Made by a program: the position numbers and the translations under genes
Part shown: positions 1 to 64,000 of the stretch, piece after piece
Layout of the letters: each line of letters starts with the position of its first letter
How positions within the stretch are numbered: position 1 is the first letter of the stretch
Notes under the pieces: model-generated
Databases searched by the model: none
What the model saw: the letters and a program-made list of their open reading frames with translations, nothing else
Told to the model about the DNA's origin: nothing
From: Pseudomonadota bacterium
GTDB lineage: Bacteria; Myxococcota_A; UBA9042; GCA-2863065
Length of the DNA: 64,000 nt
Assembly: GCA_005776725.1 (NCBI GenBank)
Contig: SXOO01000280.1
Coordinates: 7,425 to 71,424, forward strand
Reading direction: 5' to 3'

Positions 1-2130
1 GAGCCCACGGTCACGCGCGACGGCCGCCTCATGGTCTGGCAGGGCCACCCGCAGAACGACGGCAAGATCGACGTACTCGTCTACGCCACCAACGCGGCCG
101 CCTGCGGCACCACGTGGAGCGCCCAGAAGAACCTCTCCCACATGGTCAACGACCCCGCGGTGAAGGGCGTGTACCCGCTGGCCGACAAGGCGTTTCGGGC
201 CGCAGACGGTGCGGCCTACGCCGACGGCGACCTCATCCGCGGCGCCTACCCCTGGCTCTTCCCAGACGGCGACGCCCTCACGTTCACGTCCGTGGTGATC
301 CCGTGCGTCAGCGAGAACAACCCGCCCGGGTGCGACGCGCGGCGCGGTGGGCTGGCGGTGATGGGTTACCCCACCAACTGGGGCCTCGCGCACATCGACG
401 GCGCCCTCAACCCGTCGACCGACGACCAGGTGCGTCTGTTCTTCTCCTCCCCCGGCCCGCACACCTTCCCTCAGCTCCCGGTCACGAGCGGAACGGACGT
501 CTGGCCGTTCTTCGGCTCCAATACGTCGAACCACGGCGACCTCGTCCTCGATGACGGGCTGGACGGGCAGTACGTGGGCGTGTGGCTCATGAACGAGTCG
601 GTAAACAAGGCGGGCAACCTCGACAAGACCCGCACCCCCGACACCAGCGGCTACTTCCACACGGGCACCGTCAATGGGGCCACGTTCCCCACGAAGAACA
701 ACGGGCTCTTCGGCAAGGCCCTCGAGTTCGACGGGGTGGACGACTGGGTGAGCGTGCCGCACGCCGCCTCACACGGCGCCTCCAACGCGCTCACGGTGTC
801 TCTCTGGCTGCGCCCGGACGCGCCGGTCGACTGCGATGGGAACAACAACTACCGGTTCCTGCTGGGTAAAGGCCCCATCGCAGACGGAGCCTGGTCGCTC
901 GTGTTGGAGGAGGGACAGGTGTTCCAGGCGCGGGTGCGTGCTGGCGGAGCCGAGCGCGCCGTGTGGGCCCTGAGCTCGCCGCTGGTCGTGGGCGAGTGGA
1001 GCCACGTGGGCTTCACCTACGAGGCCACCACGGGCGCCATGCGCTTCTACGTGAACGGCATGCTGGCCGGATTGGCGGACCACCCGCCGGCGCCGTTGGA
1101 CGGGTCGAGTCACCCCATCACCATCGGCGGCCCCGGCGGGCCCCGCGCCGAATGCCCAAACGGCGACGGCAACTTCAAGGGCGCCATCGACGAGCTTCGC
1201 GTGTCTCGCGTGGTGCGCGACCTGAGCGTGGCGGCACGCCCGGGCAACCACGCGCGGTTCGTGAGCTGGCAGGTGCCCGCGGAGGTCACCGCGGGCGCCG
1301 CGTTCCAGGCGCAGGTGACCTTCCGGAACACGGGCCGCACGGCGTGGTCGGTCCACACGCTGCATCGCCTCGGGTCCCAGGCCCCACAAGACAACGGCAC
1401 CTTCGGCGCGGGGCGCGTGTCGCTCCCGGGCGGCCGTGTGGAGACCGGCGACACCGTGACCTTTGTCGCCGACCTGGTGGCGCCTGCGGGGCCCGGCGCC
1501 TACGACTTTCAGTGGCGCATGGTGCAGGACGGCGCCGAGTGGTTCGGCGAGCTCACGCCCCTCGTCCAGCTGACGGTGGTGGAGGATACGACCGAGCCCC
1601 CCGACCCCGGCCCTGCGCCGGACGTGACCGAGCCGCAGGATGTGACCGAGCCGCAGGATGTGACCGAGCCGCAGGACGTGACCGAGCCGCACGACGTGAC
1701 CGAGCCGCTGGACGTGACCGAGCCGCAGGACGTGACCGGGCCACCGGATGGTGTGATTCCCAACGACTCCACCGGTGGTGCGCTGGATACTGGGGTGGGG
1801 TGGGACGCGTCGCCGTCGTGGGACGTCCCCCTTGCCTGGGATGCCGGCTGGCCCGCTGACGCAGCCATGGCCACCGACACGCCCGAGGTGGCGGGGGACG
1901 CCAGTCCCTGGGGTGGCCCCGACGCGCGCGGCATTTCGGACGGGCCCGACGCGGGGACTGACTGGGACGCACACGACGGTGCTGCCCCCTCAGGGCTGGA
2001 CGCCAGCCCAACGGTGGCCATGCCACCGCCCGACGACGCGGGCTGCGGCACAACGCGGCAGGCGGGCGGCCGGTGGCCTGTTGCGGCGCTCCTCGCGTTC
2101 GCGCTCCTGGCGTTGGCTCGCCGTCGATGA
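1..2130 (+). CDS. 5'-truncated surface protein with a LamG/concanavalin-like domain, an Ig/CARDB-like domain, 7x DVTEPQ tandem repeats and a C-terminal MYXO-CTERM-like sorting signal
   Basis: The reading frame is open from nt 1 with no in-frame stop upstream of the ATG at 31, and no N-terminal signal peptide is visible. There is a LamG-like segment (GKALEFDGVDDWVSVP...LTVSLWLRPD). The C-terminus GCGTTRQAGGRWPVAALLAFALLALARRR* is Cys, Gly-rich, hydrophobic helix, then an Arg cluster. Confidence 0.7.
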   Translation, partial: EPTVTRDGRLMVWQGHPQNDGKIDVLVYATNAAACGTTWSAQKNLSHMVNDPAVKGVYPLADKAFRAADGAAYADGDLIRGAYPWLFPDGDALTFTSVVIPCVSENNPPGCDARRGGLAVMGYPTNWGLAHIDGALNPSTDDQVRLFFSSPGPHTFPQLPVTSGTDVWPFFGSNTSNHGDLVLDDGLDGQYVGVWLMNESVNKAGNLDKTRTPDTSGYFHTGTVNGATFPTKNNGLFGKALEFDGVDDWVSVPHAASHGASNALTVSLWLRPDAPVDCDGNNNYRFLLGKGPIADGAWSLVLEEGQVFQARVRAGGAERAVWALSSPLVVGEWSHVGFTYEATTGAMRFYVNGMLAGLADHPPAPLDGSSHPITIGGPGGPRAECPNGDGNFKGAIDELRVSRVVRDLSVAARPGNHARFVSWQVPAEVTAGAAFQAQVTFRNTGRTAWSVHTLHRLGSQAPQDNGTFGAGRVSLPGGRVETGDTVTFVADLVAPAGPGAYDFQWRMVQDGAEWFGELTPLVQLTVVEDTTEPPDPGPAPDVTEPQDVTEPQDVTEPQDVTEPHDVTEPLDVTEPQDVTGPPDGVIPNDSTGGALDTGVGWDASPSWDVPLAWDAGWPADAAMATDTPEVAGDASPWGGPDARGISDGPDAGTDWDAHDGAAPSGLDASPTVAMPPPDDAGCGTTRQAGGRWPVAALLAFALLALARRR
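1621..1746 (+). repeat. 18-bp tandem repeat, about 7 copies, encoding (DVTEPQ)n inside the first CDS
   Basis: Direct reading: gacgtgaccgagccgcag repeated with minor variants. Confidence 0.9.
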
Positions 2131-3866
2131 ACGGGAGCCCGGCGCTCCTCGCCCTGCGCGGTGCGTCGTCCCTCGTCGGGGGGCTCGCCCTCGTCAGCGC
2201 CCTGGCGTGCTCCGCGCCCATGACGACGTACTCCCCGGCCGACGTCGCCGGCGTTGGCGCCCCTGACGTCGGGGACGCTGCGGACAGCCTCGGACCGGAG
2301 GGCGCGCAGGACAGCCTCGACCCCGAGGGCGCGGCGGACAGCCTCGACCCCGAGGGTGGCACCGACACCCCCCGCTCGGCGGATGGCGGCGACACCTCCG
2401 GCTCCAAGGACGCGACCGGCGGCCTCGATCCCGACGACGCAGGCGGCGGCCTCGATCCCGACGACGCGGCCGGCGGCCTCGAGCCCGACGACGCAGCCGC
2501 CCTCCCCGGCCCAGGCGACGCCTCCGACGCCCTCGTCCCAGAAGACACGGAGATTCCGGCCTGCCCGTGGCTGAGCCCCGTCGCCGTGGGGCCAGAGGGC
2601 GTCACGCTGGAGGCAGCGCTCCCGGGCCTCTGCCCGCTCACGCTCACGCTCCCCAGCCCGGCGGTTGTGGCCTTCGAGGTGACGCAGGGGAGCCTCTCCG
2701 GCGTGCCCGTCGACGCCCCCGGTTGGTCGGCGCCACGCCTGCTCCCCGCGGGGCCCATCACGCTGACGATTGCGCCCGAGAGCGAAGCACCTGCGCACGT
2801 GCGTGTCCTGAACCTGGGCGCGCCGCCCGGGCCAGTTGATCGCGCCAAGAGCCTCGTGTGGAGCGAGGCCCCGCTGGTGGACGTGTGCGGCCTCGCCTGC
2901 CTCATGGCTGCGCTCGCGGAAGACGGCCACGGGGGCCAGCTGCTCCACGACTGGTTCCTCCGGTTCTCCACCACACCCCACTCCGAGCGCTTCGGCCCGG
3001 CCCTCCTCCTCGAGCAGATCGCCGCGGCGCAGGGGGTGGACCCGAGCGGCTGGGACCTGGATCTGCTCCCGTTCCGCGTCACCGGCGTCCACAACCGACT
3101 AGACCTCCGAAACGCCGCCCACTGCGGCGAGCTGCGGGTGTCGCTGGCGTCGGTGGATCCGCTGCTCAAGCCCTTTCACCTCCTCTTCCTGTTTGCGCTC
3201 CCTCCGCGCCTCGACGACGCCGCCCCCGACGGCAGCCTGCACTGCACCGCCACCGCCCTGGCCTGGGCGCGCCTCTCGGAGCTGCCCGACGAACAGCGCG
3301 TGCCCGCGTCGCAGGCGCTGGCCGCCGCGTCGTTCACCGCCCAGCACTTCCTGGCGGCCGAGAGCCTCGAGTTCATGGTGGCCCCCTGGGAGTGGCGACA
3401 GTGGTTCTTCAGCGCCACCGAGCCCCAGGTGCTGGAGAACCGCCCCCTCTTCCAGACGGTGGACCTCCCCCGCGTCAACGCACCGGGGCCCGACCGGGAG
3501 GCCTTCCTGGCGTACGTCACCGCCAACGCCGACGCGCTCCGCGAGCGCCGGGCTGAGGTTCCAGAGGCCTTTCGTTCGCCCTCGGGGCGCCTGAATCAAG
3601 GTGTTCCGTGGGAGCCGCTGGACCTCTCGGGCCTACCCGCCAGCGTGGGTGATCTCACCTCGCTACGCCAGGCCGTCGAGCAGGTGGGGTGCGTCGGGTG
3701 CCACACGGCCGACGCGCCCTTCGTCCAGACCAATGAGGACCGGGAGTTCTCGCCGTTCTACGACAAGGAGCTCGACGCCCGCCTCGACGCGCTCGAGGCG
3801 TCGGCCGTGGGGCCCACGCCCAAGACGCCCTTCGGACCACTCCAGAGCCCGTTCGTCGCCCACTGA
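2127..3866 (+). CDS. lipoprotein with acidic 9-aa tandem repeats and a single CxxCH heme-binding motif (putative cytochrome c domain protein)
   Basis: ATG at 2127 overlaps the upstream stop (ATGA). The signal peptide is followed by the lipobox LVSALAC. Repeats are DSL(G/D)PEG(A/G)x x3 and GGL(D/E)PDDAx x3. CVGCH lies near the C-terminus. Confidence 0.65.
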   Translation: MNGSPALLALRGASSLVGGLALVSALACSAPMTTYSPADVAGVGAPDVGDAADSLGPEGAQDSLDPEGAADSLDPEGGTDTPRSADGGDTSGSKDATGGLDPDDAGGGLDPDDAAGGLEPDDAAALPGPGDASDALVPEDTEIPACPWLSPVAVGPEGVTLEAALPGLCPLTLTLPSPAVVAFEVTQGSLSGVPVDAPGWSAPRLLPAGPITLTIAPESEAPAHVRVLNLGAPPGPVDRAKSLVWSEAPLVDVCGLACLMAALAEDGHGGQLLHDWFLRFSTTPHSERFGPALLLEQIAAAQGVDPSGWDLDLLPFRVTGVHNRLDLRNAAHCGELRVSLASVDPLLKPFHLLFLFALPPRLDDAAPDGSLHCTATALAWARLSELPDEQRVPASQALAAASFTAQHFLAAESLEFMVAPWEWRQWFFSATEPQVLENRPLFQTVDLPRVNAPGPDREAFLAYVTANADALRERRAEVPEAFRSPSGRLNQGVPWEPLDLSGLPASVGDLTSLRQAVEQVGCVGCHTADAPFVQTNEDREFSPFYDKELDARLDALEASAVGPTPKTPFGPLQSPFVAH

Positions 3867-4032
3867 CCTGCAGTACAACGCGCTCTTCACCCTGGCTGTG
3901 CCCGCCCCCCGAGAGTCATTGGGAAGCCCGGGCTCGACACCCTGTGCGCGCGTCAATAGCCTCCGCCCGGGTCTTGAAACGGACAGCCCAGGTCGGGCTC
4001 CGACACCCCACGGCCCAAGGTAGTACAAGCGC

Positions 4033-5604
4033 GTGCCCCAGCCCCGACCGTTCTCCGCCCTGACGCTGGTCTTCTGCCTCTCCCTGTTCGCGCAAGCCTG
4101 CGGGGATGACACGGCGGCTGGCACGCAGCCTGCGCCCGACACCGCGTCCACGGGAGACCTCCTCCTCGCCGACGCCTCCGACCCGGGCGACACCTCGGCC
4201 GACGGCGTCGACTCCTCGGCATCGAGCGACGCGGAGGGGCAAGAGATCGGCACCGAACCGGACGTGGCCGTCGGCACCGAGCCGGACGTCGGGGTCGATC
4301 GCCCCGAGGGCTGGACCACCGCGACCCACTCGAATGGCGTGCCGCCCAACTTCGCCGAGGTCTTCAGCGACACCGAGGTGAAGCGCATCGACATCGAGAT
4401 CGGCGCCGACCCATGGGAAGCGATGATGGCGGACATGACCGAGATCTACGGCGAGCCCAGCGGGGGTGGCGGCGGTCCGGGTGGCGGGGGGCCAGGCGGG
4501 GGCGGCGGCGGCGGCTTCTCCGAACAAGACCCCATCTTCGTGCCCGCGACGGTGCGCTTCGGAGACCACACGTGGACTCACGTGGGTGTGCGGTTCAAGG
4601 GTAATTCGAGCCTTCGATCCACCTGGACGAGTGGCAACCTCAAGCTGTCGTTCAAGCTCGACTTCGACGAATTCGAAGGCGAGTTCCCCGAGATCGACGA
4701 CCAGCGCTTCCATGGGTTCAAGAAGCTCAGCCTGAAGAACAACTACCAGGACGCTTCACTGGTGCGCGAGAAGGTGATGACGGACCTGTTCAGAGCCGGC
4801 GGAATGGCGGCCTCGCACACCAGCTTCTGTGCGGTCTACGTCGACCGGGGTGACGGGCCGGAGTACTTCGGGCTCTACACCCTCGTCGAGGAGGTGGATG
4901 ACACCCTCATCGAGACGCAGTTCGAGGACGGCGGCAATCTGTACCAGCCGGACGGGACCGCGGCGCAGCTCTCGGAGGGGTCGTTCGACGAGGAGGAGCT
5001 CGGTAAGGAGACCAACGAGGAGGCGGCCGATTACAGCGATGTCCTCGCGCTGCTCGCGGCGCTTCACGACGGCACGCGGACGTCGGACCCGGAGGCCTGG
5101 CGTGCCGCCCTCGACAAGATCTTCGACACCGATGTGTTCCTTCACTACCTCGCCATCAACGGCATCGGCCAGAACTGGGACACCTACGGCCGCATGACCC
5201 ACAACTACTTCATGTACCGTTCGCCCAGCACGTCGAAGTTCGTGTGGATCCCCTGGGACAACAACGAGGCGCTACAAGCCGGCAAGCAGGGCGGCGCGCT
5301 CCCACTCGACTTCGCCGGGGTGCAGTCCGCCACCTGGCCGCTCATCGGGTTCCTCTATGCGGACCCCGTCTACCGCGCGAAGTATCAGGACTGGCTTCGT
5401 CAGACCATCGAGGGCCCCTTCACCGTGGCCGCCATGACCGCGCGCTACGACGCCTACGAAGCGCTGCTGGCCCCCTACGCCGAGGCCGAGCGCTCAGGCT
5501 TCACGTTCCTGAAGAGCGCGTCCGCGTTCGGTGCCGCGTTCGACGCCCTGCGAGCCCATGCGCAGAGCCGCGTCGCCGCGACCGAGAGCTACCTGGGGCT
5601 CTAG
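4033..5604 (+). CDS. CotH kinase-family (spore coat protein H-like) lipoprotein
   Basis: Signal peptide plus lipobox LFAQAC. The CotH-like core is FHGFKKLSLKNNYQDASLVREKVMTDLFRAGGMAASHTSFCAVYVDRGDGPEYFGLYTLVEEVDDT...NLYQP, with an internal poly-Gly linker. Confidence 0.6.
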   Translation: MPQPRPFSALTLVFCLSLFAQACGDDTAAGTQPAPDTASTGDLLLADASDPGDTSADGVDSSASSDAEGQEIGTEPDVAVGTEPDVGVDRPEGWTTATHSNGVPPNFAEVFSDTEVKRIDIEIGADPWEAMMADMTEIYGEPSGGGGGPGGGGPGGGGGGGFSEQDPIFVPATVRFGDHTWTHVGVRFKGNSSLRSTWTSGNLKLSFKLDFDEFEGEFPEIDDQRFHGFKKLSLKNNYQDASLVREKVMTDLFRAGGMAASHTSFCAVYVDRGDGPEYFGLYTLVEEVDDTLIETQFEDGGNLYQPDGTAAQLSEGSFDEEELGKETNEEAADYSDVLALLAALHDGTRTSDPEAWRAALDKIFDTDVFLHYLAINGIGQNWDTYGRMTHNYFMYRSPSTSKFVWIPWDNNEALQAGKQGGALPLDFAGVQSATWPLIGFLYADPVYRAKYQDWLRQTIEGPFTVAAMTARYDAYEALLAPYAEAERSGFTFLKSASAFGAAFDALRAHAQSRVAATESYLGL

Positions 5605-5829
5605 TCGGTCGCGCGGGCGGCCGCGGCCCCGCACCCGTCGCGGTCCGGCATTGGGGCGTTTCGCGCGCGGTGGAGGCCCAGGGGGGCCGAGGCGGTGCTC
5701 GTGGACGCGCAGGGTCGACGACACGCCAGCGGGGGCCTGACCGGGTGTACACCGGAGGCGACGAGGTGACACACTGCGCGAAGTCGTGGTTCGGTCCCCT
5801 TCGCCCGGGCGTCTCCCGGGTCTGACCTC

Positions 5830-6954
5830 GTGGCGGTCGCGCAGGAGAGCCTGGTGAGCCTCGTGGTGGCTATCGCGTTCACGGTCTACCTCTCAGCGGC
5901 AGGGCCATTGCTCTTCGCTAGAGGCGGCAGCGCGCCCGTGGACCTCGGACCTCTCCCCGCAGGGCTCGCGTCCACCGACGCTTCGGCTTGCGCGGGTTGC
6001 CACGCCGAGATCGCTGCCGAGTGGCGTGGCAGCGGCCATGCTTCCTCGTGGACCAACAAGGTGTTTCAGGACGCCTATGCGGTGGAGCCTCTCGCTCCGT
6101 GTCGAAACTGCCATGCGCCCAACAACGACGGCGGCCTCCCCGCGCAGCTCGCTGCCTCCGACGGCGTCTCGTGCAACGTGTGCCATGTGCGAGGCGGACA
6201 CGTCCTCGGGGTCCACGGCGTAACCGTCGCGGCCCACGCCGGGCGGGTGGAGCCGCAGCTCCGAGAGGCCACGTTCTGCGCCAGCTGCCATCAGTTTGGT
6301 TTCTTCAGCGAGGTCGACGGGCAGCAGGTGGAGCTGGCGGAGCCGCAACAAGACACGTGGGGCGAGTGGACTCGGAGCAGCGCCTCCCGCCAGGGCATCT
6401 CCTGTGTGGACTGCCACATGCCTAGGTCGGGCCAGGGGGCGGCCTCGCACCGTAGCCACGCCTTCCTTGGCGGGCGTGACCTCACGATGCTTCGCTCCGC
6501 GGTCACGGCGACCGTCACGGCGCGACGAGAGGGCCAGGATGTGATCGTCGACGCCCGGGTAGTCGCGGCGGCCACTGGGCACTCCTTCCCCACGGGTGAC
6601 CTCTTCCGCCGCGCCGAGATGACCATCCGGGCCGGAGACGCCGTCAAGACGCTGTCTTATGCGCGGCGGTTTCGCGATCACGTCGCGGTCCGACAGGACG
6701 GCCAGATCATCCGCGAGCGCCGCGAAGTAGCTGACACACGCGTGCCGCCGCCCGGCGCGGGCATCGCCCCCACGCGGCAGGTGCGTTTCGTGGGCTCGAC
6801 GGTCGCGGAGGTGACTTGGTCGTTCGACTATCTCATCATGCCCACCATCGACGCCGCCGCGGGCGGGACGCCGGTGGAGCGCCTGGGGTTGTTCCAGGGG
6901 ACAGCCACTGTAGCCACTACGCGTCCGGACCAGCCAACAGCTGGGGAGGAGTAG
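5830..6954 (+). CDS. pentaheme c-type cytochrome (multiheme cytochrome c family)
   Basis: Five CxxCH motifs (CAGCH, CRNCH, CNVCH, CASCH, CVDCH) and an N-terminal hydrophobic anchor/signal. Confidence 0.8.
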   Translation: MAVAQESLVSLVVAIAFTVYLSAAGPLLFARGGSAPVDLGPLPAGLASTDASACAGCHAEIAAEWRGSGHASSWTNKVFQDAYAVEPLAPCRNCHAPNNDGGLPAQLAASDGVSCNVCHVRGGHVLGVHGVTVAAHAGRVEPQLREATFCASCHQFGFFSEVDGQQVELAEPQQDTWGEWTRSSASRQGISCVDCHMPRSGQGAASHRSHAFLGGRDLTMLRSAVTATVTARREGQDVIVDARVVAAATGHSFPTGDLFRRAEMTIRAGDAVKTLSYARRFRDHVAVRQDGQIIRERREVADTRVPPPGAGIAPTRQVRFVGSTVAEVTWSFDYLIMPTIDAAAGGTPVERLGLFQGTATVATTRPDQPTAGEE

Positions 6955-6968
6955 GAGGAGTAACCGCC

Positions 6969-7811
6969 ATGTTGATCCCATTGGCCATGCTGGCGAACCT
7001 CGTCACGTCCGTAACGCCCTTCGGCGGCACTCGGAGCGACCCCGTCGTGGTTCCGCTCCAAGGCTCGCTCAGCGGATTCCAAGCCACATCCACCACGCGC
7101 TGGATCCGCTTCGAGACGCCCACCTGCACACGGTTTCGGCTGGAGGCGGCCTTCTCTCGGGACGACGAACAGGCGGCGTTCTTGGAGGGCTTCGAGGATC
7201 GCGTTGGGTTCTCTTGTGACACGGACGAGCGCGACGCGGACTCTGTGGACTGCGCGCCGCTCGAGTTCGATTCGCAAGGGGCTACCACGGACGTCGGCAT
7301 CTGGGTCCGGAAGTACAGGTCCGTGAAGCTCTCTTGGAGCAGCACCCCGTGCCCAGTGACTCCTGTCGCGCCGGGGCTCTCGGTGCTCCTCCGCGACGCC
7401 CTGTTCGGCTGGAAGTCGGGGCCGACCCCGGCCGAGCTGCGCACGAAGCTCGTCGCTGCTGGGGTGAAGTTCCAGAACGACGAAGGCGAACCTGACCCGA
7501 TGGGGGACGCCGCGACTCTCGACCTTGGGGGAGTGTCGTTGTCGCTCTCCCTCGCGGGCTATTCCGCTGGCGCGACCTTGTCTCTCGATGGGTGTGAGAC
7601 GGGCAATGACATCGAGGTGCTCACCTCGATGGTGCCTCCCGTGCTCGCCGCAGTGGGGCCGCCGACGTTGGTCGTGGGCGCAGGACATTGGTGGCGATGG
7701 CGGGCCAAGAACCCGTATGTCGAAGTAGAACTCGACGTCCAAGAGTGCAGGTACGAACGAGAGACCACGACGCTCGACATCCGCTATCGAAAGACCGGTG
7801 GTCGCAAATGA
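6969..7811 (+). CDS. hypothetical protein (paralog A1 of the duplicated cassette)
   Basis: ATG at 6969 is preceded by a double SD (ggaggagtaggaggag). Paralog of 9512-10354. It has a hydrophobic N-terminus and conserved Cys residues. Confidence 0.6.
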   Translation: MLIPLAMLANLVTSVTPFGGTRSDPVVVPLQGSLSGFQATSTTRWIRFETPTCTRFRLEAAFSRDDEQAAFLEGFEDRVGFSCDTDERDADSVDCAPLEFDSQGATTDVGIWVRKYRSVKLSWSSTPCPVTPVAPGLSVLLRDALFGWKSGPTPAELRTKLVAAGVKFQNDEGEPDPMGDAATLDLGGVSLSLSLAGYSAGATLSLDGCETGNDIEVLTSMVPPVLAAVGPPTLVVGAGHWWRWRAKNPYVEVELDVQECRYERETTTLDIRYRKTGGRK

Positions 7812-9337
7812 GTTGCACCCTCGCCAAGACCGTTCGGGAGCACGCCCCGCGAGCACGCGCGCTCTTGGGGCTCGCCCTCATGCTGCACACAGCCGTGGCG
7901 CGCGCCGCTCCACCGGAAGCACCCGTCGTCCCTGCCAGCCTCGCCCCTGCGGTCAAAGCAGCGCGCGGTATCCTCGCCAAACTCCGTGATAACTGCCTTC
8001 AAGTGCGGTCACGTAACGGCGAGTGGTATGTCGATGAGGAGGAGTACGACACAAAGAAGTGTGCGACCTACCTCGCCGCGCTCATGAAGCCCGACGAGGC
8101 CGTCGTCCACGCGATCGGCCAGGGGGCGCTCAGCCCGTCGTTCTCGCCGGAGGGCTGGGGAGGCGCGATGGCCGAGTGGCCCGGGTTGGTGGCCCACCTT
8201 GGCGAGGTTGGCAGCCCCCTAGCCGTCCAGTACCTGGTGCGCGCCGCTTTTCACCTCGGCAAGAAGTTCGATGAAGACTCGGAAGACCCCGAGTACATGA
8301 GCGTCATCGTGGACGCGCTGCGACTGGCCACCGGCAACGACGTGGGGCGAATGCCTCCCTGGGAGATCGACGAGGACACCCCGACGAAGGTCCGCACCAA
8401 TGCGGCCGACATCGGTAAAGACTGGGCCGCCTGGTACGCGGTCCACTCGGCCGAGACGCCCGAGCAGTGGCGGGCCGCCGGGCTCGCCGCCAGCCGCCTC
8501 GAGCTCTCCTCGCCCGATCCCATCGTGCGTTTCACGGCGATCGAGCGCCAACTCGGGACGGGCGGCGACCACGAGGCCGCACTGCGCTCTCTCGAGTCGG
8601 CTCTCTCCGATCCCCTGGTGAGCGCCGGTTTCGTGGATAGGGCCGCCCGATTCCTCTCGGTAGGCGCCCCCAGCGAGCTGTACGACAGGGCGGGTGACGC
8701 CCGCCAGGCAGCCGTCGCGGCCTTGCCGGCCGGCCCGGATGGCTCCGTCGCGGCGCTCCCGCGAACAGCTCCCAACGTCAAGCGGCTGCTTGCCGCTTGC
8801 ACCAAGGCCTTCGACCAGCTCCGGCTGCGAGACGCGATGGATGCGTGTTCCGCGGCGGCGAAGGCGGACCCAAAGAACGTCACCGCGGAGGTGGGCCGCG
8901 GGTGGGTCCAGCTCGAGGTCGGCGACACCGCGGCCGCCAAGGCAACGGCCGAGGTTGCGCTCGCAAACAAGCCAGGCTCGGTGGGGGCGCTGCAGCTCGC
9001 GGCGGCGGTGGCCACGGTGGAAGGCGACGCGGCCAAGGCCCGGGCCTGGCTGGAGTCGGCAGCGAAGACCAACGCCGACGCCCGTCAGCGGCTCGGCATC
9101 TTGAACGGGCAGCCGCCCGCGAAAACCTGGGTGCGCTACATCGCCCCGCGCCACGCCTGCTGGAAGCGCCGCGGAAACCAAGCGTCCAACGCGTTCTTGC
9201 TCCGTCGCGGCATCAACGACCCGGCGGCCTTCGAGCAAGTCTGGGCCACCTTGCCCAAGCGGGAAAAAGCCAAGCTGACTCGGAAGGGCGTCACGGGCTG
9301 CCCTTTCCAGGCGGACCAGGCCAAACGGACGGAGTAG
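7808..9337 (+). CDS. secreted TPR-like repeat protein (paralog B1)
   Basis: ATGA overlap with the upstream gene, a signal peptide (LLGLALMLHTAVARAAPP) and an alpha-helical TPR-like C-terminal half. Paralog of 10351-11880. Confidence 0.65.
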   Translation: MSCTLAKTVREHAPRARALLGLALMLHTAVARAAPPEAPVVPASLAPAVKAARGILAKLRDNCLQVRSRNGEWYVDEEEYDTKKCATYLAALMKPDEAVVHAIGQGALSPSFSPEGWGGAMAEWPGLVAHLGEVGSPLAVQYLVRAAFHLGKKFDEDSEDPEYMSVIVDALRLATGNDVGRMPPWEIDEDTPTKVRTNAADIGKDWAAWYAVHSAETPEQWRAAGLAASRLELSSPDPIVRFTAIERQLGTGGDHEAALRSLESALSDPLVSAGFVDRAARFLSVGAPSELYDRAGDARQAAVAALPAGPDGSVAALPRTAPNVKRLLAACTKAFDQLRLRDAMDACSAAAKADPKNVTAEVGRGWVQLEVGDTAAAKATAEVALANKPGSVGALQLAAAVATVEGDAAKARAWLESAAKTNADARQRLGILNGQPPAKTWVRYIAPRHACWKRRGNQASNAFLLRRGINDPAAFEQVWATLPKREKAKLTRKGVTGCPFQADQAKRTE

Positions 9338-9341
9338 TCTC

Positions 9342-9506
9342 GTGCGCGCGTCGATCGCAGAGGTGACGCGGTCGCTGGCCTATCTCATCATGCCCACCAT
9401 TGACGCTGCCGCGGGCGGGACGCCGGTGGAACGTCCGGGGTTGTTCCAGGGGACAACCACAGGTGCCACCACGCGTCCGGACCAGCCAACAGCTGGGGAG
9501 GAGTGA
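9342..9506 (+). pseudogene. 55-codon remnant of the pentaheme cytochrome 3' end at the duplication junction
   Basis: It translates to ...YLIMPTIDAAAGGTPVERPGLFQGTTTGATTRPDQPTAGEE*, matching the C-terminus of 5830-6954, but it has no heme motifs or upstream body. Confidence 0.55.
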
Positions 9507-9511
9507 CTGCC

Positions 9512-10354
9512 ATGTTGATCCCACTGGCGATGCTGGCGAGCCTCGGCACGTCCGTAACGCCCTTCGGCGGCACTCGGAGCGACCCAGTCGTGGTCCCGCT
9601 CCAAGGCTCGCTCAGCGGCTTCCAAGCCACGTACACCACGCGCTGGATCCGCTTCGAGACACCCACCTGCACGCGGTTTCAGCTGAAGGCGGCCTTCTCT
9701 CGGCGCGACGTAGACGCGGCGACCTTCGAGGGCGTCAAGGAGGCCGTTCGTTTGTGGTGCGACACCGACGAGCCCAACGCCGTCGGTGTGGATTGCCAGC
9801 CGCTCGAGTTCGACTCGAACGGCGCTACCACAGACGTTGGGATCAGAGTCCGGACGTACGCGTCCACGAAGCTCACTTGGACCAGCGCCCCGTGTCCGGT
9901 GATTCCAGTCGCGCCGGGGCTCTCAGCCCCCCTCCGCGACGCGCTGTTCGGTTGGAAGTCCAGGCCCACGTCGGCCGAGCTGCGGGCGAAGCTCGCCGCA
10001 GCCGGGGTAGAGTTCCACAACGATGACGGGAAACCCGACCCGATGGGAGACGCCGCCAGAGTCGATCTGGCGGGAAAGTCGTTCAACCTATCGTTCGTCT
10101 ACAAGCCCGGCGGCGCGAACTTGTCCCTCGCTGCGTGTGAATTTGAGAGTGGCTTCGAGGAGCTCAGTTCGCTGGCGCCGTCCATCCTCGCTGCGGTTGG
10201 GCCACCGACAGTCCGCGTGAAGGCCGCTTCCTGGAGTCAGTGGCGGGCCAAGAACCCTTATGTCGCAGTGAAACTCAGGCTCCAGGAATGCGGTCACGAC
10301 GAGTCCGACGCGACTCGACTCGAGATCAGGTATGGCAATGGGGGTGTCAAATGA
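9512..10354 (+). CDS. hypothetical protein (paralog A2)
   Basis: SD ggaggag upstream of the ATG. The sequence is colinear with 6969-7811 (MLIPLAMLA..LGTSVTPFGGTRSDPVVVPLQGSLSGFQAT...). Confidence 0.6.
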   Translation: MLIPLAMLASLGTSVTPFGGTRSDPVVVPLQGSLSGFQATYTTRWIRFETPTCTRFQLKAAFSRRDVDAATFEGVKEAVRLWCDTDEPNAVGVDCQPLEFDSNGATTDVGIRVRTYASTKLTWTSAPCPVIPVAPGLSAPLRDALFGWKSRPTSAELRAKLAAAGVEFHNDDGKPDPMGDAARVDLAGKSFNLSFVYKPGGANLSLAACEFESGFEELSSLAPSILAAVGPPTVRVKAASWSQWRAKNPYVAVKLRLQECGHDESDATRLEIRYGNGGVK

Positions 10355-11880
10355 GCGGGAACCTCCGGAGGGCAGCGCTGAAGCGCGGGTGCCGCACAGG
10401 TTTGGCGTTGTGGCTCGCCCTCGTCCTGCTACCGCAGCTCGCGCTCGCCGTGCCGCCCAAGGCCCCGCCCATCCCGGCCGACCTCGCGCCTGCAGTCAAA
10501 GTCGCGCGCGGGATCCTGGCCAAGTTCAGGGAGCATTGTCAGCAGACGCGGTCGCGCAACGGCGAGTGGTTCATCGAGGACGATGACTACGACCGGGAGA
10601 AGTGTCCGACCTACCTGGCAGCGTTACTGAAGACCGATGAGGCTGTCATCCACGCGATCGGACGGGTGGCGCTCAGCCCATCGTTCTCCGCACACGACTG
10701 GGGAGGTGCCATGGGCGACTGGCCCGTACTGGTCGGCCACCTTGGCGAGGTTGGGAGCCCAGTAGCCGTTCAGTACCTGGTGCGCGCCGCGTTCCACCTC
10801 GGGAAGAGCTTCGACCCGGAGTCGGGGGACAGCGAACACATGAGCGTGATCGTGGACGCGTTGGAGCAGGCCACCGTCACCGACGTGGTGCCATTGCCCG
10901 CATCGCGACACGACGAGGACACGTCGACGGAGACCGACACCGAGATGGCCGATATCGGTAGGGCCTGGGCCGCCTGGTACGCGGCGCACGCGGCAGAGAC
11001 ACCGGAGCAGTGGCGAGCGGCTGGGCTGGCGGCCAGCCGCCTCGAGCTCTCCTCGCCGAAGCCGTGGGTGCGTCTCAAGGCGATCGAGCGCCAGCTTGGG
11101 GTGGGCGGTGACCACGAAGCCGCACTGCGCTCTCTGGAGTCGGCCCTCTCCGATCCGCTGGTAAGTGCCGAGTTCGTGGATTCGAGCGACAGGTTCGCCC
11201 GGAGAGGCGCCCCCCGGGAGCTGTTCGCCAGGGCGGAAGCCGCCCGTGACGCGGCCGTCGCCGCGCTGCCCGCCGACCCGAACGGTTCCGTCGCAGCGAG
11301 CCCGCCAACAGCTCCCAACGTCAAACGTCTGCTGGCCGACTGTACCAAGGCGTTCGAACAGCTTCGGCTGCGAGACGCCATGGCCGCGTGCTCTGACGCG
11401 GCGAAGGCAGACCCGGAGAACGTCACCGCCGCGGTCGGACGAGGCTGGGTCCAGCTCGAGTTGGGCGACACTGCGGCGGCTCGGACAACGGCCGAGGTCG
11501 CCCTCGCAGGCAAGCCAGACTCCGTGAAGGCGCTACAGCTCTCGGCGGCGATCGCGACGGTCGAAGGCGAAACGGCCAAGGCCCGGGCCTGGCTGGAGCT
11601 GGCTGCGAAGACGAACGCCGACGCGCGGCAGCGGCTCAAGATCTTGAACGGGCAGCCGCCCTCGACAACCTGGGTGCGCTACATCGCCCCGCGCCACGCC
11701 TGCTGGAGGCGCCGCGGAGCGCAGGCCGCCAACGCATTCCTACTCCGGCGTGGCATCAACGATCCGGCGGCCTTCGAGCGAGTCTGGGCCACTCTTCCCA
11801 AGCGAGAACAAGCCAAGCTGACTCGAAAGGGCGTCGCGGGCTGCCCGATGCACCCGGACGAGGCGAAACGGGCGGAGTAG
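10351..11880 (+). CDS. secreted TPR-like repeat protein (paralog B2)
   Basis: ATGA overlap and a signal peptide. Colinear with 7808-9337. Confidence 0.65.
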   Translation: MSGNLRRAALKRGCRTGLALWLALVLLPQLALAVPPKAPPIPADLAPAVKVARGILAKFREHCQQTRSRNGEWFIEDDDYDREKCPTYLAALLKTDEAVIHAIGRVALSPSFSAHDWGGAMGDWPVLVGHLGEVGSPVAVQYLVRAAFHLGKSFDPESGDSEHMSVIVDALEQATVTDVVPLPASRHDEDTSTETDTEMADIGRAWAAWYAAHAAETPEQWRAAGLAASRLELSSPKPWVRLKAIERQLGVGGDHEAALRSLESALSDPLVSAEFVDSSDRFARRGAPRELFARAEAARDAAVAALPADPNGSVAASPPTAPNVKRLLADCTKAFEQLRLRDAMAACSDAAKADPENVTAAVGRGWVQLELGDTAAARTTAEVALAGKPDSVKALQLSAAIATVEGETAKARAWLELAAKTNADARQRLKILNGQPPSTTWVRYIAPRHACWRRRGAQAANAFLLRRGINDPAAFERVWATLPKREQAKLTRKGVAGCPMHPDEAKRAE

Positions 11881-12053
11881 CTCTGCGAGAGCCACCTGAT
11901 TGTCCCGACCGCGGACGCCCCTACACGCTCGGTCGGTGATGCGAGCCGGAGCATCGCATGGTCGACCTGGGTCGCCTGGGTCGCCCGTGGGCTTCCGTTC
12001 GCGGCGCCGCCAGTGCTAGAGTGGGCCCCGCTTCTGACTAGAGGGAGATCCCG

Positions 12054-12575
12054 ATGGAATGGTGGCAAGCAGAGGGATGGGCCAGTCCGCCGCGGCGCGA
12101 GACGGCCCGCGGACCCGTTACCGTCTATCGAGCCGCAGGCGGGGGCAGCAACGCTCTCGGAAACTGCTTCTTCATCCCCACGAGGAGTCTGACAGGCGCG
12201 GTACAGGGACTCACGGCGCAGGCACTGGAGGCCGACCTCAACGCGGCGCTTTGGGGCAACCTGTTCAGAGAGATCTTCGTGTATTCGATCTTGCCTGGAA
12301 CTGTGTACTACATCGGGCCGGCGGCGCAGTCGGGGCCGATCGGTCGGCCGGATCAGAATGGACAGGTCAGCAATTGGTCTACCTCGATCCGCTCACCGGG
12401 GCTCCTTGAGCAGGTCTCACTCGAGTCGAAGTCTCCTACAGTGGCTAGACGGCTCGCGCGGACGGAAGAGCTGTCGGGAATGGTTACCCAGAAGGGCCGT
12501 TTCCGGCCTCGGGTGGACTCGCACATCTTCGCAGCCGGCCCCGTAGACTCGAAAGGCAGCCCAATCGCTCACTGA
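12054..12575 (+). CDS. hypothetical small protein in a locally lower-GC stretch
   Basis: ATG with SD agagggag 7 nt upstream. Codon usage is atypical for the window (ttt, tat, aga) and there are no recognisable motifs. Confidence 0.3.
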   Translation: MEWWQAEGWASPPRRETARGPVTVYRAAGGGSNALGNCFFIPTRSLTGAVQGLTAQALEADLNAALWGNLFREIFVYSILPGTVYYIGPAAQSGPIGRPDQNGQVSNWSTSIRSPGLLEQVSLESKSPTVARRLARTEELSGMVTQKGRFRPRVDSHIFAAGPVDSKGSPIAH

Positions 12576-12731
12576 GCCGGCGCCTTGAACCGAAGGTGCA
12601 GTCCGGCGGTGCCGTCGGGCCGATACGTAATTGCGCCCGGGGACTCACATTCTGCCAGCCCGGCCGCGCGCTGGGTTGACACGGCACGCAGCGCTCGGTG
12701 ACATGACCACCTGCATCGTCTCGAGGTACCC

Positions 12732-13700
12732 ATGACTCAGCGGCGGATGCTCGCCCTGCTCGCTCTCCTGATCACGCCCCTGGCGTTGGCCGGTCCGCCG
12801 AAGGGGAAGTCCACCTCGGCCCCGCCCGGCTACGTGAAGGTCAAGGCGGGGACGTTCCAGATGGGGTCGCCGCTGGACGAGCCCGGGCGCTACCCCAACG
12901 AGCAGCCTCATCCGGTGCGTCTCACCCGGTCGTTCTGGCTCAAGGCCACGGAGGTGACCCGGGGCGAGTGGAAGGCCCTGATAGGGACGAACCCCTCGCG
13001 CTTCGCGTCCTGCGGCGACGACTGCCCGGTCGAGGGCGTGAGCTGGTACGACGCGATCGCGTACGTGAATGCGCTGTCTCGCCGGGAGAACCTCCCGGAG
13101 TGCTACGTGTTGTCGGGGTGCCTGGGCACCGTCGGCGGCGGGTGCACGAACTGGTCAGAAGGCTCGTGCCGGGGCGACTTCGCGTGCTCCGACGTGACTT
13201 TCAGCGGTACCCGGTGCACCGGGTACCGCCTGCCGACCGAGGCCGAGTGGGAGTACGCGGCACGCGGGGGGTCCACGACGCCCCTCTATACCGGCCGAAT
13301 CACACTGCACGGCGACGAGGCCCCGGAGCTGGACCCGATTGGGTGGTACGCGGCCAATAGCGCCGCGGCCTACGACGGCGCGTTCGACTGCTCCGAGTGG
13401 AAGAAGCTCCCGCCCTCGACGAGCCGTTGCGGCCCCCAGACGGTGGGCAAGAAGGCACCGAACGGCTGGGGTGCCTACGACATGCTCGGCGGCGTCTGGG
13501 AGTGGTGCGGCGACTGGGCCGGCGACTACTCCGGCCGTGCGACCGATCCCATCGGGCCGCCCAGCGGAGACCGCCGTGTCTACCGGGGCGGGTCCTGGGC
13601 CGCGTGGGCGCGGGACCTGCGGGCCGCCAACCGCTTCTCGGTGGTCCCCGAGTACCGCTTCCACCACGTCGGCCTCCGCCCGATCAGGTCCATCCGCTGA
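12732..13700 (+). CDS. formylglycine-generating enzyme (FGE-sulfatase/SUMF1) family protein, secreted
   Basis: Signal peptide; the motifs GSPLDEPGRYPNEQPHPVRL, GVSWYDAIAYVNALS, YDMLGGVWEWCGDW and RVYRGGSWA are typical of the FGE/DUF323 fold. Confidence 0.8.
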   Translation: MTQRRMLALLALLITPLALAGPPKGKSTSAPPGYVKVKAGTFQMGSPLDEPGRYPNEQPHPVRLTRSFWLKATEVTRGEWKALIGTNPSRFASCGDDCPVEGVSWYDAIAYVNALSRRENLPECYVLSGCLGTVGGGCTNWSEGSCRGDFACSDVTFSGTRCTGYRLPTEAEWEYAARGGSTTPLYTGRITLHGDEAPELDPIGWYAANSAAAYDGAFDCSEWKKLPPSTSRCGPQTVGKKAPNGWGAYDMLGGVWEWCGDWAGDYSGRATDPIGPPSGDRRVYRGGSWAAWARDLRAANRFSVVPEYRFHHVGLRPIRSIR

Positions 13701-13837
13701 TCGCGAGGCGCTCGGTCGCCCGCTGCGCGACTGGGTCCCTCTTCACTGGCGTGTACGCCGGCACCTCGCCGCAGGAGAAATTGGGGTGGCGCCGTCCGAG
13801 TGACGCATCAGACCCTGTCGAGTTACCCTGCCGGCGC

Positions 13838-16800
13838 ATGAACCTTCGAACTCTATCGGCTGCAGCCCCGCACGCGGCTTTGCCGCGACTCCTCCTTGCC
13901 CTGCTCATGGTCACAGGCTGCTTCGGGGACTTCGAGCCCGAGAGCCATGCCTTCTGTCGAACCAACGCCGACTGTATCGCCGGGTGGGTCTGCGACGGGG
14001 TCCGGCAGCAATGCGTGAAGGTTGGAAGCGACGTCTCAGGGGTGGATGCGGGCGGCGATGCGCCCGATCCCACCCCCGACACCAGCGGGACTGACACGGC
14101 CGCGACCGACGTGCCGCTCGGGCCCGACCTGCTGGTGGACGACACCGGCCCCGACACCGCGGCGGCCCCCGACCTCTGGGAGCCCGACGACACCGGAGCT
14201 CTGGACGACGCGGGACCCCTGGAAGACGCGTCGGGGACCGACGGGACCGATGGCGTCGATGTGCCGGACTCCAGCGCGGACCTGACGGAGCCCACCGACG
14301 AGGGCCCCACGAGCGACGTCGAGGGAGCCGACGCGCCTCCTGAGTCCGACGCCTCAGACGACGTGTCGCCGCCCGACGTAGGCTGTGTGGACGAGTGCCC
14401 TATCGAGGGTCATCTCTACTGCACGGCGCAGGCATCCGAGCTGAGCCCCTGCGTTCAGCTCGATGGATGCCTGAAGCTGGGCCCTCCCATCGTCTGCCAG
14501 TTTGCGGTCAGTTGCCCGGCTCCTTGTGGTGACGCGCCTTGCGAAGCCACAGGCGCCTGCATCTTCGGCGAGGAGTGCGTGGCAGCGGGCACGATCGATG
14601 AGACCGGGTGCGCCGTGTGCTCGAGCGCGCCTGGCGGCCAGAAGGTCCCCCGCGCGTGCGACGACGGCGATCCTTGCACCGTCGACGCCTGCGATGGCGC
14701 GTGCACCAACACGCCGGCGTCGGGCCCCCCTTGTGACGACGGCGACGCCTGTACCGTGGAGGATCAGTGCGTCTCGGGCGCGTGCGGCGGCTCTGAGGTG
14801 GACTGCGGCGAGGGGAACGTTTGCGCGGCCTCGGCGTGCCATGTCGTCCAGGGTGTGGCGACGTGCGCGCCGGTGTACGCCCCGGACACCACGGCTTGCG
14901 ATGACGGCAACCCCTGCACGGATCTGGACCGCTGCGGGACGGGTGCCACCGCCGGGTCGTGCGTGGGGAGCAGCACGGCCGCCAGCTGTGACGATGGCGA
15001 CGCGTGTACGGATGACGCGTGCGTCGCGAACACCTGCGTGTCCACGCCCAGGTCGTGCGATGACGGCCAGGACTGCACGACCGACGGCTGCGAGGGGGGA
15101 GCGTGCCAGTCCATCGCGCGCCAGGGCACATGCTCAGACGGTAACGCGTGCACGGCGGAGGACGCCTGTGCGGCGGGCCAGTGCGCCGGACAGAAGCGCG
15201 ACTGCGATGACGGTAACCCGTGCACGGCCGACTCCTGCGCGCCCGCGAGCGGTTGCCAGCACGATCCCAAGGCTGGACCGTGTAGCGACGGGCTCTCGTG
15301 CACCCTCGACGATTCGTGCAGTGGCGGCGTGTGCAAGGGGACACTCTTCCCGTGTTCGGACGTCGGCTGCCGAACGACCATTTGCACGGAGCTCGGGCAG
15401 GGCCTGAAGGTCTGCGCGCTCGCGGGCAACAGCGCCCAGGGCAAGGCGTGCGACGACGGCCTCAGCTGTACGACCGACGACGCCTGCGATGGTGCGGGCG
15501 GCTGCTCCGGCCCGGTGCAAGCCGGCTCGTGTGCCATCGACGGGGCCTGCTTCGTGCACAACCAGACCGATCCGAAGGGCCCGTGCCGCCTTTGTAAGTC
15601 GACCAGCCCGACCGCCTGGACGTTCAAGGCGGAGCTGCTGGCCTGCGACGATGGGGACGCGTGTACCACCACATCAGCGTGCTCCCAGGGGAGCTGCGCC
15701 CAGACGGGGACGTTGAGCTGTGACGACCAGAACGCGTGCACGGTCGACAGCTGCTCGCCTCTCTCAGGATGTGTCCATTCGGCGGCGGCGAACTTGACGG
15801 CGTGCGATCGCGACGGGCTGAGCTGCACGACCGACCGATGCATCGGCGGGCAATGCACCTTCGCCAACGTGAGCGTCGGGACTTGCTTCATCGATGGTGC
15901 TTGTCACGAGGTCGACGCGACCCCGTCCGGCCCCGATGCCGACTGTCTCGCGTGTGACCCCTTCACGAATCCGCTCGGGTGGACCCCGATCCCCTTCCTC
16001 GTGGGCCAGGCTTGTAGCTCGAACCCCTGTCGAAGCGGGGCCACGTGTTCGGCGGAAGGCCGGTGTGAGGGAGGAAACGGCCACTCTGGCTCGAGCTGTC
16101 CGGATGGCGTCTGCCTCAGCGGTGACTGCTGGCTGCAGTATCCGGCGCTGGCGGGCCCACAGGGGGATCGCGGTTACAGCTTCACGGTGCCGGGTGGTTG
16201 CTTCGAGCTGGATGTCCGCGTCGCAGGCGCCGGCGGAGGAGAAGGTGGCTACGGAGGGACGATCGGCGGTCGGCTCATCGTCTCGCCGGGGGACATCATC
16301 GCTATGTGGGTCGGCGCGGGTGGTGGTCTAGGCACGGCCGGCCTCGCCGGCGCTGGAGGCGCCGGGACCGTGCGCGGCGGCGATGGAGGCTCAGTGCCGG
16401 ATGGGACCGGCATTGGTGGCAACGGCGGCGGAGCCGCCAGCCTCGTGCACCACAAAGGGCAGATGGTGCTCGTGGGTGGTGGCGGCGGGGGAGCCGCGTT
16501 CTACCAAGCCGGTGGAGGTCCGGGTGGACAGTGGCCCTCGCTTGCGGGGAACAACGGAGGGAGCCCCTATCCGCTCTCGGCGGGGGCGGGTCAGGGTGGG
16601 CCGTCGTCAGGCGGGGTGGCTCCTGTCGGTGGACTCGGGAAGAGCGGGGGCGGCGCCGGCCAACCGGCGGGTGAGGCCGGTGGCGCGGGTGGGGCCGGGA
16701 CCGGGAGCTACGCGAAGGGTGGCGGAGGCGGAGGCGGAGGCTACCGCTGGGGCGGCTCGGGCGGAGGCGGTTGGGGCGGAGGCGGCGCAGCCGACTCCGG

Positions 16801-19102
16801 CGGCGGTGGTGGAGGCGGGGGGGCCAGCTACTTCCATACTTCCGTGACCTCGCCGCTCAACTGGTCGCCCCCGATTGGCTACTCGCGGACTAGCTCAAGC
16901 AACCCGGGCCAGCCGGGGCTGGTCCTGCTCCGATGCGAACCTCCAACGACGGCCGGGTGTGGCTCGGCCGGCACCCCGGATGGTACCGCGTGCGACGACG
17001 GCAACCCGTGCACGACCTCGGACTCCTGTCTCGACGGGACGTGCAAGCCGGGTCCAATCGTCGCGTGCCCGTCTCCCGAATCGTGCAGAGAGCCCGGCGC
17101 CTGCGTGTCCGCGACCGGGACTTGCGAATACCCGGTCGCTCCGCCCGGCTCGATCTGTGATGACGGCAACCCCTGCTCTCAGGAGGACGCTTGCGACGAG
17201 AGCGGTCAGTGTCAGCCGGGTCCGCACATTAATTGTGTCGCCCCGAATTCTTGTCATCTCGCGGTCGCTTGCGATCCGAACACTGGGAACTGCCCGGCCG
17301 CAACTCTCGTGACCAACGGCACACCGTGCAGCGACGACTCTGCGTGCACACTGAACGACGCGTGCGTCGCGGGCATGTGCCTCGGTGCGGAGAGGACCTG
17401 CGACGATGGAAACCCCTGCACCGTCGACGCGTGCAGTCCGCAGTCGGGTTGCACGTCCACCAACGCGGACGCGACGACGCCCTGCGACGACGCCCTCTCG
17501 TGCACGACGGGCACGACGTGCGACGGATCGGGTTCCTGCAAAGGCGTCTTGGAAGCGGGGAAGTGTCTCATCGCGGGGACGTGTTACTCGAACAACGCGC
17601 CCAACCCGCTGAACGGCTGCCAGATCTGTAAGGTCGCCTCCGGGGCTGCGCAGTGGACCCTGCTCGCGGACACGGTGAGCTGCGACGACAGCAACGTGTG
17701 CACCACGAGCAGCAAGTGTGTCGCCGGCACCTGTACCAGCGTGGCCACGATCACCTGCGACGACCAGAAGCCCTGCACGGACGACGTGTGCCACCCGGTC
17801 GCCGGGTGTCAGTTCACGAGCGACGACTCGAACCTCTGCGATCTGGATGGCAAGGCGTGCACGGCGGACGCGTGCGTCAGCGGGACGTGTAACGCCGGCG
17901 CGATCTCGCCGCTCACCTGCCTCATCGGCGGAGTGTGCTACCCGATCGACGCCGGGCGTGGGGCTCCCCATGACAGTTGTGCCATCTGTGACCCTTTCGC
18001 GAGCCAGACGGCGTGGACGACGCAGAACGAAGGACAGCCGTGCAACACCTGCAGGACGGGCGCTACCTGCCAGCAGGGGCTCTGCAAGGGCGGCGCGGCG
18101 AGCTCGGCGGCCAATGGTGCGGTCTGCGCGCCCAGCACAGGCGTCTGGACGTACCAGTGTTCGGAAGGCGACTGCTGGGCGTGGGCCCCGAAGTCGTCGG
18201 GGGCAACAGCGCAGTCTTGGAGCGTCCCGAACGGTTGCGCGCAGGCCACGGCGCTCGTGTGGGGCGCCGGTGGCGGGAGCGGGGGTCAGAAGGCTGGCAA
18301 CCCCGCCGGAGCAGGCGGGAATGGCGGAGGCGGAGGCTTCGCGGGCGGCAGCTTCCCGGTCAGCCCCGGAGAGTCCCTGGCGGTCTACATCGGCTCCCCG
18401 GGACAGCGCGGAACCGGGAGCCTGCAGGGCGGTCTCCCCGGAGGCGGCCCGGGTGGCTACACAGGCACGAGCTGTAGCGGCGGCGGCGGGGGGGGATTCT
18501 CGGCGGTCCTCCGCGGCAGCTCGCATCTCCTCGTGGCCGGCGGTGGCGGTGGAGGCAGCTCGGGCACCGACGGAGGTCCCACGGTCGACGCCGGGGGATC
18601 GGGGGGCGGCTCCTCCGGGCAAGCCGGCCAGCTCCCTCAATTCTCGGGTGGTGGCGCCACCGCGACCGCAGGAGGCCTCGGAGGAATGAAGGCGCTCGGC
18701 GTGGGCGACTACTACGAGGGCTACTTCGTGGGCGGCAGTGGCGGGAAGCTCCTCGGTGGCGCAGGTCACGTCCACGGAGCCCTGGGCGCGTGCAGCGGCG
18801 GCGGAGGCGGCGGCGGCTGGTACGGAGGCGGCGGCGGGGCCACGTGGATCGGCGCCGTGTCGGACAAGCTCGGCGGCGGCGGGGGTGGAGGGAGCGGGTA
18901 CACGGACGCGGGCCTCACCGCCGGCACGGCCAAGCTCGTCAGCGGCTCCTTCAAGACGCCGGCCGAACCGGATACCGCACACCCGAATCAGCTCGACCGC
19001 TTCGAGGGGTATTCAGTGGCGTTCGGGGAGATCCGGCGTCGCGCACGGTCTGACGGCCCCGGGCTGGTCTTGCTCCGTTGCGAGAAGCAAGCCGGGGAGT
19101 AA
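13838..19102 (+). CDS. giant Cys-rich repeat lipoprotein (Myxococcus-type CDDGNPCTxDxC repeats) with two Gly-rich tracts; internally duplicated two-module architecture
   Basis: ATG at 13838 is followed by a signal peptide and the lipobox LMVTGC. There are dozens of CDDG(N/D)xCTxDxC repeats and two long poly-Gly tracts. Each module ends in a PGLVLLRCE motif (near 16930 and 19085). Confidence 0.7.
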   Translation: MNLRTLSAAAPHAALPRLLLALLMVTGCFGDFEPESHAFCRTNADCIAGWVCDGVRQQCVKVGSDVSGVDAGGDAPDPTPDTSGTDTAATDVPLGPDLLVDDTGPDTAAAPDLWEPDDTGALDDAGPLEDASGTDGTDGVDVPDSSADLTEPTDEGPTSDVEGADAPPESDASDDVSPPDVGCVDECPIEGHLYCTAQASELSPCVQLDGCLKLGPPIVCQFAVSCPAPCGDAPCEATGACIFGEECVAAGTIDETGCAVCSSAPGGQKVPRACDDGDPCTVDACDGACTNTPASGPPCDDGDACTVEDQCVSGACGGSEVDCGEGNVCAASACHVVQGVATCAPVYAPDTTACDDGNPCTDLDRCGTGATAGSCVGSSTAASCDDGDACTDDACVANTCVSTPRSCDDGQDCTTDGCEGGACQSIARQGTCSDGNACTAEDACAAGQCAGQKRDCDDGNPCTADSCAPASGCQHDPKAGPCSDGLSCTLDDSCSGGVCKGTLFPCSDVGCRTTICTELGQGLKVCALAGNSAQGKACDDGLSCTTDDACDGAGGCSGPVQAGSCAIDGACFVHNQTDPKGPCRLCKSTSPTAWTFKAELLACDDGDACTTTSACSQGSCAQTGTLSCDDQNACTVDSCSPLSGCVHSAAANLTACDRDGLSCTTDRCIGGQCTFANVSVGTCFIDGACHEVDATPSGPDADCLACDPFTNPLGWTPIPFLVGQACSSNPCRSGATCSAEGRCEGGNGHSGSSCPDGVCLSGDCWLQYPALAGPQGDRGYSFTVPGGCFELDVRVAGAGGGEGGYGGTIGGRLIVSPGDIIAMWVGAGGGLGTAGLAGAGGAGTVRGGDGGSVPDGTGIGGNGGGAASLVHHKGQMVLVGGGGGGAAFYQAGGGPGGQWPSLAGNNGGSPYPLSAGAGQGGPSSGGVAPVGGLGKSGGGAGQPAGEAGGAGGAGTGSYAKGGGGGGGGYRWGGSGGGGWGGGGAADSGGGGGGGGASYFHTSVTSPLNWSPPIGYSRTSSSNPGQPGLVLLRCEPPTTAGCGSAGTPDGTACDDGNPCTTSDSCLDGTCKPGPIVACPSPESCREPGACVSATGTCEYPVAPPGSICDDGNPCSQEDACDESGQCQPGPHINCVAPNSCHLAVACDPNTGNCPAATLVTNGTPCSDDSACTLNDACVAGMCLGAERTCDDGNPCTVDACSPQSGCTSTNADATTPCDDALSCTTGTTCDGSGSCKGVLEAGKCLIAGTCYSNNAPNPLNGCQICKVASGAAQWTLLADTVSCDDSNVCTTSSKCVAGTCTSVATITCDDQKPCTDDVCHPVAGCQFTSDDSNLCDLDGKACTADACVSGTCNAGAISPLTCLIGGVCYPIDAGRGAPHDSCAICDPFASQTAWTTQNEGQPCNTCRTGATCQQGLCKGGAASSAANGAVCAPSTGVWTYQCSEGDCWAWAPKSSGATAQSWSVPNGCAQATALVWGAGGGSGGQKAGNPAGAGGNGGGGGFAGGSFPVSPGESLAVYIGSPGQRGTGSLQGGLPGGGPGGYTGTSCSGGGGGGFSAVLRGSSHLLVAGGGGGGSSGTDGGPTVDAGGSGGGSSGQAGQLPQFSGGGATATAGGLGGMKALGVGDYYEGYFVGGSGGKLLGGAGHVHGALGACSGGGGGGGWYGGGGGATWIGAVSDKLGGGGGGGSGYTDAGLTAGTAKLVSGSFKTPAEPDTAHPNQLDRFEGYSVAFGEIRRRARSDGPGLVLLRCEKQAGE

Positions 19103-19167
19103 GCCGGCCCCCAGCACGCGGCCCCGCCCGACGGCGGCGAGCACGCGAGCACCCCCTCCACCCGCTC

Positions 19168-20721
19168 TCAGCGCAAGGCCTCCGGCAGCAGCCACGCGAA
19201 GCCTCCGCGCTCACGGCGGCGTGCGAAGGCTGGCCGCGCCCCGGGCTCTGCCCCGCCACCGCCACCCAGCACGACGCGCCCGCCACCGATGGAGAGCACG
19301 CGCCGCGCAGCCCCAGCGAAGACCACGGTGTCGCCCGCCTGCACGCCGGTGAGCGAGCGCCCCAGCGTCCGGCCGGTGGCCGCGTCCACCACCTGGGACT
19401 CGCGCCCGTCGGGGATGTTGGAGTGGACGCGTCCCTTCTCGCCGAGATCCATGGTGCGGGTGGACGCCATGAGCTTGCCGCGCGCCCGCACGACGTAGTC
19501 CTCGCGCTCGAGGTGGTCGAGGATGGCGCCGAGCACCGCGCGGGACGCCAGCGGCTCGAGCCAGGCCTCGAGCTGGGTGGGCGGGAGCCCAGAGGGCGCT
19601 CCGAACAACGCGCTCAGCACCTGCTGCACGCAGACGCTGAGATCCGGCGGCGCCCCGACGACCTCGAGCTCACCGCGCGCCGCCAGCTCGGCCAGGACCT
19701 CGAAGCTGCGGGCGTCGTCCTCGCCGAGGCAGAGCCCCACCGCCGTCGCGCGGTCTTCGCGGCGCCCGCCCCGCCCCACGCGCTGCACGAAGGCCGACAC
19801 CGTGAGCGGCGGGGCCTCGAGCACCACGGCGTCGACGTCGCCGATGTCGATGCCCACCTCCAGCGTCGTGGTGGCCACGCAGATCCCCCACGTCCACTCG
19901 CGCAGGGCCGCCTCGGCGTCGTGGCGCTCCCGCTGGGAGAGGCTGCCGTGGTGCACCGCCACGCGGTTGCGCGGCCAGACTGCGGCGAGCTCTTCCGCCA
20001 CCTTCTCGACCTGGGCGCGGCTGTCGCAGAACCAGAGCGCCTTGAGGCGCCCCGACTCCCGTAGACGCGCGACCACGGCCTCGCGGCTCGGGGCGGTCTC
20101 GAGCGCGATCGGCCGCGCTTCGCCGGTGCGGATCACGGTGGCTCCGGGCGCGTAGCGTTGGCCCAGCCCCTCGGCGTCGGCGACCGTAGCCGAGAGGACC
20201 ACGCGCTGCAGGGGGCCCGGCGTGAGCGACTCGAGCCGCGACAACAGGATGCGCAGCTGATCGCCGCGGTAGGTGCCGTCCAGCAGGTGGACCTCGTCGA
20301 GAACCACGGCGCGTAGCGCGCCGAAGAGCGCGGCGCGGCGGCAGAGCAGCGAGTCGAGGCTCTCGGGGGTGGTGACGAGGATCCCGGAGGACTCGCGCGC
20401 CGAGAGCGTCATGACCTCCCCGGTCTTCGCGGCGAGGCGGACTCGCAGCGCGGCGAGCGGGGCCTCGAGGCGCCGCCGCAGGTCGTTCACGAGGGCGCGC
20501 GTGGGCACCACGTAGAGCACGAGCAGCGCGTCCGAGTCCGGCGGCACCCAGCGCTCCACGAGGGGCGCGACCGCGGCCTCGGTCTTGCCGCTGGCGGTGG
20601 GGGCCACCACCACGGCGGAGCGCCCGTCGAGGATCACGGGGATCACGTCGCGCTGGACCACGTTGAGGCCGGCGAAGCGCCCGAAGAACGCCCCGAAGGT
20701 GCGTGGTAGGCCCGGGCTCAC
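19168..20721 (-). CDS. DEAD/DEAH (DEVH)-box superfamily-2 helicase
   Basis: Start at a GTG (complement of 20719-20721) that overlaps the sbcC-like stop (GTGA). It has an N-terminal Q-motif/Walker A (FGRFAGLNVVQRDV...APTASGKTEA), DEVH (VVLDEVH), SAT and the helicase C motifs. Confidence 0.75.
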   Translation of the reverse strand: MSPGLPRTFGAFFGRFAGLNVVQRDVIPVILDGRSAVVVAPTASGKTEAAVAPLVERWVPPDSDALLVLYVVPTRALVNDLRRRLEAPLAALRVRLAAKTGEVMTLSARESSGILVTTPESLDSLLCRRAALFGALRAVVLDEVHLLDGTYRGDQLRILLSRLESLTPGPLQRVVLSATVADAEGLGQRYAPGATVIRTGEARPIALETAPSREAVVARLRESGRLKALWFCDSRAQVEKVAEELAAVWPRNRVAVHHGSLSQRERHDAEAALREWTWGICVATTTLEVGIDIGDVDAVVLEAPPLTVSAFVQRVGRGGRREDRATAVGLCLGEDDARSFEVLAELAARGELEVVGAPPDLSVCVQQVLSALFGAPSGLPPTQLEAWLEPLASRAVLGAILDHLEREDYVVRARGKLMASTRTMDLGEKGRVHSNIPDGRESQVVDAATGRTLGRSLTGVQAGDTVVFAGAARRVLSIGGGRVVLGGGGGAEPGARPAFARRRERGGFAWLLPEALR

Positions 20722-23700
20722 TCCTCGGACCCCGCGTCTTCTCGGGTGACGGTGGACCCGTCGGGCGCGCGAGCGACCCTGAGGCACGTGGGCATCTGGC
20801 GGTTGAGCTCGGCGATGTGGCTCACCACGCCCACGAGGCGGCCGGACTCCCCGAGCGACAGGAGCGCCTCCGCCACCGGCTCGAGGCGCTCGGGATCGAG
20901 GGTGCCGAAGCCCTCGTCCACGAACAGGGCCTCGAGCTGCACGCGGCCCTGGGCTCGCTGGATGTGCTCGGACAGCGCCAGCGCCAGGGCCAGCGAGGTG
21001 AGGAAGGTCTCGCCCCCAGACAGCGTCTCGATCGCGCGGGACTCGCCCGCGTGTTCGGCGTCGACCACGCGAAAGCGGTCGCCCTCGAAGCCCAGCGTGA
21101 GCCGGCCTGCCGTCCACGCGCTCAGGCGAACCGACGCTTCGACGACCAGCTCCTTGAACGTCTCCTCGAGCAGATAGGCCTGGAAGCGGTCGGTCTTCAG
21201 GTGGGTGGCGAGCGAGTTCCAGAGCCGCTGGCGACCGTCGGCCGCGGACAGCTGTTCCGCCACCTCCGCGCGCTCGGCGAGGCGCCGGACGAGCTGGGCG
21301 AGATCGGTCTCCAGTGTGACCAGCGCGCGAAGGCACTCCTCGGCACGGCGACCCGCCTCCGCCTCTGCCTCGCGGGCGGCCTCGAGGACGGGTGCCGGGA
21401 CGCGCTGGCCGCCGAGCAGCTCCAGCGCTCGCGCCCGGCGAGACAACCAGCTCATACGCGCCTCGCGGGCCTCGGTGACGCGTTGCTCCAGCGCCGCCGT
21501 GGCGCCGGGCTCGAGCCGCGCTCGTGCGACGCCCGCCCGATCGAGGCCCAGCCGCCCAAGCACCTCCGCGAGCGCCTGGACGGCGCGCGACGCCGCCTCC
21601 GCGTGCCGCGCGTGCTCCTCGTCGGCCATCGTGGTGGACGCCTCGGCGCGGGCGGCGTCGAGGCGCGCCGCGTCGAGAGTGGCGGCAGCCGCGGCCCGCG
21701 CAGCGTCGTCGGCCGCCACCTGCGCCTCCAGAGCCTCGAGGGCGCGCTCGGGGGAGGCGATGAGCTCGGGTTGAAGTCCCTCGACGACTTGCGGCGGGGC
21801 TCCCAGCACGGCCGCCTCGGGGTCTGGGGGTCGCTGCTCACTGGAGAGCGCCTCCAAGTTCCGTTGGCGCTGGTCCAGCCCGGCCAGCTCGGCGGCCAGC
21901 TCGGCCACGAGCCCCTGTTCGCGAGCCAGCGCGGCTGCGGCCCCCTCGTGTTCGCGCGCCGCGAGCTGCATCGCCTGCTTTGCCGCAGCTAGGGCCTGGC
22001 CCTGCCGCTCGGCCTCGCGGGCCTCGGTCGTGGCGCGCTCCGCGGCAGCGAGCACCTCCTCGGGTTCGGCGCCGAGCGTGGCGCGGGCCGCCTCGAGCGA
22101 GCGCTGGCGGTGATCTCGATCCGCCTGCACGCCGGCTAGGAGCTGCTCGGCCGCCTGGATCTGCGCCTCGGCCTGGTGCACGGCGCGCTCCATCGCCATG
22201 GCATCGGCCTCCGCCAGCGCGAGCCGCCGGCGCGCGGCGTCCAAGGCGGCCACGTCCACGTTCAGCGGCGGAGGCAGACCCAAGACCGTGGCCTCGCAGA
22301 CGGGACAAGGCGACCCGACCGCCAGGGTGGCCCGCAGCTTCGACGCGGGGAGCTGGTGCGCTGACGCCTCGAGGTGAGCCACCGTCTCAGCGAGTCCCCG
22401 CACGCTCGCCCCGGCGACCCCCAAAGCCCGACGGCGCTCGCCCACGGCCAGGTCCCGCGTGGCCAGCTCCGCGAGCTGCCGCTCGACGGCGCGGCGCGCC
22501 TCGGCCAGCAGGGGCCGCTCCGCGAGCAAGACCCGCGCCACGGGATCGAGGCGGGCGAGGCGATCCAGCGATTCCCGGTCCACGGTGCGCTGTGCCTTCT
22601 CGGCGGTGGCGACCGCCTCCGCGCACGCGTCGAGCCGGCGCTTGGCGCCCCGCTCGGCGGCCTCAGCGGCCTCGCAGCGCGGCAACGCGGCAGCCTGCCG
22701 CGCCGTGACGGCCTCGCGTTCGCGGCGTAGCCCGGCTACTGCGAGGAGGCGAGGGAGCGCGGCGCGCAGCGCGTCGCGCCGGGAGCGCAGCCCGAGATCG
22801 GGCCCGACGTTGGCGGCTTCTGCCGTGTGGAGGCGCTCCCGTGCGCGCCGGGAAACGACCCCGAGACCCGCGGCGCGCAGTCGGGATGCCTCGGCCACGG
22901 CTTCCGCCTCTGCCGCCGCGTCCAGGAGAGGCGCCGCCGGCGCGACACGACGGGCCTCGCTCAGACGCTCCTGGTCCGCCGCGAGCTGTGCCGCCTCGGC
23001 CTCCGACTCGGACAAGGCGGCGTCTGCCGCGTCGAGCTCCAGGGTGGCCTCGGCGAGCGCCGCCATCCGTGCCGTGAATGAGCGCGCCGCCGCCGCGGCC
23101 TCTCGCGCCTCGTCCACTGAGGCGCGGGCTTGCACGAGCTCCGCTTCGATGGCCTCCTTGGCGGCGGGCTCGACGCCGGCGAACTCGCGAGCCAGCCGCG
23201 CCTCGAACGCCGCGACCTCGAGCTTCGCCGACCCGTGCCGCGTGGACGCCTCGGCTCGCATCCGCTCGTAGACCTCGAGCCCGAGCAGCCCGGTGAGGAC
23301 CCTACGGCGCTCGGTGTGCTCACCGCGCAGGAAGCGGTCGAACTCGCCCTGCGGCAAGACGACCGCGCGACAAAACGCGCTGAAGTCGAGGCCAAGGAGG
23401 CGCACCACAGCGTCGTTCACCGGGCGCACGCCCTCGGCCAGGATCCGTGGGTCCTCTGGGTTGGTGATCCGCTCGAGCTGCGCCTCGGTGGGGCGCGTCC
23501 CGCGATAGATCCCCCGAGCCACCCGGTACCGCTCTCCGCGCAGCGCGAAGTCCAGCACCACCGAGAGCCGCTCCTGGCCTGTGGTGATGAGCTCCCTCAC
23601 GGCTTTGCCGGTGCGCGGCACCTCGCCGTAGAGCGCGAAGAGGAGCGCGTCGAGGATCGACGACTTGCCCGCACCCGTGGCGCCCCCGATGGAGAAGACC

Positions 23701-23777
23701 CCGAGATCGGCGAGGTCGATTCGCCGCGAGGTGGCGAATGACGTGAAGCCCTCGAGGGTCAGTGCCAGGGGTCGCAT
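20718..23777 (-). CDS. sbcC: SbcC/Rad50-family ATPase with coiled coil and zinc hook
   Basis: N-terminal Walker A (GGATGAGKSSILDA), a long Ala/Glu-rich coiled coil, a central CPVC hook, a C-terminal signature (LSGGETFLTSLALALAL) and D-loop/Walker B (LFVDEGFGTLD). Confidence 0.8.
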   Translation of the reverse strand: MRPLALTLEGFTSFATSRRIDLADLGVFSIGGATGAGKSSILDALLFALYGEVPRTGKAVRELITTGQERLSVVLDFALRGERYRVARGIYRGTRPTEAQLERITNPEDPRILAEGVRPVNDAVVRLLGLDFSAFCRAVVLPQGEFDRFLRGEHTERRRVLTGLLGLEVYERMRAEASTRHGSAKLEVAAFEARLAREFAGVEPAAKEAIEAELVQARASVDEAREAAAAARSFTARMAALAEATLELDAADAALSESEAEAAQLAADQERLSEARRVAPAAPLLDAAAEAEAVAEASRLRAAGLGVVSRRARERLHTAEAANVGPDLGLRSRRDALRAALPRLLAVAGLRREREAVTARQAAALPRCEAAEAAERGAKRRLDACAEAVATAEKAQRTVDRESLDRLARLDPVARVLLAERPLLAEARRAVERQLAELATRDLAVGERRRALGVAGASVRGLAETVAHLEASAHQLPASKLRATLAVGSPCPVCEATVLGLPPPLNVDVAALDAARRRLALAEADAMAMERAVHQAEAQIQAAEQLLAGVQADRDHRQRSLEAARATLGAEPEEVLAAAERATTEAREAERQGQALAAAKQAMQLAAREHEGAAAALAREQGLVAELAAELAGLDQRQRNLEALSSEQRPPDPEAAVLGAPPQVVEGLQPELIASPERALEALEAQVAADDAARAAAAATLDAARLDAARAEASTTMADEEHARHAEAASRAVQALAEVLGRLGLDRAGVARARLEPGATAALEQRVTEAREARMSWLSRRARALELLGGQRVPAPVLEAAREAEAEAGRRAEECLRALVTLETDLAQLVRRLAERAEVAEQLSAADGRQRLWNSLATHLKTDRFQAYLLEETFKELVVEASVRLSAWTAGRLTLGFEGDRFRVVDAEHAGESRAIETLSGGETFLTSLALALALSEHIQRAQGRVQLEALFVDEGFGTLDPERLEPVAEALLSLGESGRLVGVVSHIAELNRQMPTCLRVARAPDGSTVTREDAGSEE

Positions 23778-23855
23778 GGGCGGTCTAGTTGCACCCTGAG
23801 CGGTCCGACGTCAACGCGACGCGGGCGGCCGGCGCGTCGAAATCGCTGACGCGCC

Positions 23856-24725
23856 TTGCCGAGCTGGGGCCAAACGTGCGAGACGCGGGCCGTGGCCCCC
23901 CTTGACTACCATCGCCCGCCGCTCAAGTGGGCTGGCGGGAAGTTCGCCCTGCTCGGCCGGATCCTCCCGAAGCTTCCGCCGGGTCAGCGCTTGATCGAGC
24001 CGTTCCTGGGCTCGTGCGTGGTGGCGCTGAACGCTGGGCCTCGGCGCTTGTACCTGTCCGACTACAACGAGCGGCTCATCAACTTCTATCGCGTGGTCCG
24101 GGACTTACCGTCCGAGCTGCTCGAGGAGAGCGCCCCGCTCTTCCAGGCCTGCAACAACCGCGAGGCCTTCGAGGCGCTCCGCGCCGAGTTCAATGCGCGC
24201 CTCGCGCCCGGCAGCGTGCGCGACGCGGCGCTCTTCCTGTACCTGAACCGCCACGGCTTCAACGGCCTCTACCGCGTGAACTCGAAGGGCGTCTTCAACG
24301 TCCCCTTCGGGCGCTACGCCAGAACCCTGCACCCGCGGGAGGCCCTGGAGCGCCTGAGCGCGCGGCTCGCCGACGCCGAGCTCGGCTCGCGGGACTTCGA
24401 GCTCAGCCTCGCCGAGGCGGGTCCAGGCGACGTGGTGTACTGCGATCCGGCCTACGTCCCCCTGTCGGCCACGTCGTACTTCGCGTCTTACACGGATCGC
24501 TCGTTCGGCCTGGCGGATCAGGAGCGCCTGGCCTTCTTCGCCGAGCGCGCGGCGGAGCGCGGGGCCACGGTGGTCATCTCGAACCACGACACGCCGGTGA
24601 CGCGCCGGCTCTACGGCGCCGCCCAGATCGAGTCGTTCGCCGTGCGGCGGAGCATCAGCAGCGACACGCTCAATCGAGGCCACGCCGCCGAGCTCCTCGC
24701 GGTCTACGCGCCGCGAGGCGCCTAG
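23856..24725 (+). CDS. dam: Dam-family N6-adenine DNA methyltransferase (D12 class)
   Basis: LKWAGGKFAL, EPFLGSCVV, FNVPFGRYA and a DPAY catalytic motif. The true start may be the TTG at 23902. Confidence 0.7.
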   Translation: MPSWGQTCETRAVAPLDYHRPPLKWAGGKFALLGRILPKLPPGQRLIEPFLGSCVVALNAGPRRLYLSDYNERLINFYRVVRDLPSELLEESAPLFQACNNREAFEALRAEFNARLAPGSVRDAALFLYLNRHGFNGLYRVNSKGVFNVPFGRYARTLHPREALERLSARLADAELGSRDFELSLAEAGPGDVVYCDPAYVPLSATSYFASYTDRSFGLADQERLAFFAERAAERGATVVISNHDTPVTRRLYGAAQIESFAVRRSISSDTLNRGHAAELLAVYAPRGA

Positions 24726-24856
24726 GGCGGCGCGTTCGACCGCGATCGACCCATCCGCGGCCGCTTCGCGCAGGGGCACGGCCCAGCGGGCAAGCCGGCG
24801 ACGACATTGCCAAAGGGTCGCGCCGCCCTTAGGCTCGCGGCCCCTGAGGAGGTCCC

Positions 24857-25885
24857 ATGCGCGCCGCCATCATCCGGGCCCACGGGGGGCTCGACGCGAT
24901 CAACATCGAGTCTGTCGACGACCCGAAGCGGGCACCGGGCGAGGTGCTGGTTCGCGTCAAGGCGCTGGCCCTGAACCACATGGATCTCTGGGCTCGGAAG
25001 GGCCTGCCGGGTTTCAAGTTCCCGCTGCCGCTCATCCCGGGCTGCGACATGGCTGGCGTGGTCGTCGAGGGCGAGGGCGTGACGCCGGGCACCGAGGTGA
25101 TCATCGCCCCCGGTTATTCGTGTGGGCGCTGCGAGGTCTGCAACTCCGGGCGCGACAACCTGTGCAAGCGCTACGGCATCTTCGGCGAGCACCGGAACGG
25201 CGGCTGCGCCGAGCTGGTCGTGGTGCCGCGGGAGAACCTGGTCCCGAAGCCAGCGCGCCTCAGCTGGGCCGAAGCGGCGGCCTACCCGCTCACTTTCCTG
25301 ACGGCGTGGCATATGCTGGTCGCGCGCGCCAACATCCGCCCCGGGCAGACGGTGCTCATCCACGCCGCGGGCAGCGGCGTCTCCAGCGCCGCCCTCCAGA
25401 TCGCCCGCCTCCACGGCGCACAGATCTTTGCCACCGCCGGGGGCGCGGACAAGTGCGCCCGCGCGCTCTCCATGGGCGCCGAGGCCGCGTACGACACCCG
25501 CACCGACGTCGACTGGTCGAAGGCGGTGTTCGAGGCCACGGGCAAGGTGGGCGTGGATGTGGTGATCGACCATGTCGGCAAGGCCTTCTTCGAGGGCTCC
25601 ATCCGCGCGCTGCGCCCCGGCGGCTCGTTCGTCACCTGCGGCGCCACCAGCGGCTCGGACGTGTCCGTCGAACTTCGCCGTGTCTTCTTCAAGAACCTCT
25701 CGATCCTCGGGTCCACCATGGGCTCCCGCGGCGAGCTATTCGAGCTGACGCGGCTCGTCGCCGACGGCCGGCTAGAGCCCATGGTCGACCGGACCTTCCC
25801 GCTCGAAGCGATTCGGGAGGCGCACGCCGCCCTCGAAGGGCGCGACGTCTTCGGCAAGATCGTCGTCCTCATGGACCCCGACTGA
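24857..25885 (+). CDS. zinc-binding alcohol dehydrogenase / quinone oxidoreductase (MDR superfamily)
   Basis: SD aggagg. GroES-like N-terminus with CGRCEVC and a Rossmann motif (AAGSGVSSAALQIAR). Confidence 0.85.
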   Translation: MRAAIIRAHGGLDAINIESVDDPKRAPGEVLVRVKALALNHMDLWARKGLPGFKFPLPLIPGCDMAGVVVEGEGVTPGTEVIIAPGYSCGRCEVCNSGRDNLCKRYGIFGEHRNGGCAELVVVPRENLVPKPARLSWAEAAAYPLTFLTAWHMLVARANIRPGQTVLIHAAGSGVSSAALQIARLHGAQIFATAGGADKCARALSMGAEAAYDTRTDVDWSKAVFEATGKVGVDVVIDHVGKAFFEGSIRALRPGGSFVTCGATSGSDVSVELRRVFFKNLSILGSTMGSRGELFELTRLVADGRLEPMVDRTFPLEAIREAHAALEGRDVFGKIVVLMDPD

Positions 25886-25977
25886 GCAACGCGTCGGCTC
25901 GCTCCCGAGGCCCGAACCATCGGGTGCATCACCGGTACCGTCCGAGCCACAGAGTCCCCTGAACCAAGAGGTGTCCC

Positions 25978-28050
25978 GTGAGTCCTCGTTTCGCGCTTCT
26001 GCTCGTGCTCGCCGCCGCTTGTCGGTCTGGAGATCCCGCGCCCGCCGACGGGTGCGTGGCGGACAAGGACTGCAAAGGCGAGCGGATCTGCGTGCAGAAG
26101 GTGTGCGTCGACCCCACTCCAGCGGCCCCCGGCGCCGCAACAGCGCCCAGCGTGACCGCCCCGGCCGCCCCCAGCGCCGCACCGGCCACCCCCAGCGCCG
26201 CCCCAGCCGCTCCGCCAGTCCCTGACCGCCAGGCCGTCATCGCGTCGGCCCCCAGCCTCGGCGCCGCGGCGCCGGGCGTGCTCGTGATCTGGTTCGGGGA
26301 CCTCGAGTGCCCCCACTGCGCCCGCGCCACCCCGGTGGTCCGGAAGCTGATCGAGAAGCACGGCCGGCCAGACGGCACGGTGCGAGTCGAGTACCGGCAC
26401 AACCCGCTCGACCTCCACCCAGGCGCCCACCGGCTCGCCGTGGCCGCCGTGGCCGCGCACGTCCAGGGCCGCTTCTGGCAGCTCTTCGACAAGGTGGTCG
26501 AGGCGGGCGCGGGGCTCACCAACGATCGCCTCCAGGGCCTGGCCGACGGCGTCGGCATCGACGCGATCGCCTTCCACCGGGATCGGACCGCGCCGGAGGT
26601 GACCGCGCGGGTGGCGTCGGATCGGGCGCTCGCGCTCGCGCTGGGGGTCAAGGGGACGCCCGCGTTCTTCGTGAATGGGCGCCGCCTCGATGGCCAGGTC
26701 ACGTTCGAGGCCCTCGAGGCCCTCGTGAACGAGGAGCTCACTGCGCCGGTCGAGGGCGACCGCATCACCACGCGGACCCGCGCGAACAACGCGGAGCTGG
26801 CCGCTGTGCTCTTCGACGGCGCCACGCCCAAGCCCGCTCCGCCGCCGGCGCTCCCGCCGCCAGACGCCACGGTCTGGAAGGTCCCGGTGGACGCAGACGA
26901 CGCCTCGGAAGGACCCGCGGACGCCGCCGTCACGCTGGTGCTGTTCGGGGACCTCGAGTGCCCGTTCACCGCGCGGCTCTCGAAGACGCTGGAGTCGCTC
27001 CGTGAGCAGCGCCCCACCACCCGCCTCGTCTTCAAGCACCAGCCGCTGGCCGTGCACCCTCGCGCCGCTCGCGCCGCCCTCTATGGGGCGTGGGCAGCCA
27101 CGCACGGGCGCTTCTGGCCGTTCGCGCGCCACGTCCTCAGCGGCCAGCCCGCGCTGGCGGACGCCGATCTGGAGGCCGCGCTGCGGGCCGCCGAGGCGCC
27201 CGTCGAGGGGCTAGAGGCTGCCTTCGCCGGGCCGGCGCTGCGCGCTTCGATCGAGGCCGACCAGGCGCTGGCGGCACGGGTGGACGCGATCGGGACGCCG
27301 AACCTCTACGTGAACGGGCGACGACTCGTGGGCGCTCGTACCCTGGAGGAGCTGACGGCGCTGGTGGACGAGGAGGCCGCCAAGGCCGAGGCGCTGGCCA
27401 CCGCCGGGACCCCGCGGGCCGAGCTCTACGCCGCGATCATCGCCAAGGGTCAGGAGCGTCAGCCGTTGGGCGGGGCCGCGATCGACTTCGAGCTCACGGG
27501 CGCACCCCTTGGCGCCGCGGATGGCCCCGTGACCCTGGTGCTCTTCTCGGACTTCCAGTGCCCGTTCTCGAGCCGCCTCGTGCCGATCCTGGACCGCGCG
27601 ATCGCTCGGTTCCCGGGCAAGCTCAAGCTCTACTTCAAGCACTTCCCGCAGGACTTCCACACCGAGGCCCGAGCGGCCGCCGTGGAGGCGATCTGCGCCG
27701 CTGAGCAGGGCAAGTTCTGGGAGGTCTACCGGCAGTTCCTGGACGTGGAGCACCAGAAAGACCTGTCGGCGAAGGCGCGCGAGGGCCTCTTGAAGGCCGC
27801 GGGCGTGGACGTGGCCGCGGTGGGCAAGTGCGTGAACGAGAAGCGGGCCGACAAGGTGCTGGGCCGTGATCGCGAGGAGGCCGAGCGGGCCGAGGTGAAG
27901 GGCACGCCCACGCTCTTCATCAACGGGCGGCGCTTCACCTCCCCCACCGGGTACAACGACCGCTCCCTCGGGCGGGTGCTGGCCCAGGTGACGGGCCAGG
28001 CGCCAACCCCGGAGACCCCCAAGCCGGAGATCGCTCCCCCAGCGCCCTGA
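25978..28050 (+). CDS. lipoprotein with three tandem DsbA-like thioredoxin domains (active sites CPHC, CPFT, CPFS)
   Basis: Lipobox LAAAC with a Cys-rich N-terminal knot. Three repeats of ...V(L/T)LV(I/L)F(G/S)D(L/F)(E/Q)CP(H/F)(C/T/S)..., each with a downstream GTP(A/N/T)(F/L)(F/Y)(V/I)NGRR. Confidence 0.8.
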   Translation: MSPRFALLLVLAAACRSGDPAPADGCVADKDCKGERICVQKVCVDPTPAAPGAATAPSVTAPAAPSAAPATPSAAPAAPPVPDRQAVIASAPSLGAAAPGVLVIWFGDLECPHCARATPVVRKLIEKHGRPDGTVRVEYRHNPLDLHPGAHRLAVAAVAAHVQGRFWQLFDKVVEAGAGLTNDRLQGLADGVGIDAIAFHRDRTAPEVTARVASDRALALALGVKGTPAFFVNGRRLDGQVTFEALEALVNEELTAPVEGDRITTRTRANNAELAAVLFDGATPKPAPPPALPPPDATVWKVPVDADDASEGPADAAVTLVLFGDLECPFTARLSKTLESLREQRPTTRLVFKHQPLAVHPRAARAALYGAWAATHGRFWPFARHVLSGQPALADADLEAALRAAEAPVEGLEAAFAGPALRASIEADQALAARVDAIGTPNLYVNGRRLVGARTLEELTALVDEEAAKAEALATAGTPRAELYAAIIAKGQERQPLGGAAIDFELTGAPLGAADGPVTLVLFSDFQCPFSSRLVPILDRAIARFPGKLKLYFKHFPQDFHTEARAAAVEAICAAEQGKFWEVYRQFLDVEHQKDLSAKAREGLLKAAGVDVAAVGKCVNEKRADKVLGRDREEAERAEVKGTPTLFINGRRFTSPTGYNDRSLGRVLAQVTGQAPTPETPKPEIAPPAP

Positions 28051-28727
28051 TGTGGCAGTACTTCACCGAGACGCGCCGCCTCGGTGTGTCGCTGCTGATG
28101 GTCGCGCCGCTGCTCGTGGCGTACCAGGCAGGCCTCCTGATCGTCGGGGTCGAGGCGCTCAACGGCGCAGACTTCGTCACGCGTTACCTCCTCACCTTCG
28201 GGGGGCGCACCTTCCTGCTCCTCAACCTCGCGATCCTGTTCGCATTCGGCGTGGGCGTCGTGTGGCTGGACGGGAAGGGTCGCGGCACGGGCGATTACTT
28301 CATCCCCGTCTTCGTCGAGTCGCTCGCTTACGCGCTGGGCCTCGGCACCGTGGTCCTCCAAGTCATGGCGGAGGCGAGGCTCTTAGGCCCTGAGGCCGAC
28401 GGCACGCTCCTCTCGCGGCTAGTCCTCAGCGCCGGCGCCGGCATCCACGAAGAGCTGGTGTTCCGGCTGCTGCTCATGGGGGGCCTCATCGCGCTCGGGC
28501 GGCGGTTCGTAGACGCCCCCTTCGCGATCGGCGTCCTGGCGCTGGCGATCTCGAGCGTGCTCTTCTCACTCGCGCACTTCCGCGCAGAGCCCTTCGATAC
28601 CTTCGCGTTCTGGTTCCGCACTTTCGCCGGTGGGATCTTCGGCGTGCTGTACTGGGCTCGGGGCTTCGCCATCGCCGTCTACACGCACGCGTTCTACGAC
28701 GTCTTCGTCCTGGTGTTCCGACCGTAG
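28050..28727 (+). CDS. CPBP-family (CAAX/Abi) intramembrane metalloprotease
   Basis: ATG overlaps the upstream stop (TGATG). Multi-TM protein with the motifs HEELVFR, FSLAHF and HAFYD. Confidence 0.75.
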   Translation: MWQYFTETRRLGVSLLMVAPLLVAYQAGLLIVGVEALNGADFVTRYLLTFGGRTFLLLNLAILFAFGVGVVWLDGKGRGTGDYFIPVFVESLAYALGLGTVVLQVMAEARLLGPEADGTLLSRLVLSAGAGIHEELVFRLLLMGGLIALGRRFVDAPFAIGVLALAISSVLFSLAHFRAEPFDTFAFWFRTFAGGIFGVLYWARGFAIAVYTHAFYDVFVLVFRP

Positions 28728-28817
28728 GCAGGGGACCCCGCTCCACCCGCCTCACCGGGTTGCCGCGGACATCGCTCATCGTGGACGCGGGCAGCGAGTT
28801 CCAGGAGGATAGGGGGC

Positions 28818-30626
28818 ATGTGCGAACGGTACTCCCCTCTCCGACCTCTTCGTGTGCTCCGGCGCATCGCCCTCACGGCCTCGGTCGCCGCGGCCTGCTC
28901 CACGGAGGCCACCCCCGCCCCGGGCGCGAACGACGTCTCCGCGGCTGACACCGTCACTACCACGGACGGGACCATGGATTCGCCCGACGACGGCGTCGTA
29001 GGCGCCCATCCGGGCGACCCCATCGCCGCAGGCGCCCCGACGGTCGTGGGACGTGCGGTGGGGCTCGCCACGCTCACCCAGGCCTCTGGAGCGCTGTACA
29101 CGAGTCGCGAGCGCGAGATCGTCCGACTGGCGGCCGCTGGCCCAGAGCTCGTCGCCACGCTCGACGCGCCCGCGCTCGCCCTGACGGCGCAGGGCGACAC
29201 GCTGTACGCGGTCGACTCGGCCGGCGCCTGGTATCGGGTGCCGCTGGCGGGCGAGCCGCAGAAGCTCGAGGCCGGCCTCGTGGTCCAACGCCTTGCAGTC
29301 GACGGGGACCGCCTTGTTGCGGCCCTCGGCGCCGCGGGCGTGGCCGTGGCGCCCCTCGACCTCTCCATCGCGCCAGTCACGGTCTCGGCGCTGGGCGCCG
29401 TGCGCGCGGTGCTGCCGCTCGAGGACGGGCTCCGCGTGCTCGCCCGAGGGCAGGACGGCTTCGCGCTGGTGAAGGGCAGCTGGCCGGACGCGGTCGTTGT
29501 GTCGGAGGTGCCCACCAAGCTCCCCGCGTCGGCTGTGGCACGCGGCGCCGACGGGCTCGTCGTGGGCCTCGAGGCCGGCGGCTCGCTCCACACCCTGGTC
29601 TTCGAGGGCGAGACCCTGACCAGCGTGGGACTCACCCCCTACCCAGGCCCGGGGCTCGCGCTGGCTATCGCGGGCTCGCTGGCCGTGACGGCGGACTGGG
29701 ACCGCGTGGTGCTCTACGACGTCAGCAATACCGCCGCGCCGCGCCGCCTGGCGAGTGAGCACTTCGGGCAGCGGCGGGCGTTCGACCTCGTGGCCTTGGA
29801 CGCCACGCACGTGAGCGTGAGGGGCGCGGCCGAGGTGACCGAGCTCGCGCTCGACGCCACGGCCGTGGCACCCGAGCTGGCGCTGACGCCCCAGCGCATC
29901 CAGGTGGAGGCCACTGCCGATTTCGACGGCGGGTCGGCCGGCGTGCTCTTCCGCAACAAGGGCGCCCTGCCCCTGGAGGTGCGCGGGCTCACGGTGGATC
30001 ATCCGCGCCTCTCGCTGGACCTCGACACCTCCGCCGCGCTCTCGGTGGCGGCGGACGACGTCGCCTTCCTCGAGCTCAAGGTCACCGGCGCCGAGCCCCT
30101 GGAGGGCACCCTCAGCTTCAGCACCAATGAGCCGGGCGAGCCCAGCTACTCCCTCCCCGTCACGGTCAACCCGAAGCGGCTCAGCGTGGGCGACGTGGCC
30201 ACGCCCTTCTCCATGCCGGGCACGGACGGTGAGCTCGTCAGCCTGGGCGACCTCATGGGGCGCGTGATCCACGTAAAGCTGTTCAACGCCTACTGAACGA
30301 GCTGTCTCGAGGAGTTGCCTCGAGTCGAACAGCACATCCACCAGGCCCTTCTCGGAACCGCCTACACGCCGCTGGCCGTCCACGTCGGTGACGACGTCCC
30401 CAACGCGGTGGGCTCGAAGCGCAGCACGAAGATCACCTTCCCGATGCTGATCGACTACGACAACGCCGTGGTCGACGCCTACAACCGGATCGGCGAGCAG
30501 CTCACGCTGTTCCCGCTGGCCTACCTCATCGATAAGAAGGGCATCGTCCGGCACATCTACAAAGAGACCGAGCCGGAGCTCACGGCCCTGCGCGCGGACA
30601 TCGACGCGCTGCTCGCGGAGGAGTAG
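28818..30626 (+). CDS. putative selenoprotein: lipoprotein with a C-terminal TlpA/redoxin-like thioredoxin fold whose catalytic UxxC motif (U-T-S-C) is encoded with an in-frame TGA at 30294-30296
   Basis: The frame is the same on both sides of the TGA (the ORF-track pieces 28818-30296 and 30315-30626). The sequence ...VSLGDLMGRVIHVKLFNAY-U-TSCLEELP...FPMLIDYDNAVVDAYNRIGEQLTLFPLAYLIDKKGIVRHI aligns without gaps to the redoxin motif VVLLNFWATW-C-PPCRAEMP...PVLLD...PTTFLID. Confidence 0.6.
30303..30327 (+). promoter_or_regulatory. candidate bacterial SECIS hairpin immediately 3' of the in-frame UGA
   Basis: Perfect 6-bp stem CTCGAG/CTCGAG (30306-30311 / 30319-30324) with a 7-nt loop GAGUUGC containing GUU, plus a G-C and a G-U pair below a T-T mismatch. 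It starts about 10 nt after the UGA. Confidence 0.4.
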
Positions 30627-30637
30627 AACCCGCGCCC

Positions 30638-31816
30638 GTGTCGCCCGCTACCCTGCGAATCCGCACGCTCTACTTCGTCCTCTTCATGTTCCTCGGCGGG
30701 CAGGGCAACTACCTGCCGCTCTGGCTCGAGGCCCATGATTGGTCCGACGTCGACGTGGGTTGGCTGGGCGCCGCGCGCTCGGCGTGCCTCATCGTCACGC
30801 CGCTCTTCTGGGGACGGCTCGCCGACCGCGACGGCCACCCCGGTCGCGTCCTCGCGCTCACGGCCGTTGGCAGCCTCCTCGGCTTCCTCCCTCATCTCCT
30901 CACCACCGACTTCGCGCTGCTCATGGCCTCGACGATCGTGTTCCATGGGTTCCGGGAGGGGATCCTGCCCGCCACGGACACCGCCACGCTGCAGCTGGTG
31001 ACCCGTGAGGGGGGCACCTTCGGACGCCACCGGATCTACGGGTCGCTCGGCTTCATCGCGGGGGGCTTCCTCCTCTCGGGGATCCTGGCGCTGAGCAGCC
31101 GTGAAGCGACTCCTGCCGTGCTCACGGCGCTGCTCGCAGTCACCGTCTGGGTGGTCCTCCGGCACGTGCGGGCCGAGCGCCCCGACGCAACGGCCAGCGT
31201 GTCCGCGAACCCTGGCCTCCGCGCCGCGCTCCGCCACATCATGGCGCCGGCGGTCCTGCGGCTGTTCCTCGTGATCTTCCTGTGGCGCGTAGCGATGAGC
31301 GGGTTCTTCCAGTTCCTACCGCTGCACTTGAATCGCCTCGGGGTGCCCGATAGCGCCGTGTCTGCGTACTGGGCGGTGGGGGTGATCGCCGAGATCCTGC
31401 TCTTCGCCAAGGCGGTCCCGTGGTTCGGTCGGTTCGAGGCGAGGCACGTTCTGAACGCCTGCCTGGCGCTCTGTGCCATCCAGTGCGGCCTGTTTGCCGC
31501 GACCTCCTCGCCGTGGCTCTTCCTGGCGCTGATGTCGCTGCACGGCTTCACGTTCGGCATCGCCTTCTTCACGGTGGTGGTGTGGCTGTCGGCGCTGGTC
31601 CCCAAGACCGCCCTCGCCACCGTCCAGGCCGTGCTCTACGCGTTCGGCTTCGGGCTCGGGGGTGCCGTGTCGTCCGTGGCGGCAGGATACCTCTACGAGC
31701 ACTCCCAGGGCGCCGGCCTCTTCGGAGCGGCCGCAGCCGTCGCGCTGGCCAGCACGGTGCTGGGCGTGGTGATCCTTCGGGACTCGACCCGCTTCGGAGA
31801 CGCGGCTACTCGCTGA
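30638..31816 (+). CDS. MFS transporter
   Basis: About 12 predicted TM helices with MFS-like loop motifs (GRLADRDGHPGR). Confidence 0.7.
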   Translation: MSPATLRIRTLYFVLFMFLGGQGNYLPLWLEAHDWSDVDVGWLGAARSACLIVTPLFWGRLADRDGHPGRVLALTAVGSLLGFLPHLLTTDFALLMASTIVFHGFREGILPATDTATLQLVTREGGTFGRHRIYGSLGFIAGGFLLSGILALSSREATPAVLTALLAVTVWVVLRHVRAERPDATASVSANPGLRAALRHIMAPAVLRLFLVIFLWRVAMSGFFQFLPLHLNRLGVPDSAVSAYWAVGVIAEILLFAKAVPWFGRFEARHVLNACLALCAIQCGLFAATSSPWLFLALMSLHGFTFGIAFFTVVVWLSALVPKTALATVQAVLYAFGFGLGGAVSSVAAGYLYEHSQGAGLFGAAAAVALASTVLGVVILRDSTRFGDAATR

Positions 31817-31885
31817 GGCTGTATCACTGTAAGGCGGGGAGGCGGGGAGGCGGCGCGGTTTCGGCGCGCTCGCCCGCGGTGAAGC

Positions 31886-32980
31886 TCACACGAAGATGCC
31901 GAGCGCCTCGGCCGCCCGGATCCAGGGGTGGTCCGGACCCACGCGACGGGGTTCGCCGATGAGGTCGGAGATGGGAGCGCGGGTCACGCTCCCGCTCCGG
32001 TACACCACGGCCTGGGAGAACGCCGACTCGACGACCATCCGGGCCGCCTCCACGCCCATGGCCGTGGTCAGGAAGCGGTCGGTGGTGGTGGGAGCGCGCG
32101 CGCGCTGGAGGTGGCCCAGGACCACAACGCGGCTCTCCCAGCCGGTGGCTTCCTCGAGGCGCCCCGCCAGACGCGCAGCGATGCCGCCCAGGCGCTGCGC
32201 CTCGGGCCCTCGGTTCACGCCGAACGGGTCAGGCCCGCCGGCCACTGCCGGGCCGGTGTCGACCTGGCGCGCCACGGCCACGCTCTCCGATTGGGCGGCC
32301 GCGCCCTCCGCGACCACCACCACGAGGCCTCGTTGGCCCACCTGGCGACGGCCCTCGACAAAGCGCGTGAGCGCGTCCAGGGAGTAGGGGCGCTCCGGGA
32401 TTAGGATGGCGTCGGCGTGGGAGGCGAGCCCACCGCCGAGCGCGATCCACCCGGCCGTCCGACCCATGGCCTCCACGACGATGAGCCGGCGATGCGCCTC
32501 CGCGGTGAGGCGGAGCCCGTCGACGGCCTCCGCCACGACGGAGCACGCCGTGTCGTACCCGAACGTGAGGTCGGTGCCGCGGAGGTCGTTGTCGATGGTC
32601 TTCGGCACACCGACGAGCTGGATTGGCGGGCCCCACTCGGTGGTCTCGGTGACGAAGGGCGAGAGGCCGGCGAAGGTCCCGTCGCCGCCGGCCACGATGA
32701 GCCCGTCGAGCACGAGCCGGCGGTAAGCGGCGTAGAACTCGGCTTCGCGGCCCCGGGTGCCCACGCGGTTCGAGGTGCCGAGGAGCGTGCCGGCGGTGGC
32801 GTGGATCAGGTGCACGTCGTTTGGCGTGAGCGAGCGAACGCGCCCCTCAAAGACGCCCTCGAAGCCGTCGCAAATCCCGACGACCTCATGTCCAGCCAGC
32901 GCCAACGAGCGCACCACGGACTCGATGATCCCATTGAGCCCAGGGGCGTCGCCGCCGCCTGTGAGGAGCCCTACGCGCAT
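31886..32980 (-). CDS. pfkA: 6-phosphofructokinase
   Basis: MRVGLLTGGGDAPGLNG, GGDGTFAG, PKTIDNDL and MGRTAGWIAL. Confidence 0.85.
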   Translation of the reverse strand: MRVGLLTGGGDAPGLNGIIESVVRSLALAGHEVVGICDGFEGVFEGRVRSLTPNDVHLIHATAGTLLGTSNRVGTRGREAEFYAAYRRLVLDGLIVAGGDGTFAGLSPFVTETTEWGPPIQLVGVPKTIDNDLRGTDLTFGYDTACSVVAEAVDGLRLTAEAHRRLIVVEAMGRTAGWIALGGGLASHADAILIPERPYSLDALTRFVEGRRQVGQRGLVVVVAEGAAAQSESVAVARQVDTGPAVAGGPDPFGVNRGPEAQRLGGIAARLAGRLEEATGWESRVVVLGHLQRARAPTTTDRFLTTAMGVEAARMVVESAFSQAVVYRSGSVTRAPISDLIGEPRRVGPDHPWIRAAEALGIFV

Positions 32981-32994
32981 GGAGTGGCAGCGGG

Positions 32995-33285
32995 CTAAGG
33001 GGTGGAGGACGGGGTGCTCGAATCCGCCTTCGGAGCAGGAGCCGGTGTGGCCGTTGACGACGCGGAGGCCGCCGGCTCCGAGCTGGTGGACTCGCTCTTC
33101 TGGTTGCTCTTGCCCGAGTAGCCGTCTTTGTACCAACCGCCGCCCTTCAGCTGGAACGACGTGCGGGAGATCCGTTTTTGAGTCGCCGCAGCGCACTTCG
33201 GGCACTGTGGGGCCTCGGCGCCCACCTTCTGCATGAGCTCGAATTCGTTGCCGCAGGCCTCACAGCCGTATTCGTAGATAGGCAT
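32995..33285 (-). CDS. FmdB-family zinc-ribbon protein
   Basis: MPIYEYGCEACGNEFE...CPKCA followed by a Ser/Ala/Pro-rich tail. Confidence 0.75.
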   Translation of the reverse strand: MPIYEYGCEACGNEFELMQKVGAEAPQCPKCAAATQKRISRTSFQLKGGGWYKDGYSGKSNQKSESTSSEPAASASSTATPAPAPKADSSTPSSTP

Positions 33286-33626
33286 CTCTCTACTCCGATC
33301 CGTTCAAGTCGGGCTAGGGCCGCAGCACCGGGGGTCTCTGTGGCGAATCCAGCGCCCGCACACCCCCCGATTCCCCACTCGCTGGCCGCGAGTTCGTGGT
33401 GCCGAGGTGTTGGGCGCCGACGTTAGGCGGCTGTCTCGAGGTGTCAACCTCGTTGCCCTCGAAGGGCACACCGGAAGGCTCACCCGCCAAGACACCGGGA
33501 CACCGCGCGGCCGATTCGGTTGACCTTGGGGAGCTACACTGCGATCCTGCGGCACATCGCCCACCGTCGGCCCAGAGAGCGGCCCCGACTTCGGCGCGAC
33601 GAGACCTCGCGAGGAGCGCGTCCAGC

Positions 33627-34547
33627 GTGAAGCACATCCGGTCCTGCCTCGTCCTCTGGCTGATCCTCGGTCCGTTGGCGGCTGCCGCGGCGCCACCAGC
33701 GGAAGGCAACGTCAACCTCGTGAACTTCTCGCCGGCCGGCGGCCGGTACCGCCTGTTCGCGGTCGAGTCCGCGGACGTCGGCCCCGCCTGGCAACCCTAC
33801 GGACACGTCCTGTTCCACGGCGCGCGGGACGTCCTTCAGCTCAGCGCTGGCGACCACACCGAGACGGTGGTCAAGGAGCAATATCTCGCCGACGTGAACG
33901 TTGGCGTGGGGCTCTTCGGCTTCCTGTCGCTAGACCTCACCCTGCCGCTGGGCCTGGCGATGAGCTCCGGCGACGGCGCCACCTCGCTCGCCGGGGTCTC
34001 TGGCGCCGGCCTCGGGGATATGGTCGTCCGCATCAAGGGCACCCCGCTCGCCACCGGGACAGCGGGCTTCGGCGTCGGCTTGGAGCTCGCGGCCACCGTC
34101 CCCACCGGCGACGGCGACCGCTTCCGGGGAGACCCTGGCGCAGGCCTCATCGCGGCGGCGATCCTCGATCACGCGTGGTCGATCGCGCGCCTCTCGCTCA
34201 ACCTCGGCGTCCGGATTCGGTTCGAGGAGAGCTCCTACCTCAGCGCCACGTTCGGGAACGAGCTCACCTTCGGCCTCGGCGTCCTGGTCGAGCTCTTCGA
34301 CCGCCGCCTCGGCCTCGCCTTCGAGCTCCAGGGTCGCACGCCGCTCACCGCGGAGGCCTTCGACAACACCAACACCACAGCCGTCGAGATCATGCTCGGG
34401 CCGCGCTGGTGGATCATCGATTCACTGGCCTTCGAGCTCGGGCTCGGCGCCGGGTTGGTCCAGGGCCTCGGAGCGCCCACGTTCCGCTTCAACACGGGCT
34501 TCGTCTGGGCGCCAGCGGCCCTCGCAGCGCCGACGGGAACACCATGA
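33627..34547 (+). CDS. secreted beta-rich (putative outer-membrane barrel-like) protein, homologous to the penultimate domain of the two downstream giant proteins
   Basis: GTG with SD gaggag. Signal peptide, alternating Gly/hydrophobic pattern, C-terminal ...[11 protein letters not shown]. Colinear with giant1 (about 41091-41930) and giant2 (about 49186-49990), sharing [31 protein letters not shown] and GAGLVQG. Confidence 0.65.
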
Positions 34548-37500
34548 CGAGAGTCCTCTTCACCAGCCTCCTACTGGCCGCGCCCTTCGCGCGCGCCGCG
34601 GAAGATTGCGCGAACGGCATCGATGACGACGCCGCCGGCGGCGCGGACTGCGCGGATCCGGCCTGCGCGGCCGACCCGTTCTGCTCGCCCTGCAACGTCG
34701 ACCTCACGTTCGACACCGGCCAGGGTCCGGTCACCGTGCCCACGGCGGTCTTCACCTGGGCCCAGGCCACCGGCGACGGGCTCATCGCCTCGGGCGGGCT
34801 CGCGGGCCTCACCCCATCGGCGGTGTCCGACGTGTTCACGGTGCCGGTCGCGGTGCCAGCGGCGGGCGAAGCGCCCAGCCCGCGCGTGGAGGTGGTGTTC
34901 TCGCTGAAGAGCAAGGCGTCCGCCGAGGACACGCACCAGGACACCTTCACGGTCTGCGTCGGCGTGCCGTGTACGAAGGACACCCCCAACCCGCTCTACC
35001 GCACGAGCCGCGACACCACTCCAGGCCTGGCCCCTTTCGGCGTGCCCAGCCCGCCATCGTTCAATGACGGTGTTTTCGACCACGTCTTCCTCGACCTCAC
35101 GGCCCACGCTGGGTCCACCGTGACGCTCGCGTTCGCCATCGACGCGCCCGCAGGGGGCTCCGCCGGGCGAAAGGGTCTCCGCGTGTCACGCCTGATCGTC
35201 GGGTCGGACGTTGACGTAGACGGCGCCTTCGAGGGCGTCGCGGGCAGCTGCGACCGCTGCTGGGACGCCGACAAGGACACCTACGTCGACGCCGCGGGCC
35301 CGGCCACCGCGGCCGAGTGCACCGCCCCCGACCTGGACTGCGACGACACCAACGCCGCCGTGAACCCCGCCGCCGCAGAGCAGTGTGGCGTGGTGGGAGA
35401 CGACGACTGCGACGGCGTCGCCGACGCGCTCGACTCGGACTGCGGCGTGGAGGACTGCGCCAACGGGGCAGACGACAACGGCGACGGTCAGGTCGACTGT
35501 GCGGACGTCACCTGCGGGTCGGACGCCGCGTGCGCCCCATGCGGCACTGTCCTCAATCTCAACCGCGGCGGCGCGGCCTTCGTGGCCGCCGACGACAACC
35601 CCGACGCCAACGCCGCGACACGCCTCTTCACCCACGGGCCGAACCCCTCGCTCCCCACCGAGATCGGCTGGTGGACCGCCCGCACGGGCACGGTGAGCAC
35701 ACACTCGGGCGTGAAGCCGGTGCATGCCACGCTCACCCGCAGCTTCGATGTCTCGTCCGGCTCGCTCAGCCCCAGCCTGCGCGTGTCGTACCGCCTCCGC
35801 GGCGAGGCCGCGGCCGGCAAGGACGTGTTCGGCGTGTGCTTCAACACGCCCGCGACGGAGTGTCGGGCCGACGCCCCGGCGAGCGCCCTGGCCTTCTCGA
35901 CGCACGTCGACACCGCAGCCACCGGCACCACGAACATCGACGTGCCCCTGCCGGCGAACAGCGCGGGCAAGACGGTGTCGGTGACGCTGTTCTACGACAC
36001 GGTCGACGGCGCCAATAACGCGAACGCCGGCCTCTTCATCGACGCCGTGAACGTGGCCAGCGACGCCGACGCGGACGGCGCGTCCGAAGACTCGGTCACG
36101 CAAGGGTGCGACCGCTGCGTGGACCAGGACCTGGACACGTTCGGCCGTGAGGGGATCCCCGGCGTCTATGTGTCTGAGTGCGCGTCCAACAAGCGCGACT
36201 GCGCGGACACCATCGCCACGGCCTTCCCGGGAGCTACCGAGCTCTGCGACGGGACCATCGACCACGACTGCGACGGCAAGGCAGACGCGGACGACAGCGA
36301 CTGCACCACCTGCGGAGACGGCGTCGCCAGCGCCTCAGAAGAGTGCGACGACGGCGCCAAGATCTCGGGCGACGGCTGCAGCGCCAGCTGCGAGCTCGAG
36401 GCGAACGCGCTCGTCCTGAGCGAGCTCCACTTCACGAAGCTCTCCCCCACCGCCTTCGGGGAGCAGTTCGTCGAGCTCCAGAGCCGCACCCTCGCCAAGA
36501 TCCACCTCGGCGGGCTCGCCGCGGGCCTGCGTCGCAGCACCGGCCAGGAGCTCCGCTTCGCGGATTGCGCCGCCGCGAGCCTCGTCCTCGCCGGCAACGG
36601 GCGCGTTGTCGTGAGCCTCGGTACCGCGGGGACCTCCGACGGCCTCAACGCGGCGATCCGTTGCGACGAGGACTTTCAGCTCGACCCGACCGGCGACGTA
36701 GTCACCTTGCTATCTGGCGCAGACACGCTCGACACGGCCGACGCGCGCCCCTTCGCGTGCGAGCTGTCCGAGGCCGCCGCCGCGGGGCGCGGGCGGTCGC
36801 TGGAGCGCCTGAACCCGGCCAGCAACCCGAACGACGCGGCGTCTTGGTGCCTCGCGTCCACGGCGACGAGCTACGCCACCTCGGGCAAGCACCACGGCTC
36901 GCCCGGGTCCGCGGGCGCCTGTGCGGAGCGCGCCTGTGACGGCGTGGACGACGACTGCGACGGCGCCACGGACGAGCTCCTTCCCGATACCGACGCGGAT
37001 GGGACCTGTAACGACCGCGACTGCGCGCCGCTGGTACCTTCTTGCGCGCTGGACTGCGCCACGGACGTGGACGGGGACTCCACGCCCGACTGCCGCGACG
37101 GCTGCATCGACTCGGACGGCGATGGCTGGGGCGTGGCCGGAGGCCTCCCGAGCTCCACCTGCAAGACGCTCGCGGGCGTAGCGAAGAGCGACTGCGAAGA
37201 TGATCTGGCGTTCGCCAACCCCGCGGCGTCGGAGGGACCCAGCGCCGCCTCCTGCCTCGATGGCGTGGACGACGACTGCGACGGCACGCCCGACTGCACG
37301 GACCCGAGCTGCGCCGGCACCGCCGCGTGCTCCGGTGAGGCGTGCGGCCTGCCGCTCACCCTCACCTGCGGCCAGGTCCGAGTGATCGAGCCGGAGGGCA
37401 ACGACTTCCCCTGTGGGCCCGGTGCGGACGCGGTACTCCGCTTCGTCGCGCCGCGCACCGAGCTGGTTCGCCTCGACGTGAAGAGCGGCGGCAGCCAGCA

Positions 37501-40500
37501 GTACGCCGGCCGGATCTTCGACGTCGCGTGCTCGAATCAGGCCTGCGCGCCGGGGATCGCAGACGCCGAGTCGTCCTGCCAGGAGCCCGGAACCGCCACC
37601 TTCTCGGCCGTGGCCGCCAAGGCGTACACGATCGTCGTGGACCAGCTGGCCAGCTGCTCCGCGTCGGGCGCCGCGCCGGTCGAGATCAAGCTGACCTGCG
37701 CCGAGCACTGCACCGGCGGGGTCGACGACGACGGCGACCTCTTGGCCGACTGCGCCGACAGCGACTGCGTGAGCCAGGCGGTGTGCGCAGGACAGGACTT
37801 CGACGGCGACGGCATCGCCAATGGTCTCGAGCTCACGTGTGGCGCCAGCCCCACCTCGCCGTTCCAGTCGCCCTCCCCCGCCGACGTTCAGAACCCGGAC
37901 AACGACAGCCAGCTCTCGTGCGTGGACGCGGACGACGACAACGACGCCGCCTCTGACGTCGTGGAGGCCGCTCAGTGCGCCGCCGGTGCCTCCGTGGACG
38001 CCAGCGTGTACCCCGGCGCCCCGCGCCAGTGCGGCAACGCGGGCGTAGACGCGAACTGCAATGGCATCGTCGACTCCGCGGAGGCCGAGTGCGGCGCGGT
38101 CGAGTCGCAGTGCGCCGACGCCAAGGACAACGACAGCGACGGCGCCAAGGACTGCGCCGACCCCGACTGCATCCCCTCGCTCGCCTGCGCCGCCCTGGAC
38201 TTCGACGGTGACCTGATCGCGAACACCATCGAGCTCGCGTGTGGGACCAACCCGCTCGACAAGAACCTGAAGCCCACGGCCACCGGCGCCGCCGATGGGG
38301 ACGGCGACACGGTCCCGAGCTGCGCCGACGCGGACGACGATGGCGACGGCTGGGACGACGTGGTCGAGTTCTCGTGCGCGTCGAACCCCGTGAACGCGTC
38401 CTCGACGCCGGTCGACACGGACGGTGACACCCAGTGTGACGCCGTGGACCCGGACGACGACGCGGACGGCTTCGCGGACCTCATCGAGGTGCAGTGCGGC
38501 TCCAGCCCCACGCTGGCGACCGAGACGCCCATCGACGCGGTCCGTGACCTCGACCTCGACGGCGTTTGCAACGCTCGTGACGTGGACCTCGACGGCGACG
38601 ACTGGACCAACGGCGTCGAGGAGGCCTGCGGCACCGACGTCGCCGACGCCAACGACAACCCTGAGGCCGCCGGTCTCGACGGTGACGACGACGGGCTCTG
38701 CGACGCGCTCGATGGGGACGACGACGGTGACACCTGGTCCGATGAGAAGGAGGAGCTCTGCCAGAGCGATCCGCTCTCCCCGGACTCCGTGCCGGCCGAC
38801 GTCGACGGCGACAGCATCTGTGACGCCTACGACGTGGACGCAGACGACGATGGCTGGCCCGACACGCTCGAGGTGCTGTGCGGCACCAACCCGCTGCTGG
38901 CCGCGAAGAACCCCAGCGCCGAAGGCCAGGACGAAGATGCCGACAAGCTCTGCGACAGCCTCGACGCCGACGACGACGGCGACGGTTGGTCCGACGAGGC
39001 CGAGGCGGTTTGTGAGTCCGACCCGAGAGACCCCAACGCGCTGCCGGCGGACCTGGACGACGACCACGTGTGCGACCTCCGCGACGACGACGACGACGGG
39101 GACGAAGCGATGGATGCCAGCGAGCTGATCTGCGGCACGGATCCGGCGGATGCCACCTCGAAGCCGATCGACACCGACGGAGACGGCGTGTGCGATCCGG
39201 TGGACACCGACGCCGACGAGGACCTGGACGGCTGGAGCAACGGAGACGAGCTGGCGTGCGGAACCGACCCGAAGGTGCCGGCCGACAAGCCGCTGGACAC
39301 GGACGCGGACAAGGTCTGTGACGTGCTCGACGACGACGACGACAACGACGGCTGGAGCGACCTGTCGGAGCTGCTGTGCGGCACCTCCGCCACCAACGGG
39401 GCCGTGGAGCCCGTGGACACCGACGGGGACGCCACGTGCGACGCCATCGACACGGACGACGACGGCGACGGCGCCTCCGACGCAGATGAGGCGCTCTGCC
39501 TCACGGATCCGAAAGACCCCACGGTGCTCCCCTTCGAGCCCGATCTCGCGGACACGGACGGCGACCAGATCGCCGACTGCGTCGATCCCGACGACGACGA
39601 GGACGGCATCCCGGACGTGGTCGAGCTCGGCGATACGAAGCTCGCGGACACCGACACGGACGGCCTGGACGACGGGACGGAGGACGCCAACAAGAACGGC
39701 GTCGTGGACACGGGCGAGACCGACCCCACGAAGGGCGACACCGACGGAGACGGACTGATCGACGGTGAGGAGGTTGCGAGCTGCTACGGCGAGGCCTGCA
39801 CGAAGACCTCCCCGACGTCGCGCGACAGCGACTCGGACGGCCTGTCAGACGCGGAGGAAGACGCCGACAGCGACGGGAGCGTGGGCGAAGGCGAGACGGA
39901 TCCGACCGTGTTGGACACAGACGGCGACACCTCGAGCGACGGGGTCGAGGTCGGCTGCGCGACCGACCCGCTCGACGCGACCAGCTTCCCGGTGGACAAA
40001 GACCAGTCCGGCACCTGCGATGGCGCCGAGGCCGACAGCGACGGCGACGGGATCGCGGATGGCGTGGAGACGCGCTGCAAGACGCTCCCGGGCAGCGCTG
40101 CCAGCGTGCCGCCGCTCACCGAGCTAGACGACAAAGACGGCGACGGTGAGCTCGACTGCTACGACACCGACGACGACGACGACGGCGCGATCGACGCGGC
40201 CGAGGCCCAGTGCGGCACGTCCACGAAGGACGCGGGCGCGGTGCCGTCACCCGCGGATCTCGAGGACACCGATGACGATGGCCAGCTCGACTGCGCCGAC
40301 GACGATGACGACGCGGACGGACTCGACACGAACACAGAAAAGATCTGGGGGACCGACGCGCTCGATGGTGACACGGACGACGACGGGCTCTCTGATGGCG
40401 CAGAGGTCACCATCCACGGCACCGACCCGACAAAGCTCGACACCGATGGCGACGGCGTGGCCGACGGCGTGGAGCTCGGGGTCACCGAGCCCGTCTTCGG

Positions 40501-42760
40501 CACGGCGGACAGCTTCGAGCCCGATCTCGACCCGAGCACCGTGACGCACCCCACGCGCGTCGACACCGACGACGACGGCCTCGCCGACGGCTCCAACGCG
40601 CAGGGCGGGGAGGACATGAACCATAACGGGCGAGTGGACGCGAGCGAGTCGGATCCGAACGACCCGAACGACGGGCTCCGCGACCAGGACGGCGACGGGC
40701 TCATCGATCGCGACGAGCTCACCCTCTGGGACACGAAGGTGGACGATCCGGACTCGGACGACGACCAGCTCGACGACAAGCTCGAGGTCAGCGTGTACGA
40801 GACCAACCCGAACGACCCCGACTCCGACAAGGGGGGCATCGCCGATGGCGCCGAAGTCACGGCCGGTACGGATCCCACCAAGAAGGACGACGACTTCTCG
40901 GCCTCCAAGGTCGTAGGCGACAACGTGTTCGGCTGCGACGCAGGCGGCCCAGGCGCCCTCGGAGGCGCCGGCGGCGTCCTCGCGGCGCTCCTCGCCCTGC
41001 TCTTCGCCCTCGGGCGCCGGAGCTCGCGACCGCTCGTGGGGGGCCTGCTCTTGGCTGGGGCCCTTCTCCCCGGCGAGGCGGGCGCGCAGCGCGTCGGGAA
41101 CGTCAACGTCGAGCAGTACCAGCCCGCGGGCGGGCGCTTCCGCGTGTTCAGTGTGGAGCAGGCGCCTGTCGGGCCGGCTTGGCAGCCCTACGCGCACGTC
41201 CTGTTCCACGGCGAGCGGGAGAGCTTCCAGGTGGCCGACGCCGCCGGGATCCGCACCGAAGTCCTTGTCGACACGACCACCTTCATGGACCTGAACCTGG
41301 GCGTGGGCCTCGCCGGCATCCTGCAAGTAGACCTGGGCCTTCCGGTCGCGCTCGAGATGAGCACCGCTCCCGACGTGACCGCTGTGGAGCCGGTGGGACG
41401 CACAGACGGCGCGGGGCTCGGTGACCTGGTCCTGCGACTCAAGGGCACGGCCATCGACAGCACGGGAGGCGGATATGGGCTCGGCTTCACCCTCGGCGCG
41501 TCCTTCCCCACGGGCGATCCCGATCGCTTCCGCGGCGACGAGGGCGTGGTGGTCCTCCTCAATACGATCAATGAGTTCCGTTCCACCTGGGCGGTGCTCT
41601 CGCTCAACCTGGGCGGCCGGTTCCGCACGGCGCCAGTCGAGTTCCTCGGGCGCGACTACGGCAACGAGCTCTCATACGGTCTCGGCCTGGACGTGGCGGC
41701 CTGGATCGGCCACGTCAACCTGGGCCTCGAGCTCTTCGGGCGCACCCCGCTCACGGCGCCATTCGACGGTGTGGAGAACACCGGACTCGAGGCGCTGCTC
41801 GGCGTGAAGTGGTGGATCGTCTCGGGCCTGTCGCTCGAGATCGCAGGCTCCATGGGCCTTGTGCAAGGCGTGGGCACGCCCGACTTCCGGTTCGTCACGG
41901 GGCTCGCCTGGGCTCCTCGCGAGGCCGACACCGACGGTGACCTCATCGACGACGTGGACGACGCGTGCCCGCTCGAGGCCGAGGACAAGGACGGCTACGC
42001 CGACCTCGACGGCTGCCCAGAGGCGGACAACGACGGCGACGGCGTGGCCGACGCGAACGACAAGTGTCCCTACCAGCCGGAGGACAGGAACGGCAGCCTG
42101 GACGACGACGGCTGCCCGGACGGAGACGACGACGGAGACGGCAAGCTCAACATCGTGGACCGCTGCCCGAAAGGTGCCGAGGATCCGGACAACTTCCAAG
42201 ACGGCGACGGCTGCCCGGATCCAGACAACGACGGAGACGGGATAGACGACGTGAAGGACAAGTGCGCCTTGGTCGCCGGCGGGGCCACGGACACGAACCA
42301 CGATGGCTGTCCCGACGCGATCGAGCTCGAGATCGCCACTCAGACCCCCGAGGAGGCCGCTGATCCCTGTCAGTTCGAGATCGCCGAGCGGGTCCCCTTC
42401 GACCGGCTGTCCACGACGCTCGACTCCGAGGCCCGGGCGGTGGTTCGTTCAATGGGCGATCGCCTCCTCGCGCGCCTCACGGACAGCAAGTTGCCGCCGA
42501 TCGAAGAGGTGAGTGTCAACGGGCATACACGGGCCGAGGGCGCCGACGCGGAGACGCTCGCGCTCTCGCGGCGACGCGCCCAGTCGGTGCGGGACGCGCT
42601 GGTGGAGCGCGGCTCGGTTCCGAGGTCCATCACACCGGCGCGCGGCTACGGCGAGACCGAGCCGCTCTCTGAAGAAGCGTCGTCTCGGCGCGTGGAGATC
42701 AAGGTGAGGATCGGCGGCCGCTGTGCGGATGTCGGGGCGAAGACGGAGGGCGGCCGATGA
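34544..42760 (+). CDS. giant (2738 aa) acidic Ca-binding surface/OmpA-anchor fusion protein: SP, MopE-like motifs, lamin-tail domain, about 40 TSP3-like repeats, internal MYXO-CTERM-like + internal SP-like segment, barrel-like domain, TSP3 repeats, OmpA C-terminal domain
   Basis: ATGA overlap with 33627-34547. N-terminus [32 protein letters not shown] ([25 protein letters not shown]). TSP3-like repeats of the form DTDGDxxCDxxDxDDDGDGW plus CGTDP. OmpA motif [24 protein letters not shown]...SRRVEIKV. Confidence 0.8.
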
Positions 42761-45700
42761 AGTCCCACCACCTGCTACTCGCGCTCCTCGCGCTGGCCCC
42801 CCGCGCCTACGCGGCCGAAGACTGCGCCAACGGGATCGAGGACGACACCGGCGGCGCCGACTGCGCCGATCCCGCTTGCGCGGCTGACCCGTTCTGCACC
42901 GACCTCTGCGGCACGTCGCTCACCTTCGCCACCGGCCGGCACACGGCTGAGCTGCTCACGGGCTTCGTGCACGCCAGCGGCGGCCTCGAGGCCCAAGGCA
43001 CCGGCGCCCTCAAGGTGGACCTGGTGGTGCCGCTCGAGCGCCCCGAGGCCAGACTCGAGCTGGTCCTCCGCAAGGAGGGCGCCGATCCGCTCCACGTCTG
43101 CCTCGACCTCGCGTGCACGCAGCCCCTGCTCACGGTGAACGGCGCCTCGGGGTCCATCACCCACACAGCCGGCGGGTTCTACGACGGCACCTTCGATCAC
43201 GTCTTCGTGGACCTCACGAGCAAGCGCGGGTCCACGCTGGCGGTCTTTGTGGTGGTGCCAACGGTCGCCACGGGGAATCCGCTCACGCGGCTCGAGGCGC
43301 TGCGGCTCTCGTCCGACGTGGACCGCGACGGCTTCTTCGACGGCGCCGCGGCGAGCTGCGACCGCTGTTGGGACGTAGACAACGACGGCGCCGCGCGCGC
43401 CGATAGCCCTGGCCTCTGCGGCGTTGCGGACTGCGACGACACGACCAGCGCCCGAGCTCCGGGCCTGACCGAGCTCTGCAGCGGGGGGATCGACGAGGAC
43501 TGTGACCTCCTGGTCGACGGTCTAGACGTCGGGAGCTGCGGTATCGAAGACTGCGCCAACGGGGCGGACGACAACGGCGACGGCAGCATCGACTGCGCTG
43601 ACCAGACGTGCGCCAGCGACCCCGCCTGCAGCCCGTGCCTGCCGAAGCTCACGTTCGCAACGGGGACCAACGGCGCCGTCGCCAGCGACAACGATCCCGA
43701 CGGTAATACGCAGACCCAGGTCTTCCGCCAGGGCGCCAGCGCGGCTCACGCGGGGGCGATCGGCTTCTCGACCGCGCTCACGGGCACGGTCTCTAGCCAC
43801 GGCGGCGGCCGGATCACTGCGGCGATCGCGCGCACCTTCCCTGTGCCATCCGGCCTCCCGGCACCGACCCTGCGCCTGCGGTATGCGCTCGATGGGGACG
43901 CGCAGGCGGGCAAGGACGTCGTCCTCGTGTGCTTCGACGTCAAAGCCTCGAACTGCACCACGTCCGTCACCGGCGCCGCTACGTGGACCTCTGACGTGAA
44001 CACCGGAGTGGGGATCGTGACCGTGGAGGTGCCCCTCCCCACGTCGGCCATCGGCGCGGTGAACGTGGTCGTGGCCTACGACACGGTCGACGGCGGCGGA
44101 AACGGCAACCGCGGGCTCTTCGTCGATGAGCTCAGCGTCGGGAGCGACCTCGACGGCGATGGGCTCGGCGAGGACCCGGCCATCGTGGGATGTGACCTCT
44201 GCGTCGACGCCGACGACGACGGCTACGCGCCCGCCTCGGTCGCCGCGGTCTTCGCCAGCGGATGCACCTCGGTCGCCGCCGACTGCGACGACGACTCGGT
44301 CGTCGCTAATCCCGGCGCCACGGAGCTCTGCGATCTGGTCGGCGATCAGGACTGCGACGGGCTGGCAGACGCCGAGGAGCCGAGCTGCTCCTCTTGCGGC
44401 AACGGCGCCGTCACCGCTGGCGAGACCTGCGACGACGGCGGGATTGCCCCCGGCGACGGCTGCTCGGCCACCTGCCGCCTCGAGACCGGCGCCCTGGTGG
44501 TGACGGAGCTGCACCTCACGCGGTTCGACCCCACGGCCCTCGGCGAGCAGTGGCTCGAGCTCTACAACGCCACGTCGGCCCCCATCGACCTCGCGGCATC
44601 CGGGATCACCCTCGGGCTGGACGTCTCTGTGCCGCTGCGCGACTGCACCGTGCTCACCACCTCTGTCGTGGCGCCCGGCGGCCGGCACGTGGTGGCCCTG
44701 GGGCCGCAGAACACCCTCGACGGCCTCGACGCGGATCTCGCGTGCGGCTCCGGCACGCTGGGCGGCCTCGTCGCGGTCTCGGCCGAGAACGACTCGCTCG
44801 ACACCGTTGACCTCGCGGCCCTCGGCTGCGAGCTGGCGGGCGCCACGAAGCCCGGCGTTGGGCGCTCGCTCATCACCGCGGCCACGGTCCACACGGGCAA
44901 CGACGCGGCCTCGGCGTGGTGCCTGGCGTCCACCGCCAGCTCGTACGCGAACTCCGGCCGTCACCACGGCTCACCCGGGTCCGGCGGGGGATGCGGCGAG
45001 GTGGTCTGCGACGGCATCGACGACGACTGCGACGGAACGATAGACCAGGGCTTCCCTGACGCGGACACCGACGGGACCTGCGACGCGCGGGACTGCGCGC
45101 CCCTGGTGAAGAGCTGCACCAATGATTGTACGACCGACGTGGACCTCGACAGCACCCCGGACTGCCGGGACGGCTGCATCGACGGCGACGGCGACGGTTG
45201 GGGCACGCCCGGCGGCCTCTTGCCCGCGACGTGCAAGACCCAGGGCGGGACGCCGCGCACGGACTGCGACGACACGCTCACCATCGTGAGCCCAGAGGCC
45301 ACCGAGGGCGGCGCGTCCTGCACCAACGGCCTGGACGACGACTGCGACGGCAAGGCGGACTGCTCGGACAGCGCGTGCGGCCTCACCGCGGCGTGCGCGG
45401 GCGAGAGCTGCGCCGCGCCCACCCCTCTCGCGTGCGGCGCCACGGTGGTGGTGGAGCCCGAGTCCAACGACGCCACCTGCAGCCCGGGCGTGGACTCGGT
45501 CTTCGTCTTCAACAGCACCTTCGACGGGAACGTGATCCTCGAGGTCCAGAACCTCGGGCGCCTCCAGTACAACGCGTTCCTCCACAAGACGAGCTGCAAC
45601 GCGGCGTGCCCGGCCGGGATCGCGCCCATCGGGAGCACCTGCGCGGCGGCCGGGAGCGGCACGGTCCCCGTCACGCCGGGCACCCCACTGTTCATCACGC

Positions 45701-48700
45701 TCGACAACGTGTCGGCCTGCGCGGGTAGCGGCTCGGGCGCGGCGCGCCTCACGCTGCGGTGCTCGGAGGCCTGCTCCGGCGGCGTGGACGACGACGCGGA
45801 CGGCAAGACCGACTGCGCGGACGACGACTGCGTCGCCTCGGTCAGCTGCGCGAACGTGGACTTCGACGGCGACGGGCGGGCGAACGGCGTCGAGCTCATC
45901 TGCGGGCGGGATCCCGTGAACCCGGGCTCCGTACCGTCGGCCGACGACGTGGCAGAGGCCGACACCGACACGCTCCTCAACTGCGTGGACAACGACGACG
46001 ACAACGACGGCCACTCCGACAGCACCGAGGCCTCCCAGTGCCAGCTGAGCGCGGGCGCCAAGAACGACTCGGACGTCTATCCCGGCGCGCCGCTGCAGTG
46101 CGCCATCGCCGCGGTCGACGCCGACTGCGACGGCTTCTTCGACAGCGAGTCGGCCGAGTGCGGCTTCATCGAGCAGCAATGCGGCGACAACCTCGACAAC
46201 GACGGCGACCAGAAGGCGGACTGCCAGGACCTCGACTGCGTTCTCCTGCCCATCTGCGGCCTAGCCGACTTCGACTCGGACGGCGCCTCGAACCGCACCG
46301 AGCAGCAGTGCAACACGAAGCCGACTCAGGCCTCCTCCGTGCCGAGCGACGCCGCGGCGTCGGATCAGGACAACGACACCCTCGCTGCCTGCATCGACAC
46401 CGATGACGACGGGGACCAATCCGACGACACCGAAGAGCTGCTGTGCGGCTCGGATCCGGCCGACGCGACGTCGACGCCCCCGGACCTGGACAACGACGGG
46501 CAGTGCGACGCGTTCGACGACGATGACGACGCCGACGGCTTCCCGGATCTCGTTGAGGTGGACTGCGGCAGCGACCCGGAAGACGCTGGGAGCCGCCCGG
46601 ATCAGCCGGCCTACGATCTGGACGACGACGACATCTGCGACGCGCGCGACGCCGACCGAGACGGCGACGACTGGACGGACGCGGAGGAGAACACCTGCGG
46701 GACCAGCCTCGCCAATGCCTCCGAGAGCCCGAGCAGCGCGGGCCTCGACGTGGACGACGATCACCTCTGCGACGCGGTGGACGAGGACGACGACGGTGAT
46801 GACTGGTCAGACGCCGAAGAGCTGCTCTGCGAGACCAACCGGCAGGACGCGGCAGACTCCCCGGCCGACACCGATGACGACGGCATCTGCGACCTCATCG
46901 ACTCGGACCCCGACGGCGATCTCTGGCCGGACGTCCTCGAGACCCAGTGCGGCACGTCTGCGTTGATCCCCGCCGACAACCCGACGGCCCTCGGCGCCGA
47001 CGTGGATGGAGACATCCTCTGCGACAAGCTCGACTCGGACGACGACGGCGACGGGTGGAGCGACGTCCTCGAGGTCCAGTGCGGGACCTCGCCGGCGCTC
47101 AAGGCGTCGGCGCCCACGGACACGGACGGCGACAAGACCTGCGATCCGAGCGATGACGACGACGACGGCGACGTGTCGCTGGACGCCACCGAGGCGCTGT
47201 GCGGCACGGACCCTCTGTCGGCCGAGTCCACCCCTGTCGACACGGACAACGACGGCCTCTGCGACGCGCGCGACCCGGACGCGGACCCCGATGGCGACGG
47301 CTGGTCCAGCTACAAGGAAGAGGCGTGTGGCACCAAGCCCCACGATGACAGCTCCACCCCCACGGACGCGGATGCGGACGGCGTGTGTGACGCGCTCACC
47401 GTGGACGACGACGGCGATGGCTGGCCCGACGCGGTGGAGGTGAGCTGCGGCACGGCGCCCGAGCTCGCGTCGAGCACGCCGGTCGACACCGACAAGGACG
47501 GCCAGTGTAACGGGGTCGATACCGACGACGACGCGGACGCCGCCCCGGACACCGCCGAGCTCACCTGCGGGACCGATCCGCTGGACGCGAAGAACCACCC
47601 CACCACGCTGGACCTCGTCGACGCGGACGGCGACGACGCGCCCGGCTGCGTGGACGAAGACGACGACAACGACGGGCTCCCCGATGTGGCCGAGGCCCTC
47701 CAGGGCTCCAACCCGCTGGTCACCGACAGCGACGGCGACGGCCTCACGGATGGCGAAGAAGACAGCGACCTCGACGGGACGCGCGACCCGAACGAGACCT
47801 CGCCGGTGCTCCCAGACACCGACGGCGACGGGCTATCGGACCGGGTCGAGACCCTGAGCTGCTATCTCGGCGACGGCGCGGCCACCGCATGCCAGGAGTC
47901 GAGCCCCACGAAGCCGGACTCCGACGAAGACGGTGTCCCCGATGGCCTCGAGGACAAGAACGGCGACGGGAAGACCGACGACTCCGAGACGAACCCCCTG
48001 AAGCTCGACACCGACGCGGACGGCCACAGCGATGGGTACGAGCTCGGCTGCGCGACCGATCCGCTCGCAGCGGAGAGCGTCCCGGTCGACAAAGACGCCT
48101 CGGACGTGTGTGACGGCGCCGAGGTCGACAGCGACGCGGACGGGATCGCCGATGGCGTCGAGCTGCTCTGCGGGACGAAGCCGCTGGACAAGAAGTCGGT
48201 GCCAGAGCTCGGCACGCTGGTCGACACCGATGGTGACGGCGACCTCGACTGCAGCGACGAAGACGACGACGACGACGGCACCCCCGATGTCTTCGAGCTG
48301 GCGTGCGGCACGGGCCCGCTCGACGCCGCCGCCAAGCCCCCCGAGGGCGCCACCGCCGACACCGACGGCGACGGCACGCTCGACTGCGCCGACTCGGACG
48401 ACGACGGCGACGGCCTGTCGGACACGGGCGAGCAGACGCTGGGGACCGACGCGCTCGACGCCGACAGCGACGACGACGGCCTCCTCGACGGCTACGAAGC
48501 AGGCATCACCGGGACCTCGCCGAACGCGGCGGACAGCGACGGCGACGGCGTGCAAGACGGCACCGAGCTGGGCGTGACCGAGTCCGGGCCGTTCACCGGG
48601 CCGAGCTTCCAGGTGGACGCCGATCCCGCCACCACCACCGACCCGCGCTCCGACGACACGGACAACGACGGCCTTACCGATGGCCTCGAGGACGCGAACG

Positions 48701-50823
48701 CGAACGGCAAGGTCGACGCGGGTGAGTCCGATCCGAACGTGGCCGCAGACGGGAAGAAGGACACCGACGGCGACGGCCTGGCGGACGTCGTTGAAGAGTC
48801 GCTGTGCGAAGAGGGCGTTTGCCTCGATCCCACGAACCCCGACACCGATGGAGACGGCGTGAACGACAAGCTCGAGAAGGACGTCCACGGGACCTCGCCG
48901 TTCGCGGCCGACACCGACGGCGGCGGCGTGAACGACGGGTTCGAGCTCTCGAACGGCACCGATCCGAAGGACGCCGTCGACGACTTCAGCAAGGCCACCG
49001 TCACCGGAAACAACGTCTTCCGCTGCGATGGCGGCCCGGGCTCCCCCGGGGGCGCGGGCGTGTTCCTGCTGGTGCTCCTCGGGCTCCTGGTGAGCCGTCA
49101 CGCGCGGCGCGGCGCCCTGCTCGCTCTGGTGGGCCTGCTCGGGCTCGCCTCGAGCCTGCCTGGGACCGCGAACGCGCAGACCGCCGGCAATATGAACATC
49201 GAGAACTTCTACCCGGCGGGCGGTCGCTACCGTGTCTTCTCGGTGGAGCAGTCCGTGGTGACCCCGGCGTGGCAGCCGTTCGGCCACCTGCGCTTCCATG
49301 GGGAGCTCGACACGCTCCGCGTGCAGACCGGCAGTGCCGAGCAGGTCCTGGTGGAGATGCAGACGGTGGCTGACCTCGGCATCGGGCTCGGGCTCGGCGA
49401 CTGGGCGCAGCTCGAGGTGGCCCTGCCGTTCATCGCGTCGGTGTCGTCCGGCGATGACGTGAGCGCCATCGCGCCGATCGAGGGCGCCGGGCTCGGGGAC
49501 CTGGTCGTGCGAGTCCGCGGCACCTTCCTCCCGAACCGGGTGGGCGGCGTCGGTGTGGGCATGTCGGTTGGGGCGACGATCCCCACCGGCGACGGCACGC
49601 GCTTCCGCGGTGATCCGGGGGTCGGGGTCCTCGCCAACTTCCTGCTCGACCACCGGAGCGAGCGCGTGGACGTGGCCCTCAACGTGGGCGTTCGTATCCG
49701 CACCGAGGAGGCCGAGTTCCTGGGCCGGACCTTCGGCAACGAGCTCACGTACGGCGTGGGAGTGGACGTCAGCCTCCTGCGGCGGCGCATCGACATGGGC
49801 GTGGAGCTGTTCGGGCGCACCCCGCTCGAGGAGCCGTTCGGGGACGCGGACCACACCACGCTCGAGCTGCTGGGCGGCCCGAAGTGGTGGATGTGGCAGG
49901 GCCTTGGCCTCGAAGCGCACGTCGGCGCCGGGCTCGTCCAAGGCTACGGCGCACCGAGCTTCCGCTTCGGTCTCGGGCTCTCCTGGGCCCCCGCCCACGA
50001 GGACGCGGACGGCGACGGTGTGAGCGACGACACCGACGCCTGTCAGTTCACGGCCGAGGACAAAGACGGCTGGGCTGACGACGACGGCTGCCCAGATCTG
50101 GACGACGACAACGACAACTTCGCGGACAAGGACGACCGCTGCCCGCGCGAGCCCGAGGACCGCAACGGCATCGACGACGGCGACGGCTGCCCGGACGGCG
50201 ACGTCGACGGCGACCGTATCGCCGACGCGATCGACCTGTGCCCGTACGACCGCGAGGACGTGGATCTGTTCGAGGACCGCGATGGCTGCCCCGAGCTCGA
50301 CAACGACCATGACGGGATCCTCGACACCGCGGACGCCTGCACCGAACAGGCCGAGACCATCAACGGCTTCAAGGACCGAGACGGCTGCCCGGACGAAGCG
50401 CCTCCCATCGTGAAGCGGAACGTGGTGCAGTGCCGCCTCCAGCTCGCCCGGATCGGCTTCGATCAGGCGAAGGACGTGCTGCGGCCAGACTCCCAGGCCA
50501 AGCTGAACCGCGTGGCCGAGGCGATCGCGAGCTACGTGTCGAACGGCGACCCCCCGCTGCTGCACGTCTACGTGTCGGGCCACGCCTCGGAAGAGGGTAC
50601 GGACGTGAACAACTACGACCTCTCGCTGCGGCGCGCACTGCAGGTGTACGACTTCCTCCTCGACCGGGGGATCTCGGCGTCGCTCCTGGCGCGACGGGGC
50701 TTCGGCGAGGCGAAGCCGCTCCTCGACGAAGAGGGTGACCCCGCGCTCCGCGACAATCGCCGCGTCGAGTTCGACGTGGAGCTCGGCGGGCCCTGCGCCG
50801 GCGCGGCCGTCTCCACCGACTGA
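42757..50823 (+). CDS. giant (2688 aa) paralog with the same architecture
   Basis: ATGA overlap. Colinear with 34544-42760. OmpA motif [24 protein letters not shown]...NRRVEFDVE. Confidence 0.8.
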
Positions 50824-50858
50824 GCGAAGGGCTCCTCCGCGCCCGCGCAGTCCGCGCA

Positions 50859-50877
50859 CTTCGGGTCGGCCCCGAAG
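50859..50877 (+). terminator. 7-bp perfect hairpin (cttcggg-tcggc-cccgaag) 35 nt after the giant operon stop
   Basis: Direct reading. There is no U-tract, which may be usual in a high-GC genome. Confidence 0.3.
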
Positions 50878-51000
50878 AGGCGCACCGCTTGGTGGGCACC
50901 CGCGCGATCACCGCCCCGCTCCGAGGCAACCAAGCGGTCTCTATCCTGTGAGGCGGCCGGCCTGGGACTCGCCGCCCACCGTGCCTGAAAGGCACTCGTC

Positions 51001-51882
51001 ATGCGCGTGCTCACGATCGACTTCGAGTGCTGGCCCCAGATGGTGTACGGCGAGCTGACGGGCCAGGACCGGGCGGTCGGGCGCGACGGGCTGGAGCGGG
51101 CCACCGATACGCTCCTCGCGCTCACCGAGCGCCACGGCGTGCGAGCCACGGTGTTCGTGCTCGGGGTCACGGCGCGGGCGTTTCCGGACTTGGTCCGGAG
51201 AATCCACGCAGCAGGCCACGAGCTCGGCGCCCACGGTGAGACCCACGAGCGCCTGGACCGTCTCACGCCGGCGCGCCGCCAGGCGTCGATGCGCGCTGTG
51301 AAGGCGCGTCTCGAGGACCTCGTGGGCGCCCCGGTCCGCGGCTTCAGGGCGCCTTACTTCTCGATCGTGCGGAGCAACCTCGACGCGCTCGAGGAGCTGG
51401 CGGACGCCGGTTTCGCCTACGACAGCTCAATCGTACCCATCGTGCATCGACGCTACGGCGTTCCCGGCTGGCCTCGCGGTCCCGAGCGCGTCGCCGGCGG
51501 GAGGCTCGTGGAGCTTCCGCTGGCCACGGTCGCAGTGGGCGCAGGGAACCTCCCCGTCGCGGGCGGGGGGTACTGGCGCGCCTTGCCCGACTCGTGGGTG
51601 GTGCGGGGCCTCGAGGCTGCGAATGACCAGCCTGCCGTGGTCTATCTGCACCCGTATCAGCTGGACCCGCAGCCGCCCGAGGCGGTCCCGGGGCCGCTCG
51701 GTCCGCTGAACCGCCTCCGGGCCGGTGCGTTCCGCCTGGCTCAGCGACTCGGGCGGTCGGGGAACCCTGCCCTGCTCGACCGGGTCCTGCAGACCGGGCA
51801 GTGGACCACAGCCGGGGAGCTCGTGGACGCGTTCTTGACGGCCGCTCCCCCATCCGCCACACCCGGTGCGCAATGGAGATGA
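51001..51882 (+). CDS. polysaccharide deacetylase family protein (NodB-like, DUF3473-type as found in exosortase/EPS loci)
   Basis: MRVLTIDFECW...HGVRATVFVLG...GHELGAHGETHE...GFRAPYFSI. Confidence 0.75.
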   Translation: MRVLTIDFECWPQMVYGELTGQDRAVGRDGLERATDTLLALTERHGVRATVFVLGVTARAFPDLVRRIHAAGHELGAHGETHERLDRLTPARRQASMRAVKARLEDLVGAPVRGFRAPYFSIVRSNLDALEELADAGFAYDSSIVPIVHRRYGVPGWPRGPERVAGGRLVELPLATVAVGAGNLPVAGGGYWRALPDSWVVRGLEAANDQPAVVYLHPYQLDPQPPEAVPGPLGPLNRLRAGAFRLAQRLGRSGNPALLDRVLQTGQWTTAGELVDAFLTAAPPSATPGAQWR

Positions 51883-53645
51883 GTGGGAAGCGAGTGGTGC
51901 TGGGCTCCTGCGTGGGCGGCGGCCCGATGGAGCGGCTCGCGCGGCGGCTCGAGGAGCGCGGGATCGCGGCTCAGGTGGTGAGCCTCGACAGCCCGGAGTC
52001 GTGGCGCGCTCGAATGGGCACGCCGCGGGGGCGCCTCCTGGCGCGCGTCCGAGCCTTCGTGGGTACGCCCGTGGCCGCGGTACGGGCGGCGTTCGAGCGC
52101 GACGACCAGGTCCTGGTGCCCACCACCAACCCCTTCTTCCTGCCGGCCGTGCTGGTGGCGACCCGACCGCTCCACGGCCGTGCGGTGGTGCCGCTGATCT
52201 ACGATCTCTACCCGGACGCGCTCGAGGCTGGCGGCGTGGAGACCGGCCCCCTGGCCCGCGCGGCGGAGGCGCTGAACCGCTTCGTCTTCCGCAACGCAGA
52301 CGGCGTGGTGTTCATCGGCGAGAAGATGGCCGAGCACGCCCGGGCGCGTTACGGGGCACCGCGGCGCGACGCGGTCTTCGAGACGGGCGTCGACACGGCG
52401 GAGCTCAGGGCACCCAAGCGCGTCGAGTCGCCCCTCGAGACCTGGCTGGACGAGGCGCCGGACGCGCTCGTGCTCAGCTACGTGGGCAACCTCGGCCTCG
52501 TCCACGACGTGGACACGCTGGCCGGCGTTTTGAGCGGGATTGGGCGCTTCGGCGGACGGCTTCGCGTGGTCATCGCGGCCACCGGTCCGGGCCTCCCCGC
52601 GCTGGTCGCGGCCGCCGCGGACTCGCCCCACATCCGGCTCGAGCCTCCCCTCGACGACGCGGCGTGGGCGCGGCTGCTGGCGCGCTCGCACCTCAGCGTG
52701 GCCACGCTCAAGCCCGCCGCGTTTCGGACCTCGATCCCGTCGAAAGCCCTGTCTGCGATGGGCGCCGGGAGCGCGGTCCTGGCGCTCGCGCCGCTCGACT
52801 CCGATCTCGGGGCGTTGGTCGAGCGCCACGCGGCGGGCAAGGTCTTCGCCCCGGGTGACTCCGAGGCCGTGCTGGCGTGGCTGGCCGCGCTATCGAAGGA
52901 CGAGCTCGCCACGCTCCGAACGAACGCGCGACGCGCCGCGGAGGAGCACTACGACCTGGCCGTGCTCGCCGCGCGGTGGGAGCGCTTCCTCGGCGTCTGC
53001 GCGGAGCGGCGCGACGCCGACCCGGTCTACGACGCGCTCAAGCGGGCACTGGACGTGCTCGTCGCGGGCACGGCCACCCTCGCTCTGGCGCCGATCCTGG
53101 CGGCCACGGCCGCGGCGGTGGCCGTGAACCTCGGCCGGCCGGTGGTCTTCGAGCAAAGACGCCCGGGTCGAGGCGGTCGCGTGTTCCTCATTCGGAAGTT
53201 CCGCACGATGCGAGAGCCGCGCCCTCACGAGCTCGGCCCCGAGTTCGACGCCGCGCGGCTGACCCCTGTGGGCCGCGCGCTGCGAGCGGCCAGCCTCGAC
53301 GAGCTTCCCACGCTGCTGACCGTGCTCGCCGGGCACATGAGCCTCGTCGGTCCACGCCCGCTGTTGGAGCGGTACCTCCCCCGCTATACCCCGCGGCAGG
53401 CCAGGCGCCACGAGGTCCCACCCGGGGTCACCGGGTGGGCTCAGGCCAACGGCCGGAACGCCACCACCTGGGACGAGCGCTTCGAGCAAGACATCTTCTA
53501 CGTCGAGAACCGCTCCTTGTGGCTCGACCTCCGCGTGCTCGCCCGCACGGTACGCACGGTGCTCCGGCGCGACGGGATCAGCCAGTCCGGGCACGCCACC
53601 ATGCCCGAGTTCCTCGGGCCCGAGTCCCAGGGGGCAGCCGCATGA
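51873..53645 (+). CDS. bifunctional GT4-like glycosyltransferase fused to a C-terminal PglC-like (Bac_transf) phosphoglycosyltransferase domain
   Basis: ATG at 51873 overlaps the upstream stop. The C-terminal domain has KRALDVLVAG...RPVVFEQRRPGRGGRVFLIRKFRTM...SLDELPTLLTVLAGHMSLVGPRP...PGVTGWAQANGR. Confidence 0.7.
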   Translation: MEMSGKRVVLGSCVGGGPMERLARRLEERGIAAQVVSLDSPESWRARMGTPRGRLLARVRAFVGTPVAAVRAAFERDDQVLVPTTNPFFLPAVLVATRPLHGRAVVPLIYDLYPDALEAGGVETGPLARAAEALNRFVFRNADGVVFIGEKMAEHARARYGAPRRDAVFETGVDTAELRAPKRVESPLETWLDEAPDALVLSYVGNLGLVHDVDTLAGVLSGIGRFGGRLRVVIAATGPGLPALVAAAADSPHIRLEPPLDDAAWARLLARSHLSVATLKPAAFRTSIPSKALSAMGAGSAVLALAPLDSDLGALVERHAAGKVFAPGDSEAVLAWLAALSKDELATLRTNARRAAEEHYDLAVLAARWERFLGVCAERRDADPVYDALKRALDVLVAGTATLALAPILAATAAAVAVNLGRPVVFEQRRPGRGGRVFLIRKFRTMREPRPHELGPEFDAARLTPVGRALRAASLDELPTLLTVLAGHMSLVGPRPLLERYLPRYTPRQARRHEVPPGVTGWAQANGRNATTWDERFEQDIFYVENRSLWLDLRVLARTVRTVLRRDGISQSGHATMPEFLGPESQGAAA

Positions 53646-55978
53646 CGGAGCCGACAGACGAGAGCGACGCCCACGCCGACCTGGGCCTGGGCGCACCTCG
53701 CCCAGCGAGCCACTCGTCGAGCTGGGAGCCGCACGGGCCGAGCGTGCCGAGCCGGTGGCCAGGGCGTGTGACGATCGCGCGCCGCGCGGCGTTCGCCGTC
53801 ATCCTGGCGGTGCTGGGGATCACGGCGCTCGCGTTCGGCGGTGTGTTCACCGAGGCCATCACGGGCGCCGCCGTGGCTTGCCTCCTGGCGTTGGCCCTGG
53901 TCGCGTTCAGCTCGAGCCGGCCCACCGTCGACTCGTTCGGCGTCCTCCTCCTGGGCCTCACCGCCGCGACCTCCCTGCAGCTGATGCCGCTCCCCGTGGG
54001 GCTGGTCACCTCGCTGGCTCCCAAGACCGCGGAGCTCCGCCTCCGCGCGGCCGAAGCGCTGGGCGAGGCCGCGCCGACACGGTTGCCGCTGTCGCTGGAC
54101 CCCTCCTCCACCGCCATCATGCTGGCGTGGATGCTGGCTGTGACCGCCACGTACCTCACGGTCCGGAAGCTGGCGGAGCGCGAGCGCGACCGGCTGCGGC
54201 TGGTCCTGGCGATCCCCGTGCTCGGCCTCATCGTGGTGGCGATCGGGCTGATCCACGCGGCGCTGGGCCTCGAGCGAATCTACGGACTCCACGAGGTCCC
54301 CGCGGGTGCCTCGAGGACGGTCACGGGGGCGCTGTTCCTCGCCAGCTTCATCAATCCCAACCACCTCGCCGCGTTCATCGCGCTGGGAGCGCCGATCTGC
54401 GTCTCGGTCGCCGGGGCGCGCGGCACCGCCCCACGAGCCAAGGTGTTGCTCGCGGTGGCCGCGGTGGTCCTCCTCGTGGGCGTGGTCCTCACCGGCTCTC
54501 GGGCCGGCGCCGTGAGCGCAGCACTGGCGACGGGGCTGGCCGCGATCTCGCGAGATCGGGGCGCGACCCGCACCGTGCTCCTCGGTGGCCTCGGCCTCCT
54601 GGTGTTCCTGGTGGCCGCCACGCCGCTCAGCGACCAGCTCGCCCAGCTGCCCGGTCTGGACCGGTTGTTCGAGGCCACGGACCGCGGGGTCCGTAGCCTC
54701 GGCGTCGAGACCATCCGCACCTGGCCCCTCACCGGCGTGGGCCGCGGCGCCTTCCCTGCCGCCCAGACGGTGCTGAACTCGGGGCTCTCCGGATTCACCG
54801 TGACCCACGCCCACAACACGCCAGTCCAGATGATCGCCGACTACGGCATCCTGGTCGGCGGAGCCGCGGTGATCCTGTTCACGGTGCTCATGGCCAAAGG
54901 CGCGTATCAGGTGCTCGGCTCGCCCGTCGCCCGGGGAGCCGCGCTGTCCCTGGCCGGCCTGGCGCTCCACAACCTCGTCGACTTCAGCCTCGACATCCTC
55001 GCCGTAGCGCTCGCGGCGTCCGTGCTCTGCGCCGTGGTGCGCCTCGGCGCCGCTACGACGTCACACGAACCGGCGCGACGCACGATCGCGATCCCCGGGC
55101 GCTGGCTCGGGGCCACGGCCCTGCTCATGGCCGCCGGTGTTGCCGCGCTCGCGGGCAGGATCGGCCCCGAGGCGGGCCCGCGGAGAGACGCCCGGTTCAC
55201 CGAGGCCCCGCTCGAGTCCGCGCGCACCTACCCGGTGGACGCGTACGCGTTCTTCTCGGCCGGGGTGGCGCTACGGAGCGTGCCGCTCCTCGAGCACGCG
55301 CATCACCTGGCGCCTTTCGAGCCGAGGCTGCCGCTCGCCCTCGCGGCGCTCTCCACCGGCGAGGCGCGCTTCGAGCGCATCCGCGACGCGCTTGCGCTCC
55401 CGGGCGCCTACCGGGTGCGCGTGCAGGCGTTCGACCTGCTGCAGCGCTCGGCCCGCTCCGGGGCCGAACTGACGCGCGCGCTGCCCGATGGCCCGCACGC
55501 GGCGGCCTACCTCGCCTGGCTTCGCCCACCGAACCCGTCGGTGACCGCGGCGGTGCTCGCGGGCTTCCCCGACGCGCCTGAGGTCCTCGAGCACGTCGCA
55601 CGGGAGCGGAAGAACGCCAAGGACTGGGCAGGCCTCGAGGACGTGGCCACGCGCCTCATGGCCCTGGAGGCGCCCTCCGGGTTCAGGATGATGGCCGAGG
55701 TGTACCGGCAGCGCGGCAAGGCGTATCAGGCGGTGCAGCTCTTCGCGATGGCCGGCGACGGCGAGTCGGTGCTGGAGGGCGCCGAGCTCGCGCTGGTGTC
55801 CGGCGACCCCGACAAGGCACTCGACGTGCTCGCGGGCGCCAAGGTGCCGGCCCACTCGCTGAAGCGCGTACGAGCGCTGGAGATTCGTGCGCGGGAGGCG
55901 ATCGTGCTGGGCCAGCGCGGCAACCTCAGAGCGCGGTTCGACGAGGAGAACCCCGCACCGAAGGAGGTCCCCCGATGA
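53642..55978 (+). CDS. O-antigen ligase / Wzy-like polymerase family membrane protein with a soluble C-terminal domain
   Basis: ATGA overlap. Polytopic membrane protein containing LTGSRAG...HAHN. Confidence 0.65.
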   Translation: MTEPTDESDAHADLGLGAPRPASHSSSWEPHGPSVPSRWPGRVTIARRAAFAVILAVLGITALAFGGVFTEAITGAAVACLLALALVAFSSSRPTVDSFGVLLLGLTAATSLQLMPLPVGLVTSLAPKTAELRLRAAEALGEAAPTRLPLSLDPSSTAIMLAWMLAVTATYLTVRKLAERERDRLRLVLAIPVLGLIVVAIGLIHAALGLERIYGLHEVPAGASRTVTGALFLASFINPNHLAAFIALGAPICVSVAGARGTAPRAKVLLAVAAVVLLVGVVLTGSRAGAVSAALATGLAAISRDRGATRTVLLGGLGLLVFLVAATPLSDQLAQLPGLDRLFEATDRGVRSLGVETIRTWPLTGVGRGAFPAAQTVLNSGLSGFTVTHAHNTPVQMIADYGILVGGAAVILFTVLMAKGAYQVLGSPVARGAALSLAGLALHNLVDFSLDILAVALAASVLCAVVRLGAATTSHEPARRTIAIPGRWLGATALLMAAGVAALAGRIGPEAGPRRDARFTEAPLESARTYPVDAYAFFSAGVALRSVPLLEHAHHLAPFEPRLPLALAALSTGEARFERIRDALALPGAYRVRVQAFDLLQRSARSGAELTRALPDGPHAAAYLAWLRPPNPSVTAAVLAGFPDAPEVLEHVARERKNAKDWAGLEDVATRLMALEAPSGFRMMAEVYRQRGKAYQAVQLFAMAGDGESVLEGAELALVSGDPDKALDVLAGAKVPAHSLKRVRALEIRAREAIVLGQRGNLRARFDEENPAPKEVPR

Positions 55979-56685
55979 TGGACGTCGTCATCCTGGCAGG
56001 CGGTAAGGGCTCACGCCTCGCCGAGCTCACCGTCGAGACCCCGAAGGGCCTGGCGCCGATCGGGGATCGCCCAATCCTCTCCCACATCATGGGGCTGTTC
56101 TCCCGCCGGGGGCACCGCCGCTTCATTCTGTGCGTCGGCTACCAGGGCGCCAAGATCGCCGAGTGGTACGCCGCCCACGCAGAGCCCGGCTGGACGGTAA
56201 TCACGAGCGATCTCGGGGTGGACGCCACGAAGAGCGCACGCGTGGCGGCCGCGCTGGAGCACGTGCAGTCCGACCGGTTCTGGCTCTCTTACGGCGACGA
56301 CCTGTCGGATGTGGACCTGGACGCGGTGGACGCGCAGGCGCGCGCCACCAACTCGGTCGTCACGCTCACCGCCATTCAACCGGCGTCTCCGTTCGGCGTC
56401 ATGGACCTGGCCGCGTCGGGTGACGTGACCGGCTTCCGCGAGAAGTGCCGGATGACCGACTGGATCAACGGCGGCTTCATGTCCGTGTCTCGCGACCTCG
56501 CCCGCTGGCTGCCGCGCGGTGAGCTGGAGCAGGAGGTCTTCCTCGCCCTCGTCGCGGAGCGGCGCATCAACGCCTACAAGCACCACGGCTTCTGGAAGGC
56601 GATGAACACCCACAAAGACTACCTGGAGCTGCGCGAGCTCGCGGGCTCGGGCGAGCTGCTGCGGCAGCTGGGCGCCACGCCCTGA
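55975..56685 (+). CDS. rfbF: glucose-1-phosphate cytidylyltransferase-like sugar nucleotidyltransferase
   Basis: SD aaggagg. MMDVVILAGGKGSRLAELTVETPKGLAPIGDRPIL...ILCVGYQG. Confidence 0.7.
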   Translation: MMDVVILAGGKGSRLAELTVETPKGLAPIGDRPILSHIMGLFSRRGHRRFILCVGYQGAKIAEWYAAHAEPGWTVITSDLGVDATKSARVAAALEHVQSDRFWLSYGDDLSDVDLDAVDAQARATNSVVTLTAIQPASPFGVMDLAASGDVTGFREKCRMTDWINGGFMSVSRDLARWLPRGELEQEVFLALVAERRINAYKHHGFWKAMNTHKDYLELRELAGSGELLRQLGATP

Positions 56686-56847
56686 CGGCTCCCTCCTGAC
56701 AGCTTCTGGCAGGAGGCCGTCCAGGTTTCGGCCCCTGGCCCTTGCGCCCACCCTCGTAGCGAGCTTGACTGCGCGCATCACAAAGTCCCCCGGTCCGAGA
56801 GGCCGGTCCAGAGCCCGACGCTCGTCGCGCATCCAAGGAGCTCCACT

Positions 56848-57219
56848 ATGTCCGATACCAGCGCCATCGCCGCTCAGCTCGTCGCCCTCTGCCGCCAGGG
56901 GCAGAACCTCACGGCCATCGAAACGCTGTACGCGCCCAACATCGTCTCCGTCGAGGCCATGGACATGGCGGGGATGCCGCGGGTGATGGAGGGCGTCGAG
57001 GCCATCAAGGGCAAGAACATCTGGTGGAGCGAGAACCACACGATCCACGCTGCCAACGTCGATGGCCCCTTCGGCCACGCGCCCGACCGGTTCGCCGTGC
57101 TGTTCGACTACGACATCACCAACAAGCTGTCCGGTGAGCGCCAGCAGATGAAGGAGGTCGGCCTCTTCACGGTGAAGGCCGGGAAGATCGTCCGCGAGGA
57201 GTTCTTCTACGGGCCGTGA
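56848..57219 (+). CDS. NTF2-like / SnoaL-like small protein
   Basis: SD aaggag. Size and the conserved W/Y/F pattern fit the nuclear-transport-factor-2 fold. Confidence 0.5.
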   Translation: MSDTSAIAAQLVALCRQGQNLTAIETLYAPNIVSVEAMDMAGMPRVMEGVEAIKGKNIWWSENHTIHAANVDGPFGHAPDRFAVLFDYDITNKLSGERQQMKEVGLFTVKAGKIVREEFFYGP

Positions 57220-57468
57220 TCTCAGTCAGCGCACGGCGGCGCGGTGCGCGTCGCCGCGCCAGACGTGAGGGGCGAGCAGACGCTTGGCTCGACCTCGGCG
57301 GGTGCCTTGAGATAGACTCCCGCCGCCCGTTCCGCCGCCCCAAAAGCTGTGTGGACGGGCGAGATCACAGCCGGGTCCGCTCCAGCATGGTCGGTCGCCG
57401 GCGTGGTCGCTTCAGGCGACCACATGCCATGCGGTGCGTGCCCGCACCGTCGACTCAGGGAGCGGACG

Positions 57469-59361
57469 ATGCGGTTTACGTGGGCCTTCGGTACGTTGGC
57501 GGTGTTCCTGTCCAGCGGGTGTGGCGGCGACCTCTCCGAGGGCCTGCGGCCCGAGTTCCTGGCCTTCATCGCCGGAGAGCCGGTGCCGGCAACGGCCACG
57601 GACGGGCTTCACGCCCGTTACGAGTTCACCCGGCTCACTCCCGGGAACGGCTCCACGGCGCGCGCCCGGGTCAACCTCCTGAACAACGGTGGGGAGCCGC
57701 TGCGGATCACCCGCGTCCTGCTCGAGCCGACCAATGTCGACGGCACGCCCAAGAGCCCATGGATCGTCCTCGACTGGGGTGCCCTGGATCCCTCCCTGCT
57801 CTTCTGCACCACCGCAGACCTCTCCTCGTGTGGCTACGTGCTCGAGAGCGGGAAGAACCTCGAGTTCGAGGTCACCTACTCGCCCGGGGACGCGTGCTCG
57901 GCCGCGGGGGACTGCGAGGACCAAGCCACGCTGCTGGTCTCGCATACCGAAGCAGGGAGCCCCACGCGCATGGAGTTCGGCCCGCCCAAGTGCAGCCGCC
58001 TCCCGCGCGTAACGCCCCCCACGGACACCTTCTTCAACGCCTCGATCGCGAAGCCTGAGCGCAAGACGTTCACGATCACCAACACCGGCTCCTGCGGCTG
58101 CGCGGTCAACGACGTGGCGTTCAACACGGCCACGAGCAAGTTCCAGATCAGCCGGGCGTGGACCAATGGGACCGAGCTCGGCCCCGACGACGAGCTGACC
58201 TTCGAGGTCACGTACACGCCCACCGAGTCCGGCGCCGCGGACTCCGTCAACGTCGCCGTCTCGTTCGACTGCACGCAGACCCCGATCGTGGTGAAGCTCG
58301 ACTCGAAGTTCGAGACCGGCACCTACGAGATCACGTACGACAACAAAGAGAACGGCTTCCTAGACTTCACGCAGGTCTCCGAGGGCTGCGCCGAGAAGGT
58401 GGTCTCGCTCTACAACGTGGGCCCCTCCAGCATGCAGGTCCAGGGCTGGGCCGTGCCCGAAGACACGGAAGGCAAGTTCTACACGCTCAGCTGCCAGCTC
58501 CCGCCCGCCCAGGAGGGCGCCAACGCGACGCCGGTGCCCAAGCCGCCCGCCGGACTCGCAGCGGGTCGGACGCTCGAGTGCACCGTGAAGTACTGCGCCG
58601 CTACGCTGGCCGGGAAGAACGCCACCGTGGTCTTCACCTACGCCAACCCGGCGCAGGGCACCATCGAGGTGCCGGCGTTCGGGGGGCAGCCGAAGTCCTG
58701 CTTCGAGTACGCGCCCGGCGACGCCGCCAGCGACACGCCGCTCACGTTCTACTCCACCGGTAAGGGGGAGGCCGACAAGTCCCGGTTCGTGGTCTACAAC
58801 TGCGGCAACGCCGAGCTCACCGTGAACGCGGTGCGCATCGAGGACGCCTTCCTCCCCGGCAACCCGTCCAAGTATTTCCAAGTTCTCGAGGCGCCCGCTT
58901 TCCCCTTGGTGCTGCCCGTCGGCGGCCTCCAGCAGATCGAGGTGGAGATGGTGGTCGACGACGAGTCTCCGTCGGTCGATGGCACCCTGTACGTCGACTA
59001 CCTCGATCCCCAGGGCACGCCGGTCACCAGCTTCGGCCGCGCGCTGACGGGCGTCGTCGCCCCCACGGTCGAGCCGCCCATCGCGGTGCTCGAGCTCGTC
59101 GGGGAGGCCAAGTTGGGCGCGTCGTTCACGCTCACCGGACAGAACAGCTCGGGATCCATCGACGACAACGGATACCTCTTCTACCTGCTCGAGAAACCCG
59201 CAGGGAGCGGTGTCGTCGTCAACGGCGCGCCCGCCGCGGCCGCGGTAAACGTCACGCCGGACGTGGCTGGAAAGTACCGCTTCGCCCTCCTCGTCTTCTC
59301 CGACACGGACCCCTTCTACTACAGCCACGAGGCGACGCTCGACGTCGACGTCGCGCCCTAA
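57469..59361 (+). CDS. lipoprotein with repeated Ig-like (choice-of-anchor/ASH-like) beta-sandwich domains
   Basis: Signal plus lipobox FLSSGC. Repeated segments of the form ...FEVTY(S/T)P.... Confidence 0.55.
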   Translation: MRFTWAFGTLAVFLSSGCGGDLSEGLRPEFLAFIAGEPVPATATDGLHARYEFTRLTPGNGSTARARVNLLNNGGEPLRITRVLLEPTNVDGTPKSPWIVLDWGALDPSLLFCTTADLSSCGYVLESGKNLEFEVTYSPGDACSAAGDCEDQATLLVSHTEAGSPTRMEFGPPKCSRLPRVTPPTDTFFNASIAKPERKTFTITNTGSCGCAVNDVAFNTATSKFQISRAWTNGTELGPDDELTFEVTYTPTESGAADSVNVAVSFDCTQTPIVVKLDSKFETGTYEITYDNKENGFLDFTQVSEGCAEKVVSLYNVGPSSMQVQGWAVPEDTEGKFYTLSCQLPPAQEGANATPVPKPPAGLAAGRTLECTVKYCAATLAGKNATVVFTYANPAQGTIEVPAFGGQPKSCFEYAPGDAASDTPLTFYSTGKGEADKSRFVVYNCGNAELTVNAVRIEDAFLPGNPSKYFQVLEAPAFPLVLPVGGLQQIEVEMVVDDESPSVDGTLYVDYLDPQGTPVTSFGRALTGVVAPTVEPPIAVLELVGEAKLGASFTLTGQNSSGSIDDNGYLFYLLEKPAGSGVVVNGAPAAAAVNVTPDVAGKYRFALLVFSDTDPFYYSHEATLDVDVAP

Positions 59362-59370
59362 GGCCCGCCA

Positions 59371-60909
59371 GTGAAACGAAACGTTCGAACCGCCTTACTC
59401 GCCGCCGCTCTCACCCTCGGCGCCGGGTGCAAGAAGCCCTCGGTGGGGGACGTCGAGTCCTGGATCAGCGCCGGCCAGTTCTCGAAGGTCACGGAGTTCG
59501 TCGTCAACCTCGAGACACCGCTCGCCGAGCGGGTCGCGGCGATCGAGAAGCTGGTCGAGTTCGGTCAGACCACCGAGTTTCAGGTGGTGCTGGGCGAGCT
59601 CAAAGACCGCGACGCCGTCACGGCGGCGGTCAAGGAGGTGCTCCTGAAGCGCCTCGAGACCGACGACAAGCGCGCCGAGATCAAAGCCAAGGACGCGCTG
59701 TTCGTGCTCTTGCCTTACGTGGAGGAGAAGGAGCGCGACCTGGTGCTCGGCGCCGTTGCCGCCTGGGCGCTGGGAGGCCTGGACGCCAACACGCCGCGGG
59801 CGGCGCTCATCAAGCGCGTGGAAGACCTCCAGCTGCCAGGGCAAATCCAGCAACTGGGCCATCACGGCGTTCCGGTGGCTTCGTGGCTCATCGCGCACGG
59901 CGTGGAGACCAACTCGCTCACGCCTTTCCTGGCGGAGACCGCCACCACCCCCGAGCTGCAGCGCACGGTGCTGGATGGTATCCGGCGCCTCTTCGCGCTC
60001 CCTGATCTCGAGCCCCCTTGGGGCGTGCTGGACGCGGCGCGCCGCTTCCCGTTGCCCGAGACCGTCGACTTCCTCGTCTCGGTGTACCTCAACGAGAACT
60101 TCGACGGAGCCGCGCGCTCGTCCGCCCTGGGCGCGGCGCAAGACCTGCTGGATGGCCGGGGCGCCGACGACAAGAAGCTCCCGAGCATCACCGACACCAG
60201 GGAGAAGAAAGCGGTTGTCCTGGGCGCGCTGAAGCGCCTCATGGCCTCACCGCTCGCCACCGACCGCTGGGACGCGGCCACGATGATGCTCGGGGTCGAC
60301 GGAACGCAGGCGCTCGACGCGGCGCTCGACGGGCTCAGGGCCGACATCACGCTCTACTCGTGGCAGCTGCCCAACGACGACGTCTACCTCCCCGACTACG
60401 CGGTGGCCGAGGTCTGCAAGCGGTGGATCGAGCCCCACAAGGACGCGGCGCGCCCTATCCTCGAGAGCTGGTTGGTGAAGGGCGATCGGATGCAGAAGTC
60501 GGTCACCGCGCTCTGCCTCAAGCGCGTGGGCAACGCCGACTCCGCGACGAAGCTGCTCGCGCTGGCCACCGACACCACCTCCGTCGAGGAGCTGTTCTTC
60601 CCGGGTGGCAACGAGTCGCGGCGTGAGGCCATCGCCGCCGGGACGATCACGGCGCTCACCGTAGGCAGCCTGGCCCAGAACGCCGCCGAGTCGCTGCTAC
60701 TCCTCGCGGACGTCGCCGCCGCGGAGCAAGCGAAGACGCTCACCCCCGAGAACGCAGCTCAGCGCCGCGAGGCGATCCAGAGGGTCTTCGCCTACACCGG
60801 CGACCACCTCAAGGCCGCCGTCGAGCGCGTGGCCACGCAGGGCGTGAACGCCGCAGACGCCAACGACGCACCGGCCCTGCCGCCGGCCCCCACGCCGCCC
60901 AAACCGTGA
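59371..60909 (+). CDS. hypothetical alpha-helical lipoprotein
   Basis: Signal plus lipobox LGAGC. Helical repeats. Confidence 0.55.
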   Translation: MKRNVRTALLAAALTLGAGCKKPSVGDVESWISAGQFSKVTEFVVNLETPLAERVAAIEKLVEFGQTTEFQVVLGELKDRDAVTAAVKEVLLKRLETDDKRAEIKAKDALFVLLPYVEEKERDLVLGAVAAWALGGLDANTPRAALIKRVEDLQLPGQIQQLGHHGVPVASWLIAHGVETNSLTPFLAETATTPELQRTVLDGIRRLFALPDLEPPWGVLDAARRFPLPETVDFLVSVYLNENFDGAARSSALGAAQDLLDGRGADDKKLPSITDTREKKAVVLGALKRLMASPLATDRWDAATMMLGVDGTQALDAALDGLRADITLYSWQLPNDDVYLPDYAVAEVCKRWIEPHKDAARPILESWLVKGDRMQKSVTALCLKRVGNADSATKLLALATDTTSVEELFFPGGNESRREAIAAGTITALTVGSLAQNAAESLLLLADVAAAEQAKTLTPENAAQRREAIQRVFAYTGDHLKAAVERVATQGVNAADANDAPALPPAPTPPKP

Positions 60910-62522
60910 GTCGCGATGTCGCGGTCGCGGCCGGCCGTGGCTTCCTGGTCATCCTCGCGTCCAAGATCTACTTCATCCTCACCTCGGCGGTCCTGGGGCT
61001 GGGACTCCCCCGCCTCTTCGGGGACCCGGCGGCGTTCGGGCGCTACCGCACGGTCAACGGCTTCGCGACGCTCGCGAACATGGTCCTGATCACGGCCGCC
61101 ATCCAGACGGCCGCGCGGGTCGTGGCCGATCCGGCCGCGGCCCGAGGGGGCCTTCGAGCGGTAACGCTCTTGGCAGGCGGCCTCGGTGTGGTCTGGGCTA
61201 CGGCCGTCAGCCTCTGGGCGGAGCCGCTGGCCGGCCTCCTGTTCGCCGATCCCAGCTTCGCCCCCTGGCTTCGCCTGGCGGCACTCATCGCGCTCGGCTA
61301 CTCGTTCTACGGCGTCCTCGTGGGTCGCCTCAACGGGGCGCGCCGCTTCGTAGAGCAGGCCGGCCTCGACATCGTCTTCTCCACGGCCAAGGTGGCGCTG
61401 GTCCTCGGCGCCGTCGCGCTCGGTTACGGCGTCTCGGGCGGCCTCACGGGTTTCCTGGCCGCTACGCTCCTCGCCATTGGCGTCGCCGCCATCTTCGTGT
61501 CGCGAGGCCGCGAGGCCGCGCCCGACGAGGCCGCGCGGCCTCGCGACACGGCGCCCTCCGTCGCGGGGCTGTTCCTCCCTCTCCTCGGGACGCAGCTCCT
61601 GCTCAACCTGCTGCTCCAGCTGGACGGGATCGCGGTGAAGGGCCTGCTCACGTCGCCGCTCGAGGCCATGCCCGCAGCGGCTCGCGCCGAGCTCGGCGCC
61701 GCGCTGGGTGCCCTCGAAGGCGAGGCCCTCGCTGGGGCCGCGCTGGCCGACCGCCTCGCCGGGCTGTACGGCGCGGCGCGCAACGTGGGGCTCCTGCCCT
61801 ACCAGGCCACCTTCGCGCTCACCCTGGTGGTGTTCCCCATCCTCAGCGACCCGCGCCTCCGCGCGGCGGGGGGAGATGCCGCCACCGCGATCCGCGGCGC
61901 GCTGCGCTTCACGGCCCTCGCGGGGGGGGCCTTCGTGGCCACGCTCTCGGGCGCGGCGCCGGCGCTCACGCGGGCGCTGTTCGGAGACGCCTACGCCGCC
62001 TCCAGCACCGCGCTGGCCGTGCTCGTCATCGGGGGGGCGCTGCTCAGCGTCTTCGTGCTGCTCACCACGATCCTGTCCGCCACCGGCAACGAGGGACGCG
62101 GGCTGCTCACCATGGCGCTGAGCAGCGCGACAGCCGCCGTGGCCCTCGCCCTCGCACTTCGCTCCCCCGAGCCGCAGGCCCTGGTGGCGCTGGGCCCCGA
62201 GGCCCTGCTGTTGCGCGCCGCCCTCGTGACCACCGGCGCCGCCGCGCTGGGCTGCGTGGCTGCGGGCTTCGCGCTCTCTCGCGCCGTCCCCGGATGTCTG
62301 CCGTTGGCCAACGGGCTCCGGCTGGTGGTCGCCGCTGGTGCCGGCGCCGCCGCTGCAGTCCTGGTCCCAGCCGGCACTACGGGCTTCGGCCCGCTCGTCA
62401 TTCGCGCGGCCGTGGGGGGCCTCGCCTACGGGGCTACCCTGCTCGTCACGCGGGAGCTGGGTCGCGACGACCTCGAGCTCCTCAAGCGCCTTCTTCGTCG
62501 GCAACGCCGGGAGTCCACCTGA
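60906..62522 (+). CDS. polysaccharide biosynthesis protein / Wzx-like flippase (MOP superfamily)
   Basis: GTG overlaps the upstream stop (GTGA). At least 12 TM helices. Confidence 0.6.
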   Translation: MSRDVAVAAGRGFLVILASKIYFILTSAVLGLGLPRLFGDPAAFGRYRTVNGFATLANMVLITAAIQTAARVVADPAAARGGLRAVTLLAGGLGVVWATAVSLWAEPLAGLLFADPSFAPWLRLAALIALGYSFYGVLVGRLNGARRFVEQAGLDIVFSTAKVALVLGAVALGYGVSGGLTGFLAATLLAIGVAAIFVSRGREAAPDEAARPRDTAPSVAGLFLPLLGTQLLLNLLLQLDGIAVKGLLTSPLEAMPAAARAELGAALGALEGEALAGAALADRLAGLYGAARNVGLLPYQATFALTLVVFPILSDPRLRAAGGDAATAIRGALRFTALAGGAFVATLSGAAPALTRALFGDAYAASSTALAVLVIGGALLSVFVLLTTILSATGNEGRGLLTMALSSATAAVALALALRSPEPQALVALGPEALLLRAALVTTGAAALGCVAAGFALSRAVPGCLPLANGLRLVVAAGAGAAAAVLVPAGTTGFGPLVIRAAVGGLAYGATLLVTRELGRDDLELLKRLLRRQRREST

Positions 62523-62963
62523 ATGGTCCCACGTCTTCGTATCGCGCTCGTTGCGGTCCTCGCGCTCGCCTGTGGCGGCAACGAGTCCCCGGGGCAGCGG
62601 CTCCAGCACTCGGTGACCACCTTCAACCACGCGGTCCGGTGGGACAACCTCCCCATCGCGCAGGAGTTCGTGCCGGCTGACGAGCGGGACGCGTGGCTCA
62701 AGCGCCGCCGCAGGATCGCGGAGCGGGTCACCTTCCTCGACTACGAGATCGTGGAGGTCCGCCACATCGCCATGACGGCCACCGACGCCGAGGTGATCGT
62801 GACGCTCACTTGGACCCCCAAGACGTCGAACGTCGTGGAGACAACCCGCGTTCTCCAGTCGTGGCGCTACGTGGAGGACGAGAAGCGGTGGGAGCTCGCG
62901 AAGCAGGTCGAGTCCAAGGTCGACGAATCAGGCGATCCCGCCGACGATCCCGATCCGTTCTGA
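62523..62963 (+). CDS. small hypothetical lipoprotein
   Basis: Signal plus lipobox LALAC. The ATG follows the upstream stop directly. Confidence 0.5.
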   Translation: MVPRLRIALVAVLALACGGNESPGQRLQHSVTTFNHAVRWDNLPIAQEFVPADERDAWLKRRRRIAERVTFLDYEIVEVRHIAMTATDAEVIVTLTWTPKTSNVVETTRVLQSWRYVEDEKRWELAKQVESKVDESGDPADDPDPF

Positions 62964-63008
62964 GGTGTCCGCCTTGAAAAGCCCACGGGAAGCGGTTAGA
63001 CGGCGGCA

Positions 63009-63971
63009 ATGATGCTGGCACTCCTTCAGCCCGGCCTTCGACGCGCGCGGAGACTCCCCGCGCGTGAGACGGAGGAGCGCGCCTTGCGCCGGGCGATCCT
63101 GCTGGGGACCGTCGTCTTCCACCTCGCGCTCTTGGCCGCGGCGGTGGAGCTGAAGCCGCCCCCGGTCTTCACTCCGGTGCCTGAGCCCGTGCCCGTCTTC
63201 ACCATCCAGGAGATCACGGTCATCAACGAGCGGGAGGAGGACGAAGAGCGGGAGACGCCCGACGAGGAGGTCGCCTTCGTCGATCCCCCGGAGCCGCTCC
63301 GCGCCTTGCCGCTCCCTCACGCTCAGATTGCGGACCTGCCGTCGGGGCCCAGTATCGCGCTCCCGCAGCTTGTCCCCGTGGCCGCGCCCAGCCTGCGAGA
63401 GGGCTCCTCTTCGGCCCGATTGCGGGGCCTCTTCGCGCGCGACCACGCGGTGGCCACCCTCGCCATGTTGGGCACCGGCTCCGGCAACTCGCTCACGTCC
63501 CTGCAACACGACGAGCTGGTCGAAACGGCCGTGCTCAGCTCGGCGCTGGGTGGCGTGGTCGGGGGCGTGCCCACAGGCCTTCTGGCCGCGGGCGGCGGAG
63601 TCATTGGGGCCATTGGTTCTGGTTCGGGAGCGATCGGCGGGCTCACCGCCAGCGGTACGCTGTCCCAGGAGGACGATCTGCTTCGCCGCTACACGCAGCG
63701 GATCCGCGCCGCGATCCTCCGAGCCCGCGAGTACCCGGCCGCCGCCGAAGACGCCGGGCTCGAAGGCCGCGTGACCTTGAATGTCACCATCGACGGGGCC
63801 GGGACGATCCTCGAGGTCACGCTCGCGAAGAGCTCGGGTCACTCCGTGCTGGACGAGTCGCTCTTGGCTTCAGTGCGGCGCCTGGCGAACCTCCCGCACC
63901 CCCCACCGGAGCTCCAATGGGAGCGGAAGACCTTCAGAATCAGCGTCCACTTCGAGCTCGACGACCTGTGA
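63009..63971 (+). CDS. TonB-family energy transducer (C-terminal TonB domain)
   Basis: N-terminal TM segment, a Pro-rich linker, and a C-terminus of ...AEDAGLEGRVTLNVTIDGAGTILEVTLAKSSGHSVLDESLLASVRRL.... Confidence 0.7.
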   Translation: MMLALLQPGLRRARRLPARETEERALRRAILLGTVVFHLALLAAAVELKPPPVFTPVPEPVPVFTIQEITVINEREEDEERETPDEEVAFVDPPEPLRALPLPHAQIADLPSGPSIALPQLVPVAAPSLREGSSSARLRGLFARDHAVATLAMLGTGSGNSLTSLQHDELVETAVLSSALGGVVGGVPTGLLAAGGGVIGAIGSGSGAIGGLTASGTLSQEDDLLRRYTQRIRAAILRAREYPAAAEDAGLEGRVTLNVTIDGAGTILEVTLAKSSGHSVLDESLLASVRRLANLPHPPPELQWERKTFRISVHFELDDL

Positions 63972-64000
63972 CCGAGCCGCCGCCCTACACCTTGGACCGC

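Follow-up and report, generated by a model that had tools for sequence, protein, structure and literature searches.

Introduction

Among the closest described systems is MXAN_5598 of M. xanthus, which carries an internal MYXO-CTERM signal, a barrel and an OmpA domain in one protein and has been compared with the TraA plus TraB pair (PMC11980579, mBio 2025). Its authors propose that the N-terminal part is processed and anchored at the surface, citing that sorting tags function internally; they call internal MYXO-CTERM cases rare, and an internal signal peptide is not mentioned there (PMC11980579). For MYXO-CTERM proteins of M. xanthus, the myxosortase MrtX cuts after lipidation and the surface is reached by T2SS (PMC11980579). 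The Haft myxosortase preprint mentions neither internal tags nor OmpA fusions. MXAN_5598 itself has been detected in the OMV/OM proteome (PMC4158809). [quoted passage not shown]

Here we describe two giant genes from an uncultured member of the Myxococcota, for which a sequence-only reading had proposed a fused version of the TraA/TraB two-part logic: a MYXO-CTERM-like surface module and an OmpA module in one ORF, twice. The architecture and the TraA/TraB analogy are already in print for MXAN_5598, and the giants extend that known design. This earlier mention in print, the barrel-only gene upstream, the internal signal-peptide-like segment and the wide spread of the fusion were all absent from the sequence-only reading.

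Results and Discussion

Locus and operon structure

Within the window (the whole 64,000-nt stretch that was analysed), the interval 34544-50823 holds exactly two tandem plus-strand ORFs of 2738 and 2688 aa (ORF list with translations), referred to below as giant 1 and giant 2. They are 48% identical and colinear along the full length (pairwise alignment). The public gene calls of the source contig agree on these two products, and both ORFs are open in two independent assemblies that differ by just 1-2 residues. The stop codon of giant 1 and the start codon of giant 2 share an ATGA overlap, and a GGAGGG Shine-Dalgarno sequence lies 6 nt 5' of the giant 2 ATG; Shine-Dalgarno-like sequences are weaker at the starts of giant 1 and of the barrel-only gene that precedes it. 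The barrel-only gene (PF13557, 31.4 bits) has its own N-terminal signal peptide, is 49% identical to the giant 1 barrel and contains no TSP3 or OmpA part, and its stop codon overlaps the giant 1 ATG, again as ATGA. The best explanation for the three genes is a translationally coupled operon of an uncultured Myxococcota member, encoding a barrel-only TraB-like protein and two paralogous "polyproteins" (Table 1).

Housekeeping genes lie on one side of the locus and an EPS cluster on the other. Scans for promoters and terminators at both operon ends found none, a result that is uninformative because of the 70% GC content. Nearby triple-DsbA and CPBP protease genes were considered as conserved partners and rejected, with synteny in 0 related loci. 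The only CPBP protease gene in the window (28050..28727) scored 14 bits against 100 with Mrt_core, so its product is not a recognisable, MrtX-like myxosortase.

Table 1. Positions of the genes, domains and predicted signals of the locus in the window; a slash marks the predicted cut
Feature	Position	Strand	Remarks
Barrel-only TraB-like paralogue, first operon gene	33627..34547	+	306 aa; P0002 in public gene calls
Giant fusion gene 1	34544..42760	+	ORF call, public gene calls, second assembly
N-terminal signal peptide, giant 1 (predicted)	34544..34597	+	18 aa, then /A; read from translation, assigned by the -3/-1 rule
Mosaic head of surface module, giant 1	34601..37813	+	aa 20-1090; domain matches, homology
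Asp-rich, Cys-containing Ca-binding repeat array, giant 1	37814..40873	+	TSP3-like, units ~40-45 aa
Internal MYXO-CTERM-like tripartite signal, giant 1	40928..41029	+	FGCDAGGPG..., helix, GRRSSR; Cys2131 at 40934-40936
Internal signal-peptide-like segment, giant 1	41015..41086	+	24 aa ending AGA/Q; position of the homologues' signal peptide
12-strand outer-membrane barrel, giant 1	41087..41923	+	TraB-like, COG4313/FapF class; TraB model
Four TSP3 repeats between barrel and OmpA, giant 1	41924..42397	+	DxDGCPD units, read from sequence
OmpA-like peptidoglycan-binding domain, giant 1	42398..42685	+	PF00691 43.4 bits, aa 2619-2714
Giant fusion gene 2	42757..50823	+	Colinear paralogue of giant 1, ORF call
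Ca-binding repeat array, giant 2	45889..48981	+	Motif count, unit spacing
Internal MYXO-CTERM-like signal, giant 2	49018..49110	+	FRCDGGPG..., helix, SRHARR; Cys2090 at 49024-49026
Internal signal-peptide-like segment, giant 2	49096..49176	+	27 aa ending ANA/Q
Barrel, giant 2	49177..50010	+	AF2 model, Foldseek matches
OmpA-like domain, giant 2	50458..50751	+	PF00691 44.7 bits, aa 2568-2665

The N-terminal surface module

Each giant starts with a signal peptide followed by an acidic, Cys-rich, Ca-binding module of ~2100 aa (part 1). The net charge of the whole ORF is about -440, and about 105 Cys make part 1 rich in disulfides. The head of giant 1 is a mosaic of acidic double-disulfide repeats, two jelly-roll-like domains, MopE-type Cys motifs, a DUF4215 Cys repeat, an LTD-like domain (about 36395-36928) and a PPC-like domain; NF033662 matched it with 53.4 bits, above the cutoff of 41. 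Homology of the head to giants in four related loci (L004, L005, L013 and L014) covers its entire length. Among the family members, PF11617 was found in 6/6, DUF4215 in 5/6 and LTD, at sub-threshold scores, in 5/6. The lamin-tail domain that the sequence-only reading had named was seen as a sub-threshold resemblance: in 4 of 5 homologous segments PF00932 ranked first among the families and its alignments spanned model positions 7-105 of 109, at 19-25 bits against a cutoff of 34.3, and the Pfam profile search found no PF00932 match in giant 1. An AF2 model of giant 1 aa 334-510, built from just 4 sequences, is a beta-sandwich of modest confidence (pTM 0.70, pLDDT 67) with weak structural matches to CBM, MAM and Eph-LBD folds (TM 0.4-0.5). 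The model gives a hint of ligand-binding-type beta-sandwich domains at the tip of the surface module.

The very large Ca-binding array was borne out by motif counts. DxDxDGxxD-type motifs occur 37 times in giant 1 and 42 times in giant 2, compared with ~1.3 per protein expected from shuffles, and 27/37 and 30/42 of them, respectively, lie inside the arrays. TSP3_bac matched giant 1 over its cutoff (33.7 bits), and the giant 1 array is similar to the CglD repeat region (91.8 bits). The arrays are best read as a long, predicted stalk of Ca-binding repeats in part 1.

As the sequence-only reading had stated, there is no PA14 domain: neither Pfam nor NCBIfam gave a PA14 match in the two giants. 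TIGR04201 and TraA had no Pfam or NCBIfam match in the N-module either, even at E<=10. An N-module profile searched against PDB sequences returned nothing beyond a teneurin Cys-rich patch (E 0.015). When used as a query against the protein collection, the N-module gave patchy domain-level matches (MopE, acidic-disulfide, DUF4215 and PPC-like) and no full-length relatives, which came solely from genome loci. The N-module is unrelated to TraA, and a physical partnership between N-module and barrel is therefore an analogy only.

The TraB-like C-terminal module

NF033763 (exchanger_TraB) was the top NCBIfam match of all three proteins, with 120 bits for the giant 1 C-module, 171 bits for giant 2 and 59.5 bits for the barrel-only gene, none of which reaches the curated cutoff of 700 bits. 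The matches together span model positions 17-497 of 522 (17-298 for the barrel-only gene). From profile similarity the C-terminal module (part 2) is assigned as a TraB homologue of a paralogous subfamily, and not as an ortholog, because the scores are far under 700 bits. The profile-HMM comparison that the sequence-only reading had suggested thus detected the TraB half and no TraA half. All elements of the TraB architecture have a counterpart here, i.e., an AxA/Q segment for the signal peptide, a modelled barrel, four DGCPD units, and an OmpA-like domain above the Pfam gathering cutoff for PF00691 (27.2 bits) in both giants. The genetic arrangement differs: TraB is encoded by a separate gene overlapping the upstream traA, and here the module is fused in frame to the upstream one.

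PF13557 matched the giant 1 barrel slightly below its cutoff (20.9 vs 22 bits). The AF2 model of the giant 2 barrel has pLDDT 85-94 over about 12-14 strands, and its best Foldseek matches, by TM-score normalised to the target, are the COG4313 channel 4rl8 (0.72-0.73) and FapF (0.56-0.68); the NalP translocator is a weaker match (TM 0.50). The OmpA-like domain model of giant 2 matched the OprF and OmpA C-terminal domains (TM 0.71-0.73), and the giant 2 model is 32% identical to the TSP3 plus OmpA periplasmic part of C. gingivalis OmpA (5wtl).

Since FapF is a polypeptide transporter and the order of a passenger followed by a 12-strand barrel recalls type V systems, the giants could also be autotransporter-like or FapF-like units, in which the C-terminal 12-strand barrel is a dedicated translocator of the N-module of the same ORF and not an anchor. 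We consider this unlikely. The equally good match 4rl8 (TM 0.72) is a small-molecule channel; the barrel is not C-terminal, as the periplasmic TSP3 and OmpA parts come after it; and a conserved helix, Arg cluster and signal peptide stand between passenger and barrel, an arrangement seen in no autotransporter. No Pfam match to autotransporter families was found in either giant, and their domain order is not that of type Va. Having about 105 Cys and many Ca sites, the passenger is likely to fold in the periplasm, in which state it would be too bulky to pass a 12-strand pore, and M. xanthus MYXO-CTERM proteins go via T2SS (PMC11980579).

The junction between the two modules

Both giants contain, at aa 2129-2162 of giant 1 and aa 2088-2118 of giant 2, an element with an invariant Cys, a hydrophobic helix and an RR cluster (RRSSR in giant 1, RHARR in giant 2). 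These are the three parts of a MYXO-CTERM signal (Cys motif, helix and basic cluster), and the same element is kept in 12 related loci. TIGR03901 scored 18.3 bits in giant 2 (E 0.0023, model positions 6-34 of 34) and 10.4 bits in giant 1, below the cutoff of 20, so that "MYXO-CTERM-like" is the correct wording; moreover, the element is internal, about 550-580 aa before the C-terminus, and not C-terminal. Directly after it comes a second hydrophobic segment, followed by the barrel, the four TSP3 repeats and the OmpA domain.

The second segment occupies the exact place of the N-terminal signal peptide in free-standing homologues and in the barrel-only paralogue. Among the 150 best representatives, 41 are free-standing homologues with a signal peptide at that place, and the mature N-terminus of the barrel-only protein, GNVNLVNF, aligns just past AGA/Q of giant 1. 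In a crude -3/-1 analysis the fused proteins were like the free-standing ones in h-region length, positive n-region and Ala at -1; position -1 is small and mostly Ala, position -3 is usually small, and both are conserved as in the free-standing homologues.

Proposed processing of the polyproteins

We propose that the internal signal is cut by signal peptidase and the Cys by a myxosortase-type enzyme, giving two partner proteins, and on the sequence evidence we put the probability of this reading at roughly 0.6. Each polyprotein is best explained as two complete envelope-protein precursors that are naturally fused in frame. Sec would export part 1 until the MYXO-CTERM helix halts transfer, with the Arg cluster staying in the cytoplasm; the next hydrophobic segment would restart export and act as an internal signal peptide, after which signal peptidase I would cleave behind AGA (A2181 of giant 1) or ANA (A2140 of giant 2). 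The freed part 2 could then be inserted into the outer membrane in a BAM-dependent manner, with its OmpA domain on the cell wall, and part 1 may be processed at the lipidated Cys by a myxosortase-type intramembrane protease and reach the cell surface. One ORF would in this way yield a putative surface adhesin and a wall-tethered (peptidoglycan) barrel partner in a fixed 1:1 ratio.

A pair of neighbouring hydrophobic helices whose loop is basic and cytoplasmic is also the normal topology of a hairpin, and the product might stay uncut, as a single polypeptide with a two-helix hairpin in the inner membrane and both halves in the periplasm, e.g., a periplasm-spanning tether. This is improbable in our view. 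The barrel domain starts 1-10 residues past the second helix, and an uncut, inner-membrane-tethered protein presumably could not reach or insert into the outer membrane because the barrel begins so few residues past AxA. The barrel is well conserved and confidently modelled as an outer-membrane barrel; the small residue at -1 (mostly Ala) and the usually small one at -3 are kept as in the free-standing homologues; and the M. xanthus counterpart is present in the OMV/OM proteome (PMC4158809).

TraA and TraB come from two genes that overlap (PMC3325183), and the C-module of the giants could likewise be translated from an internal start, the "fusion" being a same-frame gene overlap or a lost stop codon that involves no polyprotein processing. 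In giant 2 an in-frame GTG (V2112) right before the basic n-region SRHARR would yield a textbook signal peptide. No ATG, GTG or TTG precedes the basic n-region RRSSR of giant 1, and no conserved internal start or Shine-Dalgarno sequence was found at 14 junctions, where candidate starts are scattered and almost never preceded by an SD-like sequence, compared with the GGAGGG at the true start of giant 2. An internal start would not abolish the full-length read-through product, which would require the same processing. We therefore regard separate translation as quite unlikely, and processing of a polyprotein by two cleavages as the preferred reading.

Distribution of the fusion

Word-index homologue searches had very low recall (5, 25 and 8 matches) and missed the giants themselves, which are in the collection; the sampling of homologues therefore rests on an exhaustive representative search and its 150 best cluster representatives. 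A whole-protein scan of these TraB-like representatives found the junction in about 54 of the 150. The automatic junction test, which looks for Cys, helix, basic loop, second helix and AxA, was passed by 34/38 well-aligned fused proteins. In the junction-positive proteins the part past the junction is always about 510-650 aa, and the N-part varies in length between about 100 and 5370 aa. Among related genome loci, all 15 of which come from Myxococcota-type MAGs, 12 have this fusion. Further fused relatives are found in cultured Stigmatella (homologue WP_143101335.1) and Hyalangium, and in Bradymonadia. We concluded that this junction class is commoner than the published remark on "rare cases" suggests.

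The source is a metagenome assembly, in which a lost stop codon or a frameshift could join two genes. Such an artefact is effectively refuted: the two paralogues, at just 48% identity, have the same in-frame junction, and it recurs in two independent assemblies, 12 further MAG loci and the cultured Stigmatella aurantiaca.

Orthologs lacking the OmpA module, which the sequence-only reading had named as counter-evidence, were not found, and in 9/9 related giants from Myxococcota MAGs the barrel is part of the ORF. The split, two-gene versions that it had suggested looking for in related genomes did not turn up for this subfamily: no MYXO-CTERM gene lies upstream of the free-standing homologues L003 and L018, the two with usable upstream flanks (L007 ends at a contig edge). 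Taken with the TraB similarity of the C-module, barrel included, these results support the fused, TraA/TraB-like two-part interpretation.

More tentatively, with the odds somewhat against it, the junction of sorting tag and signal peptide might be a general polyprotein device of the Myxococcota. A constant barrel/OmpA cassette of ~550 aa would stand behind interchangeable surface modules of 100 to >5000 aa, with signal peptidase I and myxosortase cuts and 1:1 delivery, and the three barrels of this locus (one bare, two OmpA-tethered) could form a FapF-like hetero-oligomeric platform for the two giant adhesins.

If the processing is as proposed, the giants would represent a bacterial route by which one ORF yields two envelope proteins with different sorting, and the sorting tag plus internal signal peptide would be a two-protease cleavage cassette, otherwise mainly a viral-polyprotein principle. 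The TraA/TraB principle of a surface receptor with a wall-tethered barrel would then no longer be confined to one kin-recognition system and would take in a large, modular class of myxobacterial surface adhesins. Present annotations of such ORFs read "OmpA family protein", "Ig-like domain-containing protein" or "MYXO-CTERM domain-containing protein", and all three would mask their two-product nature. The junction carriers in cultured Stigmatella and Hyalangium make the proposal directly testable.

Comparison with known systems

The giants share with MXAN_5598, as published, the combination of an N-terminal adhesin region (a putative one in the giants), an internal MYXO-CTERM, an outer-membrane barrel and an OmpA domain in one ORF. 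MXAN_5598 lies in a cell-division cluster beside ftsA/ftsZ, whereas the giants lie between housekeeping genes and the EPS cluster and, unlike MXAN_5598, are a tandem duplicate with a barrel-only paralogue upstream. The likeness to TraA/TraB consists in a surface protein that is rich in Cys, bears a MYXO-CTERM signal and has a beta-sandwich head for ligand binding (in the giants, a candidate one), a barrel/TSP3/OmpA partner, and linked expression. TraA and TraB are two ORFs, whereas each giant is a single one. TraA has a PA14-like variable domain, TIGR04201 repeats and a terminal MYXO-CTERM; the N-module of the giants, in which PA14 and TIGR04201 are missing, is ~3x longer than TraA and dominated by Ca-binding repeats.

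The COG4313/Phenol_MetA_deg channels (4rl8) and the FapF amyloid transporter (5o65) share the 12-strand fold and the PF13557 sequence match with the barrels of this locus, but are only 13-18% identical to the giants' barrel and have neither a TSP3/OmpA tail nor a fusion to a surface protein. The OmpA of Capnocytophaga gingivalis shares the Ca-binding TSP3 linker and the peptidoglycan anchor; it has a different N-terminal membrane part and belongs to another phylum. The Bradyrhizobium FbcH cytochrome b/c1 precursor is a polyprotein cut by signal peptidase at an internal signal sequence. In the structural polyproteins of Flaviviridae, signal peptidase also cuts at internal signal sequences (PMC7601889). 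In these systems, as proposed for the giants, a membrane helix and an internal signal sequence let signal peptidase split the product of one ORF in two; the comparison is by analogy only, as there is no sequence relationship and a C-terminal sorting tag is not involved in either.

Gene organization of the giant operon

A MYXO-CTERM-like surface module and an OmpA-anchored module had been read from the sequence as lying in a single ORF, twice, and two plus-strand ORFs (giants 1 and 2, products p1 and p2) indeed occupy 34544-50823 exactly. Their GC3 of 0.86-0.92 is usual for genuine genes in 70% GC sequence, and the public annotation of the source contig predicts identical products. Both ORFs are open in two assemblies (a 145.6-kb ENA metagenome contig and an 86-kb NCBI contig), with differences of 1-2 amino acids. 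p1 and p2 share 48% identity and are colinear over their whole length, signal peptide through last domain; they are thus old tandem paralogs in which the whole reading frame has been preserved. Fusion by an assembly artefact is excluded, since the same frame is found in both paralogs, in the second assembly and in relatives.

Features of the operon and of the intragenic junctions
Feature	Position	Strand	Description
Barrel-only TraB-like paralog	33627..34547	+	ORF, 306 aa, operon head; own signal peptide, without TSP3/OmpA
Giant 1	34544..42760	+	ORF, 2738 aa
Giant 2	42757..50823	+	ORF, 2688 aa
Junction p1	aa 2129-2181, then Q		Tag plus signal-peptide-like segment (sequence)
Junction p2	aa 2088-2140, then Q		Tag plus signal-peptide-like segment (sequence)

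The barrel-only gene, absent from the sequence-only reading, shares an ATGA overlap with giant 1, as giant 1 does with giant 2. The order of a bare barrel followed by a giant recurs at two related loci (L013 and L014), and two giants stand in tandem at a third, L005. After the latter pair lies a short ORF (L005:12838-13314) whose match is confined to the mid-barrel (profile positions 134-223), possibly a decayed third copy. FapF, a structurally similar barrel, is a trimer; by analogy, the three paralogous barrels of this operon might form a hetero-oligomer.

The C-terminal module is TraB-like

The best NCBIfam family for the C-modules was exchanger_TraB (NF033763), with 120 bits for p1 and 171 bits for p2, as it was for the barrel-only gene (59.5 bits); the matched stretches together cover model positions 17-497 of 522. 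The supposed similarity to TraB is thereby borne out. Because the scores are far under the 700-bit cutoff, we assign the C-modules and the barrel-only protein, by sequence, to a wider TraB-like family and not to TraB orthologs. Modeled with AF2 from 13 sequences, the mature p2 C-module (mean pLDDT 74.8, barrel 85-94) has a barrel of ∼12-14 strands. Foldseek comparison of this model to PDB matched the COG4313 channel 4rl8 (TM 0.72-0.73), FapF (TM 0.56-0.68), the TSP3 plus OmpA periplasmic part of Capnocytophaga gingivalis OmpA (5wtl, 32% identity) and OmpA/OprF C-terminal domains. TraB has been described with this same layout, from signal peptide through barrel and TSP3 repeats to OmpA domain (PMC12045341).

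The junction and proposed processing

In its first half the junction is built like a MYXO-CTERM signal, with a Cys motif followed by a helix and a basic cluster. TIGR03901 scored 18.3 bits on p2 and 10.4 bits on p1, both under the cutoff of 20, and we therefore speak of a MYXO-CTERM-like element and do not count it as a certified member. The second half is laid out as a Sec signal peptide, with n-, h- and c-regions and an AxA that precedes Gln. That it is probably a real signal peptide is best supported by the upstream barrel-only paralog, which is 49% identical to the giant 1 barrel. This protein has a conventional signal peptide at its N terminus, and its mature end, GNVNLVNF, lines up with the residues immediately past the AxA of the giants. 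The internal segment and the N-terminal signal peptides of free-standing homologs are alike in the length of the h-region, in the positive charge of the n-region and in carrying Ala at -1 in most cases.

From these features we infer that each giant ORF may encode a polyprotein. The N-module would be exported by Sec, the MYXO-CTERM helix would act as stop-transfer, leaving the Arg cluster in the cytoplasm, and the segment after the tag would re-initiate export, with signal peptidase I cleaving after AGA (p1) or ANA (p2). Cleavage seems necessary because the barrel starts a few residues past the second helix, and an uncut chain tethered in the inner membrane could not reach the outer membrane. 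An uncleaved, hairpin-anchored protein conflicts with this barrel geometry and with the detection in OMV/OM proteomes (PMC4158809) of MXAN_5598, a Myxococcus xanthus protein with internal MYXO-CTERM, barrel and OmpA in one ORF. The N-product, left with the sorting tag and a leftover helix at its end, would be treated like other MYXO-CTERM proteins, for which the published working model has the Cys lipidated and cleavage by the myxosortase MrtX; their surface display was shown by experiment to be T2SS-dependent (PMC11980579). A surface adhesin and a wall-tethered barrel would result at 1:1, the stoichiometry also reported for TraA and TraB (PMC12045341). We put the probability of this polyprotein cleavage model as a whole at roughly 0.6.

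Separate translation of the C-module from an internal start is not supported, although a suitably placed GTG in giant 2 leaves it a small probability: giant 1 has no start codon before the basic n-region, and candidates are scattered over 14 junctions, almost always without Shine-Dalgarno sequences, in contrast to the real gene 2 start, whose ATG has GGAGGG 6 nt ahead of it. The order of the parts and the FapF structural match suggest that the barrel could be an autotransporter- or FapF-like translocator for the N-module; against this stand the helix, Arg cluster and signal peptide conserved between passenger and barrel, an OmpA tail lying in the periplasm, and a passenger rich in disulfides.

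The surface module

In each giant an N-terminal signal peptide is followed by a mosaic head and a Ca-binding repeat array. The head comprises acidic double-disulfide repeats (NF033662, above cutoff), two related beta-sandwich domains, MopE-type and DUF4215 Cys motifs, a PPC-like domain and an LTD-like domain. For the last, the proposed lamin-tail domain, PF00932 was the top family in four of five homologous segments over nearly the full model, but at 19-25 bits against a cutoff of 34.3, and giant 1 itself gave no match; the assignment stands as a resemblance only. One head domain, modeled with AF2 on an alignment of 4 sequences (pTM 0.70, pLDDT 67), is a jelly-roll sandwich with weak matches to carbohydrate-binding modules, to MAM domains and to the ligand-binding domains of ephrin receptors, a hint from modeling that the sandwich may bind a ligand.

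The array that follows spans ∼1000 aa in Asp-rich, Cys-containing units of 40-45 aa. The whole proteins carry 37 (p1) and 42 (p2) DxDxDG-type Ca-binding motifs vs. ∼1.3 expected from shuffling, and TSP3_bac matches and similarity to the CglD repeat region also back the very large Ca-binding array that had been described. The N-part has ∼105 Cys, and the net charge of the proteins is near -440. Pfam and NCBIfam searches found no PA14 domain, as had been stated, and no TraA-type repeats in either giant. The head is homologous over its full length to giants of L004, L005, L013 and L014 and partly to five other giants; in all nine relatives the barrel lies within the same ORF.

Distribution of the fusion

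A profile of the junction and C-module, searched exhaustively, gave 3760 proteins at E<1e-30. Among their best 150 cluster representatives, 41 are free-standing, with a signal peptide directly before the barrel, and in 38 the barrel starts >110 aa into the protein. An automatic test (Cys, helix, basic loop, second helix, AxA) was passed by 34 of these 38, and the other four look alike by eye. A whole-protein scan found the junction in 54 of the 150, a count that includes ∼2 false positives and at least three misses. The post-junction part of these representatives is always ∼510-650 aa long and the pre-junction part varies from ∼100 to 5370 aa, so the barrel/OmpA cassette is constant and the surface module interchangeable.

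In species-representative genomes, all 15 related loci were in Myxococcota-type MAGs, 12 of them fused alike. Cultured Stigmatella aurantiaca, Hyalangium and one Bradymonadia MAG have fused members too, under the labels "OmpA family," "Ig-like domain-containing" and "MYXO-CTERM domain-containing." A word-index protein search missed the giants and most relatives, although the exact sequences were among those searched, probably because low-complexity Asp/Cys repeats crowd its candidate list; its negatives are not trustworthy for such proteins.

Gene neighborhood

No neighboring gene was a conserved partner of the giants in related loci. Upstream of the operon are genes for a triple-DsbA-like protein, a CPBP protease, an MFS transporter and phosphofructokinase (PFK). 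The first two genes (together 25978-28727, plus strand) overlap by 1 nt and encode, respectively, a 690-aa protein with three DsbA/thioredoxin-like domains and a 225-aa CPBP/Rce1-like intramembrane protease, which weakly matches MrtJ (25 bits) and Mrt_core (14 bits). The pair is suggestive given substrates with ∼105 Cys and a Cys-tag nearby; it is syntenic with giants in no related locus.

The EPS genes downstream form an exopolysaccharide-type cluster directly after the operon (51001-55978, plus strand). It encodes a polysaccharide deacetylase that is XrtA-system-like and carries DUF3473 (198 bits vs. cutoff 276), a protein in which GT4 is fused to a polyprenyl glycosylphosphotransferase, and a large membrane protein resembling Wzy_C/O-antigen ligase. 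One gene boundary is uncertain, since the reading frames of ORFs 51801-53645 and 52877-55978 differ and the two overlap. Farther on, a 681-aa protein with a choice-of-anchor D/HYDIN-like Ig domain (57316-59361, plus strand; 41 bits vs. cutoff 45) and a following 515-aa protein without family match are a probable further surface-protein pair. A partial ORF at 1-2130 (plus strand) ends in DDAGCGTTRQAGGRWPVAALLAFALLALARRR before the stop, a terminal Cys, helix and RRR tail of putative MYXO-CTERM type, so the organism apparently also uses ordinary C-terminal tags.

In the region L002:713-3091, the closest free barrel-only homolog (P0001, 51% identity) directly follows an rsmH-like methyltransferase gene (Methyltransf_5) and precedes, with a 4-nt overlap, a secreted ORF ended by the contig edge. 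Methyltransf_5/rsmH opens cell-division dcw gene clusters, and this neighbor is reminiscent of the position of MXAN_5598 inside the M. xanthus cell-division cluster.

Comparison with known systems

The locus is not TraA/TraB itself, because the TraB cutoff is unmet, TraA features are absent, and the modules are fused in frame whereas TraA and TraB are encoded by overlapping genes. The TraA/TraB-like two-part logic of the sequence-only reading is correct; it is not new, since the same idea is in print for MXAN_5598, whose N-part was proposed to be processed and surface-anchored and whose kind of internal tag was called rare (PMC11980579). To this the present analysis adds the probable identity of the post-tag segment as a signal peptide, the conservation of the junction and its frequency of ∼1/3 among the best TraB-like representatives, the modular pattern of constant cassette and variable head, and an operon with three paralogous barrels.

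Follow-up and report, generated by a model that had tools for sequence, protein, structure and literature searches.

Tandem TraA/TraB-like gene fusions with an internal sorting tag and an internal signal-peptide-like segment in a Myxococcota bacterium: a candidate envelope polyprotein

Can a single bacterial reading frame deliver two envelope proteins, the first ending in a surface-sorting tag and the second beginning with a signal peptide of its own? The question is raised by an ORF (34175..42760, +) in the 64-kb stretch of DNA analysed here (the window), which contains no stop anywhere along its frame. Its likely start is the ATG at 34544, giving a protein of 2738 aa (34544..42760, +; fused gene 1), for which translation, NCBIfam/Pfam searches and GC3 delineate a signal peptide, a giant Cys-rich and Ca-binding passenger, a MYXO-CTERM-like tag, an internal signal peptide, a barrel, TSP3 repeats and an OmpA domain. 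The N-terminal Sec signal peptide (34544..34597, +) was read from the sequence; its predicted mature start, AEDC, is also that of the tandem paralogue described below (fused gene 2). The passenger of ~2110 aa (34598..40933, +) carries Cys-rich motifs of the MopE-like and DUF4215 kinds as well as acidic double-disulfide repeats, together with numerous Ca-binding repeats of bacterial TSP3 or CglD-like type (NCBIfam, Pfam), and it closes, directly before Cys2131, with a DDF...GDNVFG motif that is conserved in the alignment of relatives. The junction proper (nt 40934-41086) then reads Cys2131, Gly-rich spacer, hydrophobic helix, RRSSR, second hydrophobic segment and AGA|Q; the stretch quoted in the sequence-only reading, in which this arrangement had been noticed, was found exactly at nt 40922-41110.

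That the frame runs on through this junction, as that reading had claimed, is borne out by the open ORF, by steady codon composition and by the presence of the same hairpin in the paralogue and in relatives. GC3 is 90.5% for fused gene 1 in the plus frame and lies at 89-92% on both sides of the junction, with the frame unchanged. Two minus-strand ORFs overlap the junction (40159..41106 and 40247..41326) and were set aside as shadow ORFs, the plus frame being backed by strong homology, GC3 and fold. We also searched the six-frame ORFs of the window (86,513 residues) with a strict pattern consisting of a Cys, a hydrophobic run, a net-positive loop, a second hydrophobic run and a small-x-small motif. 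Only two matches were obtained, i.e. the junction of fused gene 1 and the equivalent site in fused gene 2; thus the hairpin is not a chance product of a composition rich in Ala, Gly, Leu and Arg.

Fused gene 1 is the middle member of a three-gene unit. The first gene (33627..34547, +) starts with the GTG at 33627 and encodes a stand-alone, barrel-only paralogue of ~306 aa with an N-terminal signal peptide (translation; Pfam Phenol_MetA_deg); its stop overlaps the ATG of fused gene 1 (ATGA), it is 47.5% identical to the barrel of fused gene 1, and it aligns with the fused proteins from its signal peptide onwards. The third, fused gene 2 (42757..50823, +; 2688 aa by translation), has the same architecture as fused gene 1, and its ATG overlaps the stop of the latter in the same manner (ATGA). 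The two fused proteins share 51% identity in the N part, 52% in the hairpin and 48% in the C part. The hairpin of fused gene 2 (49024..49176, +) scores 18.9 bits with TIGR03901 and E=2e-15 with a profile of stand-alone signal peptides (see below), with cleavage predicted before Q. Neighbours of the fused genes in the window are PFK, MFS and polysaccharide genes. The window has a GC content of 71%, and GTG is a common Val codon there.

The first hydrophobic segment of the junction is a MYXO-CTERM-like sorting tag (40934..41029, +; sequence, TIGR03901 and AF2), made up of Cys2131, a Gly-rich spacer, a hydrophobic helix extending to G2157 and the cluster RRSSR (2158-2162). These elements make up the tripartite signature of MYXO-CTERM tags, in which a short Gly/Ser-rich motif holds the Cys and is followed by the hydrophobic helix and the Arg-rich cluster. 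Its location is unusual for such a tag: instead of standing at the extreme C-terminus it is followed by 576 residues after the Arg cluster; the protein does have an N-terminal signal peptide. In the AF2 model the tag helix spans model residues 40-55, equivalent to 2142-2157 of the protein, but confidence is low, the pLDDT of the hairpin being 44-62. The sequence-only reading had called this segment MYXO-CTERM-like and had named the TIGR03901 profile as the means of checking it. For the family this stands: the profile matches 22 of the 29 internal segments of fused members at E<=0.01 (best 2e-6), with e.g. 21.2 bits for the internal tag of the relative P0004 (cut-off 20 bits). The segment of fused gene 1 itself, however, reaches only 10.2 bits (E=0.74) and so stays below the cut-off, a low score that we attribute to its long Gly-rich spacer. 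Across the 29 aligned fused members the tag Cys is invariant and the Cys/helix/Arg signature is kept without exception; the median hairpin has a helix of 18 residues and a loop of 5 aa with a net charge of +4. Judged from these sequences, the family as a whole carries a first segment of the MYXO-CTERM class, with the fused gene 1 copy below cut-off. The same reading was correct in assigning a MYXO-CTERM terminus to the first gene of the window (31..2130), which ends in GCGTTRQAGGRWPVAALLAFALLALARRR* and scores 19.2 bits (cut-off 20). Among the 20 larger ORFs of the 64-kb window that we scanned there were no myxosortase (including mrtX) and no type II secretion genes; because gene 31..2130 carries a terminal MYXO-CTERM, we assume that both systems are encoded elsewhere in the genome.

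The second hydrophobic segment (41015..41086, +) resembles a Sec signal peptide, with RRSSR as n-region, an h-region of ~12 residues and the c-region PGEAGA, and with a predicted signal peptidase I site after A2181 (AGA|Q; alignment and stand-alone profile). RRSSR would thus serve both as the Arg cluster of the tag and as the n-region of the signal peptide. By rule and by homology the segment has the positive n-region, the h-region of 7-15 residues and the small residues at -3/-1 of Sec signal peptides; its position, 2162 residues into the chain, is anything but N-terminal. In the equivalent segment of fused gene 2 the n-region is RHARR and the c-region SSLPGTANA|Q. In a MAFFT alignment (A1) the internal segment matches, column for column, the signal peptides at the N-termini of stand-alone homologues, the upstream barrel gene of the window among them. 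When the N-termini of 59 stand-alone proteins are combined into a profile, residues 2162-2238 of fused gene 1 align to it from profile position 7 onwards (E=3e-15), with the consensus AsA-Q falling over AGA-Q; fused gene 2 aligns from profile position 5 (E=2e-15, as given above). Judged by these alignments the second segment is homologous to the cleavable signal peptides with which stand-alone relatives begin, in agreement with the earlier claim of a Sec-type signal with an AxA site.

What follows the putative cleavage site is a TraB-like module. The outer-membrane beta-barrel (41087..41923, +) matches NF033763 TraB (E=7e-35) and Pfam Phenol_MetA_deg, and is modelled by AF2 with a pLDDT mostly >90; Foldseek finds FapF (5o65, 5o67, 5o68) and the COG4313 channel 4rl8 (E 1e-9 to 7e-11). 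The barrel is followed by a periplasmic linker of thrombospondin type 3 (Ca-binding) repeats (41924..42346, +), supported by Pfam TSP_3, by invariant D/C/G columns and by a Foldseek match to the periplasmic portion of Capnocytophaga OmpA (5wtl, E=1e-14). The C-terminal OmpA-like peptidoglycan-binding domain (42347..42757, +) matches PF00691 (E=7e-12), forms an alpha/beta domain in the AF2 model (model residues 500-632) and retrieves the C-domains of OprF, OmpA and Pal with Foldseek. Pfam, AF2 and Foldseek thus recover the TraB architecture of signal peptide, outer-membrane barrel, TSP3 repeats and OmpA domain. However, with NF033763 the module scores 120-124 bits over profile positions 75-371 of 522, so far short of the 700-bit cut-off that it has to be regarded as a homologue of TraB, not as TraB or its orthologue. 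Likewise, FapF and COG4313 (Pput2725) are the best structural matches (TM-score 0.6-0.72, normalised to target, at 11-16% identity), but these 12-stranded barrels lack a TSP3/OmpA extension and a fused passenger, unlike the fused genes. The barrel is best explained as a 12-strand-type outer-membrane barrel forming part of the proposed fused TraB-like product. The profile and structure matches agree with the earlier description of a barrel-like, OmpA-anchored module that could be exported separately.

To place the junction in its family we compared related loci gathered with a closer alignment (A2) and counted at species level (n=80). Across Myxococcota, 22 of these 80 loci are fused with the same hairpin, among them Corallococcus coralloides (complete genome), isolates of Pyxidicoccus, Vitiosangium and Hyalangium, and MAGs of Kofleriaceae, Haliangiales, Polyangiales, Sandaracinaceae and Bradymonadia; the closest relatives are Myxococcota MAGs with 47-50% identity. 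The sequence-only reading had suggested that the two halves may be separate genes in orthologues, and such pairs do exist: a MYXO-CTERM gene ends just 5' of the barrel gene, or overlaps it, in 9 of the 55 assessable non-fused loci. Six loci with a long upstream ORF (L007, L013, L015, L018, L032 and L057) were not counted as fused, the ORF being GC-rich read-through that lacks the Cys/helix/Arg signature; L015 and L032 are split pairs. Regex matches at L028 and L074 were dropped as false positives. L040 (Myxococcus sp. Y35), a split pair with a near-identical tag, was rejected as an orthologue of the fused loci L014 (Corallococcus) and L063 (Pyxidicoccus), since its neighbour is FecR and not FtsZ, and is a closely related paralogous locus. 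The fusion is therefore real and recurrent across several orders, with very different passengers and with split counterparts.

A fusion of this kind has been described before. A report from the Wall laboratory (mBio 2025; PMC11980579) presents MXAN_5598 of Myxococcus xanthus as a protein whose large, adhesin-like N region leads into an internal MYXO-CTERM followed by an outer-membrane barrel and an OmpA domain, and proposes that it is a two-gene fusion combining TraA- and TraB-like architecture, whose N part is processed and surface-anchored. It further states that MYXO-CTERM is cleaved by MrtX and that sorting tags work when internal, internal tags being called rare. MXAN_5598 has also been detected in outer-membrane vesicle proteomes (PMC4158809). 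The novelty of the arrangement was thus overstated in the sequence-only reading, as architecture, fusion origin and N-part processing had all been proposed for MXAN_5598 (PMC11980579). Fused gene 1 likewise has an adhesin-like N part, an internal MYXO-CTERM and barrel plus OmpA in one ORF, and the MXAN_5598 orthologues L014 and L063 have the same Cys/helix/Arg/signal-peptide/AxA hairpin, so that on sequence grounds we regard fused genes 1 and 2 as further examples of the MXAN_5598-type architecture. They differ in context and divergence: MXAN_5598 and its orthologues L014 and L063 lie between ftsA and ftsZ, whereas the window genes adjoin polysaccharide genes and are tandem duplicates preceded by a barrel-only gene; the barrel module of fused gene 1 is only ~32% identical to that of L014. 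In addition, a retained internal signal peptide goes without mention in the passages of PMC11980579 considered here, and internal tags, rare according to that source, occur here in 22 of 80 related loci.

A two-gene counterpart is TraA/TraB, the outer-membrane exchange system of M. xanthus, with TraA as kin-recognition receptor. The traA and traB genes share a 4-base overlap (PMC3325183); their products form 1:1 complexes, neither needs its partner to reach the outer membrane, and TraB consists of signal peptide, outer-membrane barrel, TSP3 repeats and OmpA domain (PMC12045341). Common to both systems is the pairing of a MYXO-CTERM surface protein with a signal peptide/barrel/TSP3/OmpA protein; the difference is that there are two overlapping genes there and one ORF here, with a C-module that is a TraB homologue only. 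The PA14-like variable domain and the TIGR04201 repeats of TraA found no match in the passenger (NCBIfam, Pfam).

The reading that we favour, and consider reasonably probable, is that the locus carries two tandem TraA/TraB-like gene pairs, each fused in one frame, and that each polyprotein is cut by signal peptidase I and myxosortase. From the arrangement of signals we infer the membrane topology, both cleavages, the lipidation, the surface routing and an association of the two products. The passenger would be exported by Sec until the tag helix acts as a stop-transfer sequence, with the Arg cluster remaining on the cytoplasmic side; the second hydrophobic segment would then re-enter the translocon N-in/C-out, so that the two segments would sit in the inner membrane as a hairpin of helices joined by a short, positively charged loop. 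A cut by signal peptidase I after AGA (A2181) would free the TraB-like module for BAM, the outer membrane and peptidoglycan. The invariant Cys2131 would be lipidated and the hairpin removed by myxosortase (MrtX), and the passenger would reach the cell surface via the type II secretion route of other MYXO-CTERM proteins. The outcome would be a surface adhesin and an outer-membrane/cell-wall anchor in an obligatory 1:1 ratio.

Of the alternatives, partial processing survives best, even if we think it rather unlikely. Here signal peptidase I alone would cut, the TraB-like module would go to the outer membrane, and the passenger would stay in the periplasm, tethered to the inner membrane by the hairpin; conversely, myxosortase alone might act. 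The weak TIGR03901 match of the fused gene 1 tag (10.2 bits) fits a tag that is idle, but the retention of Cys, helix and Arg in 29 of 29 members and the profile match in 22 of 29 are hard to explain with the tag unused; moreover, the passengers are adhesin-like, Cys-rich and Ca-binding, like surface proteins, and internal sorting tags are functional according to PMC11980579. An in-frame GTG in the junction could also, or instead, serve as an internal start for the C-module, and the fusion would then in part be a gene within a gene; we consider this improbable. In-frame GTG codons are indeed present: GTG 41036 has a GGAG 13 nt upstream, and in fused gene 2 GTG 49090 would give a well-formed signal peptide (MSRHARRG...). 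Yet initiation at GTG 41036 would leave fused gene 1 with a signal peptide that lacks a positive n-region, the candidate starts are not consistently placed, and GTG is merely a frequent Val codon at 71% GC; with no stop codon in the way, ribosomes coming from the passenger would read through and make the fused chain anyway.

Less probable still is the absence of any processing, with a permanent inner-membrane hairpin in one envelope-spanning protein of 290 kDa whose barrel sits in the outer membrane. This topology is formally possible, and both segments are helical in the AF2 model, but the second one, with its 12-residue h-region, its Pro/Gly-containing c-region and AxA|Q, is built like a signal peptide and not like a TM helix; it is homologous to the cleaved signal peptides of 59 stand-alone relatives, and the split relatives show that the halves function as separate polypeptides. 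Finally, a missed stop, frameshift or assembly error joining two genes is effectively refuted: although adjacent or overlapping MYXO-CTERM and barrel pairs exist and one indel would join them, the same in-frame junction is found in a diverged tandem paralogue (~50% identical) and in 22 independent genomes, among them a complete one and those of cultured isolates, and the same fusion is reported for MXAN_5598 (PMC11980579).

The polyprotein reading also invites comparison with two other kinds of system. In classical autotransporters (type V) one chain has the passenger as its N-terminal part and the outer-membrane barrel as its C-terminal part, two-partner secretion being the version with split genes; no sorting tag or signal peptide is known to separate the two parts, and it is through, or together with, this barrel that the passenger passes the outer membrane. 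In the fused genes, by contrast, the barrel is FapF/COG4313-like and set off from the passenger by two sorting signals, and the passenger is tagged for the myxosortase/type II secretion route; the autotransporter beta-domain PF03797 gave no Pfam match in fused gene 1. In viral envelope polyproteins (e.g. flavivirus or hepacivirus), alternating stop-transfer and signal segments form hairpins and host signal peptidase frees the separate proteins; these are eukaryotic ER systems without sequence relationship to the fused genes. We searched the literature for internal signal peptides in bacterial polyproteins and obtained nothing relevant, the sole result being a virology review; in Haft's myxosortase preprint TraB, internal tags and fusions are unmentioned. 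A bolder proposal, which we regard as unlikely, is that the cassette of MYXO-CTERM, signal peptide, FapF-like barrel, TSP3 and OmpA is a portable, self-contained surface-display device of Myxococcota, whose barrel, once the polyprotein is cut, would be the dedicated outer-membrane dock or even the translocon of its own lipidated passenger. If true, it would be a processed 'split autotransporter' with its 1:1 stoichiometry set by translation, and also the first envelope polyprotein of a bacterium to be processed jointly by signal peptidase I, acting on an internal signal peptide, and an intramembrane sortase-like protease.

For annotation, our results argue against 'correcting' the fused ORFs by splitting each of them in two, and a plain OmpA-family or MYXO-CTERM label is inadequate for them. 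With 22 of 80 related loci, the arrangement is a recurrent module and more than one M. xanthus curiosity. It offers a comparative and experimental system for asking how MYXO-CTERM proteins pair with TraB-like barrels, whether myxosortase is able to process internal tags and whether signal peptidase I cuts at internal signal peptides. If both cleavages occur, these genes would encode a natural bacterial envelope polyprotein, matured by two membrane proteases into an adhesin and its anchor at a fixed 1:1 ratio, a polyprotein logic that is known from viruses but hardly documented in bacteria.

The sequence-only reading had described a 2738-aa protein in which a sorting signal is followed directly by an internal signal peptide; at the sequence level this holds, and the kind of arrangement was previously published for MXAN_5598, a fused Myxococcus xanthus protein with an internal MYXO-CTERM segment. 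No stop codon interrupts the plus-strand ORF 34175..42760, and the ATG at 34544, which overlaps the preceding gene's stop as ATGA and opens an N-terminal signal peptide with its site before AEDC, is a credible start for gene 1 that reproduces the stated length. Translation of nt 40922-41110 returned exactly the junction sequence proposed, with C2131, and GC3 follows one frame throughout (89% at the junction and in both flanks, 90.5% for the entire gene). A strict pattern (Cys, helix, positive loop, helix, small-x-small), run on 86,513 residues of six-frame ORFs from the window, gave only two matches, i.e. the gene 1 junction and a hairpin from nt 49024 in gene 2, which occupies the equivalent place. 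Gene 2 (42757..50823, +, 2688 aa) has the same architecture and overlaps the gene 1 stop by ATGA. Identity between the two paralogues is 51% for the passenger (the N-terminal part), 52% for the hairpin and 48% for the C-terminal module; the duplication is therefore old, with frame and features retained in both copies. The three-gene unit, with ATGA overlaps at 34544 and 42757, begins with 33627..34547 (+), a homologue with a signal peptide and barrel that lacks TSP3 and OmpA and adjoins two fused genes each already bearing its own barrel.

The second hydrophobic segment, read earlier as a Sec signal peptide with an AxA site, proved to be homologous to the N-terminal signal peptides of stand-alone relatives. 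In a 12-sequence alignment it shares columns with those of P0002, P0003, P0006 and the window's upstream gene 33627..34547. A profile built from 59 stand-alone N-termini (Met, signal peptide and first 60 mature residues) matched residues 2162-2238 of gene 1 (E=3e-15) and 2117-2195 of gene 2 (E=2e-15), with its consensus AsA-Q over AGA-Q and ANA-Q, respectively. The alignments begin at profile position 5-7, the basic n-region; thus the Arg cluster has two roles, ending the tag on the cytoplasmic side and providing the n-region of the signal peptide.

For the first segment the assignment to MYXO-CTERM stands at family level, whereas gene 1's own copy scores only 10.2 bits (E=0.74) with TIGR03901 against a cut-off of 20. 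Gene 2 reaches 18.9 bits, the internal segment of the database relative P0004 21.2, and the window's first gene, which does end in a MYXO-CTERM tag as had been noticed, 19.2 (cut-off 20). When 29 internal segments were trimmed after the Arg cluster and scanned singly, TIGR03901 matched 22 at E<=0.01 (best 2e-6), and TIGR03382, the second MYXO-CTERM model, matched 12. The gene 1 tag is a divergent family member, its Gly-rich spacer being long. Directly before the tag Cys there is a conserved motif, 'DDF ... G(D/N)N(V)F(G/R)C' (40880..40933 and 48970..49023); it recurs in loci L001, L003, L014, L063, L002 and L040, is common to fused proteins and upstream genes of split pairs, and may mediate docking of the passenger on the barrel.

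The same in-frame junction type is found in the database relatives P0001, P0004, P0005, P0008, P0041 and P0099, and 22 of the best 80 loci (one genome per species) are fused with the same hairpin. These include the complete genome of Corallococcus coralloides, isolates of Pyxidicoccus, Vitiosangium and Hyalangium, and MAGs of Kofleriaceae, Haliangiales, Polyangiales, Sandaracinaceae and Bradymonadia. Each of the 29 parsed members has, in this order, the Cys and a short spacer, a hydrophobic run with a median of 18, an Arg-rich loop (median 5 aa, net charge +4), another hydrophobic run, an AxA-type site and the conserved barrel start. Passengers vary widely (TSP3-rich; myxo_disulf_rpt-rich in P0099; Ig-like in the Kofleriaceae/Haliangiales group), with a constant cassette of tag, signal peptide, barrel, TSP3 and OmpA.

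Comparison with relatives carrying the halves as separate genes, which had been suggested as a check, covered 55 non-fused loci with sufficient upstream DNA. In nine (L002, L015, L016, L027, L032, L040, L054, L069 and L079) a MYXO-CTERM gene ends just upstream of, or overlaps, the signal-peptide codons of the barrel gene. Among stand-alone modules, the one in L002 is closest to that of the window; the gene upstream of it carries the DDF...C motif, as do genes 1 and 2, and ends ...DDFLGGRLTGAGTPSC...LLRRRANKGSEL*. L032 is a split version of the passenger family fused in L036, L047, L050, L056 and L071, and the tag of the split pair L040 differs very little from the one in the fused L063. As the split genes adjoin or overlap, like traA and traB, which overlap by four bases in M. 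xanthus (PMC3325183), a single indel suffices to switch between the two states, both of which persist among related loci.

The 557 residues past the predicted cleavage site match NF033763, the model for TraB, with E=7e-35 and a score of 120 bits, which is far under the 700-bit cut-off, and, in Pfam, Phenol_MetA_deg, TSP_3 and OmpA. An AlphaFold2 model (80 homologues, mean pLDDT 83.7) shows a beta-barrel, where pLDDT mostly exceeds 90, followed by a TSP3 linker and then an OmpA-like domain; confidence is low for both hairpin helices. Foldseek matched the barrel to FapF and the COG4313 channel 4rl8, and found Capnocytophaga OmpA 5wtl as the match for TSP3 plus OmpA. TraB has been described with the same architecture (PMC12045341). 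The passenger, with acidic double-disulfide repeats, MopE, DUF4215 and many TSP3/CglD-like Ca-binding repeats, is a putative adhesin-like extracellular region; its identification as TraA was rejected because a profile scan of it gave no match to PA14 or TIGR04201.

For the fused members we infer the following processing. The N-terminal signal peptide would route the passenger through Sec, the tag helix would halt transfer with the Arg loop left cytoplasmic, and the next segment would insert N-in/C-out so that translocation resumes. Signal peptidase I would cleave after A2181, and the TraB-like module would assemble into the outer membrane and bind peptidoglycan. C2131 would be lipidated, a myxosortase would free the passenger from the hairpin, and the passenger would reach the surface through type II secretion, as is established for MYXO-CTERM proteins (PMC11980579). 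Processing at a single site only is an unlikely variant. Additional internal initiation of the C-terminal module is rather improbable; in-frame GTG codons are present, but their positions are inconsistent. Less probable still is one unprocessed trans-envelope protein. A missed stop or other artefact is effectively excluded, as gene 2 keeps the in-frame junction and the fused state recurs among the best loci.

Elsewhere in the window, 31..2130 (+) encodes a MYXO-CTERM protein cut by the window start, with tandem 'DVTEPQ' hexapeptide repeats before its tag, 4033..5604 (+) a CotH-family kinase homologue and 12732..13700 (+) an FGE-sulfatase (formylglycine-generating enzyme-like) protein. The 1901-aa ORF 13397..19102 (+) combines Dictyostelium-type CTDC Cys-rich repeats with an ALK/LTK-like glycine-rich domain, which is unusual for a bacterium. 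The product of 25978..28050 (+), 690 aa long, contains three DsbA/thioredoxin-like stretches and may plausibly have a bearing on how the many Cys-rich exported proteins encoded nearby fold oxidatively. Immediately downstream of genes 1 and 2 lies a polysaccharide gene set (51801..62522, +) encoding a fused GT4/Bac_transf protein, a 1033-aa Wzy_C/O-antigen-ligase-like protein, a HYDIN/ASH Ig-like protein and a Polysacc_synt_3 flippase-like protein.

The polyprotein idea is not new in kind: PMC11980579 interprets MXAN_5598 as two fused genes with a combined TraA+TraB-like architecture, proposes that its N part is processed and surface-anchored, and calls such cases rare; the protein was detected in outer-membrane vesicle proteomes (PMC4158809). 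The fused genes of L014 (2888..11629, Corallococcus) and L063 (1127..11647, Pyxidicoccus) lie between ftsA and ftsZ, as also reported for M. xanthus (PMC11980579), and are therefore MXAN_5598 orthologues; in both, the cell-division cluster is split by a giant adhesin/anchor gene. Genes 1 and 2, flanked instead by PFK, MFS and polysaccharide genes, are for that reason no orthologues of MXAN_5598. New are the tandem pair of fused genes headed by a barrel-only paralogue, explicit evidence identifying the retained segment as the signal peptide of the partner, and the result that fusion is common (22/80) and that the fused and split states interconvert. By analogy with TraA and TraB, which work as 1:1 complexes (PMC12045341), a polyprotein would fix the 1:1 ratio of its two products. 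The fused arrangement is uncommon for bacteria, easily testable and more widely spread than the literature implies.

Follow-up and report, generated by a model that had tools for sequence, protein, structure and literature searches.

How can a C-terminal sorting tag lie inside a protein, followed at once by what looks like a second signal peptide? This question is raised by giant2 (42757..50823), one uninterrupted 2688-aa ORF within the window, the 64-kb stretch of DNA that we analyzed. The initial annotation had described an internal sorting-signal/signal-peptide junction in this ORF and a homologous barrel-like domain after it. Our analysis bears out both and suggests that giant2, and likewise its neighbor giant1, probably encodes a fused two-partner precursor, in which a giant adhesin of calcium-binding repeats and a TraB-like outer-membrane anchor are made as one chain and cut into two proteins. 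All features given below are on the + strand.

The giant2 start codon (ATG) has a Shine-Dalgarno motif, GGAGG, 7 nt 5′ of it. Inspection of the translation predicts an N-terminal signal peptide of 19 residues followed by AEDC (42757..42813). The exported adhesin-like part comes next (42814..49011), with Pfam and NCBIfam matches to acidic double-disulfide repeats, MopE-type Cys motifs and many CglD-like TSP3 calcium-binding repeats. Beyond the junction lie a predicted outer-membrane beta-barrel domain, TraB-like and of FapF/COG4313-like fold (49177..49986; AlphaFold2, Foldseek, NF033763), a putative periplasmic linker of TSP3 repeats (DxDxDGxxDxxDxCP; 49987..50457; alignments, Foldseek) and an OmpA-like peptidoglycan-binding domain (50458..50751; Pfam PF00691, 44.7 bits, aa 2568-2665). 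Two homolog alignments showed invariant D/G/C/P columns in the linker. Neither a stop codon nor a change of frame interrupts the ORF across the junction. In database searches, the closest protein match to giant2 was 52% identical, and the closest loci were 47-53% identical.

giant2 is the second member of a translationally coupled tandem pair. giant1 (34544..42760) encodes an 18-residue signal peptide, a Cys-rich and TSP3 repeat part of ~2,100 aa, an internal junction, a TraB-like barrel, TSP3 repeats and an OmpA domain, and its stop codon overlaps the giant2 start (ATGA). Upstream of the pair is barrel0 (33627..34547, start codon inferred), a stand-alone, barrel-only TraB-like paralog with its own signal peptide of 22 residues. 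Its TGA stop overlaps the giant1 ATG (ATGA at 34544-34547), and it is 51% identical to the giant2 barrel (tblastn). A scan of 33000-51500 gave no sigma-70-like promoter; terminator-like hairpins in that range were at chance level (8 vs 4.0 ± 2.3 expected), with none at the junction. On the upstream side, the window flanks hold genes for phosphofructokinase and an MFS transporter; downstream are exopolysaccharide genes (polysaccharide deacetylase, priming glycosyltransferase). An ORF ending at 2130 in the same window carries a canonical C-terminal MYXO-CTERM (21.8 bits against TIGR03901, above its cut-off), suggesting that the organism uses the MYXO-CTERM sorting pathway. We did not find a myxosortase (CPBP protease) among the ORFs scanned in the 64-kb window, nor any T2SS genes within it.

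Read from the ORF translation, the giant2 junction with the first Q of the barrel spans 49012-49179. The initial annotation quoted its peptides exactly and placed them at 49018-49185, within 6 nt. The junction opens with a MYXO-CTERM-type tripartite tag of Cys signature, membrane helix and basic cluster (49012..49113), assigned from TIGR03901 and from a grammar common to 20 fused homologs. The signature is N2086-V-F-R-C2090 (49012-49026; Cys codon 49024-49026), with Cys2090 in the Gly/Ser-rich context typical of MYXO-CTERM. It is followed by the G/S/P spacer DGGPGSPGG (49027-49053), the tag membrane helix, or hydrophobic segment 1, of 13 residues (49054-49092), and the basic loop SRHARRG (49093-49113), which is used by tag and signal peptide alike. 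About 570 residues come after this tag, so it is not at the extreme C-terminus; published work allows for rare internal tags. Its TIGR03901 score, 19.4-19.5 bits (E = 0.001), falls slightly short of the curated cut-off of 20 bits.

The basic loop is also the n-region of an internal type I signal-peptide-like segment (49093..49176). This segment continues with hydrophobic segment 2, an h-region of 15 residues (49114-49158), and the c-region PGTANA (49159-49176), which has Ala at −3 and −1 and Pro at −6. It thus combines a basic n-region, an h-region within 10-15 aa and small −3/−1 residues, as in Sec type I signal peptides, and the predicted cut is before Q2141 (49177), the residue that opens the barrel domain. 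Segment 2 and its AxA site fall into the same alignment columns as the N-terminal signal peptides of three stand-alone homologs (P0001, P0003 and P0006), and segment 2 also aligns with those of about 55 split loci. From inspection and positional homology, we predict that segment 2 is an internal signal peptide.

In giant1 the junction (40922..41086) has the same element order. It starts with NVFGC (Cys 40934-40936) and DAGGPG, and continues with a first hydrophobic segment of 19 residues (40955-41011), the basic loop GRRSSRP (41012-41032), a second hydrophobic segment of 12 residues (41033-41068) and the c-region PGEAGA (41069-41086); the barrel begins at the Q that follows (41087). In both paralogs the tag has a transmembrane helix and then a short Arg-rich cluster, as in MYXO-CTERM. 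The comparison with the MYXO-CTERM HMM, which the initial annotation had put forward as a check, came out just under the cut-off for giant2; for giant1 it gave only a weak match below it (10.6 bits).

The junction extends to other Myxococcota genomes, where 18 of 77 related barrel copies carry it, including one on the complete Corallococcus coralloides chromosome. Together with giant1 and giant2, these 18 copies, which come from independent assemblies, form a fused set of 20. The grammar begins with a Cys, a spacer of 0-13 aa that is usually G/S-rich and a hydrophobic stretch of 11-19 aa. A loop of 4-25 aa follows, with 3-10 Arg/Lys and nearly no acidic residues, and then a hydrophobic stretch of 12-24 aa and a short c-region, typically with an AxA-type site before Q. 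The tag Cys is invariant (20/20), and the AxA motif and the Pro at −6 are conserved among the fused junctions. TIGR03901 matched 18 of the 20 internal tags at E ≤ 1, with a best E of 9e-6. Because this grammar recurs at an equivalent position between domains in the other 18 fused members, the junction is not due to chance. We used conservation of this physico-chemical grammar in place of dN/dS. Ratios for the junction and its flanks, a comparison that the initial annotation had suggested, were 0.4-1.2 (NG86; giant2 vs giant1, L001 and L002) and are not interpretable because of saturated dS and codon bias (dS 0.66-1.0 at 33-56% amino-acid identity, GC3 about 0.9).

These data bear on whether the junction is an artefact, arising through loss of a stop codon, misassembly or pseudogene decay. 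The window is of metagenome origin, and only one matching contig, of 1.4 kb, was found elsewhere (ENA metagenome). However, both paralogs carry the junction at only about 50% identity to each other, it recurs in the 18 independent assemblies, and MXAN_5598 of the finished M. xanthus genome has the same layout. GC3 is 0.86-0.92 along the whole of both giant ORFs. An artefact is therefore extremely unlikely. The initial annotation had argued from the two paralogs that the arrangement is functional, and this argument gains from the wider set: L001, L002 and L004, the closest homologs, retain the junction, as do 15 more distant homologs, a complete isolate genome among them. Absence from orthologs, which the initial annotation would have taken as a refutation, was thus not what we observed.

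In close relatives, these two signals lie on either side of a stop codon followed by a fresh start codon. Split loci lie within the clade of the window (L003, L005) and within the Myxococcaceae clade (L016). Both L003 and L016 have an upstream gene that closes with a terminal MYXO-CTERM and a stop, followed by a barrel gene that starts from a Met and signal peptide of its own; at L005 the contig ends within the upstream gene. On an NJ tree, at least 12 changes of state were counted by the Fitch method. The fused and split forms are interchangeable. Most stand-alone barrels have no upstream terminal MYXO-CTERM gene; a strict regular expression matched one at 4 of 60 split loci, and looser inspection added L016.

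A rival reading is that the barrel/OmpA protein of a fused gene is made separately, by internal initiation at the junction, with full-length read-through being incidental. giant2 has an in-frame GTG at 49090, exactly placed to yield a textbook stand-alone signal peptide (29 residues, then Q), and in many of the fused homologs a Val or Met codon is found where helix 1 is about to end. GTG is, however, a common Val codon in a hydrophobic helix, and 49090 is not preceded by a Shine-Dalgarno motif (CTCCTCGGGCTCCTG-GTG), in contrast to the GGAGG at the true giant2 start. giant1 and three homologs (L070, L071 and L077) have no in-frame start ahead of the basic cluster. Moreover, an upstream protein that lacks a stop codon would still continue into the barrel, so processing would be needed anyway. 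We consider internal initiation improbable as the source of the barrel protein, although the GTG may allow some of it.

We next consider the fold of the part after the junction. AlphaFold2 modeled the giant2 C-part with a pLDDT of 89.9 (mostly 92-98 in the barrel block) and placed the barrel strands at residues 34-270, the first strand lying about 33 residues past the predicted cut. Foldseek matched the barrel to FapF (5o65/5o68) and to the COG4313 channel (4rl8), with target-normalized TM-scores of 0.58-0.74. These 12-stranded barrels are the top structural matches at a sequence identity of only 13-17%. The matches do not imply a function in amyloid secretion or in uptake of hydrophobic substrates. 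The TSP3 linker matched the periplasmic portion of the Capnocytophaga OmpA (5wtl), and the C-terminal domain matched Pal and OmpA C-domains; the periplasmic TSP3+OmpA region of Capnocytophaga gingivalis OmpA was the top structural match for the periplasmic half of giant2. NF033763 TraB was the best NCBIfam match of the C-parts (171 bits for giant2, 120 bits for giant1). The giant2 C-part is thus confidently predicted to be a TraB-like outer-membrane barrel of 12-strand type with TSP3 repeats and an OmpA domain, in line with the barrel-like domain of the initial annotation.

The position of the first strand also bears on whether the hairpin is left uncut, giving a single envelope-spanning polypeptide with two inner-membrane helices and both end domains on the periplasmic side. 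Such a topology is formally possible, and cleavage in fused members, MXAN_5598 included, is itself an inference. A barrel that begins so soon after helix 2 would be held away from the outer membrane by its inner-membrane helix, because the tether is too short for the periplasm. In addition, stand-alone and split relatives produce both parts as separate secreted proteins, and the signal-peptidase-type site with its Pro is conserved. We regard an uncut chain as very unlikely.

Our preferred reading is that giant2 is a precursor that yields two proteins. Its N-terminal signal peptide would direct Sec export of the adhesin part of roughly 2,070 residues, until the hydrophobic helix of the tag stops transfer and the Arg-rich loop remains in the cytoplasm. 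Segment 2 would then act as an internal signal peptide and re-enter the membrane, which would leave segments 1 and 2 as an inner-membrane helical hairpin. A cut by signal peptidase I after PGTANA would free the barrel/TSP3/OmpA protein, with the N-terminus (pyro)Glu-TAGNMNIENFYPAGGR, for BAM insertion and peptidoglycan binding. The tag Cys would be lipidated and myxosortase (MrtX) would remove the hairpin, whereupon the adhesin would be taken to the cell surface. A single translation event would supply the partners at a fixed 1:1 ratio. MrtX is known to cleave MYXO-CTERM in a Cys-dependent manner (PMC11980579). Support for the precursor comes from the single ORF with both signals in topologically correct order around a basic loop, from the alternation of fused and split states among close relatives, and from a tag that matches MYXO-CTERM next to a segment that aligns, AxA included, with stand-alone signal peptides.

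The barrel might also do more than anchor. On one reading, it is dedicated to translocating its own adhesin across the outer membrane, as a kind of 'split autotransporter' in which the fusion ensures delivery in cis. The top fold matches are indeed a polypeptide transporter, FapF, and the COG4313 channel, and adhesin and barrel are obligatorily co-encoded. Published work, however, assigns export of MYXO-CTERM proteins to the T2SS and reports independent arrival of TraA and TraB at the outer membrane (PMC11980579, PMC12045341). Many homologous barrels also have no upstream adhesin gene, and the autotransporter beta-domain PF03797 gives no match. A translocator role is unlikely on these grounds. 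We also rejected a type V autotransporter, given the lack of a PF03797 match and the two membrane helices and cytoplasmic loop between adhesin and FapF/COG4313-like barrel. A broader and rather unlikely proposal is that the fusion is more than a tolerated stop-codon loss and represents a widespread Myxococcota envelope 'polyprotein'. Myxosortase and signal peptidase I would remove its disposable hairpin and release the lipidated adhesin and the FapF-like barrel side by side, and the barrel would act in cis as a docking site or even an outer-membrane conduit, independently of the T2SS.

The closest known counterpart is MXAN_5598 of Myxococcus xanthus, a protein with an internal MYXO-CTERM that Guo et al. 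(mBio 2025; PMC11980579) took to be the product of a probable TraA/TraB-like fusion. As in giant2, a single ORF runs from a large adhesin region at the N-terminus through an internal MYXO-CTERM to an outer-membrane beta-barrel and OmpA. MXAN_5598 lies between ftsA and ftsZ, whereas the window genes are outside that cluster and form a tandem coupled pair after a barrel-only paralog. We rejected synteny with the ftsA/ftsZ locus on the basis of the window flanks. Two homologs (L011 and L036) are located at ftsZ. The Corallococcus homolog L011, between ftsA and ftsZ, has the junction and is 34% identical to giant2 over query residues 1-615, a match that spans the junction and C-part. The internal signal peptide and hairpin are not spelled out in PMC11980579, which termed the configuration rare; our counts suggest that the fused layout is commoner than that.

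The TraA/TraB outer-membrane exchange pair of M. xanthus offers a second comparison. There too, the gene for a MYXO-CTERM surface receptor lies directly upstream of one for a protein with signal peptide, beta-barrel, TSP3 repeats and OmpA domain, an architecture common to the window C-parts. The traA ORF runs 4 nt into traB (PMC3325183), out of frame, whereas the window genes are fused in frame. On our preferred reading, the fusion would be the equivalent of such overlapping traA/traB-type pairs in other myxobacteria. We rejected TraB orthology, since giant2, giant1 and barrel0 (59.5 bits, profile positions 17-298) all score far below the curated cut-off of 700 bits and represent TraB-like paralog families. 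TraA-likeness of the N-parts was also rejected: the PA14-like variable domain and TIGR04201 repeats are absent, and the only Pfam and NCBIfam matches were to CglD-like TSP3 repeats, acidic double-disulfide repeats, MopE motifs and DUF4215. A role in membrane exchange is at most a candidate for the window proteins.

The Bradyrhizobium japonicum FbcH cytochrome b/c1 precursor is a membrane polyprotein cut at an internal signal peptide. The same is true of bunyavirus Gn/Gc (PMC5113920). In both, as we propose for giant2, a membrane helix leads through a short loop in the cytoplasm to an internal signal peptide, and signal peptidase turns one translation product into two membrane or secreted proteins. 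They differ in that the proteins are unrelated and that giant2 is expected to need a second protease, a myxosortase of the CPBP family, to take off the other leg of the hairpin, which would itself be discarded.

The layout is already known from MXAN_5598, so what our data add is a broader set of examples, an explicit grammar for the junction and a topology open to testing; there is no new principle. Annotation is affected, because MYXO-CTERM models and gene callers assume a terminal tag, and fused proteins are mislabeled "OmpA family protein" or truncated. The natural alternation of fused and split forms provides ready-made controls. If both cuts occur, these genes would be a clean bacterial case of two envelope proteins made from one gene, with a single Arg cluster in a throw-away hairpin serving both the C-terminal sorting tag of one and the N-terminal signal peptide of the other. 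If true, this would also explain a fixed 1:1 supply of a surface adhesin and its peptidoglycan-tethered outer-membrane partner, matching the measured 1:1 stoichiometry of the TraA:TraB complex (PMC12045341).

We observed that the reading frame of giant2 (42757-50823; 2688 aa) was open throughout the site flagged by the initial annotation. giant1, the neighbouring paralogous ORF (34175-42760, with its real start at ATG 34544), lies on the same strand, and G+C across the window was ~70%. The giant2 junction runs from N2086 to residue 2141 (nt 49012-49179) and joins an internal MYXO-CTERM-type tag (Cys, first hydrophobic segment, Arg loop) to a signal-peptide-like second hydrophobic segment with an AxA motif. 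Translation of giant1 showed these elements in the same order (40922-41089). The strings and coordinates quoted earlier were correct, as was the claim that a sorting-signal/signal-peptide junction is conserved in both paralogs. Against TIGR03901 (MYXO-CTERM; cut-off 20), the tag half of the giant2 junction scored 19.4 bits (E = 0.001) and the giant1 tag just 10.6 bits. The N-terminal ~2,080 residues combine a normal signal peptide with many CglD-like TSP3 repeats, MopE-type Cys motifs and acidic double-disulfide repeats; neither a PA14 domain of the TraA type nor a TIGR04201 repeat was found in them by Pfam and NCBIfam profile searches. Around the junction, the paralogs were 44-54% identical. 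Identity at the junction itself was 33-46%, below the 50-56% of its flanks, as expected where composition rather than position constrains the segments. dN/dS of the junction was uninformative because dS was saturated.

The initial annotation had placed a homologous barrel-like domain after the junction, and both profile and structural searches bore this out. The best NCBIfam match of the post-junction part was NF033763 (TraB, a Myxococcus outer-membrane exchange protein), at 171 bits in giant2 and 120 bits in giant1 against a 700-bit cut-off; the C-terminal parts are therefore TraB-like rather than TraB. Both also had clear OmpA-family matches. For giant2 residues 2141-2688, an AlphaFold2 model based on an alignment of 61 sequences (mean pLDDT 89.9) showed a beta-barrel with strands within residues 34-270, followed by a TSP3-repeat linker and then an OmpA-like domain. 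In Foldseek searches of the PDB, the periplasmic half matched Pal/OmpA C-domains and, in Capnocytophaga OmpA, the TSP3+OmpA region. The best solved-structure matches of the barrel (49177-49986) were FapF, a trimeric amyloid-subunit transporter, and a COG4313 hydrophobic-substrate channel. These matches agree with published speculation that TraB may trimerise via its barrel, and they raise the question of whether a TraB-like barrel conducts anything.

Among 5.8 billion proteins searched, most matches were stand-alone OmpA-family proteins of 570-700 aa, and four contig-truncated proteins spanned the same junction (P0002, P0004, P0005 and, from Archangium, P0061). We then scanned one genome per species, which gave 80 loci, placed each barrel start by tblastn and followed the frame upstream. 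The fused junction was present in 18 of 77 barrel copies (loci L001, L002, L004, L011, L013, L021, L026, L028, L034, L036, L040, L046, L049, L051, L063, L070, L071 and L077). These include a complete Corallococcus coralloides chromosome (L011), Vitiosangium (L013), Hyalangium (L040) and MAGs labelled Sandaracinaceae, Haliangiales, Kofleriaceae and Bradymonadia. The fused ORFs stayed open for 259 to >3,400 codons upstream of the barrel, the shortest values being limited by contig ends. An artefact is ruled out by retention of the junction in two diverged paralogs, as the initial annotation had argued, and also in the four truncated proteins and in these 18 homologous loci. The junction is real, and the first-stage reading of it is right; in all likelihood it is functional.

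The fused junctions share a common grammar. An invariant Cys comes first, then a mostly G/S-rich spacer of 0-13 aa. Two hydrophobic segments follow, the first 11-19 aa and the second 12-24 aa long, separated by a loop of 4-25 aa that carries 3-10 Arg/Lys and hardly any acidic residues. Last comes a short c-region, typically with an AxA-type site and then Q. TIGR03901 matched 18 of 20 internal tags (E <= 1; best E = 9e-6). Three different types of adhesin, by clade, precede the junction Cys. Quite different types were seen in L063, L070 and L071, and in L021, L026, L028 and L077, with adhesin ends that were either beta-sandwich 'choice-of-anchor'-like or canonical TSP3 (DxDxDGxGDxCD). This variety suggests that adhesins were fused to TraB-like barrels several times independently.

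In stand-alone homologs, the N-terminal signal peptide falls in the exact alignment columns of the second hydrophobic segment. In two loci of the window's own clade, the barrel gene starts with a Met and a signal peptide of its own: in L003 the split upstream gene closes with a terminal MYXO-CTERM (ending SCTTASSSSSRSVAILCALLLAAWGAFVLLRRRANKGSEL, then stop), and in L005 the contig ends short of the upstream gene. In Myxococcus sp. Y35 (L016), an upstream ORF of 2,811 aa ends in GHGCSTGGAGTFAPLALMLLAYPLRNRLRRTGRPHTPAD and a stop, followed by a separate barrel gene; L017, L018 and L060 are overlapping or adjacent gene versions. In a neighbour-joining tree of 80 barrels, 20 fused tips were scattered among split ones (at least 12 changes by Fitch parsimony); its deep branches are weak, and the two nested split cases (L003/L005; L016) are clear. 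The signal-peptide column match, the fused/split alternation and the three adhesin types argue that both layouts would yield the same products. Internal translation initiation at the junction could also give a separate barrel, and giant2 has a GTG at 49090. This GTG has no Shine-Dalgarno motif ahead of it, whereas GGAGG stands 7 nt before the true start codon of giant2. Moreover, an in-frame start ahead of the basic cluster is missing from giant1, L070, L071 and L077, and without a stop codon the upstream chain runs on into the barrel anyway. Internal initiation is therefore unlikely as a general route.

The two giant genes follow a third, barrel-only TraB-like paralog (33627-34547, + strand), which has its own signal peptide, lacks the TSP3 and OmpA parts, and shares 51% identity with the barrel of giant2. 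The array order is thus barrel / adhesin-barrel / adhesin-barrel. The TGA of the barrel-only gene overlaps the giant1 ATG (ATGA, 34544-34547), and a second ATGA overlap joins giant1 and giant2 (42757-42760). Both are of the 4-nt start/stop type shared by the M. xanthus traA/traB ORFs (PMC3325183). We infer that a one-base indel at such an overlap suffices for in-frame fusion. Scans found no promoter-like site within the array and terminator-like hairpins only at chance level. The array is flanked upstream by phosphofructokinase and MFS transporter genes and downstream by polysaccharide deacetylase and priming glycosyltransferase genes.

By the positive-inside rule, the junction would form a helical hairpin: first exported domain, Cys, out-to-in helix, cytoplasmic Arg loop, in-to-out helix, AxA and second exported domain. 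Signal peptidase I would then release the C-terminal part for outer-membrane insertion. In the model, the first barrel strand lies ~33 residues beyond the predicted cut, so this part would need such release to enter the outer membrane. The MYXO-CTERM half would be processed as published (PMC11980579): cleavage by MrtX, a CPBP protease, depends on the Cys, lipidation is probable, and display at the surface requires the T2SS. A Laminin_G_3/Ig-like protein in the window (31-2130, + strand) carries a canonical MYXO-CTERM at its C-terminus (GCGTTRQAGGRWPVAALLAFALLALARRR, then stop; tag at ~2041-2127; 21.8 bits, above the cut-off of 20), which argues that the organism uses this pathway. Fusion would also hard-wire a TraA:TraB-like 1:1 ratio, the ratio measured for TraA:TraB (PMC12045341).

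We also observed other features in the window. An ORF at 2073-3866 with no family match overlaps the end of the Laminin_G_3/Ig-like ORF. A tandem duplication of ~2.5 kb (~6785-9337 and 9337-11880; 75-88% identity; slightly lower G+C, 0.67-0.69) yields two TPR-containing ORFs with near-identical termini (7688-9337 and 10240-11880) and adjoins a multihaem cytochrome-like ORF (5830-6954). A very long ORF (13397-19102, +) pairs Dictyostelium-type CTDC Cys repeats with an ALK/LTK-like glycine-rich domain, an unusual pairing in bacteria; its start is uncertain because it overlaps an FGE-sulfatase-domain ORF (12732-13700). Three stretches of a 690-aa protein (25978-28050, +) match the Rcas_1661 family thioredoxin-like (seleno)lipoprotein model (147.9 bits; cut-off 190). 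An SbcC/Rad50-like ATPase (20718-23777, minus) lies beside a Dam-family adenine methyltransferase (23856-24725) and a quinone oxidoreductase (24857-25885). Further envelope or surface genes encode a CotH kinase-family protein (4033-5604), a choice-of-anchor D domain (57349-59361) and a TonB C-terminal domain (63009-63971).

Internal MYXO-CTERM motifs are reported to be rare in ORFs by the published myxosortase study (mBio 2025, PMC11980579). The same study describes M. xanthus MXAN_5598 as a large adhesin region, MYXO-CTERM, outer-membrane barrel and OmpA, with a probable gene-fusion origin, a likeness to TraA+TraB and an N-terminal part proposed to be processed and surface-anchored; the gene adjoins ftsA and ftsZ. 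L011 and L036, both homologous to giant2 through the junction, lie between ftsA and ftsZ and next to ftsZ, respectively, and therefore fit this published context. The window genes are of the same kind as MXAN_5598, but are non-syntenic and tandemly duplicated. They are new instances of an architecture already in the literature. Our data add to that study an explicit reading of the junction as an internal signal peptide and hairpin, a frequency of 18/77 related copies across several orders, and repeated switching between fused and split layouts. The junction architecture occurs widely, and its proposed mechanism is neat and open to direct test.
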